The notes under the pieces were generated by a model, which had not been told where the DNA came from, did not search any database, and saw only the letters and a program-made list of their open reading frames with translations. Shown here piece after piece: positions 1 through 39,082 of a stretch of 39,082 nucleotides of DNA. This stretch comes from Candidatus Beckwithbacteria bacterium (GTDB taxonomy: Bacteria; Patescibacteriota; Microgenomatia; UBA1400; CG1-02-47-37). Made by a program: the position numbers and the translations under genes. The stretch's first letter is position 1; every line of letters starts with the position of its first letter. The stretch is from assembly GCA_043826085.1 (NCBI GenBank), contig JBDRQW010000110.1, positions 1 through 39,082 of the forward strand. The letters are read 5' to 3'.

Positions 1-581
1 ACCGGCATGATGAGGCTGATGGCAAGGGAGCGACCGCCGATGGGGAGGATGAGTAGAATAAGTAAGATTTGACCGTAGGAGCTCATGAAGTCGTTGTACT
101 CGTCGGCCCAGTCGATGGGAAGTAAACCATAAAGGATTTTAGAACCGTCAAGTGGAGGAATTGGGAGTAAATTAAAAATAGCTAAATTAACATTCATTCT
201 AATTGTTAAGGCAAGAAGCGGAGTAAAGAGAGAAATAGAAGCGGACTTAAGAATAAAAGATAAAAGGGTGGCTAAGATAAGATTACTAGCTGGTCCGGCT
301 AAGGCAATTAAGGCCGAGTCTCTTTTTTGATGACGGAGATTAAATGGATCAAATGGTACGGGTTTGCCCCAACCAAAACCTATAAACAAAAGCATTAAAG
401 TCCCAAGGGGATCTAGGTGTTTAAAAGGGTTTAGAGTAACTCTTCCTTGAAGTCTGGCAGTGGGATCGCCCAGTTTATCAGCAATAAAAGCATGAGCAAA
501 TTCATGGATAGTGATAGCAACCAATAGGGATATGGCGATGACTAAAAAAGATATGGGGCTAAGGAATAAACTGCTTAACAT
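1..581 (-). CDS. Peptidase M50 (site-2 protease family) membrane protein; 3-prime end lies beyond the window edge
   Basis: Absent from the ORF track because it is open at the edge. Minus-strand translation from the ATG (complement of 579-581) gives MLSSLFLSPISFLVIAISLLVAITIHEFAHAFIADKLGDPTARLQGRVTLNPFKHLDPLG...NLLPIPPLDGSKILYG. The HExxH and LDG motifs are typical of M50 proteases. Confidence 0.75.
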   Translation of the reverse strand, partial: MLSSLFLSPISFLVIAISLLVAITIHEFAHAFIADKLGDPTARLQGRVTLNPFKHLDPLGTLMLLFIGFGWGKPVPFDPFNLRHQKRDSALIALAGPASNLILATLLSFILKSASISLFTPLLALTIRMNVNLAIFNLLPIPPLDGSKILYGLLPIDWADEYNDFMSSYGQILLILLILPIGGRSLAISLIMP

Positions 582-612
582 AATTTATATAGTATGTTAT
601 CATACAATCCTT

Positions 613-804
613 ATGGCAATGAAGTGTGCAAAGTGTGGCAAGGGCTCCCAATACGGGCATCATGTGTCTCACGCAAAGAATCGTACCAAAAGAAAATTTA
701 AGCCTAATTTAAAGAGGGTGACGGTGAAGGTGGATGGGGTTAAAAAGAGAATTATGCTTTGTGTAACTTGTTTAAAGACGACTAAAAAAGAAGCTCAATC
801 GTAG
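613..804 (+). CDS. rpmB: 50S ribosomal protein L28
   Basis: MAMKCAKCGKGSQYGHHVSHAKNRTKRKFKPNLKRVTVKV fits the L28 signature (SHA.N.TKR.F.PNL). I chose the ATG at 613; the track start at 511 would overlap the M50 gene. Confidence 0.85.
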   Translation: MAMKCAKCGKGSQYGHHVSHAKNRTKRKFKPNLKRVTVKVDGVKKRIMLCVTCLKTTKKEAQS

Positions 805-1367
805 AGTTGATTTTTTTTGATATACTTGGCAATTTTTTCCGGAAGTAAGTGGTTGGTGGAGAGATTTTTATTAATGCGGTTTCGAATCACGGTAGAAGAG
901 ATATTGGTGATAATTTGTAAAGGGTGTTTTAGGGGGTGCATGTTTGGGTAGAGTGGTTTAAAGGGATAATCAGATCTGGGATAAATATAGAAGGGCATTA
1001 TCTTAAGGAGGGTTTGGTACTTTGGCCATTTATGAAAAGTGGATAAGTTGTCAGAACCGATTAAGAAAGAAAATTGGTGTTGGGGATATTTTTCTTTTAA
1101 GTAAGTAATATGGAAAATAGTATTGCCGGGCATTTTATTATCAAAGGTGCAGGTGTTGGTTTTGACTTTATGATTTTCCAGCATTTTGGTCATAGTTAGG
1201 CGGTGTTTTGAATCAATAAAAAACTTGCGTTTTTCAAAAGCGTGTTTGTAGTCCGGAAGTAACCAAAGTTCATCGATTTTTGGAATTAATTCAAATGCTT
1301 GGTTGATAACAATCTGATGTCCAAGGTGAGGAGGGTTAAAAGATCCGCCAAATAAGGTTATGTTCAT
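795..1367 (-). CDS. nadD: Nicotinate-nucleotide adenylyltransferase
   Basis: The N-terminus LFGGSFNPPHLGH and the C-terminal ISSTVIRNR motif are characteristic of NadD. Confidence 0.85.
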   Translation of the reverse strand: MNITLFGGSFNPPHLGHQIVINQAFELIPKIDELWLLPDYKHAFEKRKFFIDSKHRLTMTKMLENHKVKTNTCTFDNKMPGNTIFHITYLKEKYPQHQFSFLIGSDNLSTFHKWPKYQTLLKIMPFYIYPRSDYPFKPLYPNMHPLKHPLQIITNISSTVIRNRINKNLSTNHLLPEKIAKYIKKNQLYD

Positions 1368-1372
1368 AGGAG

Positions 1373-2122
1373 TTATTTTAACAGATGTTGGTAGCCATTC
1401 AATAGTTGTTGCCAGGTAATGGGTTGTTTGCCTTCGAGTTGGAATTTGTTATTGGGTAAAAGTTTAAGGACTTTATTGTTAGGCCTGCCTGCGCAGGCAG
1501 GTAGTTTAGTCCAGACGCCGGGCCAGTGGTAGAAAGCGCGGATTTTATGGTCTATAGAAGTAAAGTTGGTTTTTGATTGTTTGATAAATTCTTGCCAAAC
1601 TATAAAACCATCTTGTTTAGTAAGCTTTTTAGCATAGGGTGTGGGAGATTTTTTTGGTTGTTTAATCGGGGTGATATTATCCTCTATATAGTCAGGTAAG
1701 GTTTTTATAAGAAGATTTACGCCAATAGTAAATAGAGTGCTGAGGAGTTGAGGAGTAGTCTCGGTTTGAGTGAGCCGATGTTTTTGTCGAGCAATAATCG
1801 GGCCGGTGTCCCAACCAGAGTCCATCTTAAAGATAGTCACTCCGGTTTGTTTTTCTTTGTTCAAAATAGTCCAAGGCACCGGAGCCGCTCCTCTATATTT
1901 GGGTAAAAGCGAAGGGTGAATGTTTAGGGAACCGTACTTGGGTATATCTAAGGTTTTTTTGGAAATTTTGTGGCCGTATGAAGCCACGACGATTAAATCA
2001 ATAAAAGGGCGAGGCCCTGTAAGGGCCTCGCCCTTATAGATGTGATGATGGGATTTGAGTTTGTTAAAAACAATATCAGATTCAGGGGCTGAGCCGAAAA
2101 AAAGGATGTTTAAGGGTTTCAT
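1373..2122 (-). CDS. fmt: Methionyl-tRNA formyltransferase (short form)
   Basis: SLNIHPSLLPKYRGAAPVPWTILN and TGVTIFKMDSGWDTGPII match the formyltransferase core. The gene overlaps def by 4 nt. It contains two palindromic inserts (1484-1501 and 2005-2035). Confidence 0.85.
   Translation of the reverse strand: MKPLNILFFGSAPESDIVFNKLKSHHHIYKGEALTGPRPFIDLIVVASYGHKISKKTLDIPKYGSLNIHPSLLPKYRGAAPVPWTILNKEKQTGVTIFKMDSGWDTGPIIARQKHRLTQTETTPQLLSTLFTIGVNLLIKTLPDYIEDNITPIKQPKKSPTPYAKKLTKQDGFIVWQEFIKQSKTNFTSIDHKIRAFYHWPGVWTKLPACAGRPNNKVLKLLPNNKFQLEGKQPITWQQLLNGYQHLLK
1484..1501. repeat. Family B palindrome CCTGCCTGCGCAGGCAGG inside fmt
   Basis: A perfect 18-bp GC-rich palindrome in an AT-rich gene, translated as LPACAGRP. 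A related copy lies at 13040-13059. Confidence 0.8.
2005..2035. repeat. Family A hairpin AAGGGCGAGGCCC-TGTAA-GGGCCTCGCCCTT inside fmt
   Basis: 13-bp perfect arms with a 5-nt loop, translated as KGEALTGPRPF. A near-identical copy lies at 8320-8350. Confidence 0.85.
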
Positions 2123-2658
2123 GAAAATGGATTGTCAATTGCTTCGAGCTTGCCTTCTTTGTTGGCTTTGTAAAGTGGTTCGCCGGATTTTTTAATATGG
2201 TCGATGAAGAGAATACCGTTTAGGTGGTCAAGTTCGTGGGCAAAGTAGGAGGAGAAGGGTGAGGCGAGGGAGATCTTTTTTTCTAAACCTTTTAGATTCA
2301 AGTACTTAGCTTTTATTTTTATTGGGCGGTCAACAAAACCAAAGTAGCCCGGGATTGAGAGGCAGCCCTCAATAAATTGTTTATCTTTTGGCAAGCTGGA
2401 GAGCATTTTTTTTGAAGATTTAATGATTTGGGGGTTAAGACAAACTTCAAATTTATCATCAGGCATTTTAATAATAAATAGACGATGAAGTTGATTGACC
2501 TGATTGGTGGCTAATCCCACACCCAGTTCTTTTTTTTGCTCCGGAGTGAGAGTGCTTAGCATTTGCTTGGCTAATTTTTTAATATCGTCAGTTATATGAT
2601 TAATAGTCAAAGCTTTTTTTCTAAGGGTGGGGTGGGGGTGTTTTATTATTTTTAACAT
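2119..2658 (-). CDS. def: Peptide deformylase
   Basis: The EGCLSIPG and HELDHLNG motifs are present, and the gene sits in a def-fmt pair. Confidence 0.9.
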   Translation of the reverse strand: MLKIIKHPHPTLRKKALTINHITDDIKKLAKQMLSTLTPEQKKELGVGLATNQVNQLHRLFIIKMPDDKFEVCLNPQIIKSSKKMLSSLPKDKQFIEGCLSIPGYFGFVDRPIKIKAKYLNLKGLEKKISLASPFSSYFAHELDHLNGILFIDHIKKSGEPLYKANKEGKLEAIDNPFS

Positions 2659-2665
2659 GAGGGCA

Positions 2666-4825
2666 TTATAACAGGCTGTTGAGTTTTTCTTTAATAGCTT
2701 GGTTTTCGGGGTTTAAGTATTTGAGGATGTATTCAAATTGTTCGCTGGCAAGGTCGGGACGGTTGGTTTGTTGATAGAGTGAACCTAGGGCATTTCTGAA
2801 GGTTTCGTAATTGGGTTTTAAATTTATAGTTTCAAGCAGTGTTTGTTCGGCAAGTTTGGTTTGTCCCAGTTGGGTGTAAAGTAATCCTAAATTGTAATGC
2901 AATTTGGGGTCGGTTGGAGAGAGATCAATAGCTTTAAGTAAAGTATTAAGAGCGTCTTGGTGATATTTTTTATCAATTTGAGCTAAAAGAAAAAATACTT
3001 TGGCACGAGATTTATAGTAGTTTAAATGAACTTTGTTTTGGGATATAACCAGGTTGCTATTATTAATAGATTCCTCTATTAGTTGACCTTTTAGATTAGT
3101 ATCTTCTTGATAAAGTAAAGCCATTTTGGCTGCAGATTCTGAGTAAAGGGATCTAAAGAGAGGTTGGTTTGGTTTTATGGTAACTGCTTTTTGAAGGTAA
3201 GCGTAGCCGGTTTGAATTTGATTGGCTTGTAAATAGTTTTTGCCAAGAACAAAAGCTCGGTCAGCTTGCCACATAGTGATGATGGAGTATAAAAAGAAGG
3301 TGGCGAGGGAGAGGGTGATTAAAATTTTTATTAAGGTGACACCTTCCAGCTTCGCTGTTCCGACTCGAGATTCTCTCGCGTCTCCTGTTAAGGTGTCACC
3401 TTTGGTCATGTTGTGGCTAATAGCCAGGGCAGGGAAGAGAAAGAAAAATAAAGCCACGGGGACGACGGAGAAGCCAAAAAAGTTGGAGACGGCTAGGCCT
3501 AAGTAGCCGGCCAAGAGGGCTATATATAAACTATCACACGATCGTGAGCGGAAATATATACGGAGAGTCCAAATTGAAAACCAGATGATAATCAGCAAGT
3601 AAGAGAATAAACCAAAAGCTCCGGTGGTAGCTAAGAAGTTTAAAAATTCGTTATGAGCTTTGTTGTAAAGAAAGTCCCATTCCGAGAGAAGATTATGTTC
3701 AACCGGCCGGTGATTATAGTAGGAGTAGGCAAAGGTTTCTACGCCGGAGCCGAAAATCGGATATTTTTCCCAAATATTTATAGCTCCCTGCCAAACCACT
3801 TTTCTAATATCACTGGATTTTGAACCGCCGGTTTGGATGGTGGGAGGGCCAAGATCGGAAACTTCAGGGAGACTCCTTGAAGTTTCTTCAGGTTCGGAAC
3901 TATCTTTCAGTCGCTGTGCTCCTTGCAGACCGCTGAAAGTTCCGAACCCTATCTTTGAAGTTCGGAACCATGGATTACTCCAGGGGGTACCGATGATTAA
4001 TATTGCAAGTAGAAATAGGAAATTAATGGTTAGGAAAGGCTTTACAGGAAAGCTTTTTAGCTTATTTTTGAGTAATATTAGTAACCAGTAAATACTCCAA
4101 GCTAAACCTAAGCCAAGTAAGCCGGAGCGGGATTTAGTAAACAAAAGGGTGATAAAAAAAGTTAGGGTAACAAGGTGGTATTTTGGATTTTTTAGAGAGA
4201 GGCTGAGTGAGATAGGAATTAGGGTTAAAAGGTAGGCTGCTAACCAGTTTGGTTGGCCCAGGGTAGAGAAAACTCTGGTTTGAACGTCTTGGACCCAGAG
4301 ATTTTTGTCGATGCCAAAGTGTTCAAGAATGCCGTAGATAGAGACGATTAGAGCAGTTGATAAAATAACTTTGATTATTCTATTGTTAAATTCATTAGGT
4401 TCGGAACTAGAACATCGGAAAGTTCCGAACCCTACATAAGTAAAATATAGGAGTAAATAGGAGATGGTGGAGATGAGGCCACCGTGGAATCTTGAGTAAT
4501 AACCCCAGAGAGATGTATGCGGGTCTATTGAGAATAAAGTGGAGAGAGTTTGGGAGATTAGAAAGATGATTAGAGGTATGGTAAATGGAGTTTTTTGAAA
4601 AATTATTTTTTGATTAATAATCATTTTGATTATCCAAGCCGAGGTAATAATTACAGTTATAAAATAAACCGTAAGCATTTTGTTAAACTCAAAGAGCTCG
4701 TAGTTATAGGGAGTGAGGATTAAAGGTACGATGATGAATAGAGCGTAGAAGGAGTACTCGATGATTTTGTTAAGGAGTTTGTTCATGAAGTCAGTATAGC
4801 ATGGGAATGTGATATAGTAAGACAT
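2666..4825 (-). CDS. O-antigen ligase/polymerase-like polytopic membrane protein with C-terminal TPR repeats
   Basis: Many hydrophobic helices, a Wzy_C-like central region and C-terminal TPR-like repeats (NLGLLYTQLGQTKLAEQTLLETINLKPNY). The true start may be the ATG at 4786 (MNKLLNKIIEYSF). The ORF hosts several palindromic modules. Confidence 0.65.
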   Translation of the reverse strand: MSYYITFPCYTDFMNKLLNKIIEYSFYALFIIVPLILTPYNYELFEFNKMLTVYFITVIITSAWIIKMIINQKIIFQKTPFTIPLIIFLISQTLSTLFSIDPHTSLWGYYSRFHGGLISTISYLLLYFTYVGFGTFRCSSSEPNEFNNRIIKVILSTALIVSIYGILEHFGIDKNLWVQDVQTRVFSTLGQPNWLAAYLLTLIPISLSLSLKNPKYHLVTLTFFITLLFTKSRSGLLGLGLAWSIYWLLILLKNKLKSFPVKPFLTINFLFLLAILIIGTPWSNPWFRTSKIGFGTFSGLQGAQRLKDSSEPEETSRSLPEVSDLGPPTIQTGGSKSSDIRKVVWQGAINIWEKYPIFGSGVETFAYSYYNHRPVEHNLLSEWDFLYNKAHNEFLNFLATTGAFGLFSYLLIIIWFSIWTLRIYFRSRSCDSLYIALLAGYLGLAVSNFFGFSVVPVALFFFLFPALAISHNMTKGDTLTGDARESRVGTAKLEGVTLIKILITLSLATFFLYSIITMWQADRAFVLGKNYLQANQIQTGYAYLQKAVTIKPNQPLFRSLYSESAAKMALLYQEDTNLKGQLIEESINNSNLVISQNKVHLNYYKSRAKVFFLLAQIDKKYHQDALNTLLKAIDLSPTDPKLHYNLGLLYTQLGQTKLAEQTLLETINLKPNYETFRNALGSLYQQTNRPDLASEQFEYILKYLNPENQAIKEKLNSLL
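3333..3402. repeat. Family G module: AAGGTGACACCTT (3333-3345) and AAGGTGTCACCTT (3390-3402)
   Basis: Two mutually complementary 13-bp palindromes separated by 44 nt. The module is read through as KGDTLTGDARESRVGTAKLEGVTL. Confidence 0.7.
3521..3560. repeat. Family E palindromic element (core CACGATCGTG between TATATA-type arms) inside a CDS
   Basis: TATATATAAACTATCACACGATCGTGAGCGGAAATATATA is translated as YFRSRSCDSLYI. Related copies lie at 8712-8750 and 9527-9564. Confidence 0.7.
3849..3970. repeat. Composite block of nested hairpins (family C GGTTCGGAAC/GTTCCGAACC arms plus a family D-like half-site) inside a CDS
   Basis: CCAAGATCGGAAACTT at 3849-3864; near-perfect palindrome AACTTCAGGGAG-A-CTCCTTGAAGTT at 3860-3884; long hairpin GGTTCGGAACT...AGTTCCGAACC at 3891-3948; a further GTTCGGAAC at 3960-3968. 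The block is read as FRTSKIGFGTFSGLQGAQRLKDSSEPEETSRSLPEVSDLGPP. Confidence 0.75.
4398..4431. repeat. Family C hairpin GGTTCGGAACT-(12 nt)-AGTTCCGAACC inside a CDS
   Basis: 11-bp perfect arms, translated as GFGTFRCSSSEP. This is the same frame and the same flanking peptide (GFGTF...SSEP) as the copy at 3891-3948. Confidence 0.8.
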
Positions 4826-5872
4826 ATGTTAGATAGGTTTTATTCGTTATTTAGTTATGATCTGGGAATTGATCTTGGGACTTCTAATACTTTAATTTTA
4901 GTTAAAGGCAAGGGTGTAGTGGTAAGAGAGCCATCTGTAGTAGCCAGAAGAAAGAAGACTAAAGAAATTTTGGCAGTAGGTGGTAAAGCCAAACAAATGA
5001 TTGGTAAAAATCCTGATAGCATTGAAGTGATTAAGCCATTGATTGATGGAGTTATTTCTGACTTTGATGCGACTGTGTCAATGCTTAAACATTACTTTGT
5101 TGAAATTCATCAACATGTAGGTTTAGCCCCAAAATTAGCTAGACCAAAAGTTTTAGTGGGAATACCTTCCGGCGTAACTGAAGTTGAAAAAAGAGCGGTT
5201 CAAGATGCGGCTTTGTCTGCGGGAGCTAGGATGGCCATGTTGATTGAGGAGCCAATGGCTGCTGTTATTGGGGCCGGGGTTGATGTTTCTAAACCCGATG
5301 GACAGTTAATTGTTGATATTGGTGGTGGCACGACCGAGATTGCAGTTATTAGTTTGGGCGGGATTGTAATTGATAGATCTTTGCGGATTGCCGGTGAAGA
5401 GATGAATGAGGCTATAATTAAATCAGCTAGGTTGAGGCATGGATTGCTTTTGGGTGAGATTACTGCTGAGGAAGTAAAAATTAATATTGGGAGTGCGATG
5501 GAAATGGAGAAAGAAAAAAGTTTTGTGGTTCGGGGGCGGGATATGGAGAAGGGTTTGCCAAAGTCTTTAAAAATTAAGAGTTCAGAAGTAAGAGAGTCTT
5601 TGGCTCCGGTGATTCAAGAAATTGTAGGAGCGATTGGTTACATCATTGAAGAAACGCCGCCGGAGTTGGTGGCTGATATTATGAAACACGGGATTATTTT
5701 AGCTGGTGGAGGTTCCTTGATTTATGGAATTGATAAAGTAATTTCACAAGCTACCAAGATGCCGGTTTGGATAGCTGATGATCCGCAAGACGCGGTGGTT
5801 AAAGGTTGTGGTAATTTATTCAAGAATGAAAAATTATTAAATGCCGTTAGAGTTAAACGAGGGCTTAGATGA
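4826..5872 (+). CDS. mreB: Rod shape-determining actin-like protein MreB
   Basis: DLGIDLGTSNTLI, IVDIGGGTTEIAVIS and ILAGGGSL are actin-fold ATPase motifs. Confidence 0.95.
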   Translation: MLDRFYSLFSYDLGIDLGTSNTLILVKGKGVVVREPSVVARRKKTKEILAVGGKAKQMIGKNPDSIEVIKPLIDGVISDFDATVSMLKHYFVEIHQHVGLAPKLARPKVLVGIPSGVTEVEKRAVQDAALSAGARMAMLIEEPMAAVIGAGVDVSKPDGQLIVDIGGGTTEIAVISLGGIVIDRSLRIAGEEMNEAIIKSARLRHGLLLGEITAEEVKINIGSAMEMEKEKSFVVRGRDMEKGLPKSLKIKSSEVRESLAPVIQEIVGAIGYIIEETPPELVADIMKHGIILAGGGSLIYGIDKVISQATKMPVWIADDPQDAVVKGCGNLFKNEKLLNAVRVKRGLR

Positions 5873-6591
5873 GGAAGATAGCTATTTTATTGGTTTTAAG
5901 TTTGGCAATATTTATATTAGACAAAGGTAGTTACTTTAATTGGTTGAAGTCCCCGATACTTAAAGTAATTAGACCGGTGCAACTTAATCTTCGTGGGGTG
6001 GCGGTCGAAAAGATGGTTAATGGCAATGAGGTTTTTGAGTTGATAGATAAAGCTGAGATGATTAAACTAAGACAAGAAAATGAGAGGTTGCGGGAGTTAC
6101 TGGGGACCAAGATTTCTCCGGCTTGGAAATTTATTCCCGCTAATATACTTAAGAGTGAGGGAGAAAGTTTAGTGATTGATGTTGGTAGTGAAATTGGGGT
6201 TAGCTCAGAGATGGTGGTGGTTGGTTTGGCTAGAGATAAAGTTAATAATGGAGTTTTACTGGGAAGAGTTGATGAGGTTTTTTTCATGCAATCTAAGATT
6301 AGATTATTAAAGAGCGCGGATAGTAATTTGGGCGTAGTAACTGAAAGTGGGAGCGTGGGAGTGGTAACGGGAGATGGCGAGAAACTAAATTTGAGGCAAG
6401 TGCTTCAGAAACAAGATTTGGTAAAAGGTGAGTTGATATTAAGTAAGGGTGGTGATGGCTGGCCTGCTGATTTAGTAGTGGGTAGAGTAGGAGAAGTTTT
6501 TAGAGTGGATACCAAAATTTATTTAGAAGCTAAGATAGATGAGTTAATTGAGACTGATAATTTGAGTCAAGTATTTGTGGTTAGTTTTTAA
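5869..6591 (+). CDS. mreC: Rod shape-determining protein MreC
   Basis: ATGA overlap with mreB, an N-terminal TM helix, a coiled-coil (LRQENERLRELL) and a beta-rich C-terminus. Confidence 0.75.
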   Translation: MRKIAILLVLSLAIFILDKGSYFNWLKSPILKVIRPVQLNLRGVAVEKMVNGNEVFELIDKAEMIKLRQENERLRELLGTKISPAWKFIPANILKSEGESLVIDVGSEIGVSSEMVVVGLARDKVNNGVLLGRVDEVFFMQSKIRLLKSADSNLGVVTESGSVGVVTGDGEKLNLRQVLQKQDLVKGELILSKGGDGWPADLVVGRVGEVFRVDTKIYLEAKIDELIETDNLSQVFVVSF

Positions 6592-6868
6592 CTAAGATTA
6601 GGTTAATGCCCTGTTGATGAATTTTTTTGAGGGCCTCTAATTTTTGGGCGGGAGTTTTTATTGTTTGGATATTTAATTCAAAGATCTGAGCATCAGCAGT
6701 TTGCGGAGATGTGATTAAATCAGTCACCTTCGGGCTAGTTTGCTCATCTAAAAGAATGGCTTTGATGGCGGGCAAACTTGAAGGAACAATGAAGATAGGA
6801 AAAGCTAGGTAGATAAAAAGCAGGGTAAGTAAAAATATAGTAGAGCGCCAAATAATTCTTATAAGCAT
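6581..6868 (-). CDS. Hypothetical small membrane-anchored protein
   Basis: 95-aa ORF with an N-terminal TM helix. It fills the otherwise empty 324-bp gap between mreC and mreD on the opposite strand. I recognise no homology. Confidence 0.35.
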   Translation of the reverse strand: MLIRIIWRSTIFLLTLLFIYLAFPIFIVPSSLPAIKAILLDEQTSPKVTDLITSPQTADAQIFELNIQTIKTPAQKLEALKKIHQQGINLILVKN

Positions 6869-6900
6869 TAAGTATCAATATACATTAGTTATTTAATTTT

Positions 6901-6909
6901 TGCTATGAT
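6901..6909 (+). promoter_or_regulatory. Extended -10 element TGcTATGAT, 7 nt before the mreD-like ATG
   Basis: The TGnTATGAT hexamer ends at 6909 and the ATG is at 6916, implying a leaderless or near-leaderless transcript. Confidence 0.4.
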
Positions 6910-6915
6910 ATTCTT

Positions 6916-7194
6916 ATGGCTTTTGACAAGTTATTAAGTATAGTATTGGTGATAGTTTTATCTTTGTTTTATAGTACTTTAGGTTTGTTTAATTTTTTGT
7001 GGTTGGCGGTAATTTGGTTGGCTATTAAGAAATGGTGGTTGTTAATATTTATTTCCGGCTTGATTTTTGATCTAGTTGTGGGATCGACTTTGGGACTATC
7101 CAGTTTTAAATTTTTAGTGGTGGCAGGTTTAATTTATTTAATTAAAGAGTATTGGCCGGTTAGATCCCAACGTCAGTTAAAATTAAAAATATAG
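6916..7194 (+). CDS. mreD: MreD-like small polytopic membrane protein
   Basis: 92 aa with three hydrophobic helices. The call rests on its position between mreC and PBP2. Confidence 0.5.
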   Translation: MAFDKLLSIVLVIVLSLFYSTLGLFNFLWLAVIWLAIKKWWLLIFISGLIFDLVVGSTLGLSSFKFLVVAGLIYLIKEYWPVRSQRQLKLKI

Positions 7195-7195
7195 T

Positions 7196-8692
7196 ATGAA
7201 AAAGATAAGTTATTATTATTTGGTTTTGTTAGTAACTTTTTTAGTTTTAACGGCGAGATTGGTAATGTTACAAGTATTTGAAGGTGAGTACTATAGAAAA
7301 CTAGCGGTTGAGAATCGGGTTAGTTTGGAAGTAATTAAAGCTAATCGGGGGGTGATGTACGATCGATTTGGGGAAGTTTTGGTAAGGAATTCTCCCGGAG
7401 GTCGAGAGTATGTTTTTGGTGAGACTTTAAGTCATGTCTTGGGTTATGTGGGTGAGGTTAATGAAGAGGAAATTGAAATTTCAGGTTATGAATTAAAAGA
7501 TGTAGTGGGTAAAATGGGTTTGGAGAAACAGTATGATTTAGAATTGCGGGGAGTCAATGGAGGAGTCTTGATTGAGAAAAATGCCGATGGCCAAAAGATT
7601 CGAGAGATTGGCAGAAAAGAACCAATGGATGGAGAGAGTTTAACTTTAAGTATTGATTTTGGTTTGCAAAAAAAGGCCTATGAGTTGATGGATAGTCGGA
7701 AGGGAGCGGTGATCGCCAGTGTGCCGGAAACCGGAGAAATATTGGCTTTGGTGAGTAGTCCGGGATTTAATTTTGAAAAAATAGAAGAGGCTTTGAGTAA
7801 TAAAGACCTACCTTTGTTTAATAGAGCAATTGGAGGCGAGTATCCTCCCGGATCGGTTTTTAAGATTGTAGTAGCTACTGCCGGGCTTGAAGAAAATAAG
7901 ATAGATGCTGAGACTGAAATTGAAGATACCGGGGAAATCAGAGTGGGTCTGTTTCGGTTTGGAAACTGGTACTTTGATCAGTATGGTAAAAAAGAGGGAA
8001 TGATTGGTTTGGTTCGAGCCATTGCCAGGAGTAATGATGTCTTTTTTTATAAATTGGGAGAGGCTTTGGGAATTGAGAAGTTAGCTGACTGGGCCAAGTA
8101 TTTTGGTTTAGGCAGGGTAACTAAAATTGATTTACCCGGTGAAGCTAATGGTTTGATACCCACTCCGGAGTGGAAACAGGAGTTTATTGGTGAGAGCTGG
8201 TATTTGGGGGATACTTATATTTCAAGTATTGGCCAGGGAAATGTTTTGATGACCCCGCTTCAGGTAAATCAAATGACTAGTGTGATTGCTTCAGGTGGCA
8301 AGTTGTGCCAGCCGTATTTAAGGGCGAAGCCCTTACAGGGCCTCGCCCTTCCAAGATGTCAGAAGTTGGATATTAGTGAGGAAAGCCTGGATTTGGTGAC
8401 TGAAGGAATGAAGCAAGTAGCTGAGAGTGGGGGGACAGCTTGGCCGTTTTTTGATTTTAAGGTAAAGGGGGAGCGGGTTTTTGTGGCAGCCAAAACCGGA
8501 ACAGCTGAGTTTGGGGAGGTGGGGGCAAGTGATATTAAAGAAGGCAAAACCCATGCTTGGTTTACTGCATTTGCGCCAATTGAAAAACCAAACATTGTGG
8601 TGACGGTGTTAATGGAGGCAGGGGGTGAGGGGTCTGATCAGGCAGCTCCGGTGGCTAGAGATTTATTAAGTTATTGGTTTTCAAGACAATAA
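7196..8692 (+). CDS. mrdA: Penicillin-binding protein 2 (elongasome transpeptidase)
   Basis: N-terminal TM helix, SxxK (GSVFKIV), SSIGQG and KTGTAE motifs. GLIPTPEWKQEF resembles the conserved PBP2 segment. Confidence 0.9.
   Translation: MKKISYYYLVLLVTFLVLTARLVMLQVFEGEYYRKLAVENRVSLEVIKANRGVMYDRFGEVLVRNSPGGREYVFGETLSHVLGYVGEVNEEEIEISGYELKDVVGKMGLEKQYDLELRGVNGGVLIEKNADGQKIREIGRKEPMDGESLTLSIDFGLQKKAYELMDSRKGAVIASVPETGEILALVSSPGFNFEKIEEALSNKDLPLFNRAIGGEYPPGSVFKIVVATAGLEENKIDAETEIEDTGEIRVGLFRFGNWYFDQYGKKEGMIGLVRAIARSNDVFFYKLGEALGIEKLADWAKYFGLGRVTKIDLPGEANGLIPTPEWKQEFIGESWYLGDTYISSIGQGNVLMTPLQVNQMTSVIASGGKLCQPYLRAKPLQGLALPRCQKLDISEESLDLVTEGMKQVAESGGTAWPFFDFKVKGERVFVAAKTGTAEFGEVGASDIKEGKTHAWFTAFAPIEKPNIVVTVLMEAGGEGSDQAAPVARDLLSYWFSRQ
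8160..8173. repeat. 14-bp palindrome CCACTCCGGAGTGG (core of family F) inside mrdA
   Basis: Identical to the core of the 22-bp intergenic palindrome of the TA array. Here it encodes the conserved PTPEW. Confidence 0.6.
8320..8350. repeat. Family A hairpin AAGGGCGAAGCCC-TTACA-GGGCCTCGCCCTT inside mrdA
   Basis: Reverse complement of the 2005-2035 element with one substitution, translated as RAKPLQGLALP. This is a different frame from the fmt copy. Confidence 0.85.
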
Positions 8693-8711
8693 AAATAAAG
8701 TAAAATAGTAG

Positions 8712-8750
8712 TATATAAATTAAATCACGATCGTGTTGTCGATTATATAT
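8712..8750. repeat. Family E palindromic element (intergenic)
   Basis: TATATAAATTAAATCACGATCGTGTTGTCGATTATATAT lies immediately upstream of, and overlaps, the ATG at 8749. Confidence 0.7.
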
Positions 8751-9531
8751 GAAACAAAGAGAAGTAGTTAAGGAGATATCAGCTGGATTAATAGTAACCG
8801 GGGTTGATTTTGTTTTGTTTACGGCGTCTTTGGGTTTAAATTTGTATACAGCCAGCTTTAAGCCAAAAAATCCAATTGAGGTATTGATTGATAGTTTTAA
8901 ACTAACCGGTTATTTTCAAAATAAATTATTAAAATCCAGTTGTGCTTATGCGAAACAAAAAGGCTATCTAAAAAAAGTTAAACAAGAGTTAAAAATAACT
9001 AAATCGGGCTTAAAGAGACTTGACAGTTTGTTACCAGTTTATCAAAAAAAGCGAAAGTGGAACGGGAGATTAAACCTAATTACTTATGATATTTCTGAAA
9101 AACATAGACATAAAAGAGAAATATTGGCTAAATGGCTAAAGAGCCAAAATGCGATTATGTTGCAAAAAAGTGTTTGGGTATCGGTTTTTGACTTATCTAA
9201 AAATTTAAATAAATATAAGAATCAATTTTTATTAAAAGACCAAGGAGTAATTTTAACCTCTGAGTTAAAAAAGGGAGAAGGGGTTAACGAAAGAACTATT
9301 AGTGAATTAATTGAAGATTGGTATCAATTATCTGCATTAAATTTAAGGTATGATAATTTTATTTCTTGGGTGAAAATGGAAAAAAGATTTGGAATACAAG
9401 ATAAAATGATTTTACAAATGAGATATTTATCGATTTTAAAAGATGATCCTCAATTGCCGTTTGGTATTTTGCCAAAAAATTGGAAAGGAGATCAAGCTTA
9501 TAAATTATATAAGAATAAACTTGACGTATAA
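8749..9531 (+). CDS. PaaX-family-like protein (Cas2-like fold plus PaaX_C-like tail)
   Basis: WNGRLNLITYDISEKHRHKREILAKWLKSQNAIMLQKSVWVS and the C-terminal DDPQLPFGILPKNWKGDQAYKLY resemble the PaaX C-terminal region. The ORF is flanked by family E palindromes. Confidence 0.5.
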   Translation: MKQREVVKEISAGLIVTGVDFVLFTASLGLNLYTASFKPKNPIEVLIDSFKLTGYFQNKLLKSSCAYAKQKGYLKKVKQELKITKSGLKRLDSLLPVYQKKRKWNGRLNLITYDISEKHRHKREILAKWLKSQNAIMLQKSVWVSVFDLSKNLNKYKNQFLLKDQGVILTSELKKGEGVNERTISELIEDWYQLSALNLRYDNFISWVKMEKRFGIQDKMILQMRYLSILKDDPQLPFGILPKNWKGDQAYKLYKNKLDV

Positions 9532-9564
9532 ACTACATCACGATCGTGTGCTAGTTTATATATA
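9527..9564. repeat. Family E palindromic element (intergenic)
   Basis: TATAAACTACATCACGATCGTGTGCTAGTTTATATATA has arms TATAAACTA/TAGTTTATA and overlaps the stop codon at 9529-9531. Confidence 0.75.
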
Positions 9565-9569
9565 GAGAA

Positions 9570-10244
9570 ATGATGATGAGTTTTATTAATCCAAAACAAA
9601 TGAGAGAAATTAATTTAGGGGATTTAAATTATCCAAAGCTTTTGAGTCATATTAGTTCTCCTTCAAAATTTTTGTATGTGATTGGTAATGAAAAAATTTT
9701 AAACCATAAAATGATTACAGTGGTGGGTTCAAGAAAAATGAGCCAATATGGCAGAGAGGTAACTGAGAAGTTGGTTAGAGATTTAGTTGGCAAAGATTTT
9801 GTGATTGTTTCCGGGTTGGCCAGGGGAATAGACGGAGTGGCTCATAGGAGTTGTATTAATAGTGGGGGTAAAACGTTGGCGGTCTTGGGCCATGGTTTTG
9901 ATCGAATTTATCCACCTGAACATCGGGGACTGGCTAAGCAGATTATAATGTCCGGTGGTTGTTTGGTGACGGAGTTTCCATATAATTTTCCTATTAATAA
10001 ACAAAACTTTATTTTAAGAAATAGGATTGTAGCCGGTTTAAGTTTGGGAACATTAGTGGTTGAAGGGGCGAGTAAAAGCGGAACTAAAATTACGGCCGGG
10101 TTTGCGGCTGATTATGGTCGAGAAGTGTTTTGTGTACCGGGGCCGATCGGGAGTGAACTATCCGAGGGTCCGGCTGAGTTGATCCAACAAGGGGCAAAGT
10201 TGGTGACTAAAGTTGAGGATATTTTGGAGGAGTTGAGGTTATAG
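9570..10244 (+). CDS. dprA: DNA-processing protein DprA/Smf (Rossmann core only)
   Basis: VVGSRKMSQYG, SGLARGIDGVAHR and VVEGASKSGT are DprA motifs. Confidence 0.85.
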   Translation: MMMSFINPKQMREINLGDLNYPKLLSHISSPSKFLYVIGNEKILNHKMITVVGSRKMSQYGREVTEKLVRDLVGKDFVIVSGLARGIDGVAHRSCINSGGKTLAVLGHGFDRIYPPEHRGLAKQIIMSGGCLVTEFPYNFPINKQNFILRNRIVAGLSLGTLVVEGASKSGTKITAGFAADYGREVFCVPGPIGSELSEGPAELIQQGAKLVTKVEDILEELRL

Positions 10245-10260
10245 GGTATAATTTAGGCTA

Positions 10261-11286
10261 ATGTCTGGAGAAAAATTTCGGGATAAAAGCATACAATTAA
10301 TAAGATCATCATTTGGTCAGGTTGAAATCCAAAAAGAAACAGAAGATACTTTATTGCCATTATCAGTAATAGCTAAAAATTGGATTGATGATAGAGAAAC
10401 TATGGGTTCGATTAGAAGAAGTGTTAGTGAAGGAAAAGTAGACTTAGATGTTTTTAGCGGGGTTAGTTTGTTAGTAGATGATTTTCGAAGAGTTTATAGT
10501 TTATATGTTCAAGGAGCCGTTGAGGAGTCTTTAGAGTTAAAAAAAGCAAAATCAAATAAAGAAAAAGCAGAAGAAATCGGAGATGTAATGTTTTATTTAT
10601 TACATTTTTTTAATGCTGCTGATTTAGATGTTGGTCAAGTAATCAGTTTATCTCAAGATTCATCCATGTGGGGTGAAAAAGAAGGAATTGGATTAAGGGT
10701 CTTATTATTACGCAGTATAAGTAAAACAAATTTAGTAGTTAATACTGTTAAACAATTCCGTGATGAAGTTAGATTTAGAAATATTGAGGCGATTCCACAT
10801 CCAATGGCTTTTGGAGATCAAAGAATTGATGCTCCTTGGTTAGACTATCGAAACACTGAACATTGGATGAAGTTCAAGAATAGGATAAGTAAGTTTTGGT
10901 TAGTGGCTTTTGAGGCAGTCTTAGTCTATGGTAAAGAGAATAAAATAGATATGCTTGAAACGGTCAAAAATACTGCTGAAAAAGCTACACAGCATTTTCC
11001 AAAGGAGTTCTTTTCAAAAAAATATAGTTTATTTAGCAGTTTACCTGAAGGTGAAAAATATGATATTGATTGTTGTCGATTGTTTAGAAATAGATTTACT
11101 TTAAATGGATTAAGCTATATAGATATGTTTCATAGCTTAATTCAAGAGTTTGGTGGAGAGTTGCCTGTTCAGGTTTATAGAAGTTATATTTTGTTGTGCT
11201 TATCAATACTGTCAGATAATGATGATTGGACAGCTAGAGGTTTATTAAACGTTATAGATAAAATTGGTTCTGATAGATTTAATTGA
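10261..11286 (+). CDS. Hypothetical protein with divergent MazG-like (all-alpha NTP pyrophosphohydrolase) segment(s)
   Basis: KAEEIGDVMFYLLHFFNAADLDV resembles the MazG EExxD helix, and a second weaker segment is FWLVAFEAVLVYGKENKIDMLETVKNTAEK. A TATAAT at 10247-10252 precedes the ATG at 10261. Confidence 0.45.
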   Translation: MSGEKFRDKSIQLIRSSFGQVEIQKETEDTLLPLSVIAKNWIDDRETMGSIRRSVSEGKVDLDVFSGVSLLVDDFRRVYSLYVQGAVEESLELKKAKSNKEKAEEIGDVMFYLLHFFNAADLDVGQVISLSQDSSMWGEKEGIGLRVLLLRSISKTNLVVNTVKQFRDEVRFRNIEAIPHPMAFGDQRIDAPWLDYRNTEHWMKFKNRISKFWLVAFEAVLVYGKENKIDMLETVKNTAEKATQHFPKEFFSKKYSLFSSLPEGEKYDIDCCRLFRNRFTLNGLSYIDMFHSLIQEFGGELPVQVYRSYILLCLSILSDNDDWTARGLLNVIDKIGSDRFN

Positions 11287-11333
11287 GTGTTAAACCTTGT
11301 GCTTAGTTTGACATCTGTGGTAGTTTAGAGCTT

Positions 11334-13286
11334 ATGAAGTTAGTCATTGTTGAGTCGCCGACCAAAGCCAAAACGTTAAGTAGGTTTTTGGGTTCGGAAT
11401 ATAAAATTGAGGCGTCGATGGGTCATGTTCGAGATTTACCAAAGAGTAAGTTGGGAGTGGATACCGAGAATAATTTTGAACCGGATTATGAGGTGGTTAA
11501 AGGTAAGAGTAAAATAATAGCTAAACTTCGGAAAGAGGCCAAAGGAGCCGGCGAGATTATTTTAGCCACCGACCAAGATAGAGAAGGCGAAGCGATTGCT
11601 TTTCATGTTCAATACTTACTTGGTGATAAGTTTAAGTATTCAAGAATTGTGTTTCATGAAATTACCAAAGAAGCGATCTTGGGAGCTTTAGAAAAAAAAG
11701 GACAAGTAGATGTTAAATTACTTGAAGCCCAACAAGCCAGGAGAGTTTTGGATAGATTGGTGGGCTATAAGTTATCACCGGTTTTGTGGCGAAAAGTAAG
11801 AAGGGGTTTGTCTGCGGGTAGGGTTCAGAGTGTGGCGGTAAGATTGATAGTGGAAAGAGAAGAGTTAATTAAGGCTTTTAAGGCTCAAGAGTTTTGGGAA
11901 GTGGATGTAGATTTAAAAGCAAAACAAGATTCTTTGTTGGTAAGATTAGAAAAAATAGAAGGTAAAAAAGCGGAAATTGGCGATAAAAAAATTGCTGATT
12001 TAGTGGTTGGTGATTTAACAAAGGCCAGTTATAAAGTTTTAAGTCTAAAGGAAAGAGAGAGCAAGAGGCATCCGGTGCCACCATTTATGACCTCGACTAT
12101 GCAGAGAATGGCAAGTAATCGATTTGGTTATAGTGCTAAAAAAACCATGCGCGAGGCTCAACAGTTGTATGAAAAAGGTTTAATTACCTATCATCGGACC
12201 GATAGTTTAAACTTGGCTACTTCGGCAGTAATGGCGGCGCGAGAATATATAAAGAAAGAGTTTGGGGATAAGTTCTTGCCGGTTAAACCCAATTACTATA
12301 AATCCAGCTCAAAGTCAGCTCAAGGAGCTCATGAGGCGATCAGGCCAACTAAGGCAAGCAAAGTTGAGATTGATAGTAAGAGTAGCTCCAGCAAACTTTA
12401 TCGATTGATTTGGGAAAGATTTATAGCCAGTCAGATGACTCCGGCAATTTTTGATAAGACAATAATTAGAGTTGAGGCTAATAGAGATAAGATTTACGAG
12501 TTAATAGCGAGAGGTGAGAGATTAAAGTTTTTTGGTTGGTTAAAGGTTAACTCCAAATTTAAAGAAATAAATGAAGATTTGGCTATTGTTAATGAGGGGG
12601 ATTCACTTCAATTAATTAAAGTATTGCCAACTCAAAAATTTACTCAACCGCCGGCTCGATATAATGAGGCTTCTTTGATTAAAGTTTTGGAGCAAAAGGG
12701 AATTGGCAGGCCGTCAACTTATGCTCCAATTATTTCGACTATCCAGTTAAGGCAGTATGTAGAAAAAAAAGAAAAACAACTTTTTCCAACTTCAATTGGA
12801 GAAGCGGTGACTAAGTTTTTAGTTGATAATTTTAGTAAAGTTCTTAATTATGAATTTACAGCCAAAATGGAAGATAGTTTAGATGAGGTGGCTAATGGAA
12901 AAATAAAATGGGTGGAGCTATTGGCTGAGTTTTATAAACCTTTTGAGATCAAAGTCGAGAAAGTAATTGAGAAAGCAAAGAGAGTTAAAATAGAAGTGGA
13001 AAAAACCGGAGATAAATGTCCTGAGTGTATTAAGAAGGGCCTGCCTGCCGGTAGGCAGGGCGAAGTGGTTATTAGAACCGGTCGATTTGGTAAGTTTTTA
13101 AGTTGTGAAAATTTTCCTGAGTGTAAATATACGGCCACTTATAAACAAGTAGTAGAGGGGGTTAAGTGTGAAGATTGTGGTGGAGAAGTGATAATTAAAA
13201 AATCAAGAAAAGGCAGGCAGTTTTTTGGTTGTGGAAACTATCCTAAGTGCAAATGGGCCAGTTGGAAAAAACCAGTATGCAAATAA
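11334..13286 (+). CDS. topA: DNA topoisomerase I
   Basis: TOPRIM N-terminus (LVIVESPTKAKT, DQDREGEAIA), active-site region ITYHRTDS and C-terminal Cys4 zinc ribbons. Confidence 0.95.
   Translation: MKLVIVESPTKAKTLSRFLGSEYKIEASMGHVRDLPKSKLGVDTENNFEPDYEVVKGKSKIIAKLRKEAKGAGEIILATDQDREGEAIAFHVQYLLGDKFKYSRIVFHEITKEAILGALEKKGQVDVKLLEAQQARRVLDRLVGYKLSPVLWRKVRRGLSAGRVQSVAVRLIVEREELIKAFKAQEFWEVDVDLKAKQDSLLVRLEKIEGKKAEIGDKKIADLVVGDLTKASYKVLSLKERESKRHPVPPFMTSTMQRMASNRFGYSAKKTMREAQQLYEKGLITYHRTDSLNLATSAVMAAREYIKKEFGDKFLPVKPNYYKSSSKSAQGAHEAIRPTKASKVEIDSKSSSSKLYRLIWERFIASQMTPAIFDKTIIRVEANRDKIYELIARGERLKFFGWLKVNSKFKEINEDLAIVNEGDSLQLIKVLPTQKFTQPPARYNEASLIKVLEQKGIGRPSTYAPIISTIQLRQYVEKKEKQLFPTSIGEAVTKFLVDNFSKVLNYEFTAKMEDSLDEVANGKIKWVELLAEFYKPFEIKVEKVIEKAKRVKIEVEKTGDKCPECIKKGLPAGRQGEVVIRTGRFGKFLSCENFPECKYTATYKQVVEGVKCEDCGGEVIIKKSRKGRQFFGCGNYPKCKWASWKKPVCK
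13040..13059. repeat. Family B palindrome CCTGCCT-GCCGGT-AGGCAGG inside the first topA zinc ribbon
   Basis: 7-bp arms, translated as LPAGRQ between CPECIKKG and EVVIRTGRFGKF. It is read in the same frame as the fmt copy (LPACAGR). Confidence 0.75.
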
Positions 13287-15469
13287 ATTGGCAGATAAAA
13301 AAACGCTCGGGAGAGTTTCAGGTATATAATAAAGAAAAAGTAATTCGGTCTATATATAGAGCTCAGGAAAATATTGATAAACAAGATTGGGACCAGGCCA
13401 GAGTGATTGGAAAGCTGGTATTTGATGAGCTGGAAGATAAATTTAAGAAAGAAAAAATCTTGGGTTCAGATGAAGTTGGGGATGTTTTGGAAAGAATTTT
13501 AATTGATAACAAACTTTATGATATTGCTCGAGCTTATATTATTGCCAGAGAAAAGCAAAGAGAGGAAGCTAAAGCAGAAAAGGGTTTGGGTGTAGTGGAC
13601 GATGTTGGCTTGCCTTACACCTCGATAGTGGTTTTAAAGAATAAGTATTTAAAAAAAGATGAAAATGAAAAGGTAATCGAGACACCTAAGGGTTTGTTCA
13701 AAAGGGTAGCTAAAGCTATTGCTAAAGCAGAGAAAACTACCAAAAATAAAAAAGTTTGGGAGAGAAAGTTTTATCAGTCAATGAAGAACTTAGAGTTTTT
13801 ACCGGGAGGAAGAACTTTGGCCAATGCGGGGACGACCAATAATCAACTGGCTAATTGTTTTGTAATGCCGATGCCGGATAGTGTGGAGGGAATTTTTGAG
13901 AGCGTTAAAGAGTCCTCAATATTAAAGAAAAATGGCGGTGGAGTGGGTTTTAGTTTTTCTCATATTCGCCCCAAGGGTGATGAGGTGGCAACCACCAGCG
14001 GTAAAGCGGCCGGGCCGGTAGCTTTTATGAAGATTGTTAACGATGCTAGTGAAATATTGGTCCAAGCCGGAGGTAGAAGAAGTGGCAACATGGTGGTTCT
14101 TCATGTGACTCATCCTGATATTTTTGAGTTTATTACCAGCAAAGAAGATGAAAATCACTTGAATCAAATTAATTTTTCTTTGGGGTTAACTGATAAGTTT
14201 ATGAATGCGGTTAAGAAAGATAAACCGTTTGATTTAATTAATCCTCGAAGTGGTCAAGTAGTTAACACGGTTTCGGCCAGATCAATTTTTGAGTTGTGTG
14301 CTTCTTATGCTTGGAAAAATGGTGATCCGGGGATTATATTTTTGGATAGGATAAATAAAGATAATCCAACTCCCCATGTTGGAGTTTTGGAGGCGGTTAA
14401 TTTGTGTGGAGAGCAACCTTTACTTAATTATGAGGCTTGTAATTTGGGGAGTATTAATCTAGGTAAACACATTAAAAAGAATATAAAAGGAGTAAGGGTA
14501 GTGGATTGGGATAAGCTAGAAAAAACAATTAAGGTGGGGGTGAGAATGCTTGATAATGCGATTGATGTGGGCAAGTATCCGTTAAAAAAAGTAACTAAAA
14601 TAGTTAAGTCAAATAGAAAGATTGGATTGGGCATAATGGGATTTGCGGATTTATTGGTTAGGTTAAATATTGCTTACAATAGCCCGGAAGGATTGAAGTT
14701 AGCCTCTAAGATAATGAAGTTTATTCAAGATATTTCTCATGATACTTCAAAGAAATTGGGTAAGGAAAAGGGAAGTTTTCCAAACTTTGAAGGGAGTCTT
14801 TGGGATAAAAAGGGTTACAAGTATATGCGTAATGCCACTTTGACTACCATAGCTCCGACCGGTTCGATTAGTATGGTGGCTAATGCCAGTTATGGAGTAG
14901 AACCTCATTTTGCTTTGGCTTTTTATAAAGAAGCTTTGGGGGGGATTAGGTTGCCGGAAATTAACGCTGATTTACTGGAAGCTTTGAGAAAAAGTAAGCT
15001 GGATTTGGGAGGAGGTTTGGTAGATAAAATTGCCTGTCAAGGGGTGTTGAAGAATATTAAAGAAGTGCCGGAAGATATTAAAAAAGTTTTTGTGACGGCT
15101 CATGACATTGAGGCAAAAGATCATATTGCTATGCAGTCAGCCTTTCAAAAATATACTGATAATGCGGTTAGTAAAACTATTAACTTGCCAAATCATTCCA
15201 GAGTTGAGGATGTGGTTAAAGTATTTATGTCAGCCTGGGAAGCGGGCTGTAAAGGGATTACCATATATAGAGATTCAAGTAGAAGTGTGCAAGTTTTAAA
15301 TGTGGGCTATGGTAAAAGTGAAAATCCAAAAGTTAAAATTTTAAAACTAAAAGTAAAGTCTAAAGATCAAAAAAAATCTGATAAGTGCCCCCAGTGTGGT
15401 CAAACAATGTTAAAAACCGAGGGGTGTAGTACTTGTCCTTCGTGTGCTTTTAGTTTGTGTAGTGTGTAA
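13277..15469 (+). CDS. nrdJ: Class II (adenosylcobalamin-dependent) ribonucleotide reductase with N-terminal ATP-cone and C-terminal zinc ribbon
   Basis: ATP-cone start (IKKRSGEFQVYNKEKV), NCFV, NLCGEQPL and TIAPTGSIS motifs, and a C-terminal CPQCG...CSTCPSC. I chose the ATG at 13277, which overlaps the topA stop by 10 nt. Confidence 0.9.
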   Translation: MQINWQIKKRSGEFQVYNKEKVIRSIYRAQENIDKQDWDQARVIGKLVFDELEDKFKKEKILGSDEVGDVLERILIDNKLYDIARAYIIAREKQREEAKAEKGLGVVDDVGLPYTSIVVLKNKYLKKDENEKVIETPKGLFKRVAKAIAKAEKTTKNKKVWERKFYQSMKNLEFLPGGRTLANAGTTNNQLANCFVMPMPDSVEGIFESVKESSILKKNGGGVGFSFSHIRPKGDEVATTSGKAAGPVAFMKIVNDASEILVQAGGRRSGNMVVLHVTHPDIFEFITSKEDENHLNQINFSLGLTDKFMNAVKKDKPFDLINPRSGQVVNTVSARSIFELCASYAWKNGDPGIIFLDRINKDNPTPHVGVLEAVNLCGEQPLLNYEACNLGSINLGKHIKKNIKGVRVVDWDKLEKTIKVGVRMLDNAIDVGKYPLKKVTKIVKSNRKIGLGIMGFADLLVRLNIAYNSPEGLKLASKIMKFIQDISHDTSKKLGKEKGSFPNFEGSLWDKKGYKYMRNATLTTIAPTGSISMVANASYGVEPHFALAFYKEALGGIRLPEINADLLEALRKSKLDLGGGLVDKIACQGVLKNIKEVPEDIKKVFVTAHDIEAKDHIAMQSAFQKYTDNAVSKTINLPNHSRVEDVVKVFMSAWEAGCKGITIYRDSSRSVQVLNVGYGKSENPKVKILKLKVKSKDQKKSDKCPQCGQTMLKTEGCSTCPSCAFSLCSV

Positions 15470-15473
15470 GTGG

Positions 15474-16130
15474 TTAGGTGTGATCGATTAAGGTTTTATT
15501 TGAGAGAATATCACTATTTATGCTTTTAATACCATCTAAAGTAAATTGCCAGAAAGAATCGGTTGATTTAAAGTGAGATTTAATATCTTTAGTTTGGCAA
15601 AAGCCTTGTCTTTTATTTAAGTATTCTGGTAGGCTGCTCCAGAGATAATTTTTTAGTTGAGTAGCATTGAGTGGATTGTATTTAAGGTTAGCCGGATTGG
15701 TGTGGATATAACGAGTAAGGTGAATTAATTGTTCTTGAATATCTATGTTAACTTTTTTATATTTTGATTCAAAGAGTCGCCCGCTTCTTGTATATTTTTT
15801 GTTAAAAAAAGTTGTGTAGCTGTTGCCTAATCGTTGAGCAAATTTGGATAATTCTTCTTTTGAATTTGATTTAACTATTATGTGGTAGTGATTACTCATT
15901 AAACAATATGCGTGTATCTCAGCAATGTAGGGGCCATATAGTTTTTCAAGTTGGGTAGATCCTAATGCTTCAAACTGTTCATTTCTTGTTTTTCTTTCCA
16001 TGTCAGAAATTTTTGGGGAGTTTAATAGAAGAGAATTATGAATGGCGAGGAGAAATCTTTGCTTATCGTTAATATCTTGAAATATATTTCGCTTGTCAAC
16101 TCCGCGATTGTAAATGTGATAAAAAGCCAT
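15474..16130 (-). CDS. IS200/IS605-type Y1 (HUH) transposase-like protein, RAYT-like
   Basis: YHIYNRGVDKRNIF, HUH-type motif YCLMSNHYHIIV, TGRLFESKYK-like SGRLFESKYKK, and the tyrosine helix LTRYIHTNP. Confidence 0.7.
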   Translation of the reverse strand: MAFYHIYNRGVDKRNIFQDINDKQRFLLAIHNSLLLNSPKISDMERKTRNEQFEALGSTQLEKLYGPYIAEIHAYCLMSNHYHIIVKSNSKEELSKFAQRLGNSYTTFFNKKYTRSGRLFESKYKKVNIDIQEQLIHLTRYIHTNPANLKYNPLNATQLKNYLWSSLPEYLNKRQGFCQTKDIKSHFKSTDSFWQFTLDGIKSINSDILSNKTLIDHT

Positions 16131-16141
16131 GATTTAGTATA

Positions 16142-16160
16142 ACACACATCAGATGTGTGT
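16142..16160. repeat. Palindrome ACACACATC-A-GATGTGTGT next to the RAYT-like gene start
   Basis: 9-bp perfect arms, 12 nt upstream of the minus-strand ATG at 16130. It is the only copy in the window. Confidence 0.6.
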
Positions 16161-16207
16161 AAATGGCTTGATTTTATGATTGGTTATAAGGTAGTCTATA
16201 GTTATAA

Positions 16208-16777
16208 ATGATACTTTCTGATAAAGATATTAAAAAGGCATTAAAGGACGGTTTAATTAAAATTAAGCCAAAGTCAGATTTAAAAACACAACTAGGGTCG
16301 TGTAGTATTGATTTGCGTTTAGGAAAAAAGTTTAGGATTTTTAATCATAGTAAGTTTCCCTATATTGATCCTCGAAAAAAAGATTTAGCGTCAGATATTA
16401 CCGAAGAAGTGGTGGCATCAAGTAAGTATCCGTTTATTTTACAACCGGGAGATTTTGCCTTGGCGACTACGATGGAGTGGTTTAGTTTGCCAAATAACTT
16501 GTTGGCTCGATTAGAGGGTCGGTCGAGTCTGGGTAGATTAGGAATTGTGGTTCACTCTACGGCCAGCATTTTTGAACCAGGTTGGCGTGGAGTGGTGGTG
16601 ATGGAGCTTGGTAATTTAGGCAGAATGCCGGTAGCCCTTTATCCCGGGATGAGAGTCTGCGCTTTAACTTTTGAACAATTAACCAGTGAAGTTGATATGC
16701 CTTATCATAAAAAAAAGAGTGCTAAATATATAGACCAAAAAGAGCCGGAAGAGAGTAAAATTGGATTGGATGAATGA
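16208..16777 (+). CDS. dcd: dCTP deaminase
   Basis: MILSDKDIKKAL, CSIDLRLG, ARLEGRSSLGRLGIVVH and EPGWRGVVVMELGN are dCTP deaminase motifs. Confidence 0.9.
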   Translation: MILSDKDIKKALKDGLIKIKPKSDLKTQLGSCSIDLRLGKKFRIFNHSKFPYIDPRKKDLASDITEEVVASSKYPFILQPGDFALATTMEWFSLPNNLLARLEGRSSLGRLGIVVHSTASIFEPGWRGVVVMELGNLGRMPVALYPGMRVCALTFEQLTSEVDMPYHKKKSAKYIDQKEPEESKIGLDE

Positions 16778-18030
16778 AAAACAATCATACAAAAAAAGAG
16801 ATTGCCATTTCAGTTTTAAAAGCTATTTTTTCGGCAAGTGATGTGAAAAAATTTGAAAAAATAAGGGGGGTAATACTGTGTGGTTTGCCCGGGTGTGGCA
16901 AAAGCACGATTGCGGAGTTGCTTCATGATGCTTATGGTTTTGAAATTTTATCAACCGATCAAGTGAGAACAGAAGATTTATTTAAAGGTCAAAATCATCG
17001 AATGGCAAGTGAGCACATGAAAGTAATGTTAACTCGTTATGCTGTTTATGCCAAGTTGGGAGTGATGGTAAATAAGAAATTAAATGATAAAAAGAAAGTG
17101 GTGGTAGATGGGACTCATTTAGATGATAAACGTTTTAGTAATATAGGTGGAATGTTAGCTAAGATACCGAGCAACAAGATGGCAATTATTGTGGTTCGGA
17201 CACCAGAATGGATTATTAAAAAAAGATTCATGGATTGGGATAAAGAGAAATATGATGAATGGTGGAGTGTGTATAAATTTTGGATAGATTATATAAAGGC
17301 AGGGAAAGCTCAATTTCCAACGAAGAAGGAATTATCTAATCTACAAATTATTAAGCCTAAGTGTTATGCAATTAGAACCTTTGATTGGGTGACGGATATT
17401 AAAGCAATTGGCTGGGATTTGGATGGAACCCTTTATCATCCTAATTTAATTCCCAAGAAGATGTTTACAAGAAGACAGATAAAGGCGGTAATGGAAAAGA
17501 ATTGTTGGAGTAAATCAAAGGCAATAAAAGAATATGATCGGGCTTATGAGAAAATTGGTAGTCATACCAAAACTTTATTATCTTTGGGGGTTGACGGAGT
17601 TAGTTTATTTTTAAGAATTTGGGATGAGTTGCCATTGGATAAATATTTAAAAAAAGATAAAAAACTACAGAAAATGTTTAGAGCCTTGGGCAAGGTTAGA
17701 CACTTTATTTTGTCGAATGGAGGAACTGAAAAACAGATAAAAAGAAAGTTGAAGTTATTGGGCCTGAATTTGAATAAATTTGAAATAATTAGTTCTGGTT
17801 ATGATTTAGGATTGGTTAAACCTGATAAAAAAGTGTTTAAAGTCATGGCCGAGAAGATGAAGCTAGAGCCTGAAGAAATTTTGTATGTGGGCGATAGAGA
17901 AAAAGCAGATGTGATAGGTGCTAATAAAATTGGCATGAAAACTTGTTTGGTTTATGGAAAATCAAAAGAGGCCGATGTTTGTCTTAAAAATGTTTATGAA
18001 GTAGCGGGCTTGTTTGGTAAAGAAGTATGA
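16774..18030 (+). CDS. Fusion of a P-loop kinase (AAA_33/polynucleotide-kinase-like) and a HAD-superfamily phosphatase
   Basis: N-terminal domain: Walker A GLPGCGKST, STDQVR and VVVDGTHLDDKR. C-terminal domain: DxDGT (WDLDGTLY), SNG and GDREKADVIGANKIGM. There is an ATGA overlap with dcd. Confidence 0.6.
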   Translation: MKNNHTKKEIAISVLKAIFSASDVKKFEKIRGVILCGLPGCGKSTIAELLHDAYGFEILSTDQVRTEDLFKGQNHRMASEHMKVMLTRYAVYAKLGVMVNKKLNDKKKVVVDGTHLDDKRFSNIGGMLAKIPSNKMAIIVVRTPEWIIKKRFMDWDKEKYDEWWSVYKFWIDYIKAGKAQFPTKKELSNLQIIKPKCYAIRTFDWVTDIKAIGWDLDGTLYHPNLIPKKMFTRRQIKAVMEKNCWSKSKAIKEYDRAYEKIGSHTKTLLSLGVDGVSLFLRIWDELPLDKYLKKDKKLQKMFRALGKVRHFILSNGGTEKQIKRKLKLLGLNLNKFEIISSGYDLGLVKPDKKVFKVMAEKMKLEPEEILYVGDREKADVIGANKIGMKTCLVYGKSKEADVCLKNVYEVAGLFGKEV

Positions 18031-18051
18031 GGTTTAGTGGTAAGGGGGTGT

Positions 18052-18288
18052 TTAAGCGGTTGGTGGAGTTGAGCGATTTTCGGGTTGAAGCCTAATTTGT
18101 CTTAATTGGGCCAGGGCTTCTGCACTAGCATCTTTTAATTGTTGTTTTCTATGTTTGCTAAGCATGCTGTAACCTTCCATTGTGCCACGCAAATCTCGTT
18201 GTTTTGTTTTAGTGGGTTCTTGTGTGATTAACCTATTTTCTTTCATAGGTTGGATTTTAGCATAATTGTGCTTGTTAAATATGTCCAA
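18052..18288 (-). CDS. Hypothetical small protein (uncertain)
   Basis: It is the only ORF in the 278-bp gap, has no convincing RBS and shows no recognisable motif. Confidence 0.25.
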   Translation of the reverse strand: MDIFNKHNYAKIQPMKENRLITQEPTKTKQRDLRGTMEGYSMLSKHRKQQLKDASAEALAQLRQIRLQPENRSTPPTA

Positions 18289-18308
18289 TTGTTATACAAA
18301 TTAGAGAG

Positions 18309-19412
18309 ATGAAAATATATTTAGGTGGAGCAGTTACTTTAGGGAAAAAATCACAACCTCGATTAAAGAGAATCGAGAAAGAGTTAGTTAAGCTAGGGCA
18401 TAAGGTGGTTGGCGGAGCTTTAAAAAAAGAGGTTAAGTCAGAGAGTAGGGAGTCAGCCAGAAAACTATATGAAAGAGAGTTAAAGTTAATTGCCAAGTGT
18501 GATCTGATGATAGCTGAGGTAAGTCAGCCATCTTGGGGAACAGCTTTTTTGATTGAAGATGCGCTTGAGCATAGCAAACTAGTGCTGTCTTTGTTTTACA
18601 AAAACAACGGACATGATTTACCCTTAATGATTAAGGGGCACTCGGAGCTTTATAGTGAGCATTATGACGAGGATAATTTACATGCAATTTTAATAAAGAA
18701 TCTTACTCATTTCAAACAGATGAAGCGAAGGCGGGGTAAGTTGGTGGTGATAGATGGGGCTGATGGGTCGGGGAAGGCAACTCAGACTAAAAAGTTATTA
18801 AAGTATTTAAAAAAACAAAAGATTAAAAATAGGTATATTACTTTTCCAAGGTATTACACTTCGTTTCATGGCAAGCATGTGGGTAGATTTTTGACCGGAG
18901 AATTTGGAGGCAATAATGAGGTTAGTCCGTACATGTCCAGTTTAGCTTTTGCTTTGGATCGATTAACTGCCAGAGATGAAATTGTGGAGTGGTTGGAAGA
19001 AGGAAATGTAGTAGTGGCTGATCGGTATGTGTCAGCTTCGCTGGCTCATCAAGGCTCTAAGATGCCACCAAGAAAAAGGAAGGCATTTTTAGATTGGCTT
19101 TATGACATGGAGTATAAAGTGCATAAGTTGCCCAAGGAAGATATTGTAATTTATTTATATGTACCCGTAGATACCGCCCAAGCTTTGATTGGTAAAAAAG
19201 GTAAGCGGGGATATACTAAAGGGAAAGATGAGGCCGAAAAAGATCTGAAGCATCAAGCTAAGTCAATCGAGATGTATAAGGAACTTTGTAAACGATTCAG
19301 GCATTGGCAGATGATTAAGTGTGTGGATAGTAAGGGTGATTTATTGAGTATTAATCAGGTTCATGAACTAATTTTAAAAACATTAAAGGATAAAAAGATA
19401 ATTGGTGGTTGA
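18309..19412 (+). CDS. tmk: Fusion of a nucleoside 2-deoxyribosyltransferase/Rcl(DNPH1)-like domain and thymidylate kinase
   Basis: N-terminal part: MKIYLGGAV...CDLMIAEVSQPSWGTAFLIEDALEHSKLVLSLF (NDT-like fold with a Glu). C-terminal part: VIDGADGSGKATQ, ADRYVSAS and a LID-like region. Confidence 0.75.
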   Translation: MKIYLGGAVTLGKKSQPRLKRIEKELVKLGHKVVGGALKKEVKSESRESARKLYERELKLIAKCDLMIAEVSQPSWGTAFLIEDALEHSKLVLSLFYKNNGHDLPLMIKGHSELYSEHYDEDNLHAILIKNLTHFKQMKRRRGKLVVIDGADGSGKATQTKKLLKYLKKQKIKNRYITFPRYYTSFHGKHVGRFLTGEFGGNNEVSPYMSSLAFALDRLTARDEIVEWLEEGNVVVADRYVSASLAHQGSKMPPRKRKAFLDWLYDMEYKVHKLPKEDIVIYLYVPVDTAQALIGKKGKRGYTKGKDEAEKDLKHQAKSIEMYKELCKRFRHWQMIKCVDSKGDLLSINQVHELILKTLKDKKIIGG

Positions 19413-19438
19413 CATATTTTAAGAACAAGTTGTATAGT
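19409..19438 (+). promoter_or_regulatory. Sigma-70-like promoter TTGACA-18 nt-TATAGT
   Basis: TTGACA at 19409-19414 overlaps the tmk stop codon; TATAGT is at 19433-19438, preceded by TG. Confidence 0.5.
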
Positions 19439-19444
19439 TAAGTC

Positions 19445-19469
19445 CCAGAGCCACAAGCTCTGGTTTTTT
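19445..19469 (+). terminator. Hairpin CCAGAGC-CACAA-GCTCTGG followed by T6
   Basis: 7-bp stem at 19445-19451/19457-19463 and a T-tract at 19464-19469. It could be the intrinsic terminator of the tmk unit or the first leader hairpin. Confidence 0.6.
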
Positions 19470-19478
19470 AGAGGAAAA

Positions 19479-19523
19479 ATGGAAAAAATAGTAAAACGTT
19501 ATCAAATAATACAAAAAAAATAA
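19479..19523 (+). CDS. Candidate 14-codon leader peptide MEKIVKRYQIIQKK
   Basis: GAGGA lies 5 nt upstream of the ATG, and the stop codon is 4 nt before the second terminator stem. Confidence 0.3.
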   Translation: MEKIVKRYQIIQKK

Positions 19524-19527
19524 AGTT

Positions 19528-19551
19528 ATCCCGCGTCAGCGGGATTTTTTT
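19528..19551 (+). terminator. Attenuator-type hairpin ATCCCGC-GTCA-GCGGGAT followed by a T-tract
   Basis: 7-bp stem at 19528-19534/19539-19545 and a T-run at 19546-19551, followed directly by the AGGAG RBS and the ATG at 19564. Confidence 0.6.
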
Positions 19552-19563
19552 AAGGAGTTTTTT

Positions 19564-21051
19564 ATGAAAAAAGTAACAATGAGGATTGGCAAAAAGAAAG
19601 TGTTAGTAGATTATACTGTGCATTTTGGCAATTTAGCTTTAATGAATGAAAGTTTAAATTGGGGAGCGAGTAATAATTATCGAAAGCTAAATTTAGTTTA
19701 TGTGGATGTTCCGGAGATGGTGGGAATTACCGGAGCTTGTGAAAATGTAGATACTTTGTTTAAAGTGGTTAATCGTTTTGATATTCCCCTGTTTTTTACT
19801 CAAACCGGGCAGTTATCTTTAGAACAGGCCTTACAATCTTTCCATGGAGTATATACGGTGATTCACTCCGGCAGAGATGAAGAGATAGAAGATGAAAGAC
19901 ATTTAAGACAGTTTAGATTAACTGAGGAAGAGTTTGATTGTACTATGGTTGGAATGACGCGTGGAAAATATAATGAGGAGAAAATGTTTGAGGGATTACT
20001 TATTCATATTGAAAAAGCAATTAAGGGAATGATCGGGGGAGTGATTAAAGATAATCTGGAGGTAATGAAAAAAGTTTATCAACGAGATGTGAGTAAATTA
20101 AAACAAGTTTTAAAAAGCAATTTTTTTAGGATTAGTTATGAAGAGACGATTGAGTTATTAAATATTAATGGATTTAAAAAGTTAAAGTTTGGGGATGATT
20201 TAAAAGCCAATCATGAACAAAAGGTGGTAGAGTTGTTAAACAAAAAAGGTGGAGAAATTCCGGTATTTATTACCAAGTATCCAAAAGAAATTAAGTTTTT
20301 TAACATGAAGGTTTCAAAGAAGGATCCGAGAGTGGTTTTGTCAGCTGACTTAATTTTGCCTTATAGTGGAGAGTCAGTAGGCTCAGCCGTAAGAGAACAT
20401 GATTTTAATTTATTGAATCAAAGACTTTTAATCTCTGAAATGTATCGATTACATCTTGAGAGGGGTGGTAAATATAAAGATTTTGATTGGTACTTAAAGA
20501 TTATGAAACAGAAAAAAACTAGTCCTCATGCCGGCTATGGAATTGGGAATGAAAGAGTGTTGCAGTTTATTTTTGGCGAGTCAGATATTCGCAACGTGTC
20601 ATTAATGTCTTTATTAAATCGACAGTCAAAAGATTGGGATGTTAAACATTATGGCACAGCGGCTTTAATCAGTGAAGATAAAAAGCAGATTTTATTAACT
20701 ATTGGCAAGCTTAAAAATAAAAAAATCTTATTGCCGTTTATTAAAAAATTAGCCGGCAAGTCAAACTATACTTTGTATTCAACAGAAAATACTAGTAAGT
20801 TTTTGTCTGAAAATAACGTGAAGACTAGAATGGTCTATAAAATATCTCAAATTGGTCAACAGCCGAATATTAGCAACTTAATGGATAGAAGAGTCTTTGA
20901 CATTGTGATTAATATTCCAAGAGATTCAAAGATAAATGGTAGTTTAACAGATGGCAAGATGATTAGAAGATCGGCGGCTGAGGCGGGAGTATCTTTGATT
21001 ACTGATATTGAAATGGCTAAAATGGTAATGGATAATTTATGCCGAAACTAA
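19564..21051 (+). CDS. AsnRS/AspRS-type class II aaRS catalytic core lacking the anticodon-binding domain (AsnA-like), fused to a C-terminal MGS-like domain
   Basis: Class II motifs appear in order: YVDVPEMV; FFTQTGQLSLEQ; HSGRDEEIEDERHLRQFRLTEEEF; PVFITKYPKEIKFFNMK; SPHAGYGIGNERVLQF. The C-terminal region KKQILLTIGKLKNKKILLPFIKKL...VFDIVINIP...MIRRSAAEAGVSLITDIEMAK is MGS-like. Confidence 0.7.
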   Translation: MKKVTMRIGKKKVLVDYTVHFGNLALMNESLNWGASNNYRKLNLVYVDVPEMVGITGACENVDTLFKVVNRFDIPLFFTQTGQLSLEQALQSFHGVYTVIHSGRDEEIEDERHLRQFRLTEEEFDCTMVGMTRGKYNEEKMFEGLLIHIEKAIKGMIGGVIKDNLEVMKKVYQRDVSKLKQVLKSNFFRISYEETIELLNINGFKKLKFGDDLKANHEQKVVELLNKKGGEIPVFITKYPKEIKFFNMKVSKKDPRVVLSADLILPYSGESVGSAVREHDFNLLNQRLLISEMYRLHLERGGKYKDFDWYLKIMKQKKTSPHAGYGIGNERVLQFIFGESDIRNVSLMSLLNRQSKDWDVKHYGTAALISEDKKQILLTIGKLKNKKILLPFIKKLAGKSNYTLYSTENTSKFLSENNVKTRMVYKISQIGQQPNISNLMDRRVFDIVINIPRDSKINGSLTDGKMIRRSAAEAGVSLITDIEMAKMVMDNLCRN

Positions 21052-21959
21052 AAACTAATTTTTTAGGAATAGACTTTGAAAATCCTTTGATAATACCGTC
21101 GGGGATTTTACAGGAAGTTAATCAACATGAACTAGCTGAGAAATATGGTTTGGGAGGGGTTACAACTAAGTCAATGACGGTTGAGCCCAGGGAAGGCAAT
21201 CCGATTCCCAGAGTAATTAAATATGAATGCGGGATTTTAAATTCGGTTGGTTTGAGAAATCCGGGCATTAAAAAAGGAGCAAGGCTTTGGGGAGAGTTTA
21301 TAAAAAAAACCAAAATTCCGGTAATTTGTAGTGTGTTTGCGGTTAAGATTAAAGAATTTGTTCTATTGGCTGAAGAGGTAAAGAAGATCAAACCAGAGAT
21401 AATCGAACTAAATTTGTCATGTCCAAATGCTGTTGATGAGTTAGGAGAGCCATTGGGAACGGGAGTGGAATCAACTTATAAAGTAGTCAAGGCGGTTAGG
21501 AAAGCGGTAGGTAAAGAGGTAAAGTTAATGGCTAAGTTGTCTCCTAATGTGAGTGATATTGGTGAGATAGCCAGAGCGGCTGAAAAGGCCGGGGTAGATG
21601 CGATTAGTGCCATTAATACGGTTGGGCCCGGAATGGTGATTAATATTGATACTAGAAAGCCGATGTTGGGAAACATTGTTGGCGGGGTGTCAGGTCCGGG
21701 AATCAGGCCAATAGCGGTTCGGTGTGTTTGGGATATATACAAGAAGGTTAAGTTACCGATTTTAGGCATGGGCGGTGTGTCAAACGGGAAAGACGTGATT
21801 GAGATGATGATGGCAGGGGCAAGTTTGGTGGGGATTGGTTCAGCTTGGTATGCTCAAGGTTTTGGGGTTTATGAAAAAATCAAAAAGGAGCTATTGGAGT
21901 ATATGCAAAAGAATAAAATTAAGTCACTAAAAAAATTAGTGGGAGTGGCTCATGGTTAA
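21039..21959 (+). CDS. pyrD: Dihydroorotate dehydrogenase, class 1 catalytic subunit
   Basis: FENPLIIPSG, active-site ELNLSCPN, GVSGPGIRPIA and GMGGV are class 1 motifs. It overlaps the upstream gene by 13 nt. Confidence 0.9.
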   Translation: MPKLKTNFLGIDFENPLIIPSGILQEVNQHELAEKYGLGGVTTKSMTVEPREGNPIPRVIKYECGILNSVGLRNPGIKKGARLWGEFIKKTKIPVICSVFAVKIKEFVLLAEEVKKIKPEIIELNLSCPNAVDELGEPLGTGVESTYKVVKAVRKAVGKEVKLMAKLSPNVSDIGEIARAAEKAGVDAISAINTVGPGMVINIDTRKPMLGNIVGGVSGPGIRPIAVRCVWDIYKKVKLPILGMGGVSNGKDVIEMMMAGASLVGIGSAWYAQGFGVYEKIKKELLEYMQKNKIKSLKKLVGVAHG

Positions 21960-22236
21960 AGAAATTTTGTCGGATAGTGCTACTTACATTGCTCCTTGTG
22001 AGCAAGAAAGTTTGGTTAATTTATTTTATAAAAGAGGTGGCTATAAAGGAAGGCAGTGCAGGGAATGCGAGGAAAGAAATCCAGTTTATAAAGTTTTAAG
22101 CTTATCACCAAAAGGTGAAGTTGAAGGTTCATTTGGACCTAATTATTATTGTAAAACTCATGTACCAAATATTCATCAAGTAGTAGCAAGTCAAGGTAAT
22201 TATTGTGATCAATTATTTGGATCATTAAAAAAATAA
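21952..22236 (+). CDS. Hypothetical small Cys-containing protein (possible zinc-ribbon, CRECE...YYCKTH)
   Basis: 94-aa ORF that overlaps the pyrD stop by 8 nt and sits where pyrK is found in class 1B operons. Confidence 0.4.
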   Translation: MVKEILSDSATYIAPCEQESLVNLFYKRGGYKGRQCRECEERNPVYKVLSLSPKGEVEGSFGPNYYCKTHVPNIHQVVASQGNYCDQLFGSLKK

Positions 22237-22255
22237 ATTAATAAAGGATTAAAAT

Positions 22256-22885
22256 ATGAGTAAAGTAGTGGATATTTTAAAAAAAGTCGGGGCAGTGATT
22301 ACTAACGATCATTTTGTTTACACCTCAGGTAAGCATGGTGAAGCTTATATAAATAAAGATGCTCTTTATCCTCATACGGTAGAAACATCTGAGGTTTGTA
22401 AGTTAATGGCTGAGATGTATAAAGATGAAGAAATTGATGTGGTGGTTGGTCCAGCCTTGGGCGGGATTATATTATCTCAATGGGTGGCTTATCATTTATC
22501 TTTAATAAAAGGAAGGGAAGTATTGGGGGTTTATACCGTTAAAGATGAGGCAGGAAATCAAGTTTTTGATCGAAGAGGTTATGATAGGTTAGTAAAAGGC
22601 AAAAAAGTATTAGTGGTGGAGGATTTAACTACTACCGGGGGGTCAGTTAAAAAAACGGTGGATAGTGTGAAAGTTGCCGGTGGAGAAGTAATCGGGGTTT
22701 GTGTAATGGTTAATCGGGATCCTGAAAAGGTGACGAGTGAAGTGGTTGGGGCACCATTTAGGGCGGCAGGAGTGATTAGGGCTCAGGCATTTGATGAAAA
22801 AGATTGTCCGTTTTGTAAAGAAAATAGGCCGATTAATTTAGAGATTGGTCATGGAAAAGACTATTTGAGAAAGAGGGGTATATGA
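22256..22885 (+). CDS. pyrE: Orotate phosphoribosyltransferase
   Basis: PRPP-binding loop VLVVEDLTTTGGS in a type I PRTase fold, within the pyr operon. Confidence 0.85.
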   Translation: MSKVVDILKKVGAVITNDHFVYTSGKHGEAYINKDALYPHTVETSEVCKLMAEMYKDEEIDVVVGPALGGIILSQWVAYHLSLIKGREVLGVYTVKDEAGNQVFDRRGYDRLVKGKKVLVVEDLTTTGGSVKKTVDSVKVAGGEVIGVCVMVNRDPEKVTSEVVGAPFRAAGVIRAQAFDEKDCPFCKENRPINLEIGHGKDYLRKRGI

Positions 22886-23679
22886 GATTTATAAAAAAAT
22901 TAGAAAAAGTGGTAAAAGAAAAAAACTCGTTGGTGTGTGTGGGATTGGATAGTAACTTTGATAAGTTACCGGATCGCTTTAAACAATTAAAGTGCCCTCA
23001 GTTTGAGTTTAACAGGTGGATTATTGATCAAACAGTAGATTTTGTTTGTGCTTATAAGCCAAATTTTGCTTTTTATGAAGCTAGGGGCGAGCGGGGTTGG
23101 TTGGAGTTGAGAATGACTATGGAGTATTTAAGACATGACCACTCCGGAGTGGTAACGATAGCTGATGCTAAAAGAGGGGATATTGGTAATACCAATCAGG
23201 GGTATGTAAAAGCCATTTTTGACGATTTAGGATTTGATGCAGTGACAGTTAATCCGTATTTTGGACGGGAGGCTTTACAGCCGTTTTTAGAAAGAAAAGA
23301 TAAAGGGATAATTGTGCTTTGTCGAACCTCTAATCCCGGAGCGGGCGAGTTTCAAGATTTAAAAGTTGATGGCAAGCCGGTTTGGCAGATAGTAGCTGAG
23401 AAAGTTAGAGATGATTGGAATAAGCACGGCAATTGTATGCTAGTGGTCGGAGCTACATACCCTGAAGAGCTTTACAAGGTACGGAATCTTGTAAAAGAGA
23501 TGACTTTGTTGGTGCCGGGGATTGGAGCTCAGGGAGGAGATGTAGAGAAGACTATAAAAGCCGGGTTATGTTCTAATAAAATGGGTTTGATAATTAATTC
23601 TTCAAGGGGAATAATTTTTGATAAAAATCCTGGCTTGGCAACAATGAAACTAAGAGATAAAATAAATCAATATCGATAA
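22882..23679 (+). CDS. pyrF: Orotidine 5-prime-phosphate decarboxylase (type 2)
   Basis: LVCVGLD, YKPNFAFYE, ADAKRGDIGNT and LVPGIGAQGG are type 2 motifs. There is an ATGA overlap with pyrE. Confidence 0.9.
   Translation: MRFIKKLEKVVKEKNSLVCVGLDSNFDKLPDRFKQLKCPQFEFNRWIIDQTVDFVCAYKPNFAFYEARGERGWLELRMTMEYLRHDHSGVVTIADAKRGDIGNTNQGYVKAIFDDLGFDAVTVNPYFGREALQPFLERKDKGIIVLCRTSNPGAGEFQDLKVDGKPVWQIVAEKVRDDWNKHGNCMLVVGATYPEELYKVRNLVKEMTLLVPGIGAQGGDVEKTIKAGLCSNKMGLIINSSRGIIFDKNPGLATMKLRDKINQYR
23138..23153. repeat. 16-bp perfect palindrome ACCACTCCGGAGTGGT (family F core) inside pyrF
   Basis: An 18-nt run, ACCACTCCGGAGTGGTAA, is identical to the intergenic 22-mer ATTACCACTCCGGAGTGGTAAT. It is translated as DHSGVV. 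Confidence 0.7.
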
Positions 23680-23680
23680 T

Positions 23681-24568
23681 ATGATGATTTTTTCAGGTTC
23701 TTCAAATATATTGTTGGCCAAGAGCTTAAGTAAGGTTAGCGGTTTTAAGTTGGGGAAGATAGAGCTGTCAAGGTTTGCAAATGACGAGTCCAGGGTGTGG
23801 GTGAGAGAAAAATTAGATAATAAACAAGCGATGGTCGTCCAGTCATTATCATCTCCGACTGATCATAATTTGGTGGAGTTTTGTTTGATTTGTGATGCTT
23901 TAATCAGAATGGGGGTTAAGGAAATTACGGCGGTGATTCCCTGGTTGGGTTATAGCAAGCAAGATAAAGTGTTTAGAGAGGGTGAGCCTTTAAGTGTAAA
24001 AGTAATAGCCAAGATGTTACAGACAGTTCCTTTAGAAAAAATTATTACTTTTGATTTGCATAACTTATCTATTTTGGGATTTTTTGAAGTGCCGGTAATT
24101 AATTTGTCAGCTAGGGGATTACTGGAAGATTATTTTTTAAAGACAATTACTAAAGATACAATTGTAGTGGCTCCGGATGCGGGAGCCATTAAGTCGTCGA
24201 CTGCTTTTGCTCACAAGTTGGGCATAGATGTAGTTTATGTGGATAAAAAAAGAGATTTAAAAACAGGCAAGGTGAAAATTTTTGGGATTAGTGGGCAAGT
24301 AAAAAATAAGCAAGCGATTATTATTGATGATATGATAGCTACCGGTGGTACTTTGATAAAAACGGCTGATTTTTTAAAGAAAAAAGGAGCTTGTTCAATT
24401 AAAGTGGGAGCGACTCATCATTTGTATGTTGGGGGGGTTCAGGAAAAGCTGGATAAAAGTGTGATTGATGAAGTAGTGGTGACGGATACGGTAGAACCGA
24501 GGCTAAAGTCGAGCAAGTTAAAAGTTTTGAGTGTTGCCGAAATGATAGTGAAGGAAATTGGTGGTTAA
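23681..24568 (+). CDS. prs: Ribose-phosphate pyrophosphokinase
   Basis: RFANDESRV, the GYSKQDK-like LGYSKQDKV, and the PRPP loop IIIDDMIATGGT. Confidence 0.9.
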   Translation: MMIFSGSSNILLAKSLSKVSGFKLGKIELSRFANDESRVWVREKLDNKQAMVVQSLSSPTDHNLVEFCLICDALIRMGVKEITAVIPWLGYSKQDKVFREGEPLSVKVIAKMLQTVPLEKIITFDLHNLSILGFFEVPVINLSARGLLEDYFLKTITKDTIVVAPDAGAIKSSTAFAHKLGIDVVYVDKKRDLKTGKVKIFGISGQVKNKQAIIIDDMIATGGTLIKTADFLKKKGACSIKVGATHHLYVGGVQEKLDKSVIDEVVVTDTVEPRLKSSKLKVLSVAEMIVKEIGG

Positions 24569-24570
24569 AT

Positions 24571-24593
24571 ATTCCAAGTTCCGATCTTGGAAT
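24571..24593. repeat. Family D REP-like palindrome ATTCCAAG-TTCCGAT-CTTGGAAT
   Basis: 8-bp arms with a 7-nt loop, located between the prs stop codon and the RAYT-like stop codon. Confidence 0.85.
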
Positions 24594-25217
24594 TTAGTCT
24601 ATAATTAATGATTTAATTTTTTCGATATTTGCTTCTGAAATAGGTGAGTTGAAGAATTGATAATAATTATCAACCTTTTCAGTAATATATTGGGGATAAA
24701 GCCAGTTTAGTGTCTTTGTTGCTTTTAAAAAGATAGAAAGAGAAGAGTGAGTGGTTTGGTGTTTGTGAATATATTTGGAAAGATAAATGAGTTGTTCTGA
24801 AGAATCTACAGTGACACATTTAAATTTTCCTTCGAATAGTGAACCGGTATGTTTGTACTTATTTCGAAAATGAATTGAGTAGGCAACGATTAAACGTCTT
24901 ATTAAGTTAGAGATATTAGTTTTTTCGGTGGCTGTTGGTAGTTGTTTTAGAAGTAGGTGATAATGGTTGGGCATTTGACAATAAGCCACTAAATGGACTG
25001 TAGGCTCTTTTTCCAAGTTCCGATCTTGGAATTTATTGACCTTTTTTTGGTAGGCAAAATGTCTGGTTCTTGGGAACTTTAGATAATAGGCGAGAATTTC
25101 AGTAAAAATATGATAGTCTTCTTTATCTTTATAAATCTTGTGCCTATAAGAGCCACGATTAAAAACATGATAGAAATGTTGAGGCTTAAAGTTTCGGGTG
25201 TAATATTTGCTGGGCAT
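24594..25217 (-). CDS. IS200/IS605-type Y1 (HUH) transposase-like protein, RAYT-like
   Basis: YHVFNRGSYRHKIY, YCQMPNHYHLLL, TGSLFEGKFK and LSKYIHKH. It is a paralog of the ORF at 15474-16130. Confidence 0.65.
   Translation of the reverse strand: MPSKYYTRNFKPQHFYHVFNRGSYRHKIYKDKEDYHIFTEILAYYLKFPRTRHFAYQKKVNKFQDRNLEKEPTVHLVAYCQMPNHYHLLLKQLPTATEKTNISNLIRRLIVAYSIHFRNKYKHTGSLFEGKFKCVTVDSSEQLIYLSKYIHKHQTTHSSLSIFLKATKTLNWLYPQYITEKVDNYYQFFNSPISEANIEKIKSLIID
25010..25032. repeat. Family D palindrome copy inside the RAYT-like ORF
   Basis: TTTCCAAGTTCCGATCTTGGAAT matches 22 of 23 positions and is translated in frame as FQDRNLE. Confidence 0.8.
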
Positions 25218-25250
25218 TGATTATTAATATATCATATTATAAATATAAAT

Positions 25251-25273
25251 ATTCCAAGATCGGAACTTGGAAT
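25251..25273. repeat. Family D palindrome, inverted orientation (ATTCCAAGATCGGAACTTGGAAT)
   Basis: Exact reverse complement of the 24571-24593 copy. Confidence 0.85.
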
Positions 25274-25274
25274 A

Positions 25275-25328
25275 TTGACAGTTTGCATTATTTTGTTATA
25301 GAATAATGTAAATATAAATTACATTATT
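25275..25328 (+). promoter_or_regulatory. Promoter TTGACA-16-TGtTATAGA plus 10-bp inverted repeat operator AATAATGTAA/TTACATTATT
   Basis: TTGACA at 25275-25280, TG plus TATAGA at 25294-25302, and the inverted repeat at 25302-25311/25319-25328, directly before the antitoxin ATG at 25330. Confidence 0.45.
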
Positions 25329-25329
25329 T

Positions 25330-25572
25330 ATGCAACAAATAGTTTCTATTACCAGTCAGGGCCAAGTAACTATTCCGGTGTCAGTGAGGAGGGCTTTTGG
25401 GATCAAGGGATCGGCAAAAGCATCTTTAAGAAAAAGAGGAGAAGAAATAGTGATAAAACCTGAAAAAGATTTTTGGAGTTTATCTGGGGGAATGAAATCA
25501 AAAATTAAACTAACAGATAAGCAGTTAAGAGATGCCAGAAAAGCTTTTGAAACTGATTGGGCTGAAGAATGA
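25330..25572 (+). CDS. AbrB/SpoVT-family antitoxin (VapB-like)
   Basis: QVTIPVSVRRAFGIK is a swapped-hairpin AbrB motif. There is a 4-nt overlap with the PIN gene. Confidence 0.7.
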   Translation: MQQIVSITSQGQVTIPVSVRRAFGIKGSAKASLRKRGEEIVIKPEKDFWSLSGGMKSKIKLTDKQLRDARKAFETDWAEE

Positions 25573-25949
25573 GAGAGGAATTATTAGATACTAATATTAT
25601 AACTAGATTTTTTATTGGAGATGTAAAAGCTCAACATAACAAGGCTGAGGAAATATTTAGAGAAGCAAAGTTGGGAAGAAGAAATTTAAGATTAGAATCT
25701 TTAGTGGTAGCTGAAGTTTGTTTTGTTCTTGAATCTTTTTACAAGAGAGAGAGACAAGAGATTGCCCAGTTTTTAAGTGTTTTTTCTAGTCAAGGGTGGT
25801 TAAGGGTAAGAGATAAAAATATTATTCAAGCTAGTTGGCAATGGTATCTAAAAGGTTTTCATTTTGTGGATAGTTACTTGATTGCTTGGAGCAAGGTCAA
25901 TAAAGGGAAAATATTAACTTTTGATAAGAAATTGAGTAAAATGGCTTGA
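25569..25949 (+). CDS. PIN-domain toxin (VapC-like)
   Basis: LLDTNIITRFF (first acidic residue), VVAEV and FVDSYL, with a size typical of VapC. Confidence 0.75.
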   Translation: MREELLDTNIITRFFIGDVKAQHNKAEEIFREAKLGRRNLRLESLVVAEVCFVLESFYKRERQEIAQFLSVFSSQGWLRVRDKNIIQASWQWYLKGFHFVDSYLIAWSKVNKGKILTFDKKLSKMA

Positions 25950-26044
25950 AAATTTACCGTCAAGCGTGTATAGTAACTGAGATTACGCGCACCTACTAAC
26001 CTTCCTGATTAAAAAGTAGGTGGAGGAAAAAGGAGGGTACAGAT

Positions 26045-26791
26045 ATGGCAAAAATAAAAAAGAAAATAGAAAAAGTAAAGAAAGAAAAGAAGTTAGTATC
26101 CGGCTACGAGGTATCTTTAAAAGATTTGCTTGAAGCCGGTTGTCATTTTGGGCATCAAGCCAGGCGTTGGAATCCAAAGATGGATGAGTATATTTTTGTT
26201 AAGCGCGAAGGGGTGCATATTTTTGATTTGGAGATTACCGCCAGAAAACTGGAAGAAGCGATGAATTTTGTTCGGGATTTGGTAAAAGACGGCAAAGAGA
26301 TTATTTTTATTGGTACCAAGCGCCAAGCCAGTTCGATTATAAAAGAAGAAGCCGAGAAGTGTGGAGCTCCTTATGTGGCCAATAGGTGGCTTGGTGGAAC
26401 GATTACCAATTGGGATCAAATTAAAAGTAGAATTGATTTGTTAAAAGATTTAAGTGAAAAAAAGGAAAAAGGAGAGTTTAAAAAGTACACTAAAAAAGAA
26501 AATGTTTTGATTGATAGAGATATTGCCAGATTAAGTAGATTTTTGGGTGGTTTAAAGAATCTTAGTAAAATTCCTGAAGCGGTTTTTGTGATTGACGTAA
26601 AAAAGGAGCATGCTGTTATTAAAGAAGGCAAGATAAAAAACGTTAAGGTCGTCGGAGTGGTGGATACAAATTCAGACCCAGATAATATTGATTTTATAAT
26701 TCCTGTTAATGATGATGCGGTTAGCTCGATTACTTTGATAGTTTCTAAAATAGCTAAAGCTTATAGCGATGGTAAGAATTTAAGAAAATAG
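26045..26791 (+). CDS. rpsB: 30S ribosomal protein S2
   Basis: LLEAGCHFGHQARRWNPKM and a strong AAGGAGG RBS upstream. Confidence 0.95.
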   Translation: MAKIKKKIEKVKKEKKLVSGYEVSLKDLLEAGCHFGHQARRWNPKMDEYIFVKREGVHIFDLEITARKLEEAMNFVRDLVKDGKEIIFIGTKRQASSIIKEEAEKCGAPYVANRWLGGTITNWDQIKSRIDLLKDLSEKKEKGEFKKYTKKENVLIDRDIARLSRFLGGLKNLSKIPEAVFVIDVKKEHAVIKEGKIKNVKVVGVVDTNSDPDNIDFIIPVNDDAVSSITLIVSKIAKAYSDGKNLRK

Positions 26792-26795
26792 GAGT

Positions 26796-27251
26796 ATGTC
26801 AAAAATCAGTTTACAAGAAGTTAAAAAATTAAGAAAAGAAACCGGGTTGGGAATTATGGAGGTTAAAAAGGCTTTAACTCAAGCTAAAGGTGATGTTAGA
26901 AAAGCTAAAGAGTTACTGAAAAAAAGCGGTCTAGAGAAATTAGCCAAGAGGGGTAATAAAGAAACCGGCGAGGGTAAAGTTTATGCTTATGTTCATGCCG
27001 GCGGGGCTGTGGGGGCTTTGGTTAAAGTTTTGTGCGAGACTGATTTTGTAGCTAATAGTGATGGTTTTGTTAATTTATGCAAAGAATTGGCTATGCAAGT
27101 AGCTAGTATGAAGCCAAAAAATGTAAAAGAATTGCTGGCTCAAAAATATATTCGAAATCCAAAAAAATCAATTAAAGATTTAGTGGAAGAAGCAGGGATT
27201 ACTTTTAAGGAAAAAATAGTGATTGGTGATATTGCCCGATTAGAGTTTTAG
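26796..27251 (+). CDS. tsf: Elongation factor Ts (short, 151 aa)
   Basis: UBA-like N-terminus VKKLRKETGLGIMEVKKAL and the core LCETDFVA. Confidence 0.85.
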   Translation: MSKISLQEVKKLRKETGLGIMEVKKALTQAKGDVRKAKELLKKSGLEKLAKRGNKETGEGKVYAYVHAGGAVGALVKVLCETDFVANSDGFVNLCKELAMQVASMKPKNVKELLAQKYIRNPKKSIKDLVEEAGITFKEKIVIGDIARLEF

Positions 27252-27266
27252 TGTTAGACTTTTATT

Positions 27267-27827
27267 ATGGATGAGGTTTTGTTTACAAGGGCGAATATAA
27301 AAATGGATGGGGTAGTGGATTTAGTTTTTAAGGATTTAGCTAATGTTCAGACCGGAAGAGCCAAGCCGGCTATGGTAGAGGACGTAAAAGTTGAGGCCTA
27401 CGAGGGTTCTTTTATGAGCCTTAAAGAGTTGGCCTCAATTTCTGCCAGTGATTCGCAGAGTATTGTTATTAAACCTTGGGATCCGTCAGTGATTAAAAAA
27501 ATTGAAGAGGCGATTTTTAAGAGTGAACTTAATTTAAGTCCTGTTGTTGACGGTGAGGTGATTAGAATTAATATTCCGTCACTTAATGAAGAGAGAAGAA
27601 TAGAGTTGACTAAGATTATTAAGCAAAAGATAGAAGCCGGCAAAGCAATGCTTAGGCAAGTAAGAATTGAGGTTAAAAAAGATATTGATAATCAAAAAGA
27701 TCAAGCCGGTGTGTCTGAAGATGATGTTCACGATATGCAAGAGCGATTACAAAAATTAATAGATGATTACAACAAGAAACTGGATGAAATGGAAAGTGTT
27801 AAAGAAAAAGAGCTAATGACGCTGTAG
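27267..27827 (+). CDS. frr: Ribosome recycling factor
   Basis: VQTGRAKPAMVEDVKV, IKPWDPS and IPSLNEERRIEL are RRF motifs. Confidence 0.9.
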   Translation: MDEVLFTRANIKMDGVVDLVFKDLANVQTGRAKPAMVEDVKVEAYEGSFMSLKELASISASDSQSIVIKPWDPSVIKKIEEAIFKSELNLSPVVDGEVIRINIPSLNEERRIELTKIIKQKIEAGKAMLRQVRIEVKKDIDNQKDQAGVSEDDVHDMQERLQKLIDDYNKKLDEMESVKEKELMTL

Positions 27828-27839
27828 GTATCCTACAGT
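27823..27839 (+). terminator. Hairpin CTGTAGG-TAT-CCTACAG overlapping the frr stop codon (no T-tract)
   Basis: 7-bp perfect stem, followed by a second imperfect hairpin (CTACAGTAAGGTT/AACCTTCATGTAG). Confidence 0.3.
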
Positions 27840-27916
27840 AAGGTTACGAACCTTCATGTAGAAAATCATTGTTTAGTCATTGACTATTTAATGAATTTGG
27901 ACTAAATTAAAAGTAT

Positions 27917-28186
27917 ATGACTAAATTACAGATAACTTTGACTAATCAGGAGGCTTTATTGCTTGGTTATGGGGCTTCAAATTTAGGGTATTCTTTGACT
28001 AGATTTGTTAAGTTTGTTCTTGGACAGAAAGCAGTTGAATGCGATCATGAAGTTCCTACTTTTAAAATGAGTAAAAAGACAGAAAAAAATGTTGAAGAGG
28101 CCATGAATGATTATAAGGCAGGCAGGACTGTGAGTGTCGATATTGATAAATTAGGCGAGTATTTTGAAAATGATAAAAAAAATTGA
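27917..28186 (+). CDS. Putative antitoxin (RHH-like) of a RelE/ParE-type pair
   Basis: Small ORF that overlaps the downstream toxin-like ORF. TTGACT at 27881-27886 and TAAATT at 27903-27908 lie upstream. Confidence 0.45.
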   Translation: MTKLQITLTNQEALLLGYGASNLGYSLTRFVKFVLGQKAVECDHEVPTFKMSKKTEKNVEEAMNDYKAGRTVSVDIDKLGEYFENDKKN

Positions 28187-28439
28187 ACTAAATGGTCGTT
28201 GTGAAAGAAAGCTAGCAAAAATTTATAAAAAAGATAAAAGATTATTTGGGAAAATTGAAGAGACTTTTAAGTTGTTTAAAGAAAACCCGGAATATTCCAG
28301 CTTGAAACTTCATAAGATTGGTGGAAAAAAATATCAGATTTGGAGCATATTTGTAAAAAAAGATTTTAGAATTTTATTTGAGTATGTGAAGAATGGAATA
28401 TTGGTGACTGACATTGGTAGCCATGATGAGGTATATTAG
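28170..28439 (+). CDS. RelE/ParE-superfamily toxin-like protein
   Basis: YSSLKLHKIGGKKYQIWSIFVKKDFRILFEYVKNGILVTDIGSHDEVY fits the RelE/StbE C-terminal pattern. I chose the ATG at 28170; the track start at 28164 is a TTG. Confidence 0.55.
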   Translation: MIKKIELNGRCERKLAKIYKKDKRLFGKIEETFKLFKENPEYSSLKLHKIGGKKYQIWSIFVKKDFRILFEYVKNGILVTDIGSHDEVY

Positions 28440-28449
28440 ATAATAGTTT

Positions 28450-29499
28450 ATGACATCAATAATTTCCTTTATTATTATTCTTTCAATTTTAGTCCTGGTT
28501 CATGAGTTGGGTCATTTCTTTGTGGCCAAAAAATTCGGGATAAAAATAGAAGAGTTTGGGTTTGGATACCCGCCAAGAATTTGGGGGAAGAAAATCGGGG
28601 AGACTATATATAGTCTTAATTGGTTGCCGTTTGGCGGGTTTGTGAGGATGCTGGGGGAAGACTCCAGCGGACAAGTGAATAATAAGAAAGATTTAAAAAG
28701 AGCTTTTTTTAATCAAACTAAAAAAGTTAGGATAGCGGTTTTGATGGCTGGGGTGGTGATGAATTTTTTATTGGGAGTAGTTTTATTTGGAGTGATTTAC
28801 ACTAAAATTGGGATTCCGGAACAAGTAGATTATTTAGTGGTGACTAATGTGGTAGAAGGGTCACCGGCTTATAAGGCCGGATTAAAAATTAACGATAAGA
28901 TTGTTAATGTGGGTAGCATGAGTGAGTTTATAAATAGTGTTAGTGCTCATGGCGGGGAAGATTATGAGTTAGAACTTTTAGACGGAAGAAAGTTAGTGGT
29001 GGTGCCAAGAATTAAAGAAGAAACACCGGAAGGTCAAGGGTCTTTAGGGGTGGCGATTACCAATGTGGATATGGTGATGTATCCGTATTGGCAGAGGCCG
29101 TTTAGGGGAATGCTAACCGGGCTAAAAGAAGCAATAGCGTGGGGTAAAGATATTTTTGAGTCACTTTCTTTGATGATAGTTAAATTGTTTAAAGGAGATG
29201 TGCCTCAAGATGTGGCCGGAGTGGTGGGGATTTACCAAATTAGTAAAAATGTATCGAGTCAAGGTTTAATAGCTGTTTTACAGTTTATGGCCATATTATC
29301 GATTAATTTGTCGATATTAAATTTACTGCCGATTCCGGCTTTGGATGGGGGACGGTTATTGTTTATTGCCATTGAAGCGGTGATGAAAAAAAGAATAAAG
29401 CCTCAAGTAGAGCAAGTAATTCACTTAGTTGGCATGGCTTTGTTATTAGCTTTAATGGTGCTGGTTACGATTGGTGATGTGAAGAGGTTGATTGGGTAA
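28450..29499 (+). CDS. rseP: RIP metalloprotease RseP (M50 with PDZ domain)
   Basis: HELGHFFVAK, a PDZ segment (GSPAYKAGLKINDKIV) and NLLPIPALDGG. Confidence 0.85.
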   Translation: MTSIISFIIILSILVLVHELGHFFVAKKFGIKIEEFGFGYPPRIWGKKIGETIYSLNWLPFGGFVRMLGEDSSGQVNNKKDLKRAFFNQTKKVRIAVLMAGVVMNFLLGVVLFGVIYTKIGIPEQVDYLVVTNVVEGSPAYKAGLKINDKIVNVGSMSEFINSVSAHGGEDYELELLDGRKLVVVPRIKEETPEGQGSLGVAITNVDMVMYPYWQRPFRGMLTGLKEAIAWGKDIFESLSLMIVKLFKGDVPQDVAGVVGIYQISKNVSSQGLIAVLQFMAILSINLSILNLLPIPALDGGRLLFIAIEAVMKKRIKPQVEQVIHLVGMALLLALMVLVTIGDVKRLIG

Positions 29500-29502
29500 A
29501 AT

Positions 29503-29539
29503 TTGACATTTGTATTAAAAAGTGGTAGTATTACTACCA
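29503..29539 (+). promoter_or_regulatory. Promoter TTGACA-17-TAGTAT with an overlapping 17-bp palindrome TGGTAGTATTACTACCA
   Basis: TTGACA at 29503-29508, TAGTAT at 29526-29531 and the palindrome at 29523-29539, just upstream of the AbiEi ATG at 29545. This is a candidate autoregulatory operator. Confidence 0.5.
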
Positions 29540-29544
29540 GTAAT

Positions 29545-30135
29545 ATGAATAAATTGGCTGAATTGCAAAAAACCAGAAGAAGAGTATTTACTGCTCAGGA
29601 TTTAGGTGTTTTATGGAACTATAAAGATTCAAGAAAGTTGTATGAATTAATAAAGTATTATGTTAATAATAAACAGATATATAGATTGTCAAAAGGATTG
29701 TATAGTTTAGATGAGTATGATAAAGACAGCTTGAGCTTAGATAGTAATTTGTTGTTTGAGGTAGCCAATAAATTGGTAAGAAATTCATATATTTCTTTAT
29801 TTACTGCTTTGAAATTTTATGGAGTGGTATTTCAGTATTATGGCGAGATATATTCTGTATCAAACAAGCCGGCGGTAAAATCGATAAAAGGGATACGATT
29901 TGTTTATAAAAAAATTAAGGATGATGTTTTGTTTAATGATATTGGGATTATTAAAAAGGGTTTAGCGAGAATCGCAGGGGTAGAAAGATCTATTTGTGAT
30001 AGTTTATATTTTTTCCCTAAATTAGGTTTGGAGCATGTTGAGAGAGTGAAAAAAGATAAAATAATGAAAGTGGTGGAGATTTACAATAATCAAGAGTTAA
30101 AAAAAAGAGTTAAAAAGTTAATGGAAGGAAAATAA
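29545..30135 (+). CDS. AbiEi-family antitoxin (winged-helix)
   Basis: VFTAQDLGVL...IYRLSKGLYSL wHTH pattern, with a 1-nt overlap with the AbiEii gene. The track start at 29503 is the TTG of the -35 box. Confidence 0.6.
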   Translation: MNKLAELQKTRRRVFTAQDLGVLWNYKDSRKLYELIKYYVNNKQIYRLSKGLYSLDEYDKDSLSLDSNLLFEVANKLVRNSYISLFTALKFYGVVFQYYGEIYSVSNKPAVKSIKGIRFVYKKIKDDVLFNDIGIIKKGLARIAGVERSICDSLYFFPKLGLEHVERVKKDKIMKVVEIYNNQELKKRVKKLMEGK

Positions 30136-30824
30136 TGTTAAATCTTGGTAAACATAAGCAAGTTTTAAGTAAGATTTTAATTAATTTAGTTGAAGAAAAA
30201 AGTGTTGTTTCAAGCTTAGGGTTTAAAGGAGGAACCGCTTTGTTCTTATTTTATGGTTTAGATAGATTTTCAACTGACCTGGATTTTGATTTGATTCAAG
30301 GTAAGCGTGGTAGCGGTAGTTTAGACATAGAATTAATTAATAAAGCAATAGAAAAGAATTTGAAAGTTATTGATAAGAGGGAAAAAAGAAATACATTGTT
30401 TTGGGTGGGAAGTTATCAAAAAGGTATGCAAAAAGTAAAAGTAGAGATTAATTTAAGAAAATTTCCAAATAAATATGAAGTTAAAAATTTTCGCGGTTAC
30501 TCAGTTTTGGTAATGAAACCCGAGTTTATGCTTGCTCATAAATTATGTGCGGTTTTAGATAGGAAGAATTTACAAAATCGTGATTTGTATGATGTATGGT
30601 TTATGTTTGAAAAAGATTTTTTGATTAATAAAGAAATAATAAAATTAAGAACAGGACAAACAGTTAAAGAATATTTTAAAAGTTTATTAAAGTTAGTTAA
30701 TAGTTTAGCTAGGGATTATGATATTTTGAATGGGTTGGGAGAAGTGCTGAGTGAGCCAAAAAAGGATTGGGTTAAGTCTAAGCTGTTGAGTGAATTAAGA
30801 GCTCAACTGTCAAGTAGGTTATAG
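30135..30824 (+). CDS. AbiEii/AbiGii-family nucleotidyltransferase toxin (DUF1814)
   Basis: GFKGGTALFLFYGLDRFSTDLDFD is the family's N-terminal NTase motif. Confidence 0.8.
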   Translation: MLNLGKHKQVLSKILINLVEEKSVVSSLGFKGGTALFLFYGLDRFSTDLDFDLIQGKRGSGSLDIELINKAIEKNLKVIDKREKRNTLFWVGSYQKGMQKVKVEINLRKFPNKYEVKNFRGYSVLVMKPEFMLAHKLCAVLDRKNLQNRDLYDVWFMFEKDFLINKEIIKLRTGQTVKEYFKSLLKLVNSLARDYDILNGLGEVLSEPKKDWVKSKLLSELRAQLSSRL

Positions 30825-30837
30825 ATTCTTTGATAAT

Positions 30838-30857
30838 ATTCCGATCCGGAGCGGAAT
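30838..30857. repeat. Family F variant palindrome ATTCCGATCCGGAGCGGAAT
   Basis: Lies 13 nt after the AbiEii stop codon. It shares the TCCGGA centre and ATT/AAT ends with family F. Confidence 0.7.
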
Positions 30858-30934
30858 AAGATTTTTAGGTTGAAGAAGACCCGTTTGTTTATGAGATTAA
30901 TAAAACGGGTGTAGCGAATTTAATTAGGAAACAG
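30858..30934 (+). pseudogene. Relic 3-prime end of a nucleotidyltransferase gene (paralog of 32069-32392)
   Basis: 30858-30956 aligns with 32329-32425. The relic reads DF*VEEDPFVYEINKTGVANL against the intact KDFKVEEDPFAYEINKTGVVI*. It has no upstream ORF and contains an in-frame stop. Confidence 0.65.
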
Positions 30935-30956
30935 ATTACCACTCCGGAGTGGTAAT
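30935..30956. repeat. Family F palindrome ATTACCACTCCGGAGTGGTAAT
   Basis: Perfect 22-bp palindrome, copy 1. Confidence 0.9.
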
Positions 30957-30959
30957 AAT

Positions 30960-30981
30960 ATTACCGTTCCGGAACGGTAAT
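30960..30981. repeat. Family F variant ATTACCGTTCCGGAACGGTAAT
   Basis: Perfect 22-bp palindrome in tandem with copy 1, with compensatory changes in both arms. Confidence 0.9.
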
Positions 30982-31001
30982 GTGAGGGATGTAGGGTTTC
31001 G

Positions 31002-31010
31002 TGCTATAAT
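31002..31010 (+). promoter_or_regulatory. Extended -10 TGcTATAAT, 7 nt before the mntA ATG
   Basis: The hexamer is at 31005-31010 and the ATG at 31017. The same GTTTCGTGCTATAATT box recurs at 31683-31698. Confidence 0.55.
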
Positions 31011-31016
31011 TTACTC

Positions 31017-31316
31017 ATGATTCCTACTTTAATAAAAACACATCAAAAATCTCTTGAAGAGATTGCTAAAGCCAATGATATTTCCTATTTGGCTTTATTT
31101 GGCTCTCATGCTCGCGGTGAACAAGTAAAAGATAGTGATGTGGATTTTTTGGTTGATTTTGAAAAACCAATTGATTTTTTTGAGCTTTATGATATTGAAC
31201 AAAATTTTTCAAACCTTTTAGGTAGAAAAATCGATCTTGTTACTATTAAAGGTCTTAGTAAACATATCAAGCCTTATATTCAAAATGACCTCAAGGTTAT
31301 TTATGAAACAACCTAA
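31017..31316 (+). CDS. mntA: MntA-type minimal nucleotidyltransferase antitoxin
   Basis: LFGSHARGEQVKDSDVDFLVDF is a GSxxRGx...DxD NTase motif. Confidence 0.8.
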   Translation: MIPTLIKTHQKSLEEIAKANDISYLALFGSHARGEQVKDSDVDFLVDFEKPIDFFELYDIEQNFSNLLGRKIDLVTIKGLSKHIKPYIQNDLKVIYETT

Positions 31317-31638
31317 TCCATATTTAAGTCATATCATCGAATCTTTTGATAAAATCGATATACTTCTTCATGGTTTTACTAAAGAAAAATTTGTTAAAGA
31401 TGAGCGTACTCAATTAGCAATTATTAAACTTTTAGAAATAATTGGCGAGGCCTGCGTTCATCTTAAAATTGATTTTTATAAAAGCCATCCAGAAATTCCT
31501 TGGGCTAAAATTATTTCTATGCGTAATCGATTAACTCATGAATATTGGGAAATTGATCTAGACATTGTGTGGAAAACTGTCAAAGAACGGGTTCCTGAAT
31601 TAAGAAAACAACTAGAATCGCTAGTTAAGTTAAATTAG
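31303..31638 (+). CDS. hepT: HepT-type HEPN (DUF86) toxin
   Basis: RNRLTHEYWEIDLDIVW carries the Rx4HxY motif. I chose the ATG at 31303, which overlaps mntA by 14 nt. Confidence 0.8.
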   Translation: MKQPNPYLSHIIESFDKIDILLHGFTKEKFVKDERTQLAIIKLLEIIGEACVHLKIDFYKSHPEIPWAKIISMRNRLTHEYWEIDLDIVWKTVKERVPELRKQLESLVKLN

Positions 31639-31645
31639 AAATAAT

Positions 31646-31667
31646 ATTACCACTCCGGAGTGGTAAT
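31646..31667. repeat. Family F palindrome ATTACCACTCCGGAGTGGTAAT
   Basis: Perfect copy, 7 nt after the hepT stop codon. Confidence 0.9.
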
Positions 31668-31687
31668 ATAGTGTATATAGGATTTCG

Positions 31688-31696
31688 TGCTATAAT
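31688..31696 (+). promoter_or_regulatory. Extended -10 TGcTATAAT, 8 nt before the HEPN gene ATG
   Basis: The hexamer is at 31691-31696 and the ATG at 31704. Confidence 0.55.
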
Positions 31697-31703
31697 TGGT
31701 TAC

Positions 31704-32099
31704 ATGAATATCAAAAAACTTCAAAATTATTGGTTTGATGGTTATAAAGATGCTTTATTGACAGCGGAAAAACTTTACGAGGCTAAAAGATATCATCATT
31801 GTTTGTTTTTTGGCCATTTAGCTTTGGAGAAATTACTTAAAGCGGTAGTAGTTAATAAAATAAAGACTCATGCTACGCCCACTCATGATTTAGTCAAATT
31901 AGTAAAAGCTACCAATATTGAAATTTCAGCGGAGATTTTAGATGATTTAGCTGAAATAAATAAATTTAATATTAATGCTAGATATGATAGTTATAAATTA
32001 GCTTTTTATAAAACCGCTACAAAAGAATATACGATTATTTGGAGATTAAAAATTAAAAAAATTTCTATATGGCTCAAGTCAAAATTAAACCAGAAATAA
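31704..32099 (+). CDS. HEPN-domain protein (PF05168-like)
   Basis: AEKLYEAKRYHHCLFFGHLALEKLLKA...PTHDLVKL is a HEPN pattern. I chose the ATG at 31704; the track start is a GTG inside the promoter box. Confidence 0.7.
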   Translation: MNIKKLQNYWFDGYKDALLTAEKLYEAKRYHHCLFFGHLALEKLLKAVVVNKIKTHATPTHDLVKLVKATNIEISAEILDDLAEINKFNINARYDSYKLAFYKTATKEYTIIWRLKIKKISIWLKSKLNQK

Positions 32100-32392
32100 G
32101 AAAAATAGTTCTTAATTATAAAAAAGCTTTGGAATTGGCGGGTTTGAAACAAAGTCAAGTGATTTTGTTTGGTTCTTATGCAAAAGGCACTGATAAGCCA
32201 TTTAGTGATATTGATATTTGTGTGGTTTCGTCTCAATTTGGGCAAGATGAAATGGGTGAATCGGTAAAATTGAAAACAATTTCAGTGCCGGTGGACATTA
32301 GGATTGAGCCTCATCCATATTCGGTGAAAGATTTTAAGGTTGAAGAAGATCCGTTTGCTTATGAAATTAATAAAACAGGGGTAGTGATTTAA
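32069..32392 (+). CDS. Minimal nucleotidyltransferase partner of the HEPN protein
   Basis: ILFGSYAKGTDKPFSDIDICVVS motif. It overlaps the HEPN gene by 31 nt. Confidence 0.75.
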   Translation: MAQVKIKPEIRKIVLNYKKALELAGLKQSQVILFGSYAKGTDKPFSDIDICVVSSQFGQDEMGESVKLKTISVPVDIRIEPHPYSVKDFKVEEDPFAYEINKTGVVI

Positions 32393-32403
32393 TTAGAAAA
32401 CAC

Positions 32404-32473
32404 ATTACCACTCCGGAGTGGTAATATAGGGGATGTATATAGATTACACATGTTGTTTTTATATAAATATGGT
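32404..32473. repeat. 70-bp module: family F palindrome (32404-32425), ATGTATA/TACACAT hairpin and an A/T-rich box
   Basis: 68 of 70 positions are identical to 32914-32983. Confidence 0.85.
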
Positions 32474-32515
32474 TTTGAAGATAGTGGATTATTGTAGTAT
32501 AATTTATTGTATATT

Positions 32516-32803
32516 ATGAAAAGATCTAGTAATCATCATCATATTTTAAGTTACCGAGTCATTATTGAACCTGAAAAAGTAAAACAAAAGACTATATATA
32601 ATGTTTATTGTCCGACTTTAGGGTTAGTTGATTATGGAAACAGTTTACAGGGGGCGTTAAGGCGAATGAAAAAATTAATGAAATTTCATTTAGAATGTTT
32701 GATTGATGAGAGTAAAACAGTACCCGCTCTTGATAAAGATGAGTCTTTTGTTGGAATGACATCGGTGAATATATCTGGTAGGTCAAGTTTTGCTTTTGGT
32801 TAA
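32516..32803 (+). CDS. hicB: HicB-like antitoxin (N-terminal UPF0150-type domain)
   Basis: YRVIIEPEK...YNVYCPTLGLVDYGNSLQGALRRMKKLMKFHLE fits the HicB N-terminal domain pattern. A TATAAT lies at 32498-32503. Confidence 0.5.
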   Translation: MKRSSNHHHILSYRVIIEPEKVKQKTIYNVYCPTLGLVDYGNSLQGALRRMKKLMKFHLECLIDESKTVPALDKDESFVGMTSVNISGRSSFAFG

Positions 32804-32939
32804 TGAATATGGCAAAATTGCCGACTGTTAAAGGCAGGGAACAATGCGGGCAATATTAAGACAGATTGATATTTCGGTTGAAGATTTTGTAAAATTTTTA
32901 AGAAAGAGGAAATATTACCACTCCGGAGTGGTAATATAG
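32803..32939 (+). pseudogene. hicA: Decayed hicA (internal deletion plus frameshift)
   Basis: A TAATG overlap with hicB gives MNMAKLPTVKGREQCGQY* (HicA N-terminus, LP.V.G.E). In another frame, 32844-32939 reads RAILRQIDISVEDFVKFLRK (HicA C-terminus). The central GSH/His-containing part is missing. Confidence 0.5.
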
Positions 32940-32983
32940 TGGATGTGTATAGATTACACATGTTGTTTTTATATAAATATGGT
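32914..32983. repeat. Second copy of the 70-bp module (family F palindrome at 32914-32935)
   Basis: See 32404-32473. The module runs into TGgTACTAT (32980-32988), 9 nt before the ATG at 32997. Confidence 0.85.
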
Positions 32984-32996
32984 ACTATAGGATAGT

Positions 32997-35828
32997 ATGG
33001 CTGAAAAAACAAAAGGTTTAATATATCATAAGCCCGAACCGATGGGCATTATGGAATTAGCAGATAGATTTGTTGATAAAACCGATCCAAGAACAGGTCA
33101 AGATACTTCTTTCTTAGGAATCTTTAGAACTATTTTATCTGATTATACCTGGGCTTTTAGAACCATGGCAGATCAAGGTATTACCAAGATAATATCGAGG
33201 AAAGTGGATATTGAAACTTTAGAGCCAAGAGAAGATAGGGGTGGTTATAGAACTTGGGAAGAATGGCGAACAGAAGATTTGAAAGGGTATAGCCTTTCAA
33301 TGAAAGGTGAAAGGAGAAAAAGATTTGTTCCAATAATTGAAGGCAAACCAAACTGGAGAGCAGTCAGGAATCTAGCCCCGTTTGTTATGGCTGGAGTTTT
33401 ATTGGCAACAGGTTGTATTTCTGCGGGAGAAACTATTGCAAACCCTAATAACGACGGAAGTGATCCAGATGCAAATGGAAATATGTGTGGAGTTTTGCTT
33501 AATCAAATGAGCGAAGCCGGAGGAGGATCATTTGGTGATAGTGTTGATATGATGGTAGTGGACGCTAATCTAATGAATGAAATAACTAAAGACGACGTAA
33601 TTACTCCCGAGGAAATTCAAGAGATTCAAGGTCAACTGGGTTGTTTTGCAAGTGTTAGGGTAGACAATATTATAATTCCAGATAAACAAAATGGAATAGA
33701 GTCAATTATTAAGATAAGGTACGATGGGCATGATCTTTTGGGTTTAGTGTCTGATGAGATAAATGATGGGGTTAACTCTTTTTCAAAAGTAGAAGTTGTT
33801 TATGCGGGTGGTATTTCAATGGACCAAGGTAATTTAGCTACAGAATTAAGAAGGGTTCATATTGATGGCAATACCGGAGATGTTATAATTGTTGATGGCA
33901 AGGATATAAATTTGCAAGCGGAATGGAATAATGATCAAATTAAGTTAGTGTTTACAGATACTGATGGGAAACAGATTATTTTAGGTCATGATCAGGCGGT
34001 TGATATTTTTGGTGCTGAGATAGTTGCCGGTTTAGGGTTAACTGCGTCGCCAACGCCAGAAGTTACGGCAGTGGTTGATAATGGCATACAAGGAAAACCA
34101 TATCCGGTGAGCACGGAAGGGTTTGGTTTGGCAAGTGGTGGGAATGAAATACAAATAAGAGATGCTATTTATGAATTGAGTGGTGGGGATGCTCAGCATA
34201 TAGAATTATTAATTAAGTGGCGTTTGTGGAGGCAGTATAATGATGCACATTTTGATAATCCTTTAGAAGCGACGCAGGAAGCAGTTGATAAATTTTTTGA
34301 TGATAACTATAAATTTGAGAGAGAAATTCTGGCGGGGGAAAGCTGGACGGTAGTAGCTCAAGATAAAAAAACCGGAGAGTTTTGGTCAGCGGCAAATGAA
34401 GGGTCTTTTTATCATTCGTTTATTCCGCTTTATGCTGAGACTATAGATGATTTTATTTTGAGTAAAGTTGAAATTCCGAATTGGGCGGATGAGATGAAAA
34501 TAATTGCGGTTACTGAAGGTAAGTCCCTTGGACACTTTGTAGCCGGTTTTTATAAAGATGGTGAATTTGTTGGCTGGTTTGACATAGAAAATAATATACC
34601 TATTCAAGAACAAATTATGGCGGAATTGCCGGCGGGGGTGGTGAATTTGTTAGCAGAATTAGGAACTGCTTTTGAGGGTGAGGATTATGAGATGAGGGGG
34701 AGTGAGGTTTATTATACGGCTGAGGGGGCAGATAAATTGATTTTTAATGTGGAGAATAAAGATGGGGTGGAGATGGCGGTTTTTGCGGGAGAGGGTAATG
34801 TTGAGTATCCGTTGAGCTGGGTTGGTTTTCAAGAAATGGAGGGTACGACTGTTTTGAACCCGGAAGTTTTAACTGATGCGGGGGCGATATTGCAAAAAGT
34901 GGAAATGAGCGTTAATTCAGAAAATAGATTGGTGGTAATAAGACCAAGTGAGGATGTTGATCAATTTTGGAATGAGTTTGAGAGTCAAATGAGTGTTGGT
35001 AATCAATGGGAAAAAGAAACCTTAAGAAGACTGCAAGGCGAGAACGGGGTTATGGATGTAGGGGTGATGCAAACAGAGATGAATAAGTGGCTGAGTAATG
35101 GCTGGGTTGAAGCCATGGTGGTAGATGGGGAATTAATGGAAGTGCCAACTCCGAGATTAGGAATGCCTGAAAATCAAGATGATTTATTGGAAATAGATAC
35201 AAGAATTTTGGCTGTTTTTATGGAAAAGCTGTTGGTGTTTGAAAAAACAGAAATGTTGACTAATCCAATTAAATTTAACGATGAGTTAATTAGTAATATT
35301 CGTACAGCTGATGATATAGTTAATTCTCAATTTAGAACAAGAGATTTTGTGACTAATAATTCTAGTTTAATCGGGGGAGTCTTTAAAGTTTCCGATGGTC
35401 GATTTTCAGATGACATATTGGTATTTGGACTGTCAAGTAAACTTCAAAGTGCTACTCCGGAATTTACTTGGACAACTTTACATTTTGGGATAGATATGGA
35501 AGCAATGGCTGAATACTTATCAAAGAATAATCTTCCCTTAAGCAGGTATGGATGGGTTGCTCTTCAAAGACTGGAAAGTGGAGATTTTCGGAGAGTATTT
35601 GTTAGAACTATTTTTGATAATAAAGAAGGCATTGATAACAATGGTTCTGAAGAATTGATGTGGTTATTGAGTAAATTGAATACATCAAAAGAGGGGGATG
35701 ATGATTGGAGTCAAGTATTTGAAACTATGAGAGGTGATAAGGTGCCTGTGACGAAGGAATTTATAGATTTTTTAGAAAGAAATATTATTCCGGCTGTTTT
35801 TACCACTGTTTATGAAAACAATGAATAG
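32997..35828 (+). CDS. Large (943 aa) acidic membrane-anchored protein of unknown function
   Basis: A long ORF with coding-like composition and a single hydrophobic segment, APFVMAGVLLATGCISAG, about 125 aa from the N-terminus. I recognise no domain. Confidence 0.6.
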   Translation: MAEKTKGLIYHKPEPMGIMELADRFVDKTDPRTGQDTSFLGIFRTILSDYTWAFRTMADQGITKIISRKVDIETLEPREDRGGYRTWEEWRTEDLKGYSLSMKGERRKRFVPIIEGKPNWRAVRNLAPFVMAGVLLATGCISAGETIANPNNDGSDPDANGNMCGVLLNQMSEAGGGSFGDSVDMMVVDANLMNEITKDDVITPEEIQEIQGQLGCFASVRVDNIIIPDKQNGIESIIKIRYDGHDLLGLVSDEINDGVNSFSKVEVVYAGGISMDQGNLATELRRVHIDGNTGDVIIVDGKDINLQAEWNNDQIKLVFTDTDGKQIILGHDQAVDIFGAEIVAGLGLTASPTPEVTAVVDNGIQGKPYPVSTEGFGLASGGNEIQIRDAIYELSGGDAQHIELLIKWRLWRQYNDAHFDNPLEATQEAVDKFFDDNYKFEREILAGESWTVVAQDKKTGEFWSAANEGSFYHSFIPLYAETIDDFILSKVEIPNWADEMKIIAVTEGKSLGHFVAGFYKDGEFVGWFDIENNIPIQEQIMAELPAGVVNLLAELGTAFEGEDYEMRGSEVYYTAEGADKLIFNVENKDGVEMAVFAGEGNVEYPLSWVGFQEMEGTTVLNPEVLTDAGAILQKVEMSVNSENRLVVIRPSEDVDQFWNEFESQMSVGNQWEKETLRRLQGENGVMDVGVMQTEMNKWLSNGWVEAMVVDGELMEVPTPRLGMPENQDDLLEIDTRILAVFMEKLLVFEKTEMLTNPIKFNDELISNIRTADDIVNSQFRTRDFVTNNSSLIGGVFKVSDGRFSDDILVFGLSSKLQSATPEFTWTTLHFGIDMEAMAEYLSKNNLPLSRYGWVALQRLESGDFRRVFVRTIFDNKEGIDNNGSEELMWLLSKLNTSKEGDDDWSQVFETMRGDKVPVTKEFIDFLERNIIPAVFTTVYENNE

Positions 35829-35869
35829 ATAACTTGACTGCATAGACTGGATTTGTGATAAACTGAGTT

Positions 35870-36313
35870 ATGGGTAAGTTTAAGCGTTGGATGTTTATTA
35901 GTTGGGGGGTTGTTGTAGTGGTAGGGTTTATGGCCTTAACTTGGACTTGGTATAGATATAAATATTTAAATAACGGTGATAAAAAGGCAACAAAAGAAGT
36001 TCAAACTCAAACAGAGATACGAGTTGAGCAGAGAAAAAAAATTGGTGATGTTGAGGCTGAGGTTTTAAGATGGAATGATCCTTGGAGCCAATTGGATTAT
36101 AGAGTTTTAGAAACAGGGGAGGAAAAGAGCCTTGAGGTTGATATTTTCAAAATAGCGGTGATTGTTAGTTTGGCAAATGGAAAAGAGACGCCTGTGGTGA
36201 GGCGGTCGTTGTTTGATAAGGCTTTTTGTGTGGGGGACAAGATATTGATTCAAGTTGATAATAATAAGATAATTAGAATTAGAAATGTGGGGCCAAGAAA
36301 ATGCGGTTTATAA
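35870..36313 (+). CDS. Small membrane-anchored protein of unknown function
   Basis: N-terminal TM helix WMFISWGVVVVVGFMALTW. Upstream signals are TTGACT-17-(TGt)GATAAA at 35834-35862, 8 nt before the ATG. Confidence 0.5.
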   Translation: MGKFKRWMFISWGVVVVVGFMALTWTWYRYKYLNNGDKKATKEVQTQTEIRVEQRKKIGDVEAEVLRWNDPWSQLDYRVLETGEEKSLEVDIFKIAVIVSLANGKETPVVRRSLFDKAFCVGDKILIQVDNNKIIRIRNVGPRKCGL

Positions 36314-39082
36314 AAGTAGTATTTTTTATATTAGTTTTGGGGGCTGGATTATTGTGGGCAAAAGAAGCTAGGGCTGATTATTGCGGTAAAACTTGTGTAT
36401 GTGGTAATTATGATTGCGATTGTTTTGGTGCTACTGAGGCTTCTTGTAAAGCTGTATGTCAGGATCCCAGTGAAAGTGTAACAGAAGATAATTGTGAATG
36501 GGTACTTTCATGTGGAAATCTTAATCAGCCTTGTTGTTTTAACGATTCGTGTAATGGCGCTTTAGTTTGTTATAGTGGGATTTGTAAGAATGCATGTACG
36601 GATAAGTGTACTAACAGTGAGCCACTTCAATGTAGGAATGGTGATATTCAGTCTAATAATTGTGATAAAAGTGGGGACTGTAATGAGTGGGATGGATGGG
36701 TGACGAATACAGATTGCGGAGAGGGTTTTTGTACATATGATGCTAGCGGTAATCCAATATGTCAAATTCCTTATTGTGAGAATGGAGACTGTAATGATGC
36801 AGCGTGTCGTGATTCTGATGGCGGGTGTGATATTAGTGAAATGTGTGTGGAATGTTATACAAACTCAACTAAAAGTAACTGGATGTATGATACGTGTGAG
36901 TTTATGTATGATTGTGAGGATTATGAGGGCGAGTGTCATCCTATAGAAACGTGGTGTGGTGGGGATGCTAGTTGTCCGCCGGCATCGGGGCCGTCTGCTA
37001 ATACTCAAGCGACTATTGATAATTGCGGGGGGGTTGATTGTGAAGATCCGGCTAGTATTGATTGTGGAGGAAATCCGGGAAACCCGGGGTGTACGGAAAA
37101 TTGGCAGGAGCAGGGTTGTGAAGCCTGTGGTTGTGCCAGTGATCAGATGTGTTTAAGGGATGAGAATGATTGCGGGGGGGCTGATCAATGTAATTATGAT
37201 GCAAGTTGTCTTATAAATCCCCCAACATGTTCGATGACGGCTGGGGATTTAAAACCGATGATAAATCAAAGTTATAATTATACCGCTACAGGAAATGCAG
37301 GTGGTGGGAATTTGACTTTTCTTAAGTTGTTTGAGACGGTGGCGATTGATCCGCCGGTACCTAATGAGTTGACTGGTTCGCCTTGTACAATTGGTTCTTG
37401 TACCGCTTCTAAGAGTTGGAATAGTTTAGGTTATAAGTATGTGATGTGCAATGCTTTTAATGATACTATTCCACAAGACGAAACTAATAGTAGATGTACC
37501 GGAAATCCATATAAGACTGTTTTTGATACTTGGTCAGATTGTGATGTAGCTGATAGCGATCAGATGACAGTGGCGGTGGTGGATGATAAAACTTGTACGG
37601 TGACTTTGGATAATGATAGTATTGAAGCTGGAGAAAGTGTAACGATTACTTATTCCGGAGATGTGAATGGGCCGGAAAGCGATACGGTGAGAGTGTGGGT
37701 GGAAAAGCAAGATGGGAGTCAGGTTACTCTTACTCTTCAGCCGTCTCCAACAACCGAGTGGCATAATTTAGATTTAGATTTGTATTTTTATGTTTCAGAT
37801 AATAGTTGTACTATTGCCACAGGTGATATTACTACGGGTTATGATGATAGTTGTGCTAATGATAGGGATCAAGTGATTACTTTTCCGGAAGTGGGAGAAT
37901 ATTATATTCATTGTGATTTGGAAGCTGATCCGAGAAGATGCAGTGGTAATCCGTTTTGTACTCATGAACTTGGAATTGATCCGGCTGTTCCTAATCCTCC
38001 AGGCACTCATAATTGCGTAGATTGGGTGAGTTGTAGTGAGAGTGATAATGTATCTTTGAGTGTAACAGTGCCGGTGGGTGATATATCCGGGACGATTTAT
38101 GATGCTGACAGTGGGTTAGGGGTAAAAGGGGTAAAACCCGGAGATGGTTCTTTTGTTAAAGTTATAACAACAACCAATCAGGATCCAGGTTATACAGGTA
38201 ATGTTGATATTGATGGTGGTTATACTGTGATTGATGTACCGGAAGGGGAAAGCTATGCAGCGGGCTTGACAATTATGGACTCAAGCTATGTATGTACTAG
38301 TATTAATCCAATTCCGTTGCTTCCGTGTATTTATAGCGGGACAACTTTGTTTACTCCTCCTATGGACGCTCTAGACTTTTATGTGACTCAGATTAGAGAT
38401 GCCTGGTGGCAGGCGGAGGATGCTTGCTTGCATGCTAATGGTGATGTTAGTTCCAGTGTTCCCGATACGGCAGACGATCCATTTTTGATTACCGGCATAT
38501 CAGGTTTGGTATCCTATAGTGATAATTTATTAAATCCTTCTGCGGGAATGATTAATAAAACTCTTGATGAGTGGCGGGTAAAAACAAGCCATGATATTAC
38601 TAAAACAGATTATGCTTATTTTGAAAAACTTTTATCTGAGGATCCGGTTGATTTTGAGACTTGGGATGGAAATATTCCAGATAAAAATGGAGTGTTTTAT
38701 AGTGATGCTCCTAAGGATACTGTGGATAGCTGGGATATTCCAAGTGGCCAATCAAGCGTGATTTTAGTTGATGGTGATGTAGTGATAACTGATAATATTG
38801 AGGTAGAAAGCGGAGAATTTTTAGCAATTATTTCTTCCGGTAATATTACTATTGCCGATGATGTAACCGTGGTTCAAGGGGTTTATATTGCCGATGGAGT
38901 GTTTAGGAGTTGTGAGATAGATGGTGATGGGTCTGACTCTAAACTTAATGCACAAGGTACTTTTGTTGGTTGGGGAGGAGTGACTTTGTGTAGGGATTTT
39001 GAAGATACTCGAAATAATACCAATCCGATTGAGATGTTTAAATATCGACCGGATTTTTTGCTATCTATTTATAAATATCTGA
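36301..39082 (+). CDS. Giant secreted cysteine-rich surface protein (over 927 aa); 3-prime end beyond the window
   Basis: Absent from the ORF track because it is open to the window end. The ATG at 36301 overlaps the upstream stop codon by 13 nt. Signal peptide MRFIKVVFFILVLGAGLLWAKEARA precedes DYCGKTCVCGNYDCDCF. Then come a roughly 300-aa Cys-dense region, two tandem domains with RC[ST]GNP[YF], a CarboxypepD_reg-like segment (GDISGTIYDADSG...YTVIDVPEGESY) and a beta-helix-like C-terminal part (VILVDGDVVITDNIEVESGEFLAIISSGNITIADDVTVVQGVYIADG). Confidence 0.75.
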   Translation, partial: MRFIKVVFFILVLGAGLLWAKEARADYCGKTCVCGNYDCDCFGATEASCKAVCQDPSESVTEDNCEWVLSCGNLNQPCCFNDSCNGALVCYSGICKNACTDKCTNSEPLQCRNGDIQSNNCDKSGDCNEWDGWVTNTDCGEGFCTYDASGNPICQIPYCENGDCNDAACRDSDGGCDISEMCVECYTNSTKSNWMYDTCEFMYDCEDYEGECHPIETWCGGDASCPPASGPSANTQATIDNCGGVDCEDPASIDCGGNPGNPGCTENWQEQGCEACGCASDQMCLRDENDCGGADQCNYDASCLINPPTCSMTAGDLKPMINQSYNYTATGNAGGGNLTFLKLFETVAIDPPVPNELTGSPCTIGSCTASKSWNSLGYKYVMCNAFNDTIPQDETNSRCTGNPYKTVFDTWSDCDVADSDQMTVAVVDDKTCTVTLDNDSIEAGESVTITYSGDVNGPESDTVRVWVEKQDGSQVTLTLQPSPTTEWHNLDLDLYFYVSDNSCTIATGDITTGYDDSCANDRDQVITFPEVGEYYIHCDLEADPRRCSGNPFCTHELGIDPAVPNPPGTHNCVDWVSCSESDNVSLSVTVPVGDISGTIYDADSGLGVKGVKPGDGSFVKVITTTNQDPGYTGNVDIDGGYTVIDVPEGESYAAGLTIMDSSYVCTSINPIPLLPCIYSGTTLFTPPMDALDFYVTQIRDAWWQAEDACLHANGDVSSSVPDTADDPFLITGISGLVSYSDNLLNPSAGMINKTLDEWRVKTSHDITKTDYAYFEKLLSEDPVDFETWDGNIPDKNGVFYSDAPKDTVDSWDIPSGQSSVILVDGDVVITDNIEVESGEFLAIISSGNITIADDVTVVQGVYIADGVFRSCEIDGDGSDSKLNAQGTFVGWGGVTLCRDFEDTRNNTNPIEMFKYRPDFLLSIYKYL

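Follow-up and report, generated by a model that had tools for sequence, protein, structure and literature searches.

How can one open reading frame carry several different palindromes and still encode a complete membrane protein? The question is raised by wzy, an O-antigen-ligase-like gene in a 39,082-nucleotide stretch of a Candidatus Beckwithbacteria genome (hereafter the window), in which a preliminary description had pointed to palindromic modules read through in frame. Our analysis makes it rather likely that these modules are copies of several small, non-autonomous, hairpin-forming elements, similar to the single-stranded DNA elements of the REP/REPIN–RAYT type and with the behaviour of Rickettsia palindromic elements (RPE).

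The host gene is intact and carries its palindromes in variable loops

The wzy ORF (2666-4825, minus strand) runs for 719 codons without a stop, in agreement with the first reading of the locus, and encodes a Wzy_C membrane domain followed by a C-terminal TPR region, as identified from Pfam, the frame itself and comparison with orthologs. The true start is probably M14, an ATG at 4786, and the NCBI gene model (P0001) has 706 aa. The product has 6070 homologs, and its nearest orthologs are syntenic. Because more than 150 columns are invariant across the 20 orthologs of our protein alignment (A1), we concluded that wzy is not a pseudogene, a possibility that the preliminary description had raised against itself; the ORF keeps every family-invariant residue. 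Palindromic repeats can mislead assemblers, but the same architecture was recovered in independent assemblies (NCBI, ENA, JGI and Logan), and with the ORF intact it is scarcely conceivable that the feature stems from misassembly or that the gene is a pseudogene in decay.

Four palindromic modules lie within wzy and two within fmt. Fold and arm analysis bore out the four proposed for wzy, whose coordinates are given below, with the exception of the E hairpin. The gene contains six inverted-repeat axes with GC against 0.87 expected (200 shuffles gave at most 5), and GGTTCGGAAC and CACGATCGTG were counted 8 and 3 times where 1.1 and 0 occurrences were expected, respectively. An Rfam 15 scan of positions 2600-4900 at E<=10 returned chance-level matches, none of them over any module. 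In the 20 syntenic orthologs the modules fall in three hypervariable loops, which AlphaFold predicts to be disordered, with pLDDT below 50 at aa 137-143 (the loop 1 module), 282-335 (the composite module of loop 2) and 465-492; this match between inserts and low-confidence loops indicates that the protein tolerates inserts. Since a PDB sequence search with the wzy protein gave TPR matches, one weak oligosaccharyltransferase match and nothing else, loop topology was derived from hydropathy and positive-inside reasoning. The predicted junction peptides of the inserts are GFGTF[R/S]..SSEP, GDTLTGDARESRVGTAK and, for the fmt insert described below, PACAGR.

Anatomy of the element families

The family G element (3333-3402, minus strand) is 70 nt long and scored 94 bits with covariance model R1. 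Its perfect 13-nt arms (3333-3345 and 3390-3402) form the 13-bp P1 stem, inside which follow J (AACAGGA), a P2 hairpin bearing a conserved unpaired A, the sequence GGAA, the P3 hairpin (CAGC-GAA-GCTG) and P1'. The DNA fold of the window copy reaches -20.9 kcal/mol (z -7), and its open frame in loop 3 of wzy (aa ~473-496) would be translated as KGDTLTGDARESRVGTAKLEGVTL. Across related genomes the model found 46 matches at ~35 non-redundant sites, with at least 13 in one MAG. About 20 of 38 copies lie deep within long open frames, on either coding strand, and all of these lie in an open frame; further copies are intergenic. The window copy shares 96% identity with those in unrelated ORFs (L019 and L027) and ~86% with those in the same wzy loop of L003, L005 and L007, which use another frame. 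Within the window the model found this one copy, and the earlier statement that each module has relatives elsewhere in the window thus did not hold for G.

The three-stem fold of G, its invariant junctions and its covarying stems would also suit a functional structured RNA, be it a ribozyme, a segment cut out of the mRNA or a cis-regulator that sequesters a Shine-Dalgarno sequence in P1, in place of selfish DNA. P1' often reads AAGGAG followed by A/T-TG, and one copy lies immediately 5' of the wzy start codon in L003 (4646-4735). However, 98% of the pairs are Watson-Crick, with double changes at 9 pairs, and G·T pairs, the counterpart of G·U, are virtually absent (3 among ~810). Copies occur on either strand relative to their host genes and deep in ORFs, where every frame is open, their orientation tracks the chromosome strand and not transcription (see below), and nothing in Rfam matched the element at the threshold given above. 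An RNA function is therefore highly improbable. The asymmetry between G·T and A·C pairs, used to choose the functional strand, was 3 against 3 when the conserved unpaired A was excluded.

The termini of G are the invariant AAGG/CCTT. We found no target duplication at the 35 non-redundant G flanks, and the flank is conserved on one side only, as the 6-nt motif RWTGRA. No long autonomous version of G, with unpaired left or right ends, was present in the related DNA searched. The G core had 0 matches among viral contigs, which gives no hint of a phage vector for this family. When a 71-aa concatenate of G-encoded peptides was compared with a 5.8-billion-protein database, there were 28 word candidates and none reached E<=1.

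The family C doublet of loop 1 (4398-4431, minus strand; fold z ~-5) consists of GGTTCGGAACT and AGTTCCGAACC around a 12-nt spacer and would be read as GFGTFRCSSSEP; further members of its spacer subfamily, oriented on the same strand, are present in L013 and L036. The large Wzy_C loop (loop 2) holds a composite module (3849-3970, minus strand; fold z -5.3) made of a hairpin with the P1-like AAGGAGTCTCC (3858-3886), a C-type doublet with a structured spacer (3891-3948) and a solo C half-site (3959-3969). The spacer subfamily of the composite has other members in L024 and L029, again on the C-rich strand. Both C copies share the frame and the peptide GFGTF...SSEP, as originally observed; the related copies claimed for C are confined to wzy itself, and the nearest others are the GTTCCGATC hairpins around 24594-25217. 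The core of the C arm, GTTCSGAAC, was counted 81 times in 291 kb of related loci, where 0.75 occurrences would be expected; 65% of these cores lie deep in long open frames compared with 61% of random positions. The central base of the C arms was tried as an orientation mark and rejected, given that reverse complementation leaves both the G...C and the C...G type as they are; orientation was scored from the spacers instead.

The family E palindrome (3521-3560), of the form TATATAAAC..CACGATCGTG..TATATA, was recognized from its sequence family and from orthologs, and adds 4 aa to wzy at a break between TM helices (aa ~424-436). The description of all modules as GC-rich islands fails here, since E has a GC content of 0.30 against 0.39 for the gene; this AT-rich palindrome folds no better than shuffles (z -0.8/+0.4) and is not a stable hairpin. 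E is nevertheless a genuine sequence family, and the copies expected for it elsewhere in the window were found at 8712-8749 and 9527-9560. Among orthologs, its site carries an E-like palindrome in L001 and is empty in five others. The antisense ORFs at 3240-3506 and 3837-4091 overlie module G and the composite, respectively, just as the preliminary description had it.

The modules are best read as insertions that follow a DNA-level logic

In the syntenic orthologs (gene order mreB-wzy-def-fmt) the same element families occupy different loops, frames, orientations and combinations of wzy. G, for example, lies in loop 2 of L003 and in loop 3 of the window gene, and according to frame its peptide would be GDTLTG... 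or GRTVL.... Only ~10 of 120 orthologs, the closest ones, have inserted segments. The alignment placed the inserts in loops, but most insertion boundaries within wzy are blurred by divergence. An exact site was found in fmt, where the perfect 18-nt palindrome CCTGCCTGCGCAGGCAGG (1484-1501) is a 6-codon insertion (PACAGR) without duplication, filled in the window and L001 and empty in L003 and L005. In L016, L019 and L036, identical 18-mers are nested in loops that belong to other elements. The variety of loops, frames and orientations, the small number of orthologs concerned and the filled/empty site of fmt indicate that the modules were inserted and are not ancestral, which supports the original in-frame insertion interpretation. 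Orthologs that share the peptides also carry the palindromic DNA, and peptides without palindromes, the other objection foreseen at the outset, were not encountered among them. No filled/empty polymorphism was seen between near-identical strains, and recent movement is therefore no more than putative.

Elements nest inside one another's loops, and the hairpin loops are GAA triloops, including GCGAAGC. Together with the Watson-Crick pairing of the stems, the scarcity of G·T pairs, the missing target-site duplication and the one-sided flank, this nesting points to a hairpin logic that operates at the DNA level. Such a logic could in principle be purely local: in a genome with long-lived single-stranded DNA, template switching may correct quasipalindromes, and the similarity between sites would then be convergent or gene-converted. 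The almost wholly Watson-Crick stems with multi-base compensated differences fit this process, as does fmt at 2005-2035, where its N-terminal part contains the hairpin AAGGGCGAGGCCCT-tac-AGGGCCTCGCCCTT and orthologs have, at the same site, a hairpin whose stem differs but is fully compensated. A palindrome at 8160-8173, rejected as an insertion because it sits in conserved codons, also agrees with it, in that N/T and D/E changes covary and the palindrome is kept. Local correction does not account, however, for near-invariant unpaired junctions in a 70-nt unit that is 86-96% identical at ~35 unrelated sites of several genomes, for identical 18-mers in unrelated contexts, or for the hairpin-bracketed Y1 genes described below. 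We consider it unlikely as the origin of the modules, and the same process may contribute to the homogenisation of their stems.

It could also be argued that the insert peptides are the selected modules, for instance as loops that vary because diversifying selection acts on an envelope enzyme, and that palindromy is secondary. The inserts do cluster in three loops, one of them probably extracytoplasmic, and loop content differs in each close ortholog. Nevertheless, one and the same DNA unit yields unrelated peptides in several frames and on both strands, copies are also found between genes and in genes for cytoplasmic enzymes such as fmt, and the peptides are predicted to be disordered, all of which makes this explanation very unlikely.

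Orientation is locked to one chromosome strand

Regardless of the strand of the host gene, 45 of the 46 G hits lie on the same, C-rich-side strand. The counts on the two strands were 8/0 for C-mini, 0/3 for Cb, 3/0 for Cc and 13/0 for H, so that all asymmetric C and H subfamilies are confined to one skew strand. In this clade the C-rich skew extends over the whole chromosome, whatever the strand of the genes, both in the window and in published genomes (PMC7143001), and has been taken to mark the direction of replication (PMC7143001).

These data bear on the mechanism usually assumed for RPE-like elements, namely that they belong to the classical double-strand MITEs, which have terminal inverted repeats and depend on a DDE transposase for movement, and that they tolerate insertion into coding DNA. 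G does have 13-bp terminal inverted repeats with invariant ends, and several bacteria are known to carry MITEs in frame (PMC10969869). But cut-and-paste of double-stranded DNA does not predict a fixed orientation, nor does a MITE origin fit the lack of target-site duplications, the single conserved flank and the failure to find a long version with the same ends. The window encodes no DDE transposase but two Y1/HUH genes. A MITE origin is thus quite unlikely, whereas strand-specific insertion beside a one-sided target, as found for G, is the pattern of IS200/IS605.

Two Y1/HUH homologs are candidate movers

The two Y1/HUH genes were recognized as PF01797 matches above the gathering score, with HUH and Tyr motifs, and their products share 33% identity. 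Neither this probable machinery nor the strand lock was part of the preliminary description. Homolog no. 1 (15474-16130, minus strand; 218 aa; 35.6 bits) has the motifs FYHIYNRG, NHYH and YIHTNP, and a Y---NP context is that of TnpA_REP class 2. Its match to NF047646 (41 bits, E 1.7e-10) is significant but below the curated cutoff. This gene is missing from the syntenic site in L001 and L007, and its sole upstream hairpin, ACACACATC-A-GATGTGTGT (16142-16160), lies just before the gene and is unique in the window.

Homolog no. 2 (24594-25217, minus strand; 207 aa; 37.8 bits against a cutoff of 23) is IS200-like and RAYT-like, with the motifs FYHVFNRG, NHYH and YIHKHQ. It has His-Gln after the catalytic Tyr where most relatives have Asn-Pro (YIHxNP), and its match to NF047646 (REP_Tyr_transpos) stays below the cutoff at 22.8 bits. 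Among its 132 homologs in Patescibacteria, some are named transposase or REP-associated tyrosine transposase. A REP-like hairpin, AATATTCCAAG-TTCCGAT-CTTGGAATTTA (24568-24596; expected 0), directly follows the gene, an inverted copy with loop ATCGGAA (25248-25276) precedes it, and a third copy lies inside its CDS (25011-25031, codons ~63-70). The transposase is thus bracketed by putatively cognate palindromes in a REPtron-like arrangement, which together with REP-RAYT specificity is used as a criterion in the literature (PMC6006769, PMC3337134). Inverted hairpins bracket the homologs of no. 2 in L040, L041, L042 and L043, and in L044 only the upstream and the internal copy are present; the internal codon position is also filled in L040, L041, L042 and L044. 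The flanking stems are lineage-specific in L040, L041 and L042, and in L040 and L041 the hairpin apex GGTTCCGAACC / GTTCCGAAC is the arm or motif of family C. The flanking hairpin of the window has GTTCCGATC, unlike the GTTCCGAAC of the wzy copies, and in the window and the related loci this variant was found at the transposase gene, once in L040 and nowhere else.

In our view both HUH relatives are likely to move the elements, although their pairing with individual families can be proposed for C at most. Tblastn of both Y1 proteins against all related loci fetched matched the window only, so no Y1 gene can be tied to G; likewise, none is linked to E or the 18-mer. The GT[AG]G tag is absent from G, C and the transposase-flanking hairpins, as it is from subclasses 2.6 and 3 (PMC6006769). 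REPs are defined as extragenic and are mostly GT[AG]G-tagged, and neither property fits the elements of this clade, which speaks against placing them in the REP class proper.

A model for palindromes in coding DNA

In the model that we favour, each element consists of two near-identical short palindromes, inverted around a spacer, or is the solo footprint of one. In Microgenomates of the UBA1400 type such elements are not confined to intergenic DNA, and one strand of the chromosome is C-rich throughout. They would land in loop-coding parts of genes, or replace one another there, and a copy would survive when its length and frame keep the ORF open, after which it would be translated as a disordered loop peptide. 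Propagation would most likely take place through single-stranded DNA, in a strand-specific and replication-linked manner, with Y1/HUH (RAYT/IS200-like) enzymes such as the two in the window as the likely catalysts. Pre-existing hairpins would be the preferred targets, and a few loops would become hot spots for that reason. A more specific version, in which resident RAYT-like HUH enzymes of UBA1400-type CPR bacteria drive REPIN-like families in one direction on a wholly strand-asymmetric chromosome, perhaps under unidirectional replication, with free insertion into coding DNA, is put forward tentatively, at somewhat less than even chances.

Protein-coding palindromes have so far been seen as peculiar to Rickettsia, where no mover is known, and REP/REPIN elements have been held strictly extragenic; the wzy/Y1 locus joins both themes, since conserved genes of a bacterium with a minimal genome contain REPIN-like doublets in frame and candidate HUH enzymes are encoded nearby. 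The orientation rule hints at single-strand, replication-coupled movement and, as a second line of evidence, bears on the unusual replication and the strand asymmetry found in this CPR clade. The model is testable and concerns how small genomes gain new protein loops. For CPR gene calling it serves as a warning, as indel-rich low-confidence loops and spurious antisense ORFs may be element copies. Were the HUH-driven reading true, the elements would be a major ongoing source of loop indels in essential proteins and the first RPE-like coding palindromes tied to an identifiable enzyme and mechanism. Their status as undescribed in such genomes, suspected in the preliminary description, stood up to full-text searches, in which no paper tied such elements, MITEs or RAYTs to CPR/Patescibacteria.

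Comparison with known systems

Fungal and algal mitochondria harbour mobile GC clusters and double-hairpin elements, such as the optional in-frame GC cluster of yeast var1, which are also GC-richer palindromic mini-elements that can nest and lie in frame in an AT-rich, strand-asymmetric genome. They belong to another domain of life and have other sequences, and no HUH enzyme is known to be implicated in their spread.

ORF-fusing MITEs (ERIC, BOX, QMITE1 of Coxiella and those of Anabaena) are likewise small non-autonomous repeats with occasional in-frame fusions (PMC10969869), but they have TIRs and TSDs and are mostly intergenic, whereas the elements described here lack TSDs, are locked to one strand and are predominantly intragenic. 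With IS200/IS605 and PATEs they have in common a Y1-HUH enzyme, hairpin recognition on one strand, the absence of TSDs, a one-sided conserved target flank and an orientation coupled to replication direction (PMC6006769), the enzyme and the coupling being putative in our case. IS200/IS605 ends, in contrast, are subterminal hairpins and not mutually complementary termini, and the transposase is multi-copy and lies inside the element, while the Y1 genes of this clade look resident.

The analogy with RPE, drawn from the beginning, holds for behaviour: those elements too are palindromes of many families that lie in frame in unrelated genes and are translated in fold-compatible surface or loop segments (Ogata 2000/2002, as summarised in PMC10969869). 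Presumably unrelated in sequence, RPE are ~100-150 bp long, against 18-76 nt here, belong to another host phylum and have neither a known transposase nor a reported strand lock, while candidate Y1 enzymes are present in our case.

From the REP/REPIN-RAYT systems our elements differ in being coding as often as random positions and read in frame, in lacking the tag, in the conserved, structured and purine-rich interior of G, in their strictly one-stranded orientation, in the extra hairpin within the transposase CDS, and in a CPR host whose two proteins score below the NCBIfam RAYT cutoff. The likeness lies in the architecture: doublets of short palindromes, inverted around a spacer, whose folding yields a long single-stranded DNA hairpin and which occur beside solo palindromes, several families per genome, and a hairpin-bracketed Y1/HUH gene of ~200 aa that is not multi-copy and is conserved in the clade at roughly housekeeping divergence (PMC3337134, PMC6006769).

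Palindromic modules of the wzy gene

The source organism belongs to the Patescibacteria/CPR and is close to Beckwithbacteria. In agreement with the preliminary description of one intact ORF, the frame at 2666-4825(-) runs for 719 codons without a stop, and its product, Wzy, joins a Wzy_C (O-antigen-ligase-like) membrane domain to C-terminal TPR repeats. Because an NCBI model otherwise identical to this product begins 13 codons later (706 aa) and the orthologs open with MNKLLN, translation probably begins with the ATG at 4786, leaving the first 13 codons of the frame (4786-4825) probably untranslated.

All four palindromic modules lie where they had been reported: G (3333-3402), with 13-nt perfect arms (3333-3345/3390-3402); the E palindrome (3521-3560); a composite (3849-3970) made of a hairpin (3858-3886), a C-type doublet (3891-3948) and a solo half-site (3959-3969); and the C doublet (4398-4431). 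Folded as ssDNA, G, the composite and C scored much better than shuffled sequences (z of -7, -5.3 and -5), while E folded no better than its shuffles (z about 0). Inverted-repeat axes containing GC number 6 in wzy against 0.87 expected, and 27 against 11 in the whole window. The modules had also been described as GC-rich islands, each with copies elsewhere in the window. The first part does not extend to E, which is AT-rich (GC 0.30 vs 0.39 for the gene); the second is true of E, but G has no second copy and the C-type copies are confined to wzy. E is a genuine family, as CACGATCGTG with TATATA arms at a fixed distance occurs three times in the window against 0 expected.

The intergenic E palindromes (8712-8749 and 9527-9560) bracket a single gene, 8749-9531(+), with PaaX_M/PaaX_C (Cas2-like) domains. 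In four loci of related genomes (L001, L003, L005 and L007) the flanking genes, PBP2 and dprA, are directly adjacent with no E-gene-E between them, which makes the unit an insertion of ~880 bp. Either E serves as the operator of the PaaX-domain regulator, or it may form the ends of a cassette; both roles are possible ones.

Other palindromes and small cassettes were observed in the window. A toxin-antitoxin island at 30135-32937, where GC falls to 0.29-0.31, holds AbiEii, two MNT/HEPN-type pairs and a HicB-like protein; its cassettes are divided by the identical perfect palindrome ATTACCACTCCGGAGTGGTAAT at 30935, 31644, 32404 and 32912, and a variant, ATTACCGTTCCGGAACGGTAAT, lies at 30960. A ParE/RelE-like toxin (28164-28439) is preceded by an overlapping small ORF (27917-28186) that has no Pfam match.

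Evidence for insertion

Six close wzy orthologs with DNA were available, every one in the mreB-wzy-def-fmt context. In an alignment of 20 proteins the modules map to three hypervariable loops (C to loop 1, the composite to loop 2, G to loop 3) and E to a short break between helices. Since upwards of 150 columns do not vary, the gene is under constraint. Codon alignments revealed the same DNA families at other positions: G occupies loop 3 in the window, loops 2 and 3 in L003 and loop 1 in L008, and C-type hairpins are found, in varying combinations, at the N-terminus and in all three loops. The G unit is read in two frames, as GDTLTG..VGTAKLEGVT or GRTVLNRRPE..SRDSEAGRTVL. The insertion reading proposed at the outset thus withstood comparison with the orthologs. 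Among 120 orthologs such peptides are found only in the ~10 closest, and the window loops exceed the median by 8-21 residues. In an AlphaFold2 model of the product (overall pLDDT 74), the score falls under 50 precisely at aa 137-143, 282-335 and 465-492. Judged by hydropathy and the positive-inside rule, loop 2 would be the large extracytoplasmic loop of Wzy_C, and loops 1 and 3 would face the cytoplasm, as would the E site.

The window G copy shares 96% identity with copies that lie in unrelated ORFs (L019, L027) but only ~86% with those in the same wzy loop of L003, L005 and L007, where both the P1 core and the frame differ; this marks loop 3 as a hot spot and not as the site of an inherited insertion. 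A clean filled/empty case comes from the nearby fmt gene: in the window (1484-1501) and in L001 the perfect 18-nt palindrome CCTGCCTGCGCAGGCAGG adds exactly six codons at a site that is empty in L003 and L005.

Structure and distribution of family G

We scanned the conserved interior of G over species-representative genomes and metagenome contigs and then applied a covariance model, which gave 46 matches (~35 non-redundant sites), at least 13 of them in one MAG, the genome of ortholog P0002; the interior scan found none in viral contigs, and no Rfam family matches G. The 70-nt unit has the order P1, AACAGGA, P2, GGGA, P3, G, P1'. P1 (13 bp) has invariant ends AAGG...CCTT and a variable core; P2 consists of GAC, a mismatch partner, a 5-bp variable stem with a loop that is mostly GAA, a conserved unpaired A and GTC; P3 is CAGC-GAA-GCTG or CGGC-GAA-GCCG. 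Standard pairs make up 98% and nine pairs have changed on both sides, values unreached by any shuffle. Across 32 distinct copies G·T occurs in only 3 of ~810 pairs and 94% of unpaired positions are purines, which argues for constraint at the DNA rather than the RNA level.

Insertion sites show no target-site duplication; they have a one-sided flank of six bases, R-W-T-G-R-A, which comes after P1'. Of 38 copies, about 20 are located deep within long open frames, in either orientation relative to the host gene; a few are at the ends of ORFs or immediately precede a start codon, and ~8 are intergenic. Elements are also nested: in L016 the 18-mer is lodged in the P3 loop of a G copy, in L019 and L036 it occupies the loops of other hairpins, and G copies occur within another family, H. 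P1' often reads AAGGAG followed by A/T-TG-R-A, resembling a ribosome-binding site and start codon, and in L003 (4646-4735) a G copy lies immediately 5' of a wzy ATG. One G copy resides in a protein of 401-417 aa whose C-terminal domain is a cytidylyltransferase (L014, L020, L022, L025, L028, L034, L039); these contigs have weaker skew and a GC of 0.43-0.46, and the one binned as 'Pseudomonadales' reflects either misbinning or a wider host range.

Two further palindromes lie in fmt and in the PBP2 gene. The fmt N-terminal hairpin (2005-2035) has, at the same site in L003/L005, a wholly different yet fully compensated stem (AAGGGCGAGGCCCT vs AAGGGTCACACCCT). At 8160-8173 the perfect palindrome CCACTCCGGAGTGG lies within conserved PBP2 codons (PTPEWK) and is no insertion; orthologs carry AATCCGGATT (NPDW), and the amino-acid changes covary with the palindrome preserved. 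Template-switch perfection of quasi-palindromes, a mutational route, is the sole explanation for this case and probably contributes to stem complementarity, but it fails to explain conserved unpaired junctions at dozens of unrelated sites.

Strand orientation

GC skew is ~+0.37 on the + strand throughout 1-39082, whichever strand the genes occupy, and its absolute value is 0.3-0.45 in the window and all related loci, independent of gene strand. Kadnikov et al. (2020) described a chromosome-wide C-rich strand in this clade (UBA1400 Microgenomates), proposed unidirectional replication and reported their genome to be without mobile elements (PMC7143001). The same strand of G lies on the C-rich strand in 45 of 46 matches, the sole exception being a locus with a skew of +0.03, and this holds for host ORFs on either strand. 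All other families with asymmetric spacers likewise show one orientation (C-mini 8/0, Cb 0/3, Cc 3/0, H 13/0). Compositional drift is not the cause of the lock: on the C-rich strand, the unpaired bases of G are mostly purines. Which template, leading or lagging, the locked strand represents is still a matter of inference.

Y1 transposase homologs and their hairpins

Pfam annotation identified two IS200-like Y1 transposase homologs in the window, no. 1 at 15474-16130(-) and no. 2 at 24594-25217(-), both above threshold; their matches to the NCBIfam REP-associated tyrosine transposase model are significant but under its cutoff. They share 33% identity, and both have FYHxxNRG, the HUH motif (NHYH) and the catalytic Tyr (YIHTNP in no. 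1, YIHKHQ in no. 2). The second is flanked by inverted copies of one hairpin (24568-24596 and 25248-25276; 0 expected), with a third copy inside its CDS (25011-25031). Its 132 homologs, some named transposase or REP-associated tyrosine transposase, are all from Patescibacteria, measure ~210-225 aa and show divergence comparable to housekeeping genes. The hairpin layout recurs in five more genomes with lineage-specific, fully compensated stems: upstream, internal and downstream in L040, L041 and L042, upstream and downstream in L043, and upstream and internal in L044. The internal copy of each gene's own flanking hairpin falls at the same codons (~63-72) in the window, L040, L041, L042 and L044.

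The family C arm forms the hairpin apex (GGTTCCGAACC / GTTCCGAAC) in L041 and in L040, a locus of the genome that also contains ortholog L005. In 291 kb of related DNA the core of this arm was counted 81 times (0.75 expected), and 65% of sites lie deep in open frames, no different from random positions (61%). A MazE/PIN pair (25330-25949) directly adjoins homolog no. 2, and in L043 (98-3157), from another Patescibacteria genome, the hairpin-bracketed Y1 homolog adjoins a Wzy_C/TPR gene.

Comparison with known systems

The modules are best explained as REP/REPIN-like ssDNA elements. REP-RAYT pairs are recognized by a Y1 gene placed between hairpins and by the association of one gene with one palindrome; a REPIN is a pair of REPs in inverted orientation that flank a spacer and fold into an ssDNA hairpin, with solo palindromes remaining after excision; and IS200/IS605 enzymes use the lagging-strand template as substrate (PMC6006769, PMC3337134). 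In this lineage such elements would colonise coding DNA and be tolerated in disordered loops, and their mechanism is probably that of RAYT / IS200-type HUH enzymes. We infer the actual movement of the elements, the enzyme acting on G, E and the 18-mer, and the translation of the inserts. Full-text searching brought up no paper linking palindromic or MITE-like elements, RPEs or RAYTs to CPR/Patescibacteria.

Unlike the REP family, the window elements are not extragenic and do not have the GT[AG]G tag; both features define REPs, and we therefore do not file the elements as members. The resemblance to Rickettsia palindromic elements first suggested for these modules holds for their behaviour, which matches that of the Rickettsia family (PMC10969869).

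Follow-up and report, generated by a model that had tools for sequence, protein, structure and literature searches.

An asparaginyl-tRNA synthetase-like core fused to a CarB-type allosteric domain heads a Patescibacteria pyrimidine operon and may act as a ring-closing ligase

Analysis of the window, i.e. the whole 39,082-nucleotide stretch of Candidatus Beckwithbacteria DNA, showed that the first gene of its pyrimidine operon encodes a class II aminoacyl-tRNA synthetase (aaRS)-like core fused to a CarB-type MGS domain (aaRS-MGS), and that more than coincidence links this MGS form to pyrimidine synthesis. Tentatively, and with somewhat less than even confidence, the protein is proposed to be an ATP-dependent, tRNA-independent ring-closing ligase in a route independent of carbamoyl phosphate, the chemistry of which we infer. 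A little more cautiously still, it is suggested that some Patescibacteria (Microgenomates and relatives) could form the pyrimidine ring with no need for carbamoyl phosphate, aspartate transcarbamoylase and dihydroorotase, using a citrulline/argininosuccinate route under nucleotide feedback. The coordinates of all features are summarized in Table 1.

Table 1. Features of the fusion gene, its leader and the downstream operon (positions counted from the first nucleotide of the window)
Feature	Position	Strand	Details
Promoter-like TTGACA-18-TATAGT	19409..19438	+	11/12 consensus matches; upstream of leader; consensus match only
First terminator-like hairpin, CCAGAGC-CACAA-GCTCTGG, then T-run	19445..19469	+	sequence
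14-codon mini-ORF MEKIVKRYQIIQKK	19479..19523	+	stops 4 nt ahead of second hairpin
Second terminator-like hairpin, ATCCCGC-GTCA-GCGGGAT + T7	19528..19552	+	directly before RBS AAGGAG
aaRS-like/MGS fusion gene	19564..21051	+	495 aa, ATG start
AsnRS-type class II core, residues 45-347	19696..20604	+	Pfam, profile alignment to 1X54, Foldseek
CarB/CPS1-type allosteric (MGS-like) domain, residues 372-495	20677..21048	+	Pfam, NCBIfam, model, Foldseek
pyrD, class 1 dihydroorotate dehydrogenase	21039..21959	+	Pfam DHO_dh 6e-70; PRK07259 324.5 bits vs 269
Cys-rich 94-aa ORF without family match	21952..22236	+	same position in L001, L002
pyrE, orotate phosphoribosyltransferase	22256..22885	+	TIGR01367 132 bits, slightly below cut-off 150
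pyrF, OMP decarboxylase subfamily 2	22882..23679	+	TIGR02127 245 bits vs 110.6
prs, ribose-phosphate diphosphokinase	23681..24568	+	TIGR01251 294 bits vs 113

The open reading frame described in an earlier sequence-only reading was recovered together with all of the peptides quoted from it: FFTQTGQL (residues 77-84), HSGRDEE...DERHLRQFRLTEEEF (residues 101-124), PVFITKYPKEIKFFNMK (residues 233-249) and SPHAGYGIGNERVLQF (residues 320-335). One of the motif labels had to be changed, as FFTQTGQL, taken to be motif 1, corresponds to the class IIb substrate-binding 'QSPQL' segment. Motif 1 is situated around Pro50 (VDVPEMVG), with only about 45 residues before it, while HSGRDEE..RHLRQF..EEE forms motif 2 and GYGIGNER motif 3. 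The proposed architecture, an aaRS core without anticodon domain joined to a CarB-like MGS domain, was confirmed by Pfam, NCBIfam, profile alignment, Foldseek and structural models.

The Pfam family tRNA-synt_2 matched residues 45-347 (E 1.1e-30; 107 bits, cut-off 25); in this core, motif 1 lies at Pro50, motif 2 at R104/E106...F117 and motif 3 at R331. No match to the OB-fold anticodon domain (tRNA_anti-codon, PF01336) was found in the Pfam search of the protein, while the true asparaginyl-tRNA synthetases (AsnRS) recovered by the same search do show this domain (P0372). The top NCBIfam match was the catalytic half of asnS (positions 147-446 of 455), and the scores of the AsnRS equivalogs were reached neither for TIGR00457 (169 bits against 342.6) nor for NF003037 (164 bits against 414). 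Profile alignment to the AsnRS of P. horikoshii (PDB 1X54) gave an E-value of 3e-34 at about 29% identity, and AsnRS accounted for all top Foldseek matches; in the full-length AlphaFold model, residues 45-122 have a pLDDT below 50.

Within the family, the motif-2 Arg and Glu, the adenine-stacking Phe, the Mg-binding Asp/Glu, the side-chain Arg (Arg277), the flipping-loop Glu (Glu60) and the motif-3 Arg are invariant. In total, 91 core positions, including the ATP-binding and adenylate residues, are at least 95% invariant across the forms with and without MGS domain. The pocket is strongly AsnRS-like, with Leu86 at the position of the AspRS Lys and with Glu121/Glu123 and Arg277 retained. Compared with AsnRS (1X54), the class IIb fold and nearly the whole adenylate site are shared, whereas the OB domain is missing and the motif-2 loop is acidic instead of basic, its net charge being -4.7 in 75 family members and +1.1 in nine true AsnRS. 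Further differences are the family-specific invariants N61, D63, G103, D105, Q116, N247 (Tyr of 'FYM') and A323, the added CarB-type domain and the metabolic fusion partners. Judged by these residues, the family is predicted to have retained the catalytic machinery and lost tRNA binding.

For the C-terminal part, Pfam MGS (PF02142) covered residues 389-480 (E 3.5e-12; 46.7 bits, gathering threshold 24.1), and residues 371-490 matched positions 936-1050 of CarB via NCBIfam. When the C-terminal 130 aa were modelled alone (pLDDT 90.1), the MGS fold expected from the first reading was obtained, with the allosteric domains of human CPS1 and E. coli CarB as best PDB matches (TM 0.73-0.80, rmsd 2.3-2.7 Å) and methylglyoxal synthases as the next. 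Residues K386, T407, T410, K426 and N450 align with K954, T974, T977, K993 and N1015 of CarB, which we take, from the E. coli CarB-IMP structure, to be the IMP/UMP phosphate site; these five positions are invariant or nearly so in all 27 MGS modules examined. The copies located on the aaRS-like protein, ArgG, PyrD and the stand-alone form are 38-54% identical to each other, while identity of the Patescibacteria modules to E. coli CarB is just 23-32%. Fold and phosphate-site residues are thus shared with CarB/CPS1, but the module is carried here by an aaRS core, ArgG and PyrD instead of a carbamoyl-phosphate synthetase (CPSase). It is probably a CarB-type allosteric domain binding a nucleoside monophosphate, e.g. 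UMP, and its presence also on ArgG, and at times on PyrD, could provide feedback at several steps or serve the assembly of a complex.

The gene organization around aaRS-MGS connects it to pyrimidine synthesis. The overlap with pyrD is exactly the 13 nt noted before, while the reported order pyrD-pyrE was incomplete, a Cys-rich ORF being located in between. Downstream, there is a 4-nt overlap between pyrE and pyrF, and pyrF is separated from prs by 1 nt. As had been stated, pyrB, pyrC and carAB are missing from the operon, and tblastn with the E. coli CarA, CarB, PyrB, PyrI and PyrC proteins extended this absence to the whole 39-kb window. The canonical genes were also absent from all but a few of about 110 related loci (2.17 Mb): full carAB/pyrB occurred in L091 and L099 only, and L009 contains a PyrC-type gene, as does L091, which holds a complete carB-carA-pyrB-pyrC set beside the module.

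The aaRS-like family is large and highly conserved in the ultrasmall Patescibacteria, comprising more than 800 protein clusters. More than 800 homologues have the identical two-domain architecture at 60-73% identity, which argues against a chance arrangement. Among 185,579 GTDB species, at least 173 carry the family according to an exact-pattern genome scan, which can miss members. Of 41 loci with the MGS form, 22 have pyrD either fused to it or as the following gene, and true single-ORF fusions were found for aaRS-MGS-PyrD (P0062, P0075, P0093, P0114, P0243) and aaRS-MGS-PyrD-PRTase (P0241). The conserved order and these fusions substantiate the pyrimidine link drawn from the single sequence. 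The possibility raised with it, that orthologs are scattered outside pyrimidine contexts, does not apply to the MGS-bearing form, which is mostly found in such contexts, and does apply to the MGS-less form, which adjoins pyrD in only one of 34 loci and is otherwise scattered over unrelated contexts. No substitutions separating the two forms were found, the 91 invariant core residues being identical, and they can therefore not be assigned different chemistry. Distant stand-alone relatives lie mostly on short contigs with uninformative contexts.

Two further genes occur in related operons. One encodes an argininosuccinate synthase (ArgG) that likewise carries this MGS module, the other an amidohydrolase resembling CodA and AtzC (NCBIfam PRK06886). 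L081, L005, L012, L020, L083 and L084 share the gene order ArgG-MGS, amidohydrolase, aaRS-MGS(-PyrD), PyrF/PyrE, with gaps of 1-10 nt between these genes where read (L005, L012, L081, L083, L084). For the ArgG part, a score of 507 bits was obtained against a cut-off of 334. Among 32 Patescibacteria loci anchored on the amidohydrolase, ArgG-MGS was present in 24 and pyrD/E/F in 19, and the aaRS-like gene in only six; operons with ArgG-MGS, amidohydrolase, PyrD and PyrE/F and no aaRS-like gene were seen in L086, L094, L098 and L107. In L091, L104 and L023 ArgH adjoins ArgG-MGS, which indicates that ArgG-MGS can serve plain arginine synthesis. The first reading had suggested an aspartate-activating amidoligase or a co-opted Asn synthetase and had missed these partners, which make a citrulline/argininosuccinate route with ring closure likelier than the amidation of free aspartate.

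The nearest solved relatives of the amidohydrolase are cytosine deaminase and AtzC. It has the CodA spacing HxH...H...H...D, with an invariant Gln at the position of the catalytic Glu217 of CodA. On account of this Gln, a plain cytosine deaminase for pyrimidine salvage is doubted. A dihydroorotase is doubted as well, given the CodA spacing and the lack of a match to dihydroorotase models; the invariant columns of the amidohydrolase offered, at the expected spacing, no residue that could be the carboxylated Lys of a dihydroorotase.

In the proposed route, citrulline and aspartate would be converted via argininosuccinate to dihydroorotate and ornithine, with the AsnRS-derived adenylate-forming ligase placed just ahead of dihydroorotate dehydrogenase. 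ArgG-MGS would first form argininosuccinate from citrulline, aspartate and ATP, which is the native ArgG reaction. The aaRS-like enzyme would then adenylate the beta-carboxylate of the aspartyl moiety, and the neighbouring guanidino nitrogen would attack to give a six-membered ring (C4-N3 bond). Cleavage of the C2-N(ornithine) bond by the CodA/AtzC-like amidohydrolase would release dihydroorotate and ornithine, after which PyrD, PyrE and PyrF would lead to UMP. Alternatively, hydrolysis could come first, in which case a ureido nitrogen would attack and N-carbamoyl-aspartate would be the substrate of the aaRS-like enzyme. Citrulline would replace carbamoyl phosphate as carbamoyl donor, three enzymes would stand in for CarAB, PyrB and PyrC, and nucleotide feedback would act through a single CarB-type module of which ArgG, PyrD and the aaRS-like enzyme have each received a copy. 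The substrates, the activated carboxylate, the order of steps and the MGS ligand are all putative in this scheme.

The route is favoured by the fact that each required step fits the chemistry of its enzyme family. Carboxylate adenylation followed by nitrogen attack is the chemistry of AsnA and of the aaRS, and AtzC cleaves an alkylamine off the amidine carbon of a ring. Active sites of aaRS are also able to cyclise acyl-adenylates, giving homocysteine thiolactone in MetRS and ornithine lactam in LysRS; there, as proposed here, an internal nucleophile closes the ring from the adenylate, but these are editing side reactions, whereas cyclisation by the aaRS-like enzyme would be physiological. One anhydride of argininosuccinate is the six-membered ring in question. 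Anhydrides of argininosuccinate, formed by loss of water, are known compounds and are subject to routine measurement (PMC11016166).

Several observations count against the route. By plain homology, the AsnRS-like pocket suggests an Asn-like substrate and activation of the alpha- and not the beta-carboxylate. Neither ArgG-MGS nor amidohydrolase genes were found in the 39-kb window, the aaRS-like gene is rare among the amidohydrolase-anchored loci, and some operons do without it. The MGS-less form shows the same invariants outside pyrimidine contexts, canonical genes occur in L091 and L009, and ArgH neighbours ArgG-MGS. Finally, Pasteurellaceae possess the amidohydrolase (64% identity), though H. 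influenzae, the best-studied species of this family and not among the carriers listed, is a pyrimidine auxotroph (PMC11024254).

The proposed role, formation of the C4-N3 bond of the dihydropyrimidine ring, is that of dihydroorotase (PyrC), but it would be fulfilled by ATP-driven adenylation on a class II aaRS fold, while PyrC is a metal-dependent reversible amidohydrolase, and the precursor would be argininosuccinate instead of an intermediate derived from carbamoyl phosphate. No amidohydrolase TIM-barrel domain was found in aaRS-MGS by Pfam or Foldseek, so the equivalence with PyrC could only be functional. As in CAD and UMP synthase, pathway enzymes are fused (aaRS-MGS-PyrD-PRTase). Thermococcales without CPSase obtain the carbamoyl phosphate for pyrimidines from arginine/citrulline (PMC13260591), and a carbamoyl group of this origin is the idea shared with the present proposal. 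Their route involves ornithine transcarbamoylase and carbamoyl phosphate and continues with PyrB and PyrC (PMC13260591), whereas the genes of these enzymes were not found in the operons studied here, ornithine transcarbamoylase having been sought via the PyrB query only, and ArgG-MGS, the AtzC-like amidohydrolase and the aaRS-like enzyme would be used instead.

Among the other explanations, an ammonia-dependent Asn synthetase (Asp + NH3 + ATP), located by chance in a Microgenomates nucleotide operon and co-regulated with it, is rather unlikely. AsnA and AS-AR (PDB 3P8T, 1NNH) are precedents for a tRNA-independent class II core without anticodon domain, the pocket is AsnRS-like, the MGS-less form with its same invariants and unrelated contexts resembles a housekeeping enzyme, and acidic residues near the active site may form an NH4+ site. 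In the ring-closing reading, too, the aaRS-like enzyme most plausibly works like AsnA/AS-AR, with adenylation of an aspartyl beta-carboxylate and subsequent nitrogen attack as the same proposed chemistry; its nucleophile would be intramolecular, giving ring closure, while that of AsnA is free ammonia. Membership of these families, as the likeness had been understood at first, was not upheld: the two-domain protein scored 41-61 bits in four AsnA models (NF005052-55) with cut-offs of 309-389, AS-AR (3p8t) aligned with residues 254-348 only (the approximately 95 C-terminal residues of the core, E 8.8e-7), and true AsnRS are much closer. An Asn synthetase moreover gives no reason for a one-polypeptide fusion with PyrD or PyrD-PRTase or for a CarB-type module in common with ArgG and PyrD, and 173 species is rare for a housekeeping function, although the scan can miss members.

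Slightly less probable again is a pathway-entry amidoligase that makes N-carbamoyl-aspartate or a related ureide, e.g. by N-carboxy-aspartate adenylation with NH3 or by acylation of a ureido nitrogen, with ring closure left to a separate amidohydrolase of PRK06886 or PyrC type. This comes near to the earlier idea of an amidoligase feeding the early steps. A CarB-type allosteric domain is expected at the first committed step, aaRS-MGS heads the operon in the window, a PyrC-type gene lies directly upstream of aaRS-MGS in L009 and a dihydroorotase/allantoinase-type gene adjoins a distant family member in L166. However, adenylation of a carbamate by a class II fold would be needed, for which we know of no precedent, the tight pairing of ArgG-MGS with the amidohydrolase would be left unexplained, and the PRK06886 protein, with its CodA spacing and Gln at the Glu217 position, is a poor dihydroorotase candidate.

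A non-catalytic regulator controlling PyrD or PyrE by sensing both an amino acid and a nucleotide seems improbable. It would resemble HisZ, a HisRS paralogue regulating ATP-phosphoribosyltransferase, and a fused or adjacent PyrD/PRTase and an allosteric-type domain are indeed present; such a pseudoenzyme was nevertheless rejected, as the adenylate-forming residues are invariant and core conservation of this kind is typical of an active enzyme and not of a sensor that has degenerated. That the protein is still an AsnRS or AspRS, recognising tRNA without an anticodon domain of its own or with a partner in trans, is hardly credible even with genuine AsnRS as nearest relatives in sequence and structure, given the missing OB domain, the score of 169 bits against 342.6, the strongly acidic loop that should grip the acceptor and the metabolic fusion partners.

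To our knowledge, the first three de novo pyrimidine steps (CPSase, aspartate transcarbamoylase and dihydroorotase) are treated as universal, and the citrulline/argininosuccinate route, if true, would be the first alternative to them. It would also represent a new catalytic use of the aaRS fold, joining the paralogues AsnA, HisZ and EpmA, and a case of modular regulation in which one allosteric domain is copied over enzymes of a single pathway. Patescibacteria are usually scored as incapable of nucleotide synthesis by KEGG-style modules seeking pyrB, pyrC and carAB; a bypass would alter such metabolic predictions. In line with the first impression that the fusion is not a described enzyme, no published description of it, of ArgG-MGS, of the PRK06886 function or of a conversion of argininosuccinate to dihydroorotate was found in the literature. 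The hypothesis is directly testable, and culturable Pasteurellaceae also possess the amidohydrolase.

Two flanking Y1-transposase genes in the window are just 33% identical, and a composite transposon was rejected on this basis. In the leader of the fusion gene, no known RNA element (e.g. a PyrR site) reached the gathering threshold of Rfam, and matches at E up to 5 did not exceed chance level. The first hairpin recurs at the equivalent position in L001 and L003. The second hairpin is a candidate leader attenuator, in which the mini-ORF may take part. A hairpin with T-run, 20-60 nt ahead of the start codon, was found in about 20 related loci, some of which have a divergent upstream gene.

Within the window, the predicted length of the open reading frame (495 aa) was confirmed, and Pfam assigned residues 45-347 to a class II (D/K/N) synthetase core (E 1.1e-30) and residues 389-480 to an MGS-like domain (E 3.5e-12), with no match to an anticodon-binding OB fold, in agreement with the domain layout put forward in the sequence-only reading. 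Among NCBIfam models, the catalytic half of AsnRS was nearest to the core (169 bits against a cut-off of 342.6), archaeal AsnA models gave only 41-61 bits, well under the AsnRS score, and the last ~115 residues of CarB aligned with residues 371-490. A profile built from 24 family members matched P. horikoshii AsnRS (1X54, E 3e-34), the isolated MGS domain of human CPS1 (2YVQ, E 1.4e-11) and, restricted to the last ~95 core residues, the archaeal AsnRS-like asparagine synthetase AS-AR (E 9e-7). The full-length AlphaFold model (pLDDT 74; poor at residues 45-122) found structure matches solely in AsnRS and AspRS. For the C-terminal 130 aa, modelled separately (pLDDT 90), the allosteric domains of CPS1 and E. 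coli CarB matched at TM 0.73-0.80, with methylglyoxal synthases ranking behind; the suggested MGS fold is thus supported by prediction.

The fusion protein, aaRS-MGS, is not a member of AsnRS, differing in anticodon domain, curated score and motif-2 loop, nor of AsnA or AS-AR by sequence. The AsnA-like architecture first proposed, a core lacking an anticodon domain, stood. We rate aaRS-MGS as a metabolic aaRS paralogue; no description of the fusion, or of a citrulline/argininosuccinate pyrimidine route, was found in the literature.

Over 800 protein clusters (60-73% identity) have the aaRS+MGS architecture; where a source is named, it is Microgenomates, Beckwithbacteria or another member of the Patescibacteria. 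When one genome per GTDB species was scanned, 173 species were carriers. The family has two forms, aaRS+MGS (~495 aa) and aaRS alone (~340-390 aa). Since 91 core positions are at least 95% invariant across both and no form-specific substitutions were found, the two forms should, judged by conservation, catalyse the same reaction. ATP/adenylate residues of AsnRS are retained (motif-2 R104 and E106; F117, D262, E270; motif-3 R331), as are flipping-loop E60, E121/E123 and R277. The motif-2 loop, normally basic in synthetases, is strongly acidic in this family, with a net charge of -4.7 in 75 members versus +1.1 in 9 AsnRS. A broader group of stand-alone proteins with an AsnRS core (~100 representative clusters) shares the family signatures TGACEN, QTGQL, KFFNM and PHAGYGIG, and none of them reached a curated model cut-off. 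More distant stand-alone members of the aaRS-like family, among them P0245, P0255 and P0371, lie in other settings; one is at locus L166, and others carry N-terminal extensions of 450-490 aa without a Pfam match.

In loci with the MGS form, pyrD follows directly on the same strand, or is fused, in 22 of 41 cases and adjoins on the opposite strand in two more; pyrE, pyrF and sometimes pyrG come after it. Single-ORF fusions to PyrD (P0062, P0075, P0093, P0114, P0243; P0075 verified on its contig) and to PyrD-PRTase (P0241, 1134 aa; L021, 1129 aa) were also found. The MGS-less form has a pyrD neighbour in just one of 34 loci (L046) and unrelated neighbours elsewhere. The MGS modules of the aaRS-like protein, ArgG, PyrD (L110) and a free protein (L090) share 38-54% identity among themselves (77-136 bits), versus only 23-32% with E. 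coli CarB and 29-40% with a Patescibacteria CarB. Residues aligned with E. coli CarB K954, T974, T977, K993 and N1015, which we take to be the IMP/UMP phosphate site, are kept in 27/27 copies. This kinship and conservation speak for a nucleotide effector shared by the enzymes, or for their assembly as a pathway complex.

In seven loci (L005, L012, L019, L020, L036, L046, L081), genes for ArgG-MGS and an amidohydrolase lie beside or just upstream of the aaRS-like gene. In ArgG-MGS, a genuine argininosuccinate synthase (507 bits, cut-off 334) carries a C-terminal MGS domain; the amidohydrolase (326 aa) matches NCBIfam PRK06886, 'hypothetical protein' (465 bits). On the 447-kb contig of L081 the order is purB, purE, purC, aminotransferase, archaeal-type PEP carboxylase, purM, hyp, ArgG-MGS, amidohydrolase, aaRS-MGS-PyrD, PyrF, PyrE; the aminotransferase and PEP carboxylase plausibly supply aspartate. 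An amidohydrolase-anchored metagenome scan gave 32 Patescibacteria-type loci, with ArgG-MGS in 24, pyrD/E/F in 19, a DDAH/arginine-dihydrolase-like gene in seven and an aaRS-like gene in six. Several without the latter show the order ArgG-MGS, amidohydrolase, PyrD, PyrE/F, and PyrD there is sometimes a divergent DHO_dh of 360-384 aa. The DDAH-like gene (NF045659, 226-249 bits, under the cut-off of 300) frequently stands within the cluster (L089-L093, L103, L107, L046), accompanied in L090 and L091 by an EamA transporter, and might make arginine or methylarginines a source of citrulline.

The nearest solved relatives of the amidohydrolase are cytosine deaminase and AtzC (each ~1e-30), the latter an enzyme that splits isopropylamine off an amidine carbon in a ring. 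Read from the invariant columns, the metal ligands of the amidohydrolase have the spacing of CodA, but an invariant Gln occupies the position of catalytic Glu217 of CodA.

Converting citrulline and aspartate to dihydroorotate and ornithine would involve three chemical tasks, each native to one enzyme type: ArgG would form the Asp-N to ureido-C bond, an adenylating enzyme of AsnA/aaRS type the amide bond from beta-carboxyl to N, and a hydrolase of AtzC/CodA type would cleave the ornithine amine from C2. Because tasks and enzymes match one to one, and the three genes occupy the place expected for carAB, pyrB and pyrC, ring closure is proposed for the aaRS-like enzyme, which would adenylate the beta-carboxylate of the aspartyl moiety. 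It plausibly works like AsnA, by carboxyl adenylation and then N attack, but with an intramolecular nucleophile. Argininosuccinate is one candidate substrate, favoured by the acidic lid above the active site, the preference of the hydrolase family for ring amidines, coexistence with PyrC-type genes in a few loci and the known argininosuccinate anhydrides (PMC11016166). Gene order, fusion to PyrD-PyrE and the canonical PyrD of the window favour the other candidate, N-carbamoyl-aspartate. In the literature, the nearest idea concerns CPS-less Thermococcales, which draw carbamoyl phosphate from arginine/citrulline but by a route that still uses OTC, PyrB and PyrC (PMC13260591).

Against ring closure stands the AsnRS-like pocket: going by homology alone, an Asn-like substrate would be activated at its alpha-carboxyl. 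ArgG-MGS and the amidohydrolase are both absent from the window, their operons with pyrD often lack the aaRS-like gene, and the loci of the MGS-less form are scattered. ArgH adjoins ArgG-MGS in L091, L104 and L023 and directly follows the MGS-less gene in L042, so argininosuccinate feeds arginine too. Canonical carB-carA-pyrB-pyrC lies beside the module in L091, carAB after the amidohydrolase in L099, and in L009 aaRS-MGS is immediately preceded by a PyrC-type gene. Pasteurellaceae have amidohydrolase homologues (64% identity; H. parainfluenzae, Mannheimia haemolytica, Actinobacillus pleuropneumoniae, Gallibacterium, Glaesserella; L115-L162, P0391-P0509), beside which tblastn showed neither ArgG nor pyr genes; in the single annotated neighbourhood (L146) the gene adjoins yejK-like, yejM-like and gltX genes. 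This occurrence suggests horizontal transfer and offers a culturable host for testing function; some records are labelled 'N-isopropylammelide isopropyl amidohydrolase' or 'cytosine deaminase'. H. influenzae, a reported pyrimidine auxotroph (PMC11024254), is not among the listed carriers. It is possible, but less likely than not, that aaRS-MGS represents an altogether new way into pyrimidine synthesis.

In the window, the 13-nt overlap with pyrD was as first described, and no homologue of CarA, CarB, PyrB, PyrI or PyrC was found over the 39 kb. The tight spacing of pyrE, pyrF and prs after pyrD was also found, but a Cys-rich ORF before pyrE had been missed. It is kept at this position in L001 and L002, matches no Pfam or NCBIfam family and may be a partner protein for electron transfer or zinc binding; pyrK is missing from the window, though the PyrD there is of class 1B type, and pyrK was found in L107, L087 and L097. 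Upstream nucleotide genes comprise a class II-type RNR, dcd and two unusual fusions.

The operon leader, which matches no Rfam family, looks from its elements like a transcription attenuator; its mini-ORF (14 codons) stops 4 nt ahead of the second hairpin. A hairpin with T-run lies 20-60 nt before the start codon in ~20 related loci, several with a divergent upstream gene (L007, L010, L022, L026-28, L031). The L082 contig encodes a protein 100% identical to aaRS-MGS (P0001) and carries an HTH gene absent from window 19413-19563; closely related genomes thus differ in this intergenic region.

Coordinates of features in the window and in related loci
Feature	Location	Remarks
IS200/Y1-type transposase-like genes	window 15474-16130, 24566-25276	33% identical; bracket nucleotide-gene block
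P-loop kinase (AAA_33)-HAD phosphatase	window 16774-18030	418 aa
Nucleoside 2-deoxyribosyltransferase-like (N-terminal)-thymidylate kinase	window 18309-19412	367 aa
Operon leader	window 19409-19563	near-consensus promoter-like site, two terminator-like hairpins each followed by T-run, mini-ORF
aaRS-MGS	window 19564..21051 (+)	
Cys-rich ORF	window 21952-22236	94 aa; CxxC, further Cys, His; overlaps pyrD end by 8 nt
26-nt palindromic repeats	window 24568-24593, 25251-25276	perfect, inverted; flank second Y1 gene
Third repeat copy	window 25005-25032	
Nucleotide super-cluster with pyr module	L081 1-7266	
Cyclodipeptide synthase (CDPS)	L081 15396-16109	shortly downstream of pyr module
HTH (transposase-like) gene	L082 7529-8857	442 aa; between tmk and aaRS-MGS
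Free MGS protein	L090 14007-14408	133 aa
DDAH-like gene	L107 508-1296	
MGS-PyrD	L110 10476-12728	751 aa; MGS N-terminal; directly after aaRS-MGS
Pasteurellaceae amidohydrolase	L146 7983-8975	
Distant stand-alone member	L166 8001-10542	adjoins DHOase/allantoinase-type amidohydrolase, ATP-grasp enzyme, aminotransferase, NUDIX protein

A composite transposon formed by the two Y1 genes was rejected; the second of them, with its repeats, resembles a REP-associated tyrosine transposase with REP hairpins.

Follow-up and report, generated by a model that had tools for sequence, protein, structure and literature searches.

The window, i.e. the whole 39,082-nt stretch of DNA that was analysed, contains a variable gene slot that begins at rseP and holds an AbiEi/AbiEii pair, the relic end of a nucleotidyltransferase (NT) gene, a MntA/HepT pair, a HEPN/NT pair and a weakly HicB-like gene (Table 1). 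The labels AbiEi, AbiEii, MntA, HepT, HEPN and NT of the original prediction agree with PADLOC, Pfam and NCBIfam profiles, the MntA-type antitoxin scoring 59.1 bits against NCBIfam MntA_antitoxin (cutoff 60). The HicB label of the fifth module is less secure, as the Pfam match is sub-threshold, and an HMM search of the adjoining stretch that had been called a decayed hicA gave no match. Decay is nevertheless evident in the NT relic, which is 87% identical to 32328-32390 and carries two premature stops. The 17-nt palindrome TGGTAGTATTACTACCA is likely the AbiEi operator. Downstream of unit U copy 2 an orphan giant gene begins (ATG 32997), and a homologue search with its product returned only the self-match.

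Table 1. Features of the variable slot and of the related repeats and genes in the window (REP strand given as a dot).
Feature	Position	Strand	Remarks
RAYT-like HUH/Y1 transposase paralogue 1	15474-16130	-	Pfam Y1_Tnp E 1.1e-8
Degenerate REP copy within pyrF CDS	23135..23156	.	20/22; read as DHSGVVT
RAYT-like paralogue 2	24594-25217	-	24572..25272 with palindromes
rseP, M50 site-2 protease	28450..29499	+	left border of variable slot; Pfam Peptidase_M50 E 6.6e-57
abiE promoter	29503..29544	+	TTGACA-17-TAGTAT with TG; overlaps separate palindrome
Separate 17-nt palindrome TGGTAGTATTACTACCA	29523-29539		within abiE promoter; outside REP family
AbiEi antitoxin	29545..30135	+	PADLOC AbiEi E 2.5e-33
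AbiEii toxin, nucleotidyltransferase	30135..30824	+	Pfam AbiEii E 1e-23; PADLOC E 2.3e-57
REP-like palindrome, second subfamily, TATTCCGATCCGGAGCGGAATA	30837..30858	.	ATTCCGATCCGGAGCGGAAT at 30838; one mismatch
Relic 3' end of NT gene	30858..30934	+	pseudogene fragment
REP, AC type ATTACCACTCCGGAGTGGTAAT	30935..30956	.	
REP, GT type ATTACCGTTCCGGAACGGTAAT	30960..30981	.	two compensated pairs
Promoter P_B copy 1	30982..31016	+	TGcTATAAT 31002-31010; ATG 6 nt downstream
MntA-type nucleotidyltransferase antitoxin	31017..31316	+	Pfam Polbeta/NTP_transf_2
HepT toxin, HEPN RNase	31303..31638	+	Pfam HepT-like E 1.3e-28
REP, AC type	31644..31669	.	26-nt perfect palindrome; hepT stop 5 nt upstream
Promoter P_B copy 2	31670..31703	+	TGcTATAAT 31688-31696; ATG 7 nt downstream
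HEPN-domain protein	31704..32099	+	Pfam HEPN E 1e-13
Nucleotidyltransferase, partner of HEPN protein	32069..32392	+	Pfam NTP_transf_2 E 1e-10
Repeat unit U copy 1	32395..32473	+	REP 32404-32425, 48-nt right flank with second small hairpin
Weakly HicB-like protein	32516..32803	+	Pfam HicB_lk_antitox E about 0.0045, sub-threshold
Non-coding stretch ("decayed hicA")	32804..32913	+	broken reading frames
Repeat unit U copy 2	32905..32983	+	REP 32914-32935, same 48-nt flank as copy 1

The 22-bp palindrome ATTACCACTCCGGAGTGGTAAT occurs exactly at 30935, 31646, 32404 and 32914 (n=4), with 0 copies in 100 shuffles. With one compensated and one imperfect relative it makes up six palindromes within 2.1 kb, which mark the junctions of AbiEi/AbiEii, the NT relic, MntA/HepT and HEPN/NT, as had been predicted. 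The claim of compensated variants is right for 30960, whereas the 30838 palindrome, a member of another subfamily, has one mismatch. The array copies lie 5-12 nt past the stop of each module's last gene (12 nt for the palindrome after abiEii) and 23-72 nt ahead of the next -10; REP 32404-32425 starts 11 nt past the NT stop. The modular layout of gene pair, palindrome and promoter is supported, and the -10 elements, formerly placed at 40-90 nt, actually start 23 nt (twice), 72 and about 47 nt past the palindromes. REPs are enriched about 70-fold in the array, i.e. 6 copies fall within 2.1 kb, whereas the reference, the rest of the window together with rseP-anchored loci, has about 3 in roughly 75 kb.

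The copies at 30935 and 30960 form a REPIN-like doublet with a predicted fold of one long hairpin (-27.9 kcal/mol); predicted RNA hairpins of the array copies are at -10 to -13 kcal/mol each (-12.7 for 31644..31669). Three palindrome subtypes are present in the array, and each matches one that stands beside RAYT-like genes elsewhere: the GT type also flanks such a gene in loci L015 and L033, and ATTCCGATCCGGAGCGGAAT is one mismatch from TTCCGATCCGGATCGGAA, the 3'-flanking palindrome of the L036 RAYT-like gene.

Some of the array palindromes belong to longer direct repeats (D2, D3 and D4) that carry palindrome plus flank and were copied within the array. D2, formed by the two copies of unit U, covers 79 nt at 92% or 70 nt at 97% identity, and D4, the P_B copy 1 region versus 31640-31697, covers 58 nt at 81%. 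As these repeats run 48-60 nt past the palindrome, they are local duplications; their flank motifs are found nowhere else. A purely local history would extend this to the whole array, i.e. one hairpin with its promoter was tandemly duplicated, the hairpin being a terminator without a U-tract, and the match to RAYT-flanking palindromes would reflect shared hairpin ancestry rather than transposase activity. The spacing past the stops is indeed terminator-like. We nevertheless regard this history as improbable, since the 20-22-mer is found again in several species, in contexts that are unrelated and between unconserved flanks, and all three array subtypes have their counterparts beside RAYT-like genes. 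Furthermore, no T-tract follows the array palindromes on the coding strand, so they are not canonical terminators, yet the lineage does have these (GC-rich stem plus T-run) downstream of pilin genes in relatives. A terminator role is also impossible for intragenic copies.

Such copies are part of a wider distribution. Palindromes are found 6-9 nt past the stops of ftsZ, pheT and recO and within the CDSs of prfA, folD, an rsmI-like gene and pyrF. The 20/22 pyrF copy at 23135 was not in the original prediction; its residues line up with native ones in OMP decarboxylases of solved structure. Several intragenic copies occupy orthologous positions in housekeeping CDSs, in species with FolD proteins that are 44-46% identical. 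Such placement is unusual for selfish REPs and is a hint of a conserved role in the cell. Rickettsia palindromic elements (RPEs), which are 100-150 bp in-frame insertions, are reportedly tolerated inside protein-coding genes (a finding of Ogata et al. in 2000). The copies studied here are likewise palindromic repeats within protein-coding genes, but they are 20-22 nt long and overlie native-length loops (FolD, PyrF) with no clear insertions. RPEs have been reviewed among MITEs (PMC10969869).

The motif was found in only 3 stretches of 185,579 species genomes and in 15 stretches of a metagenome collection. In L005/L007/L020 and L015 the palindrome stands on both sides of an ORF of 223-230 aa that matches Pfam Y1_Tnp above cutoff and has REP_Tyr_transpos as its best NCBIfam match; NCBIfam RAYT scores are 41-45 bits versus an 80-bit cutoff. 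Orthologues of this transposase (85, 77, 74 and 54% identity) sit at the same place in the type IV pilus operon, between prepilin peptidase and pilin genes, and each of the four is flanked by a palindrome with a changed sequence. A RAYT-like gene at a fixed chromosomal locus in several species points to vertical inheritance. The HUH and Y-I-H motifs are invariant, and among PDB folds the AF2 model (pLDDT 93.6) is matched best by 4ER8_A, i.e. E. coli TnpA-REP in complex with its REP hairpin (E 3.3e-7, target TM 0.65), and next by the TnpA proteins of ISDra2 and IS608.

Across six pilus-operon loci from five different species the sequence of the palindrome varies while palindromy is kept. In a set of variants partly selected for being palindromes, both members change in 7 of the 9 stem pairs, 95% of the cells are paired and none of 500 shuffles matches this. 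A double-stranded site for a dimeric protein would give symmetric covariation too. The perfect two-fold symmetry of the 22-mer would also suit an operator through which a dimeric regulator co-regulates the neighbouring TA promoters, and at two of these the palindrome ends 23 nt before the -10, abutting the -35 position. We hold this to be very improbable, however: the distance to the -10 varies between promoters, copies occur within CDSs and after genes without an adjacent promoter, and there is no palindrome-linked regulator gene, the sole consistently linked gene encoding an HUH transposase and not a transcription factor.

The type IV pilus locus is absent from the 39-kb window, i.e. the pairing of palindrome and RAYT at that locus is the relatives'. 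The search for RAYTs that had been proposed did, in addition to the palindrome-flanked gene of the relatives, reveal two RAYT-like genes in the window, neither of them mentioned before. Paralogue 1 is 37% identical to the palindrome-flanked L005 protein (tblastn, E 1.8e-33), has REP_Tyr_transpos as its best NCBIfam match, below cutoff, and has a 19-nt hairpin beside it at 16142-16160. Paralogue 2 has a REP family of its own, TTCCAAG-N7-CTTGGAA, at 24572-24592, 25011-25031 (within the CDS) and 25252-25272, and its L030 orthologue shows the compensated form TTCGAAG-N7-CTTCGAA in the same three places. This second pairing, present in the window, serves as an internal control.

Taken together, the palindrome is probably a REP-type hairpin partnered with a domesticated RAYT-like HUH/Y1 single-stranded DNA transposase of this Patescibacteria clade, a lineage of ultrasmall bacteria. 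The evidence favours the REP alternative that the original prediction had named, but not a generic terminator, as the element is low-copy and concentrated in the array. RAYTs and their low-copy groups have been defined (PMC5581495). As in the REP/REPIN-RAYT systems of E. coli (TnpA-REP, PDB 4ER8) and Pseudomonas (REPINs), the HUH/Y1 fold is closest to TnpA-REP, palindromes flank the enzyme gene, which keeps a fixed locus in several species, REPIN-like doublets lie beside the gene, enzyme lineage and palindrome co-vary, and copies are found near stop codons. On the other hand, the present palindromes are perfect, 20-26 nt long and centred on CCGG without a GTAG or CGTC tag, there is a handful of copies rather than tens to hundreds, the proteins (207-230 aa) score below the NCBIfam RAYT cutoff, conservation extends to several copies within housekeeping CDSs, and the host belongs to the Patescibacteria (CPR). 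Our literature searches found no description of RAYTs or REPs in Patescibacteria.

The REPs are best read as copies that accumulated in a gene slot that collects TA modules, and an integron-like cassette joint is unsupported. The array does resemble integron cassette arrays (attC), including TA-rich chromosomal ones, in its same-strand small modules, many of them TA, in the palindromic site that ends each module and in the signs of decay. Unlike in these, the site is a perfect 22-mer that lacks both extrahelical bases and an R'/R'' core, each module is served by a promoter of its own, and no intI or tyrosine recombinase is present in the window, in agreement with the original remark that no integrase is visible. 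The palindrome also occurs singly at ordinary genes and within CDSs. A dedicated cassette system is not supported, since the copies at ftsZ, pheT, recO, housekeeping CDSs and the RAYT-like gene show that the palindrome is not TA-specific.

Alternatively, the RAYT-like enzyme itself could excise and insert promoter-bearing TA cassettes as single strands at the palindromes, so that the array would work like an integron but with no tyrosine-recombinase integrase. A copy at every junction, the three subtypes with the back-to-back pair 30935/30960 (like joined cassettes with their own ends), two RAYT-like genes within 39 kb and the fold match to IS200/IS605-type enzymes, the substrates of which are hairpin ends, would all agree with this. 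So would the one breakpoint found at a repeat: the right edge of the 30838 palindrome is exactly where homology of the NT relic starts. We still consider such capture unlikely. The relatives' rseP slots contain PhdYeFM/ParE, BrnT/BrnA or an NT gene, the TA module differing by species, and none of these slots has palindromes, so the hotspot is independent of the repeat. TA-associated copies were confined to the window's species in two collection scans, and other copies are solitary, beside or within ordinary genes. Moreover, duplications extending 48-60 nt past the palindrome fit homologous recombination and not cleavage at the hairpin foot, and the proposed comparison of cassette content found no polymorphism, with identical cassette order, in four assemblies of the species. 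The E. coli folA-apaH slot, which is occupied by the ccdO157 TA module or else by a REP (PMC3184786), is comparable as a conserved intergenic slot with TA or REP by lineage, but here several TA modules and REPs alternate within one lineage.

If the palindromes are REPs partnered with the RAYT-like enzyme, the enzyme would seed copies, in trans, into dispensable junctions of the TA island; neither an empty-site/filled-site pair nor any other direct sign of transposition turned up. Recombination between palindrome-bearing repeats could then duplicate, truncate and reshuffle modules. It would explain both the start of the NT relic at the palindrome edge and the 510-nt hicB-like segment between repeats of 70-79 nt. 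As to the function of the REPs in the TA island, we infer that the RNA hairpin most likely protects 3' ends and insulates independently promoted operons. The analogy of E. coli REPs suggests that, in addition, it may reduce how much of the distal gene's product is made, i.e. of the toxin in AbiE and MntA/HepT, by lowering translation; a passage of PMC12306157, citing its ref. 17, states that REPs lying fewer than 16 nt away from a stop codon lower translation. The mRNA from P_B copy 1 is likely leaderless, given the distance from its TGcTATAAT to the ATG.

The exact palindrome ATTACCACTCCGGAGTGGTAAT was found at window positions 30935, 31646, 32404 and 32914, and in none of 100 dinucleotide-preserving shuffles. 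As the original prediction had it, the copy at 30960 (ATTACCGTTCCGGAACGGTAAT) differs from it by two changes per arm, both compensated. The copy at 30838 (ATTCCGATCCGGAGCGGAAT) had also been described as a compensated variant, which is not fully the case, i.e. one position is unpaired. A seventh copy (20 of 22 positions) lies at 23135, within the pyrF coding sequence. The palindromes are perfect over 22-26 nt and have 38-45% GC, the G+C content of the window being 36.4%. Six of the seven copies in the 39 kb fall in one 2.1-kb array, an approximately 70-fold enrichment over the roughly 3 copies in the ~75 kb formed by the rest of the window and the rseP-anchored loci. Each array copy is predicted to form an RNA hairpin of -10 to -13 kcal/mol, and the 30935/30960 doublet a REPIN-like hairpin of -27.9 kcal/mol; no Rfam family was found in 29400-33100. 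Those homologues of RseP and of the Y1 transposases for which a source is named come from Patescibacteria, predominantly Candidatus Beckwithbacteria.

The palindrome also occurs at ordinary genes, outside toxin-antitoxin (TA) modules. A degenerate motif, TTACCRYTCCGGARYGGTAA, was used to scan 185,579 species (one genome each), the JGI metagenome collection and viral contigs. It is very rare: 3 stretches were found in the species genomes, 15 in the JGI collection, where the richest metagenome has 7 contigs, and no copy in the viral contigs. Intergenic copies lie 6-9 nt past the stop codons of ftsZ, pheT and recO. About half of the copies outside the window are intragenic, at the same place in prfA of two species and in folD of three, and further ones are found in genes for an rsmI-like methylase, a kinase, a racemase and a pilin-like protein, as well as in the window's pyrF. 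The three FolD proteins are merely 44-46% identical, with P-L-R-S-G invariant at the palindrome, and one of the folD copies is a compensated 20-nt variant. On either strand, the palindrome leaves two of its three reading frames open (LPLRSGN and YHSGVV), which explains why coding sequences tolerate it. The idea that intragenic copies are in-frame insertions was rejected, as those in FolD and PyrF align gap-free to solved structures, in loops of native length; RF1 has 5-6 extra residues where its copy lies. The symmetry kept inside folD and prfA points to selection at the DNA or RNA level, or else to concerted evolution with the copies that flank the transposase-like gene described below. Between species the flanks of the palindrome are only weakly similar, and none of them orients the palindrome or delimits a longer mobile unit.

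In related Patescibacteria the palindrome is paired with a lineage of genes resembling REP-associated tyrosine transposases (RAYT-like genes). In the loci L005/L007/L020 and L015 two copies flank an ORF of 223-230 aa, with a prepilin peptidase gene on one side and the major pilin gene on the other, and the ITTPEW-stop end of the flanked protein is encoded by the palindrome itself. Pfam Y1_Tnp was matched above its gathering score by all five RAYT-like proteins tested, and the motifs NH[FY]H and Y-I-H are invariant across 50 sequences. The best and almost sole NCBIfam match is NF047646 (REP-associated tyrosine transposase), at 22.8-45.2 bits against a cutoff of 80; the proteins are a distant branch. 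The family is large, with 4,578 proteins found at E 1e-10 or better, and its named members come from Patescibacteria. A fold search was needed because the sequence-only PDB profile search gave marginal matches (IS200-type TnpA, E 0.44). The AlphaFold model of the L033 protein (pLDDT 93.6) had as its top match 4ER8_A, the E. coli REP-associated tyrosine transposase with its REP hairpin (E 3.3e-7, target TM 0.65), followed by the TnpA structures of ISDra2 and IS608.

Orthologues at 85, 77, 74 and 54% identity occupy the same pilus-operon slot, bordered by the genes for the A24 prepilin peptidase and the major pilin, and are transcribed against the operon. The flanking palindrome of each orthologue is altered in sequence and keeps its symmetry around CCGG; one of the L036 palindromes, TTCCGATCCGGATCGGAA, is of the same subtype as the window's 30838 copy. 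Across 12 palindrome variants, a set partly selected for being palindromic, both partners have changed in 7 of the 9 stem pairs, and 95% of the cells pair; none of 500 shuffles and no slid register came close. Palindromes flank the RAYT-like gene at six pilus-operon loci from five species, at the second RAYT-like gene of the window and at the L030 orthologue of the latter. Given where these genes lie, a link of a RAYT-like single-strand DNA enzyme with the DNA-uptake machinery of Patescibacteria is conceivable.

Coordinates of RAYT-like genes, palindrome-bearing genes and promoter elements, and gene content after rseP in relatives (L numbers denote fetched loci)
Feature	Locus	Position	Strand	Remarks
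RAYT-like paralogue 1	window	15474-16130	-	tblastn with palindrome-flanked protein, 37% identity, E 1.8e-33; Y1_Tnp
RAYT-like paralogue 2	window	24594-25217	-	tblastn, 31% identity; Y1_Tnp
RAYT-like gene, pilus operon	L005	2653-3345		
RAYT-like gene, pilus operon	L015	1411-2082		
RAYT-like gene, pilus operon	L033	10001-10672		flanking palindrome ATTACCGTTCCGGAACGGTAAT
RAYT-like gene, pilus operon	L034	7363-8028		flanking palindrome ATTCCATCCCGGGATGGAAT
RAYT-like gene, pilus operon	L035	10001-10666		flanking palindrome ATTCCATCCCGGGATGGAAT
RAYT-like gene, pilus operon	L036	828-1502		flanking palindromes ATTGCACCCCGGGGTGCAAT and TTCCGATCCGGATCGGAA
folD with palindrome	L019	153-905		
folD with palindrome	L026	3003-3806		
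folD with palindrome	L030	7315-8109		
prfA with palindrome	L004	5397-6293		
prfA with palindrome	L021	1-792		
Extended -10 box TGcTATAAT	window	31002-31019		range includes the ATG; box ends 6 nt before ATG 31017 (mntA); no Shine-Dalgarno
Extended -10 box TGcTATAAT	window	31688-31706		range includes the ATG; box ends 7 nt before ATG 31704 (HEPN gene); no Shine-Dalgarno
Post-rseP slot	L026/L028			RseP 82%; one NT gene, then contig end
Post-rseP slot	L029			RseP 75%; PhdYeFM/ParE, then class II aminoacyl-tRNA synthetase gene
Post-rseP slot	L030-L032			RseP 69%; BrnT/BrnA-CopG, then same synthetase gene as L029

The search for recombination enzymes that had been proposed for this locus gave a divided answer in the window, where two RAYT-like genes were found and no tyrosine recombinase. 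The two are diverged paralogues. On either side of paralogue 2 stands another palindrome, TTCCAAG-N7-CTTGGAA (24572 and 25252), a third copy of which, at 25011 in the gene's own coding sequence, encodes KFQDRNLEK. Its L030 orthologue has TTCGAAG-N7-CTTCGAA at the same three places, i.e. a compensated change. Judged by sequence, paralogue 2 with its TTCCAAG palindromes (24572-25272) is an independent second case of palindrome-enzyme pairing. This unit adjoins a MazE/PIN pair at 25330-25949. Two small genes beside the L030 palindromes appeared to be missing from L031; the difference is due to a run of Ns in L031 and is not a polymorphism. Paralogue 1 lies between the ribonucleotide reductase and dcd genes; a lone 19-nt hairpin, ACACACATCAGATGTGTGT, stands on its 5' side (15474-16160 with the gene), with no counterpart on the 3' side.

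The array palindromes are probably of the REP/RAYT kind, would work in the same way, and constitute a distinct variant of it. Most structural features of REP/RAYT systems were found here, the exceptions being the NCBIfam score, a high copy number and the terminal tag. REPs occur in tens to hundreds of extragenic copies, whereas 7 copies were found here in 39 kb; low-copy RAYT groups are known (PMC5581495). REPs are defined by a GTAG or CGTC tetranucleotide at one end (PMC3733652), whereas the present palindromes start with ATTAC, ATTCC or ATTGC and lack such a tag. The system differs further in its conserved intragenic copies and its pilus-operon location. The RAYT-like gene keeps one syntenic position in six pilus loci down to 54% identity, and the window holds two diverged paralogues. 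Neither is the palindrome the ordinary terminator of the lineage, since the coding strand has no T-tract (T-rich tails are found on the non-coding strand only) and relatives do have canonical terminators, GC-rich and with T-runs, behind their pilin genes. No paper on RAYTs or REPs in Patescibacteria was found in the literature searched.

Within the array, profile matches confirmed the labels AbiEi, AbiEii, MntA, HepT, HEPN and NT, and AbiE, MntA/HepT and HEPN/NT each have a toxin gene adjacent to an antitoxin gene (type IV/VII/II TA). The last module, proposed to be HicB with a decayed hicA, fared less well: HicB is a sub-threshold match and hicA has no HMM match. The structure model of the HicB-like protein from its single sequence (pLDDT 46.5) is unusable, and an exact look-up of the protein in other contexts returned no record. 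The nucleotidyltransferase relic at 30858-30934 is real; it is interrupted by two premature stops, and the homology with the intact NT gene begins precisely where the 30838 palindrome ends on its right. Synonymous-biased divergence was ruled out, as the 4 synonymous and 6 non-synonymous differences together with the two stops indicate that the relic is simply decaying. Two segments, 32395-32473 and 32905-32983, show 92% identity over 79 nt (97% over 70 nt) and bracket a 510-nt hicB-like segment; 30954-31011 and 31640-31697 are 81% identical and have the palindrome and a TGcTATAAT promoter in common. The flank motifs of these repeats are absent from the rest of the window and from every fetched locus of other species, so the repeats arose by duplication on the spot and do not belong to a dispersed element. 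Each module has its own -10 element, and since the boxes of mntA and the HEPN gene end so close to the ATGs, their mRNAs are probably leaderless.

The likeness to an integron cassette array has to be weighed at this point. On that reading, the palindromes would be the working sites at which an HUH enzyme of single-stranded DNA takes up, duplicates and deletes TA cassettes that bring their own promoters, i.e. an integron-like platform with a RAYT-type enzyme in place of a tyrosine-recombinase integrase. The same domesticated enzyme-site pair would be kept by Patescibacteria at conserved sites within housekeeping genes and in the operon of the pilus, which serves DNA uptake. We consider this improbable. 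An attC site is an imperfect inverted repeat of 57-141 bp with extrahelical bases, and integron cassettes are promoterless, whereas the palindromes here are short and perfect and every module has its own promoter. Next to an integron array one expects an intI tyrosine recombinase with an attI site and a Pc promoter. No Phage_integrase domain was found among the scanned ORFs of at least 90 aa in the 39-kb window, which are housekeeping, TA and Y1 genes. In other words, none of the integron hallmarks tested was found, and an integron-like cassette system is a rival of low probability to the REP/RAYT assignment. The gain and loss of cassettes that had been expected between genomes was not seen either: in three other assemblies from this species the cassette order is identical, and SNPs are the only differences.

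In more distant relatives the slot after rseP holds other genes, mostly TA modules, and no palindrome was found at the post-rseP junctions of L026/L028, L029 and L030-L032. The slot is therefore a TA hotspot regardless of the repeat; a comparable slot, occupied by a TA module or else by a REP, is known from E. coli (PMC3184786). On this comparison the window array and the orphan giant genes beside it are a lineage-specific island. The 943-aa giant protein at the island edge (32997-35828) has no Pfam domain and matched only itself among 5.8 billion clustered proteins, and its gene was accordingly rejected as a right-hand anchor of the locus. Contigs that end ~50 nt past rseP (L002 and L003, from Logan) or 22 nt past it (L024/L025) suggest graph branching and were not read as polymorphism. 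Contig ends or runs of Ns lie at or beside palindromes or just after rseP in L001, L024/L025, L031 (4996-5095) and L033 (10678-10790). Assemblies break at these repeats, and TA islands such as this one are thus likely to be under-represented in metagenome-assembled genomes. A TA pair directly upstream of rseP (27917-28439), an unassigned 89-aa gene with a ParE/RelE-family toxin gene, has no palindrome; it is kept in the 82-85% relatives and missing in the 69-75% ones.

We suggest that copies would be seeded in trans into dispensable junctions, and that duplication and deletion would then use them as substrates. From the stop codon to the start of the hairpin there are 12 nt at abiEii, 5 nt at hepT and 11 nt at the NT gene. 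E. coli REPs less than 16 nt from a stop codon reduce translation of the upstream gene, according to PMC12306157, which cites its ref. 17. Taken together, these distances and the E. coli effect suggest by analogy that the palindrome may dampen translation of the distal gene, in two modules that of the toxin. That copies are conserved within folD and prfA speaks for a function in the cell that goes further than selfish spread. The genomes of Patescibacteria, ~1 Mb in size, are regarded as poor in repeats. A palindrome and an enzyme that co-vary, at low copy number and with the enzyme at a fixed place in the pilus operon, offer a compact model for asking what domesticated RAYTs do. The TA island illustrates how hairpins of this type may insulate defence and addiction modules with promoters of their own and reshuffle them at a hotspot.

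We note two further features of the array. Immediately ahead of the AbiEi start, a 17-nt palindrome, TGGTAGTATTACTACCA, overlaps the abiE promoter, TTGACA-17-TAGTAT (29503-29544); this palindrome is likely an autoregulatory operator and is unrelated to the REP family. The differences between same-species assemblies are clustered in the HEPN gene (31850-31883, 8 in 34 nt, confined to L001) and in the hicB-like gene (32551-32780, 7 SNPs), the remaining array being almost identical, and both clusters may stem from gene conversion by paralogous copies.
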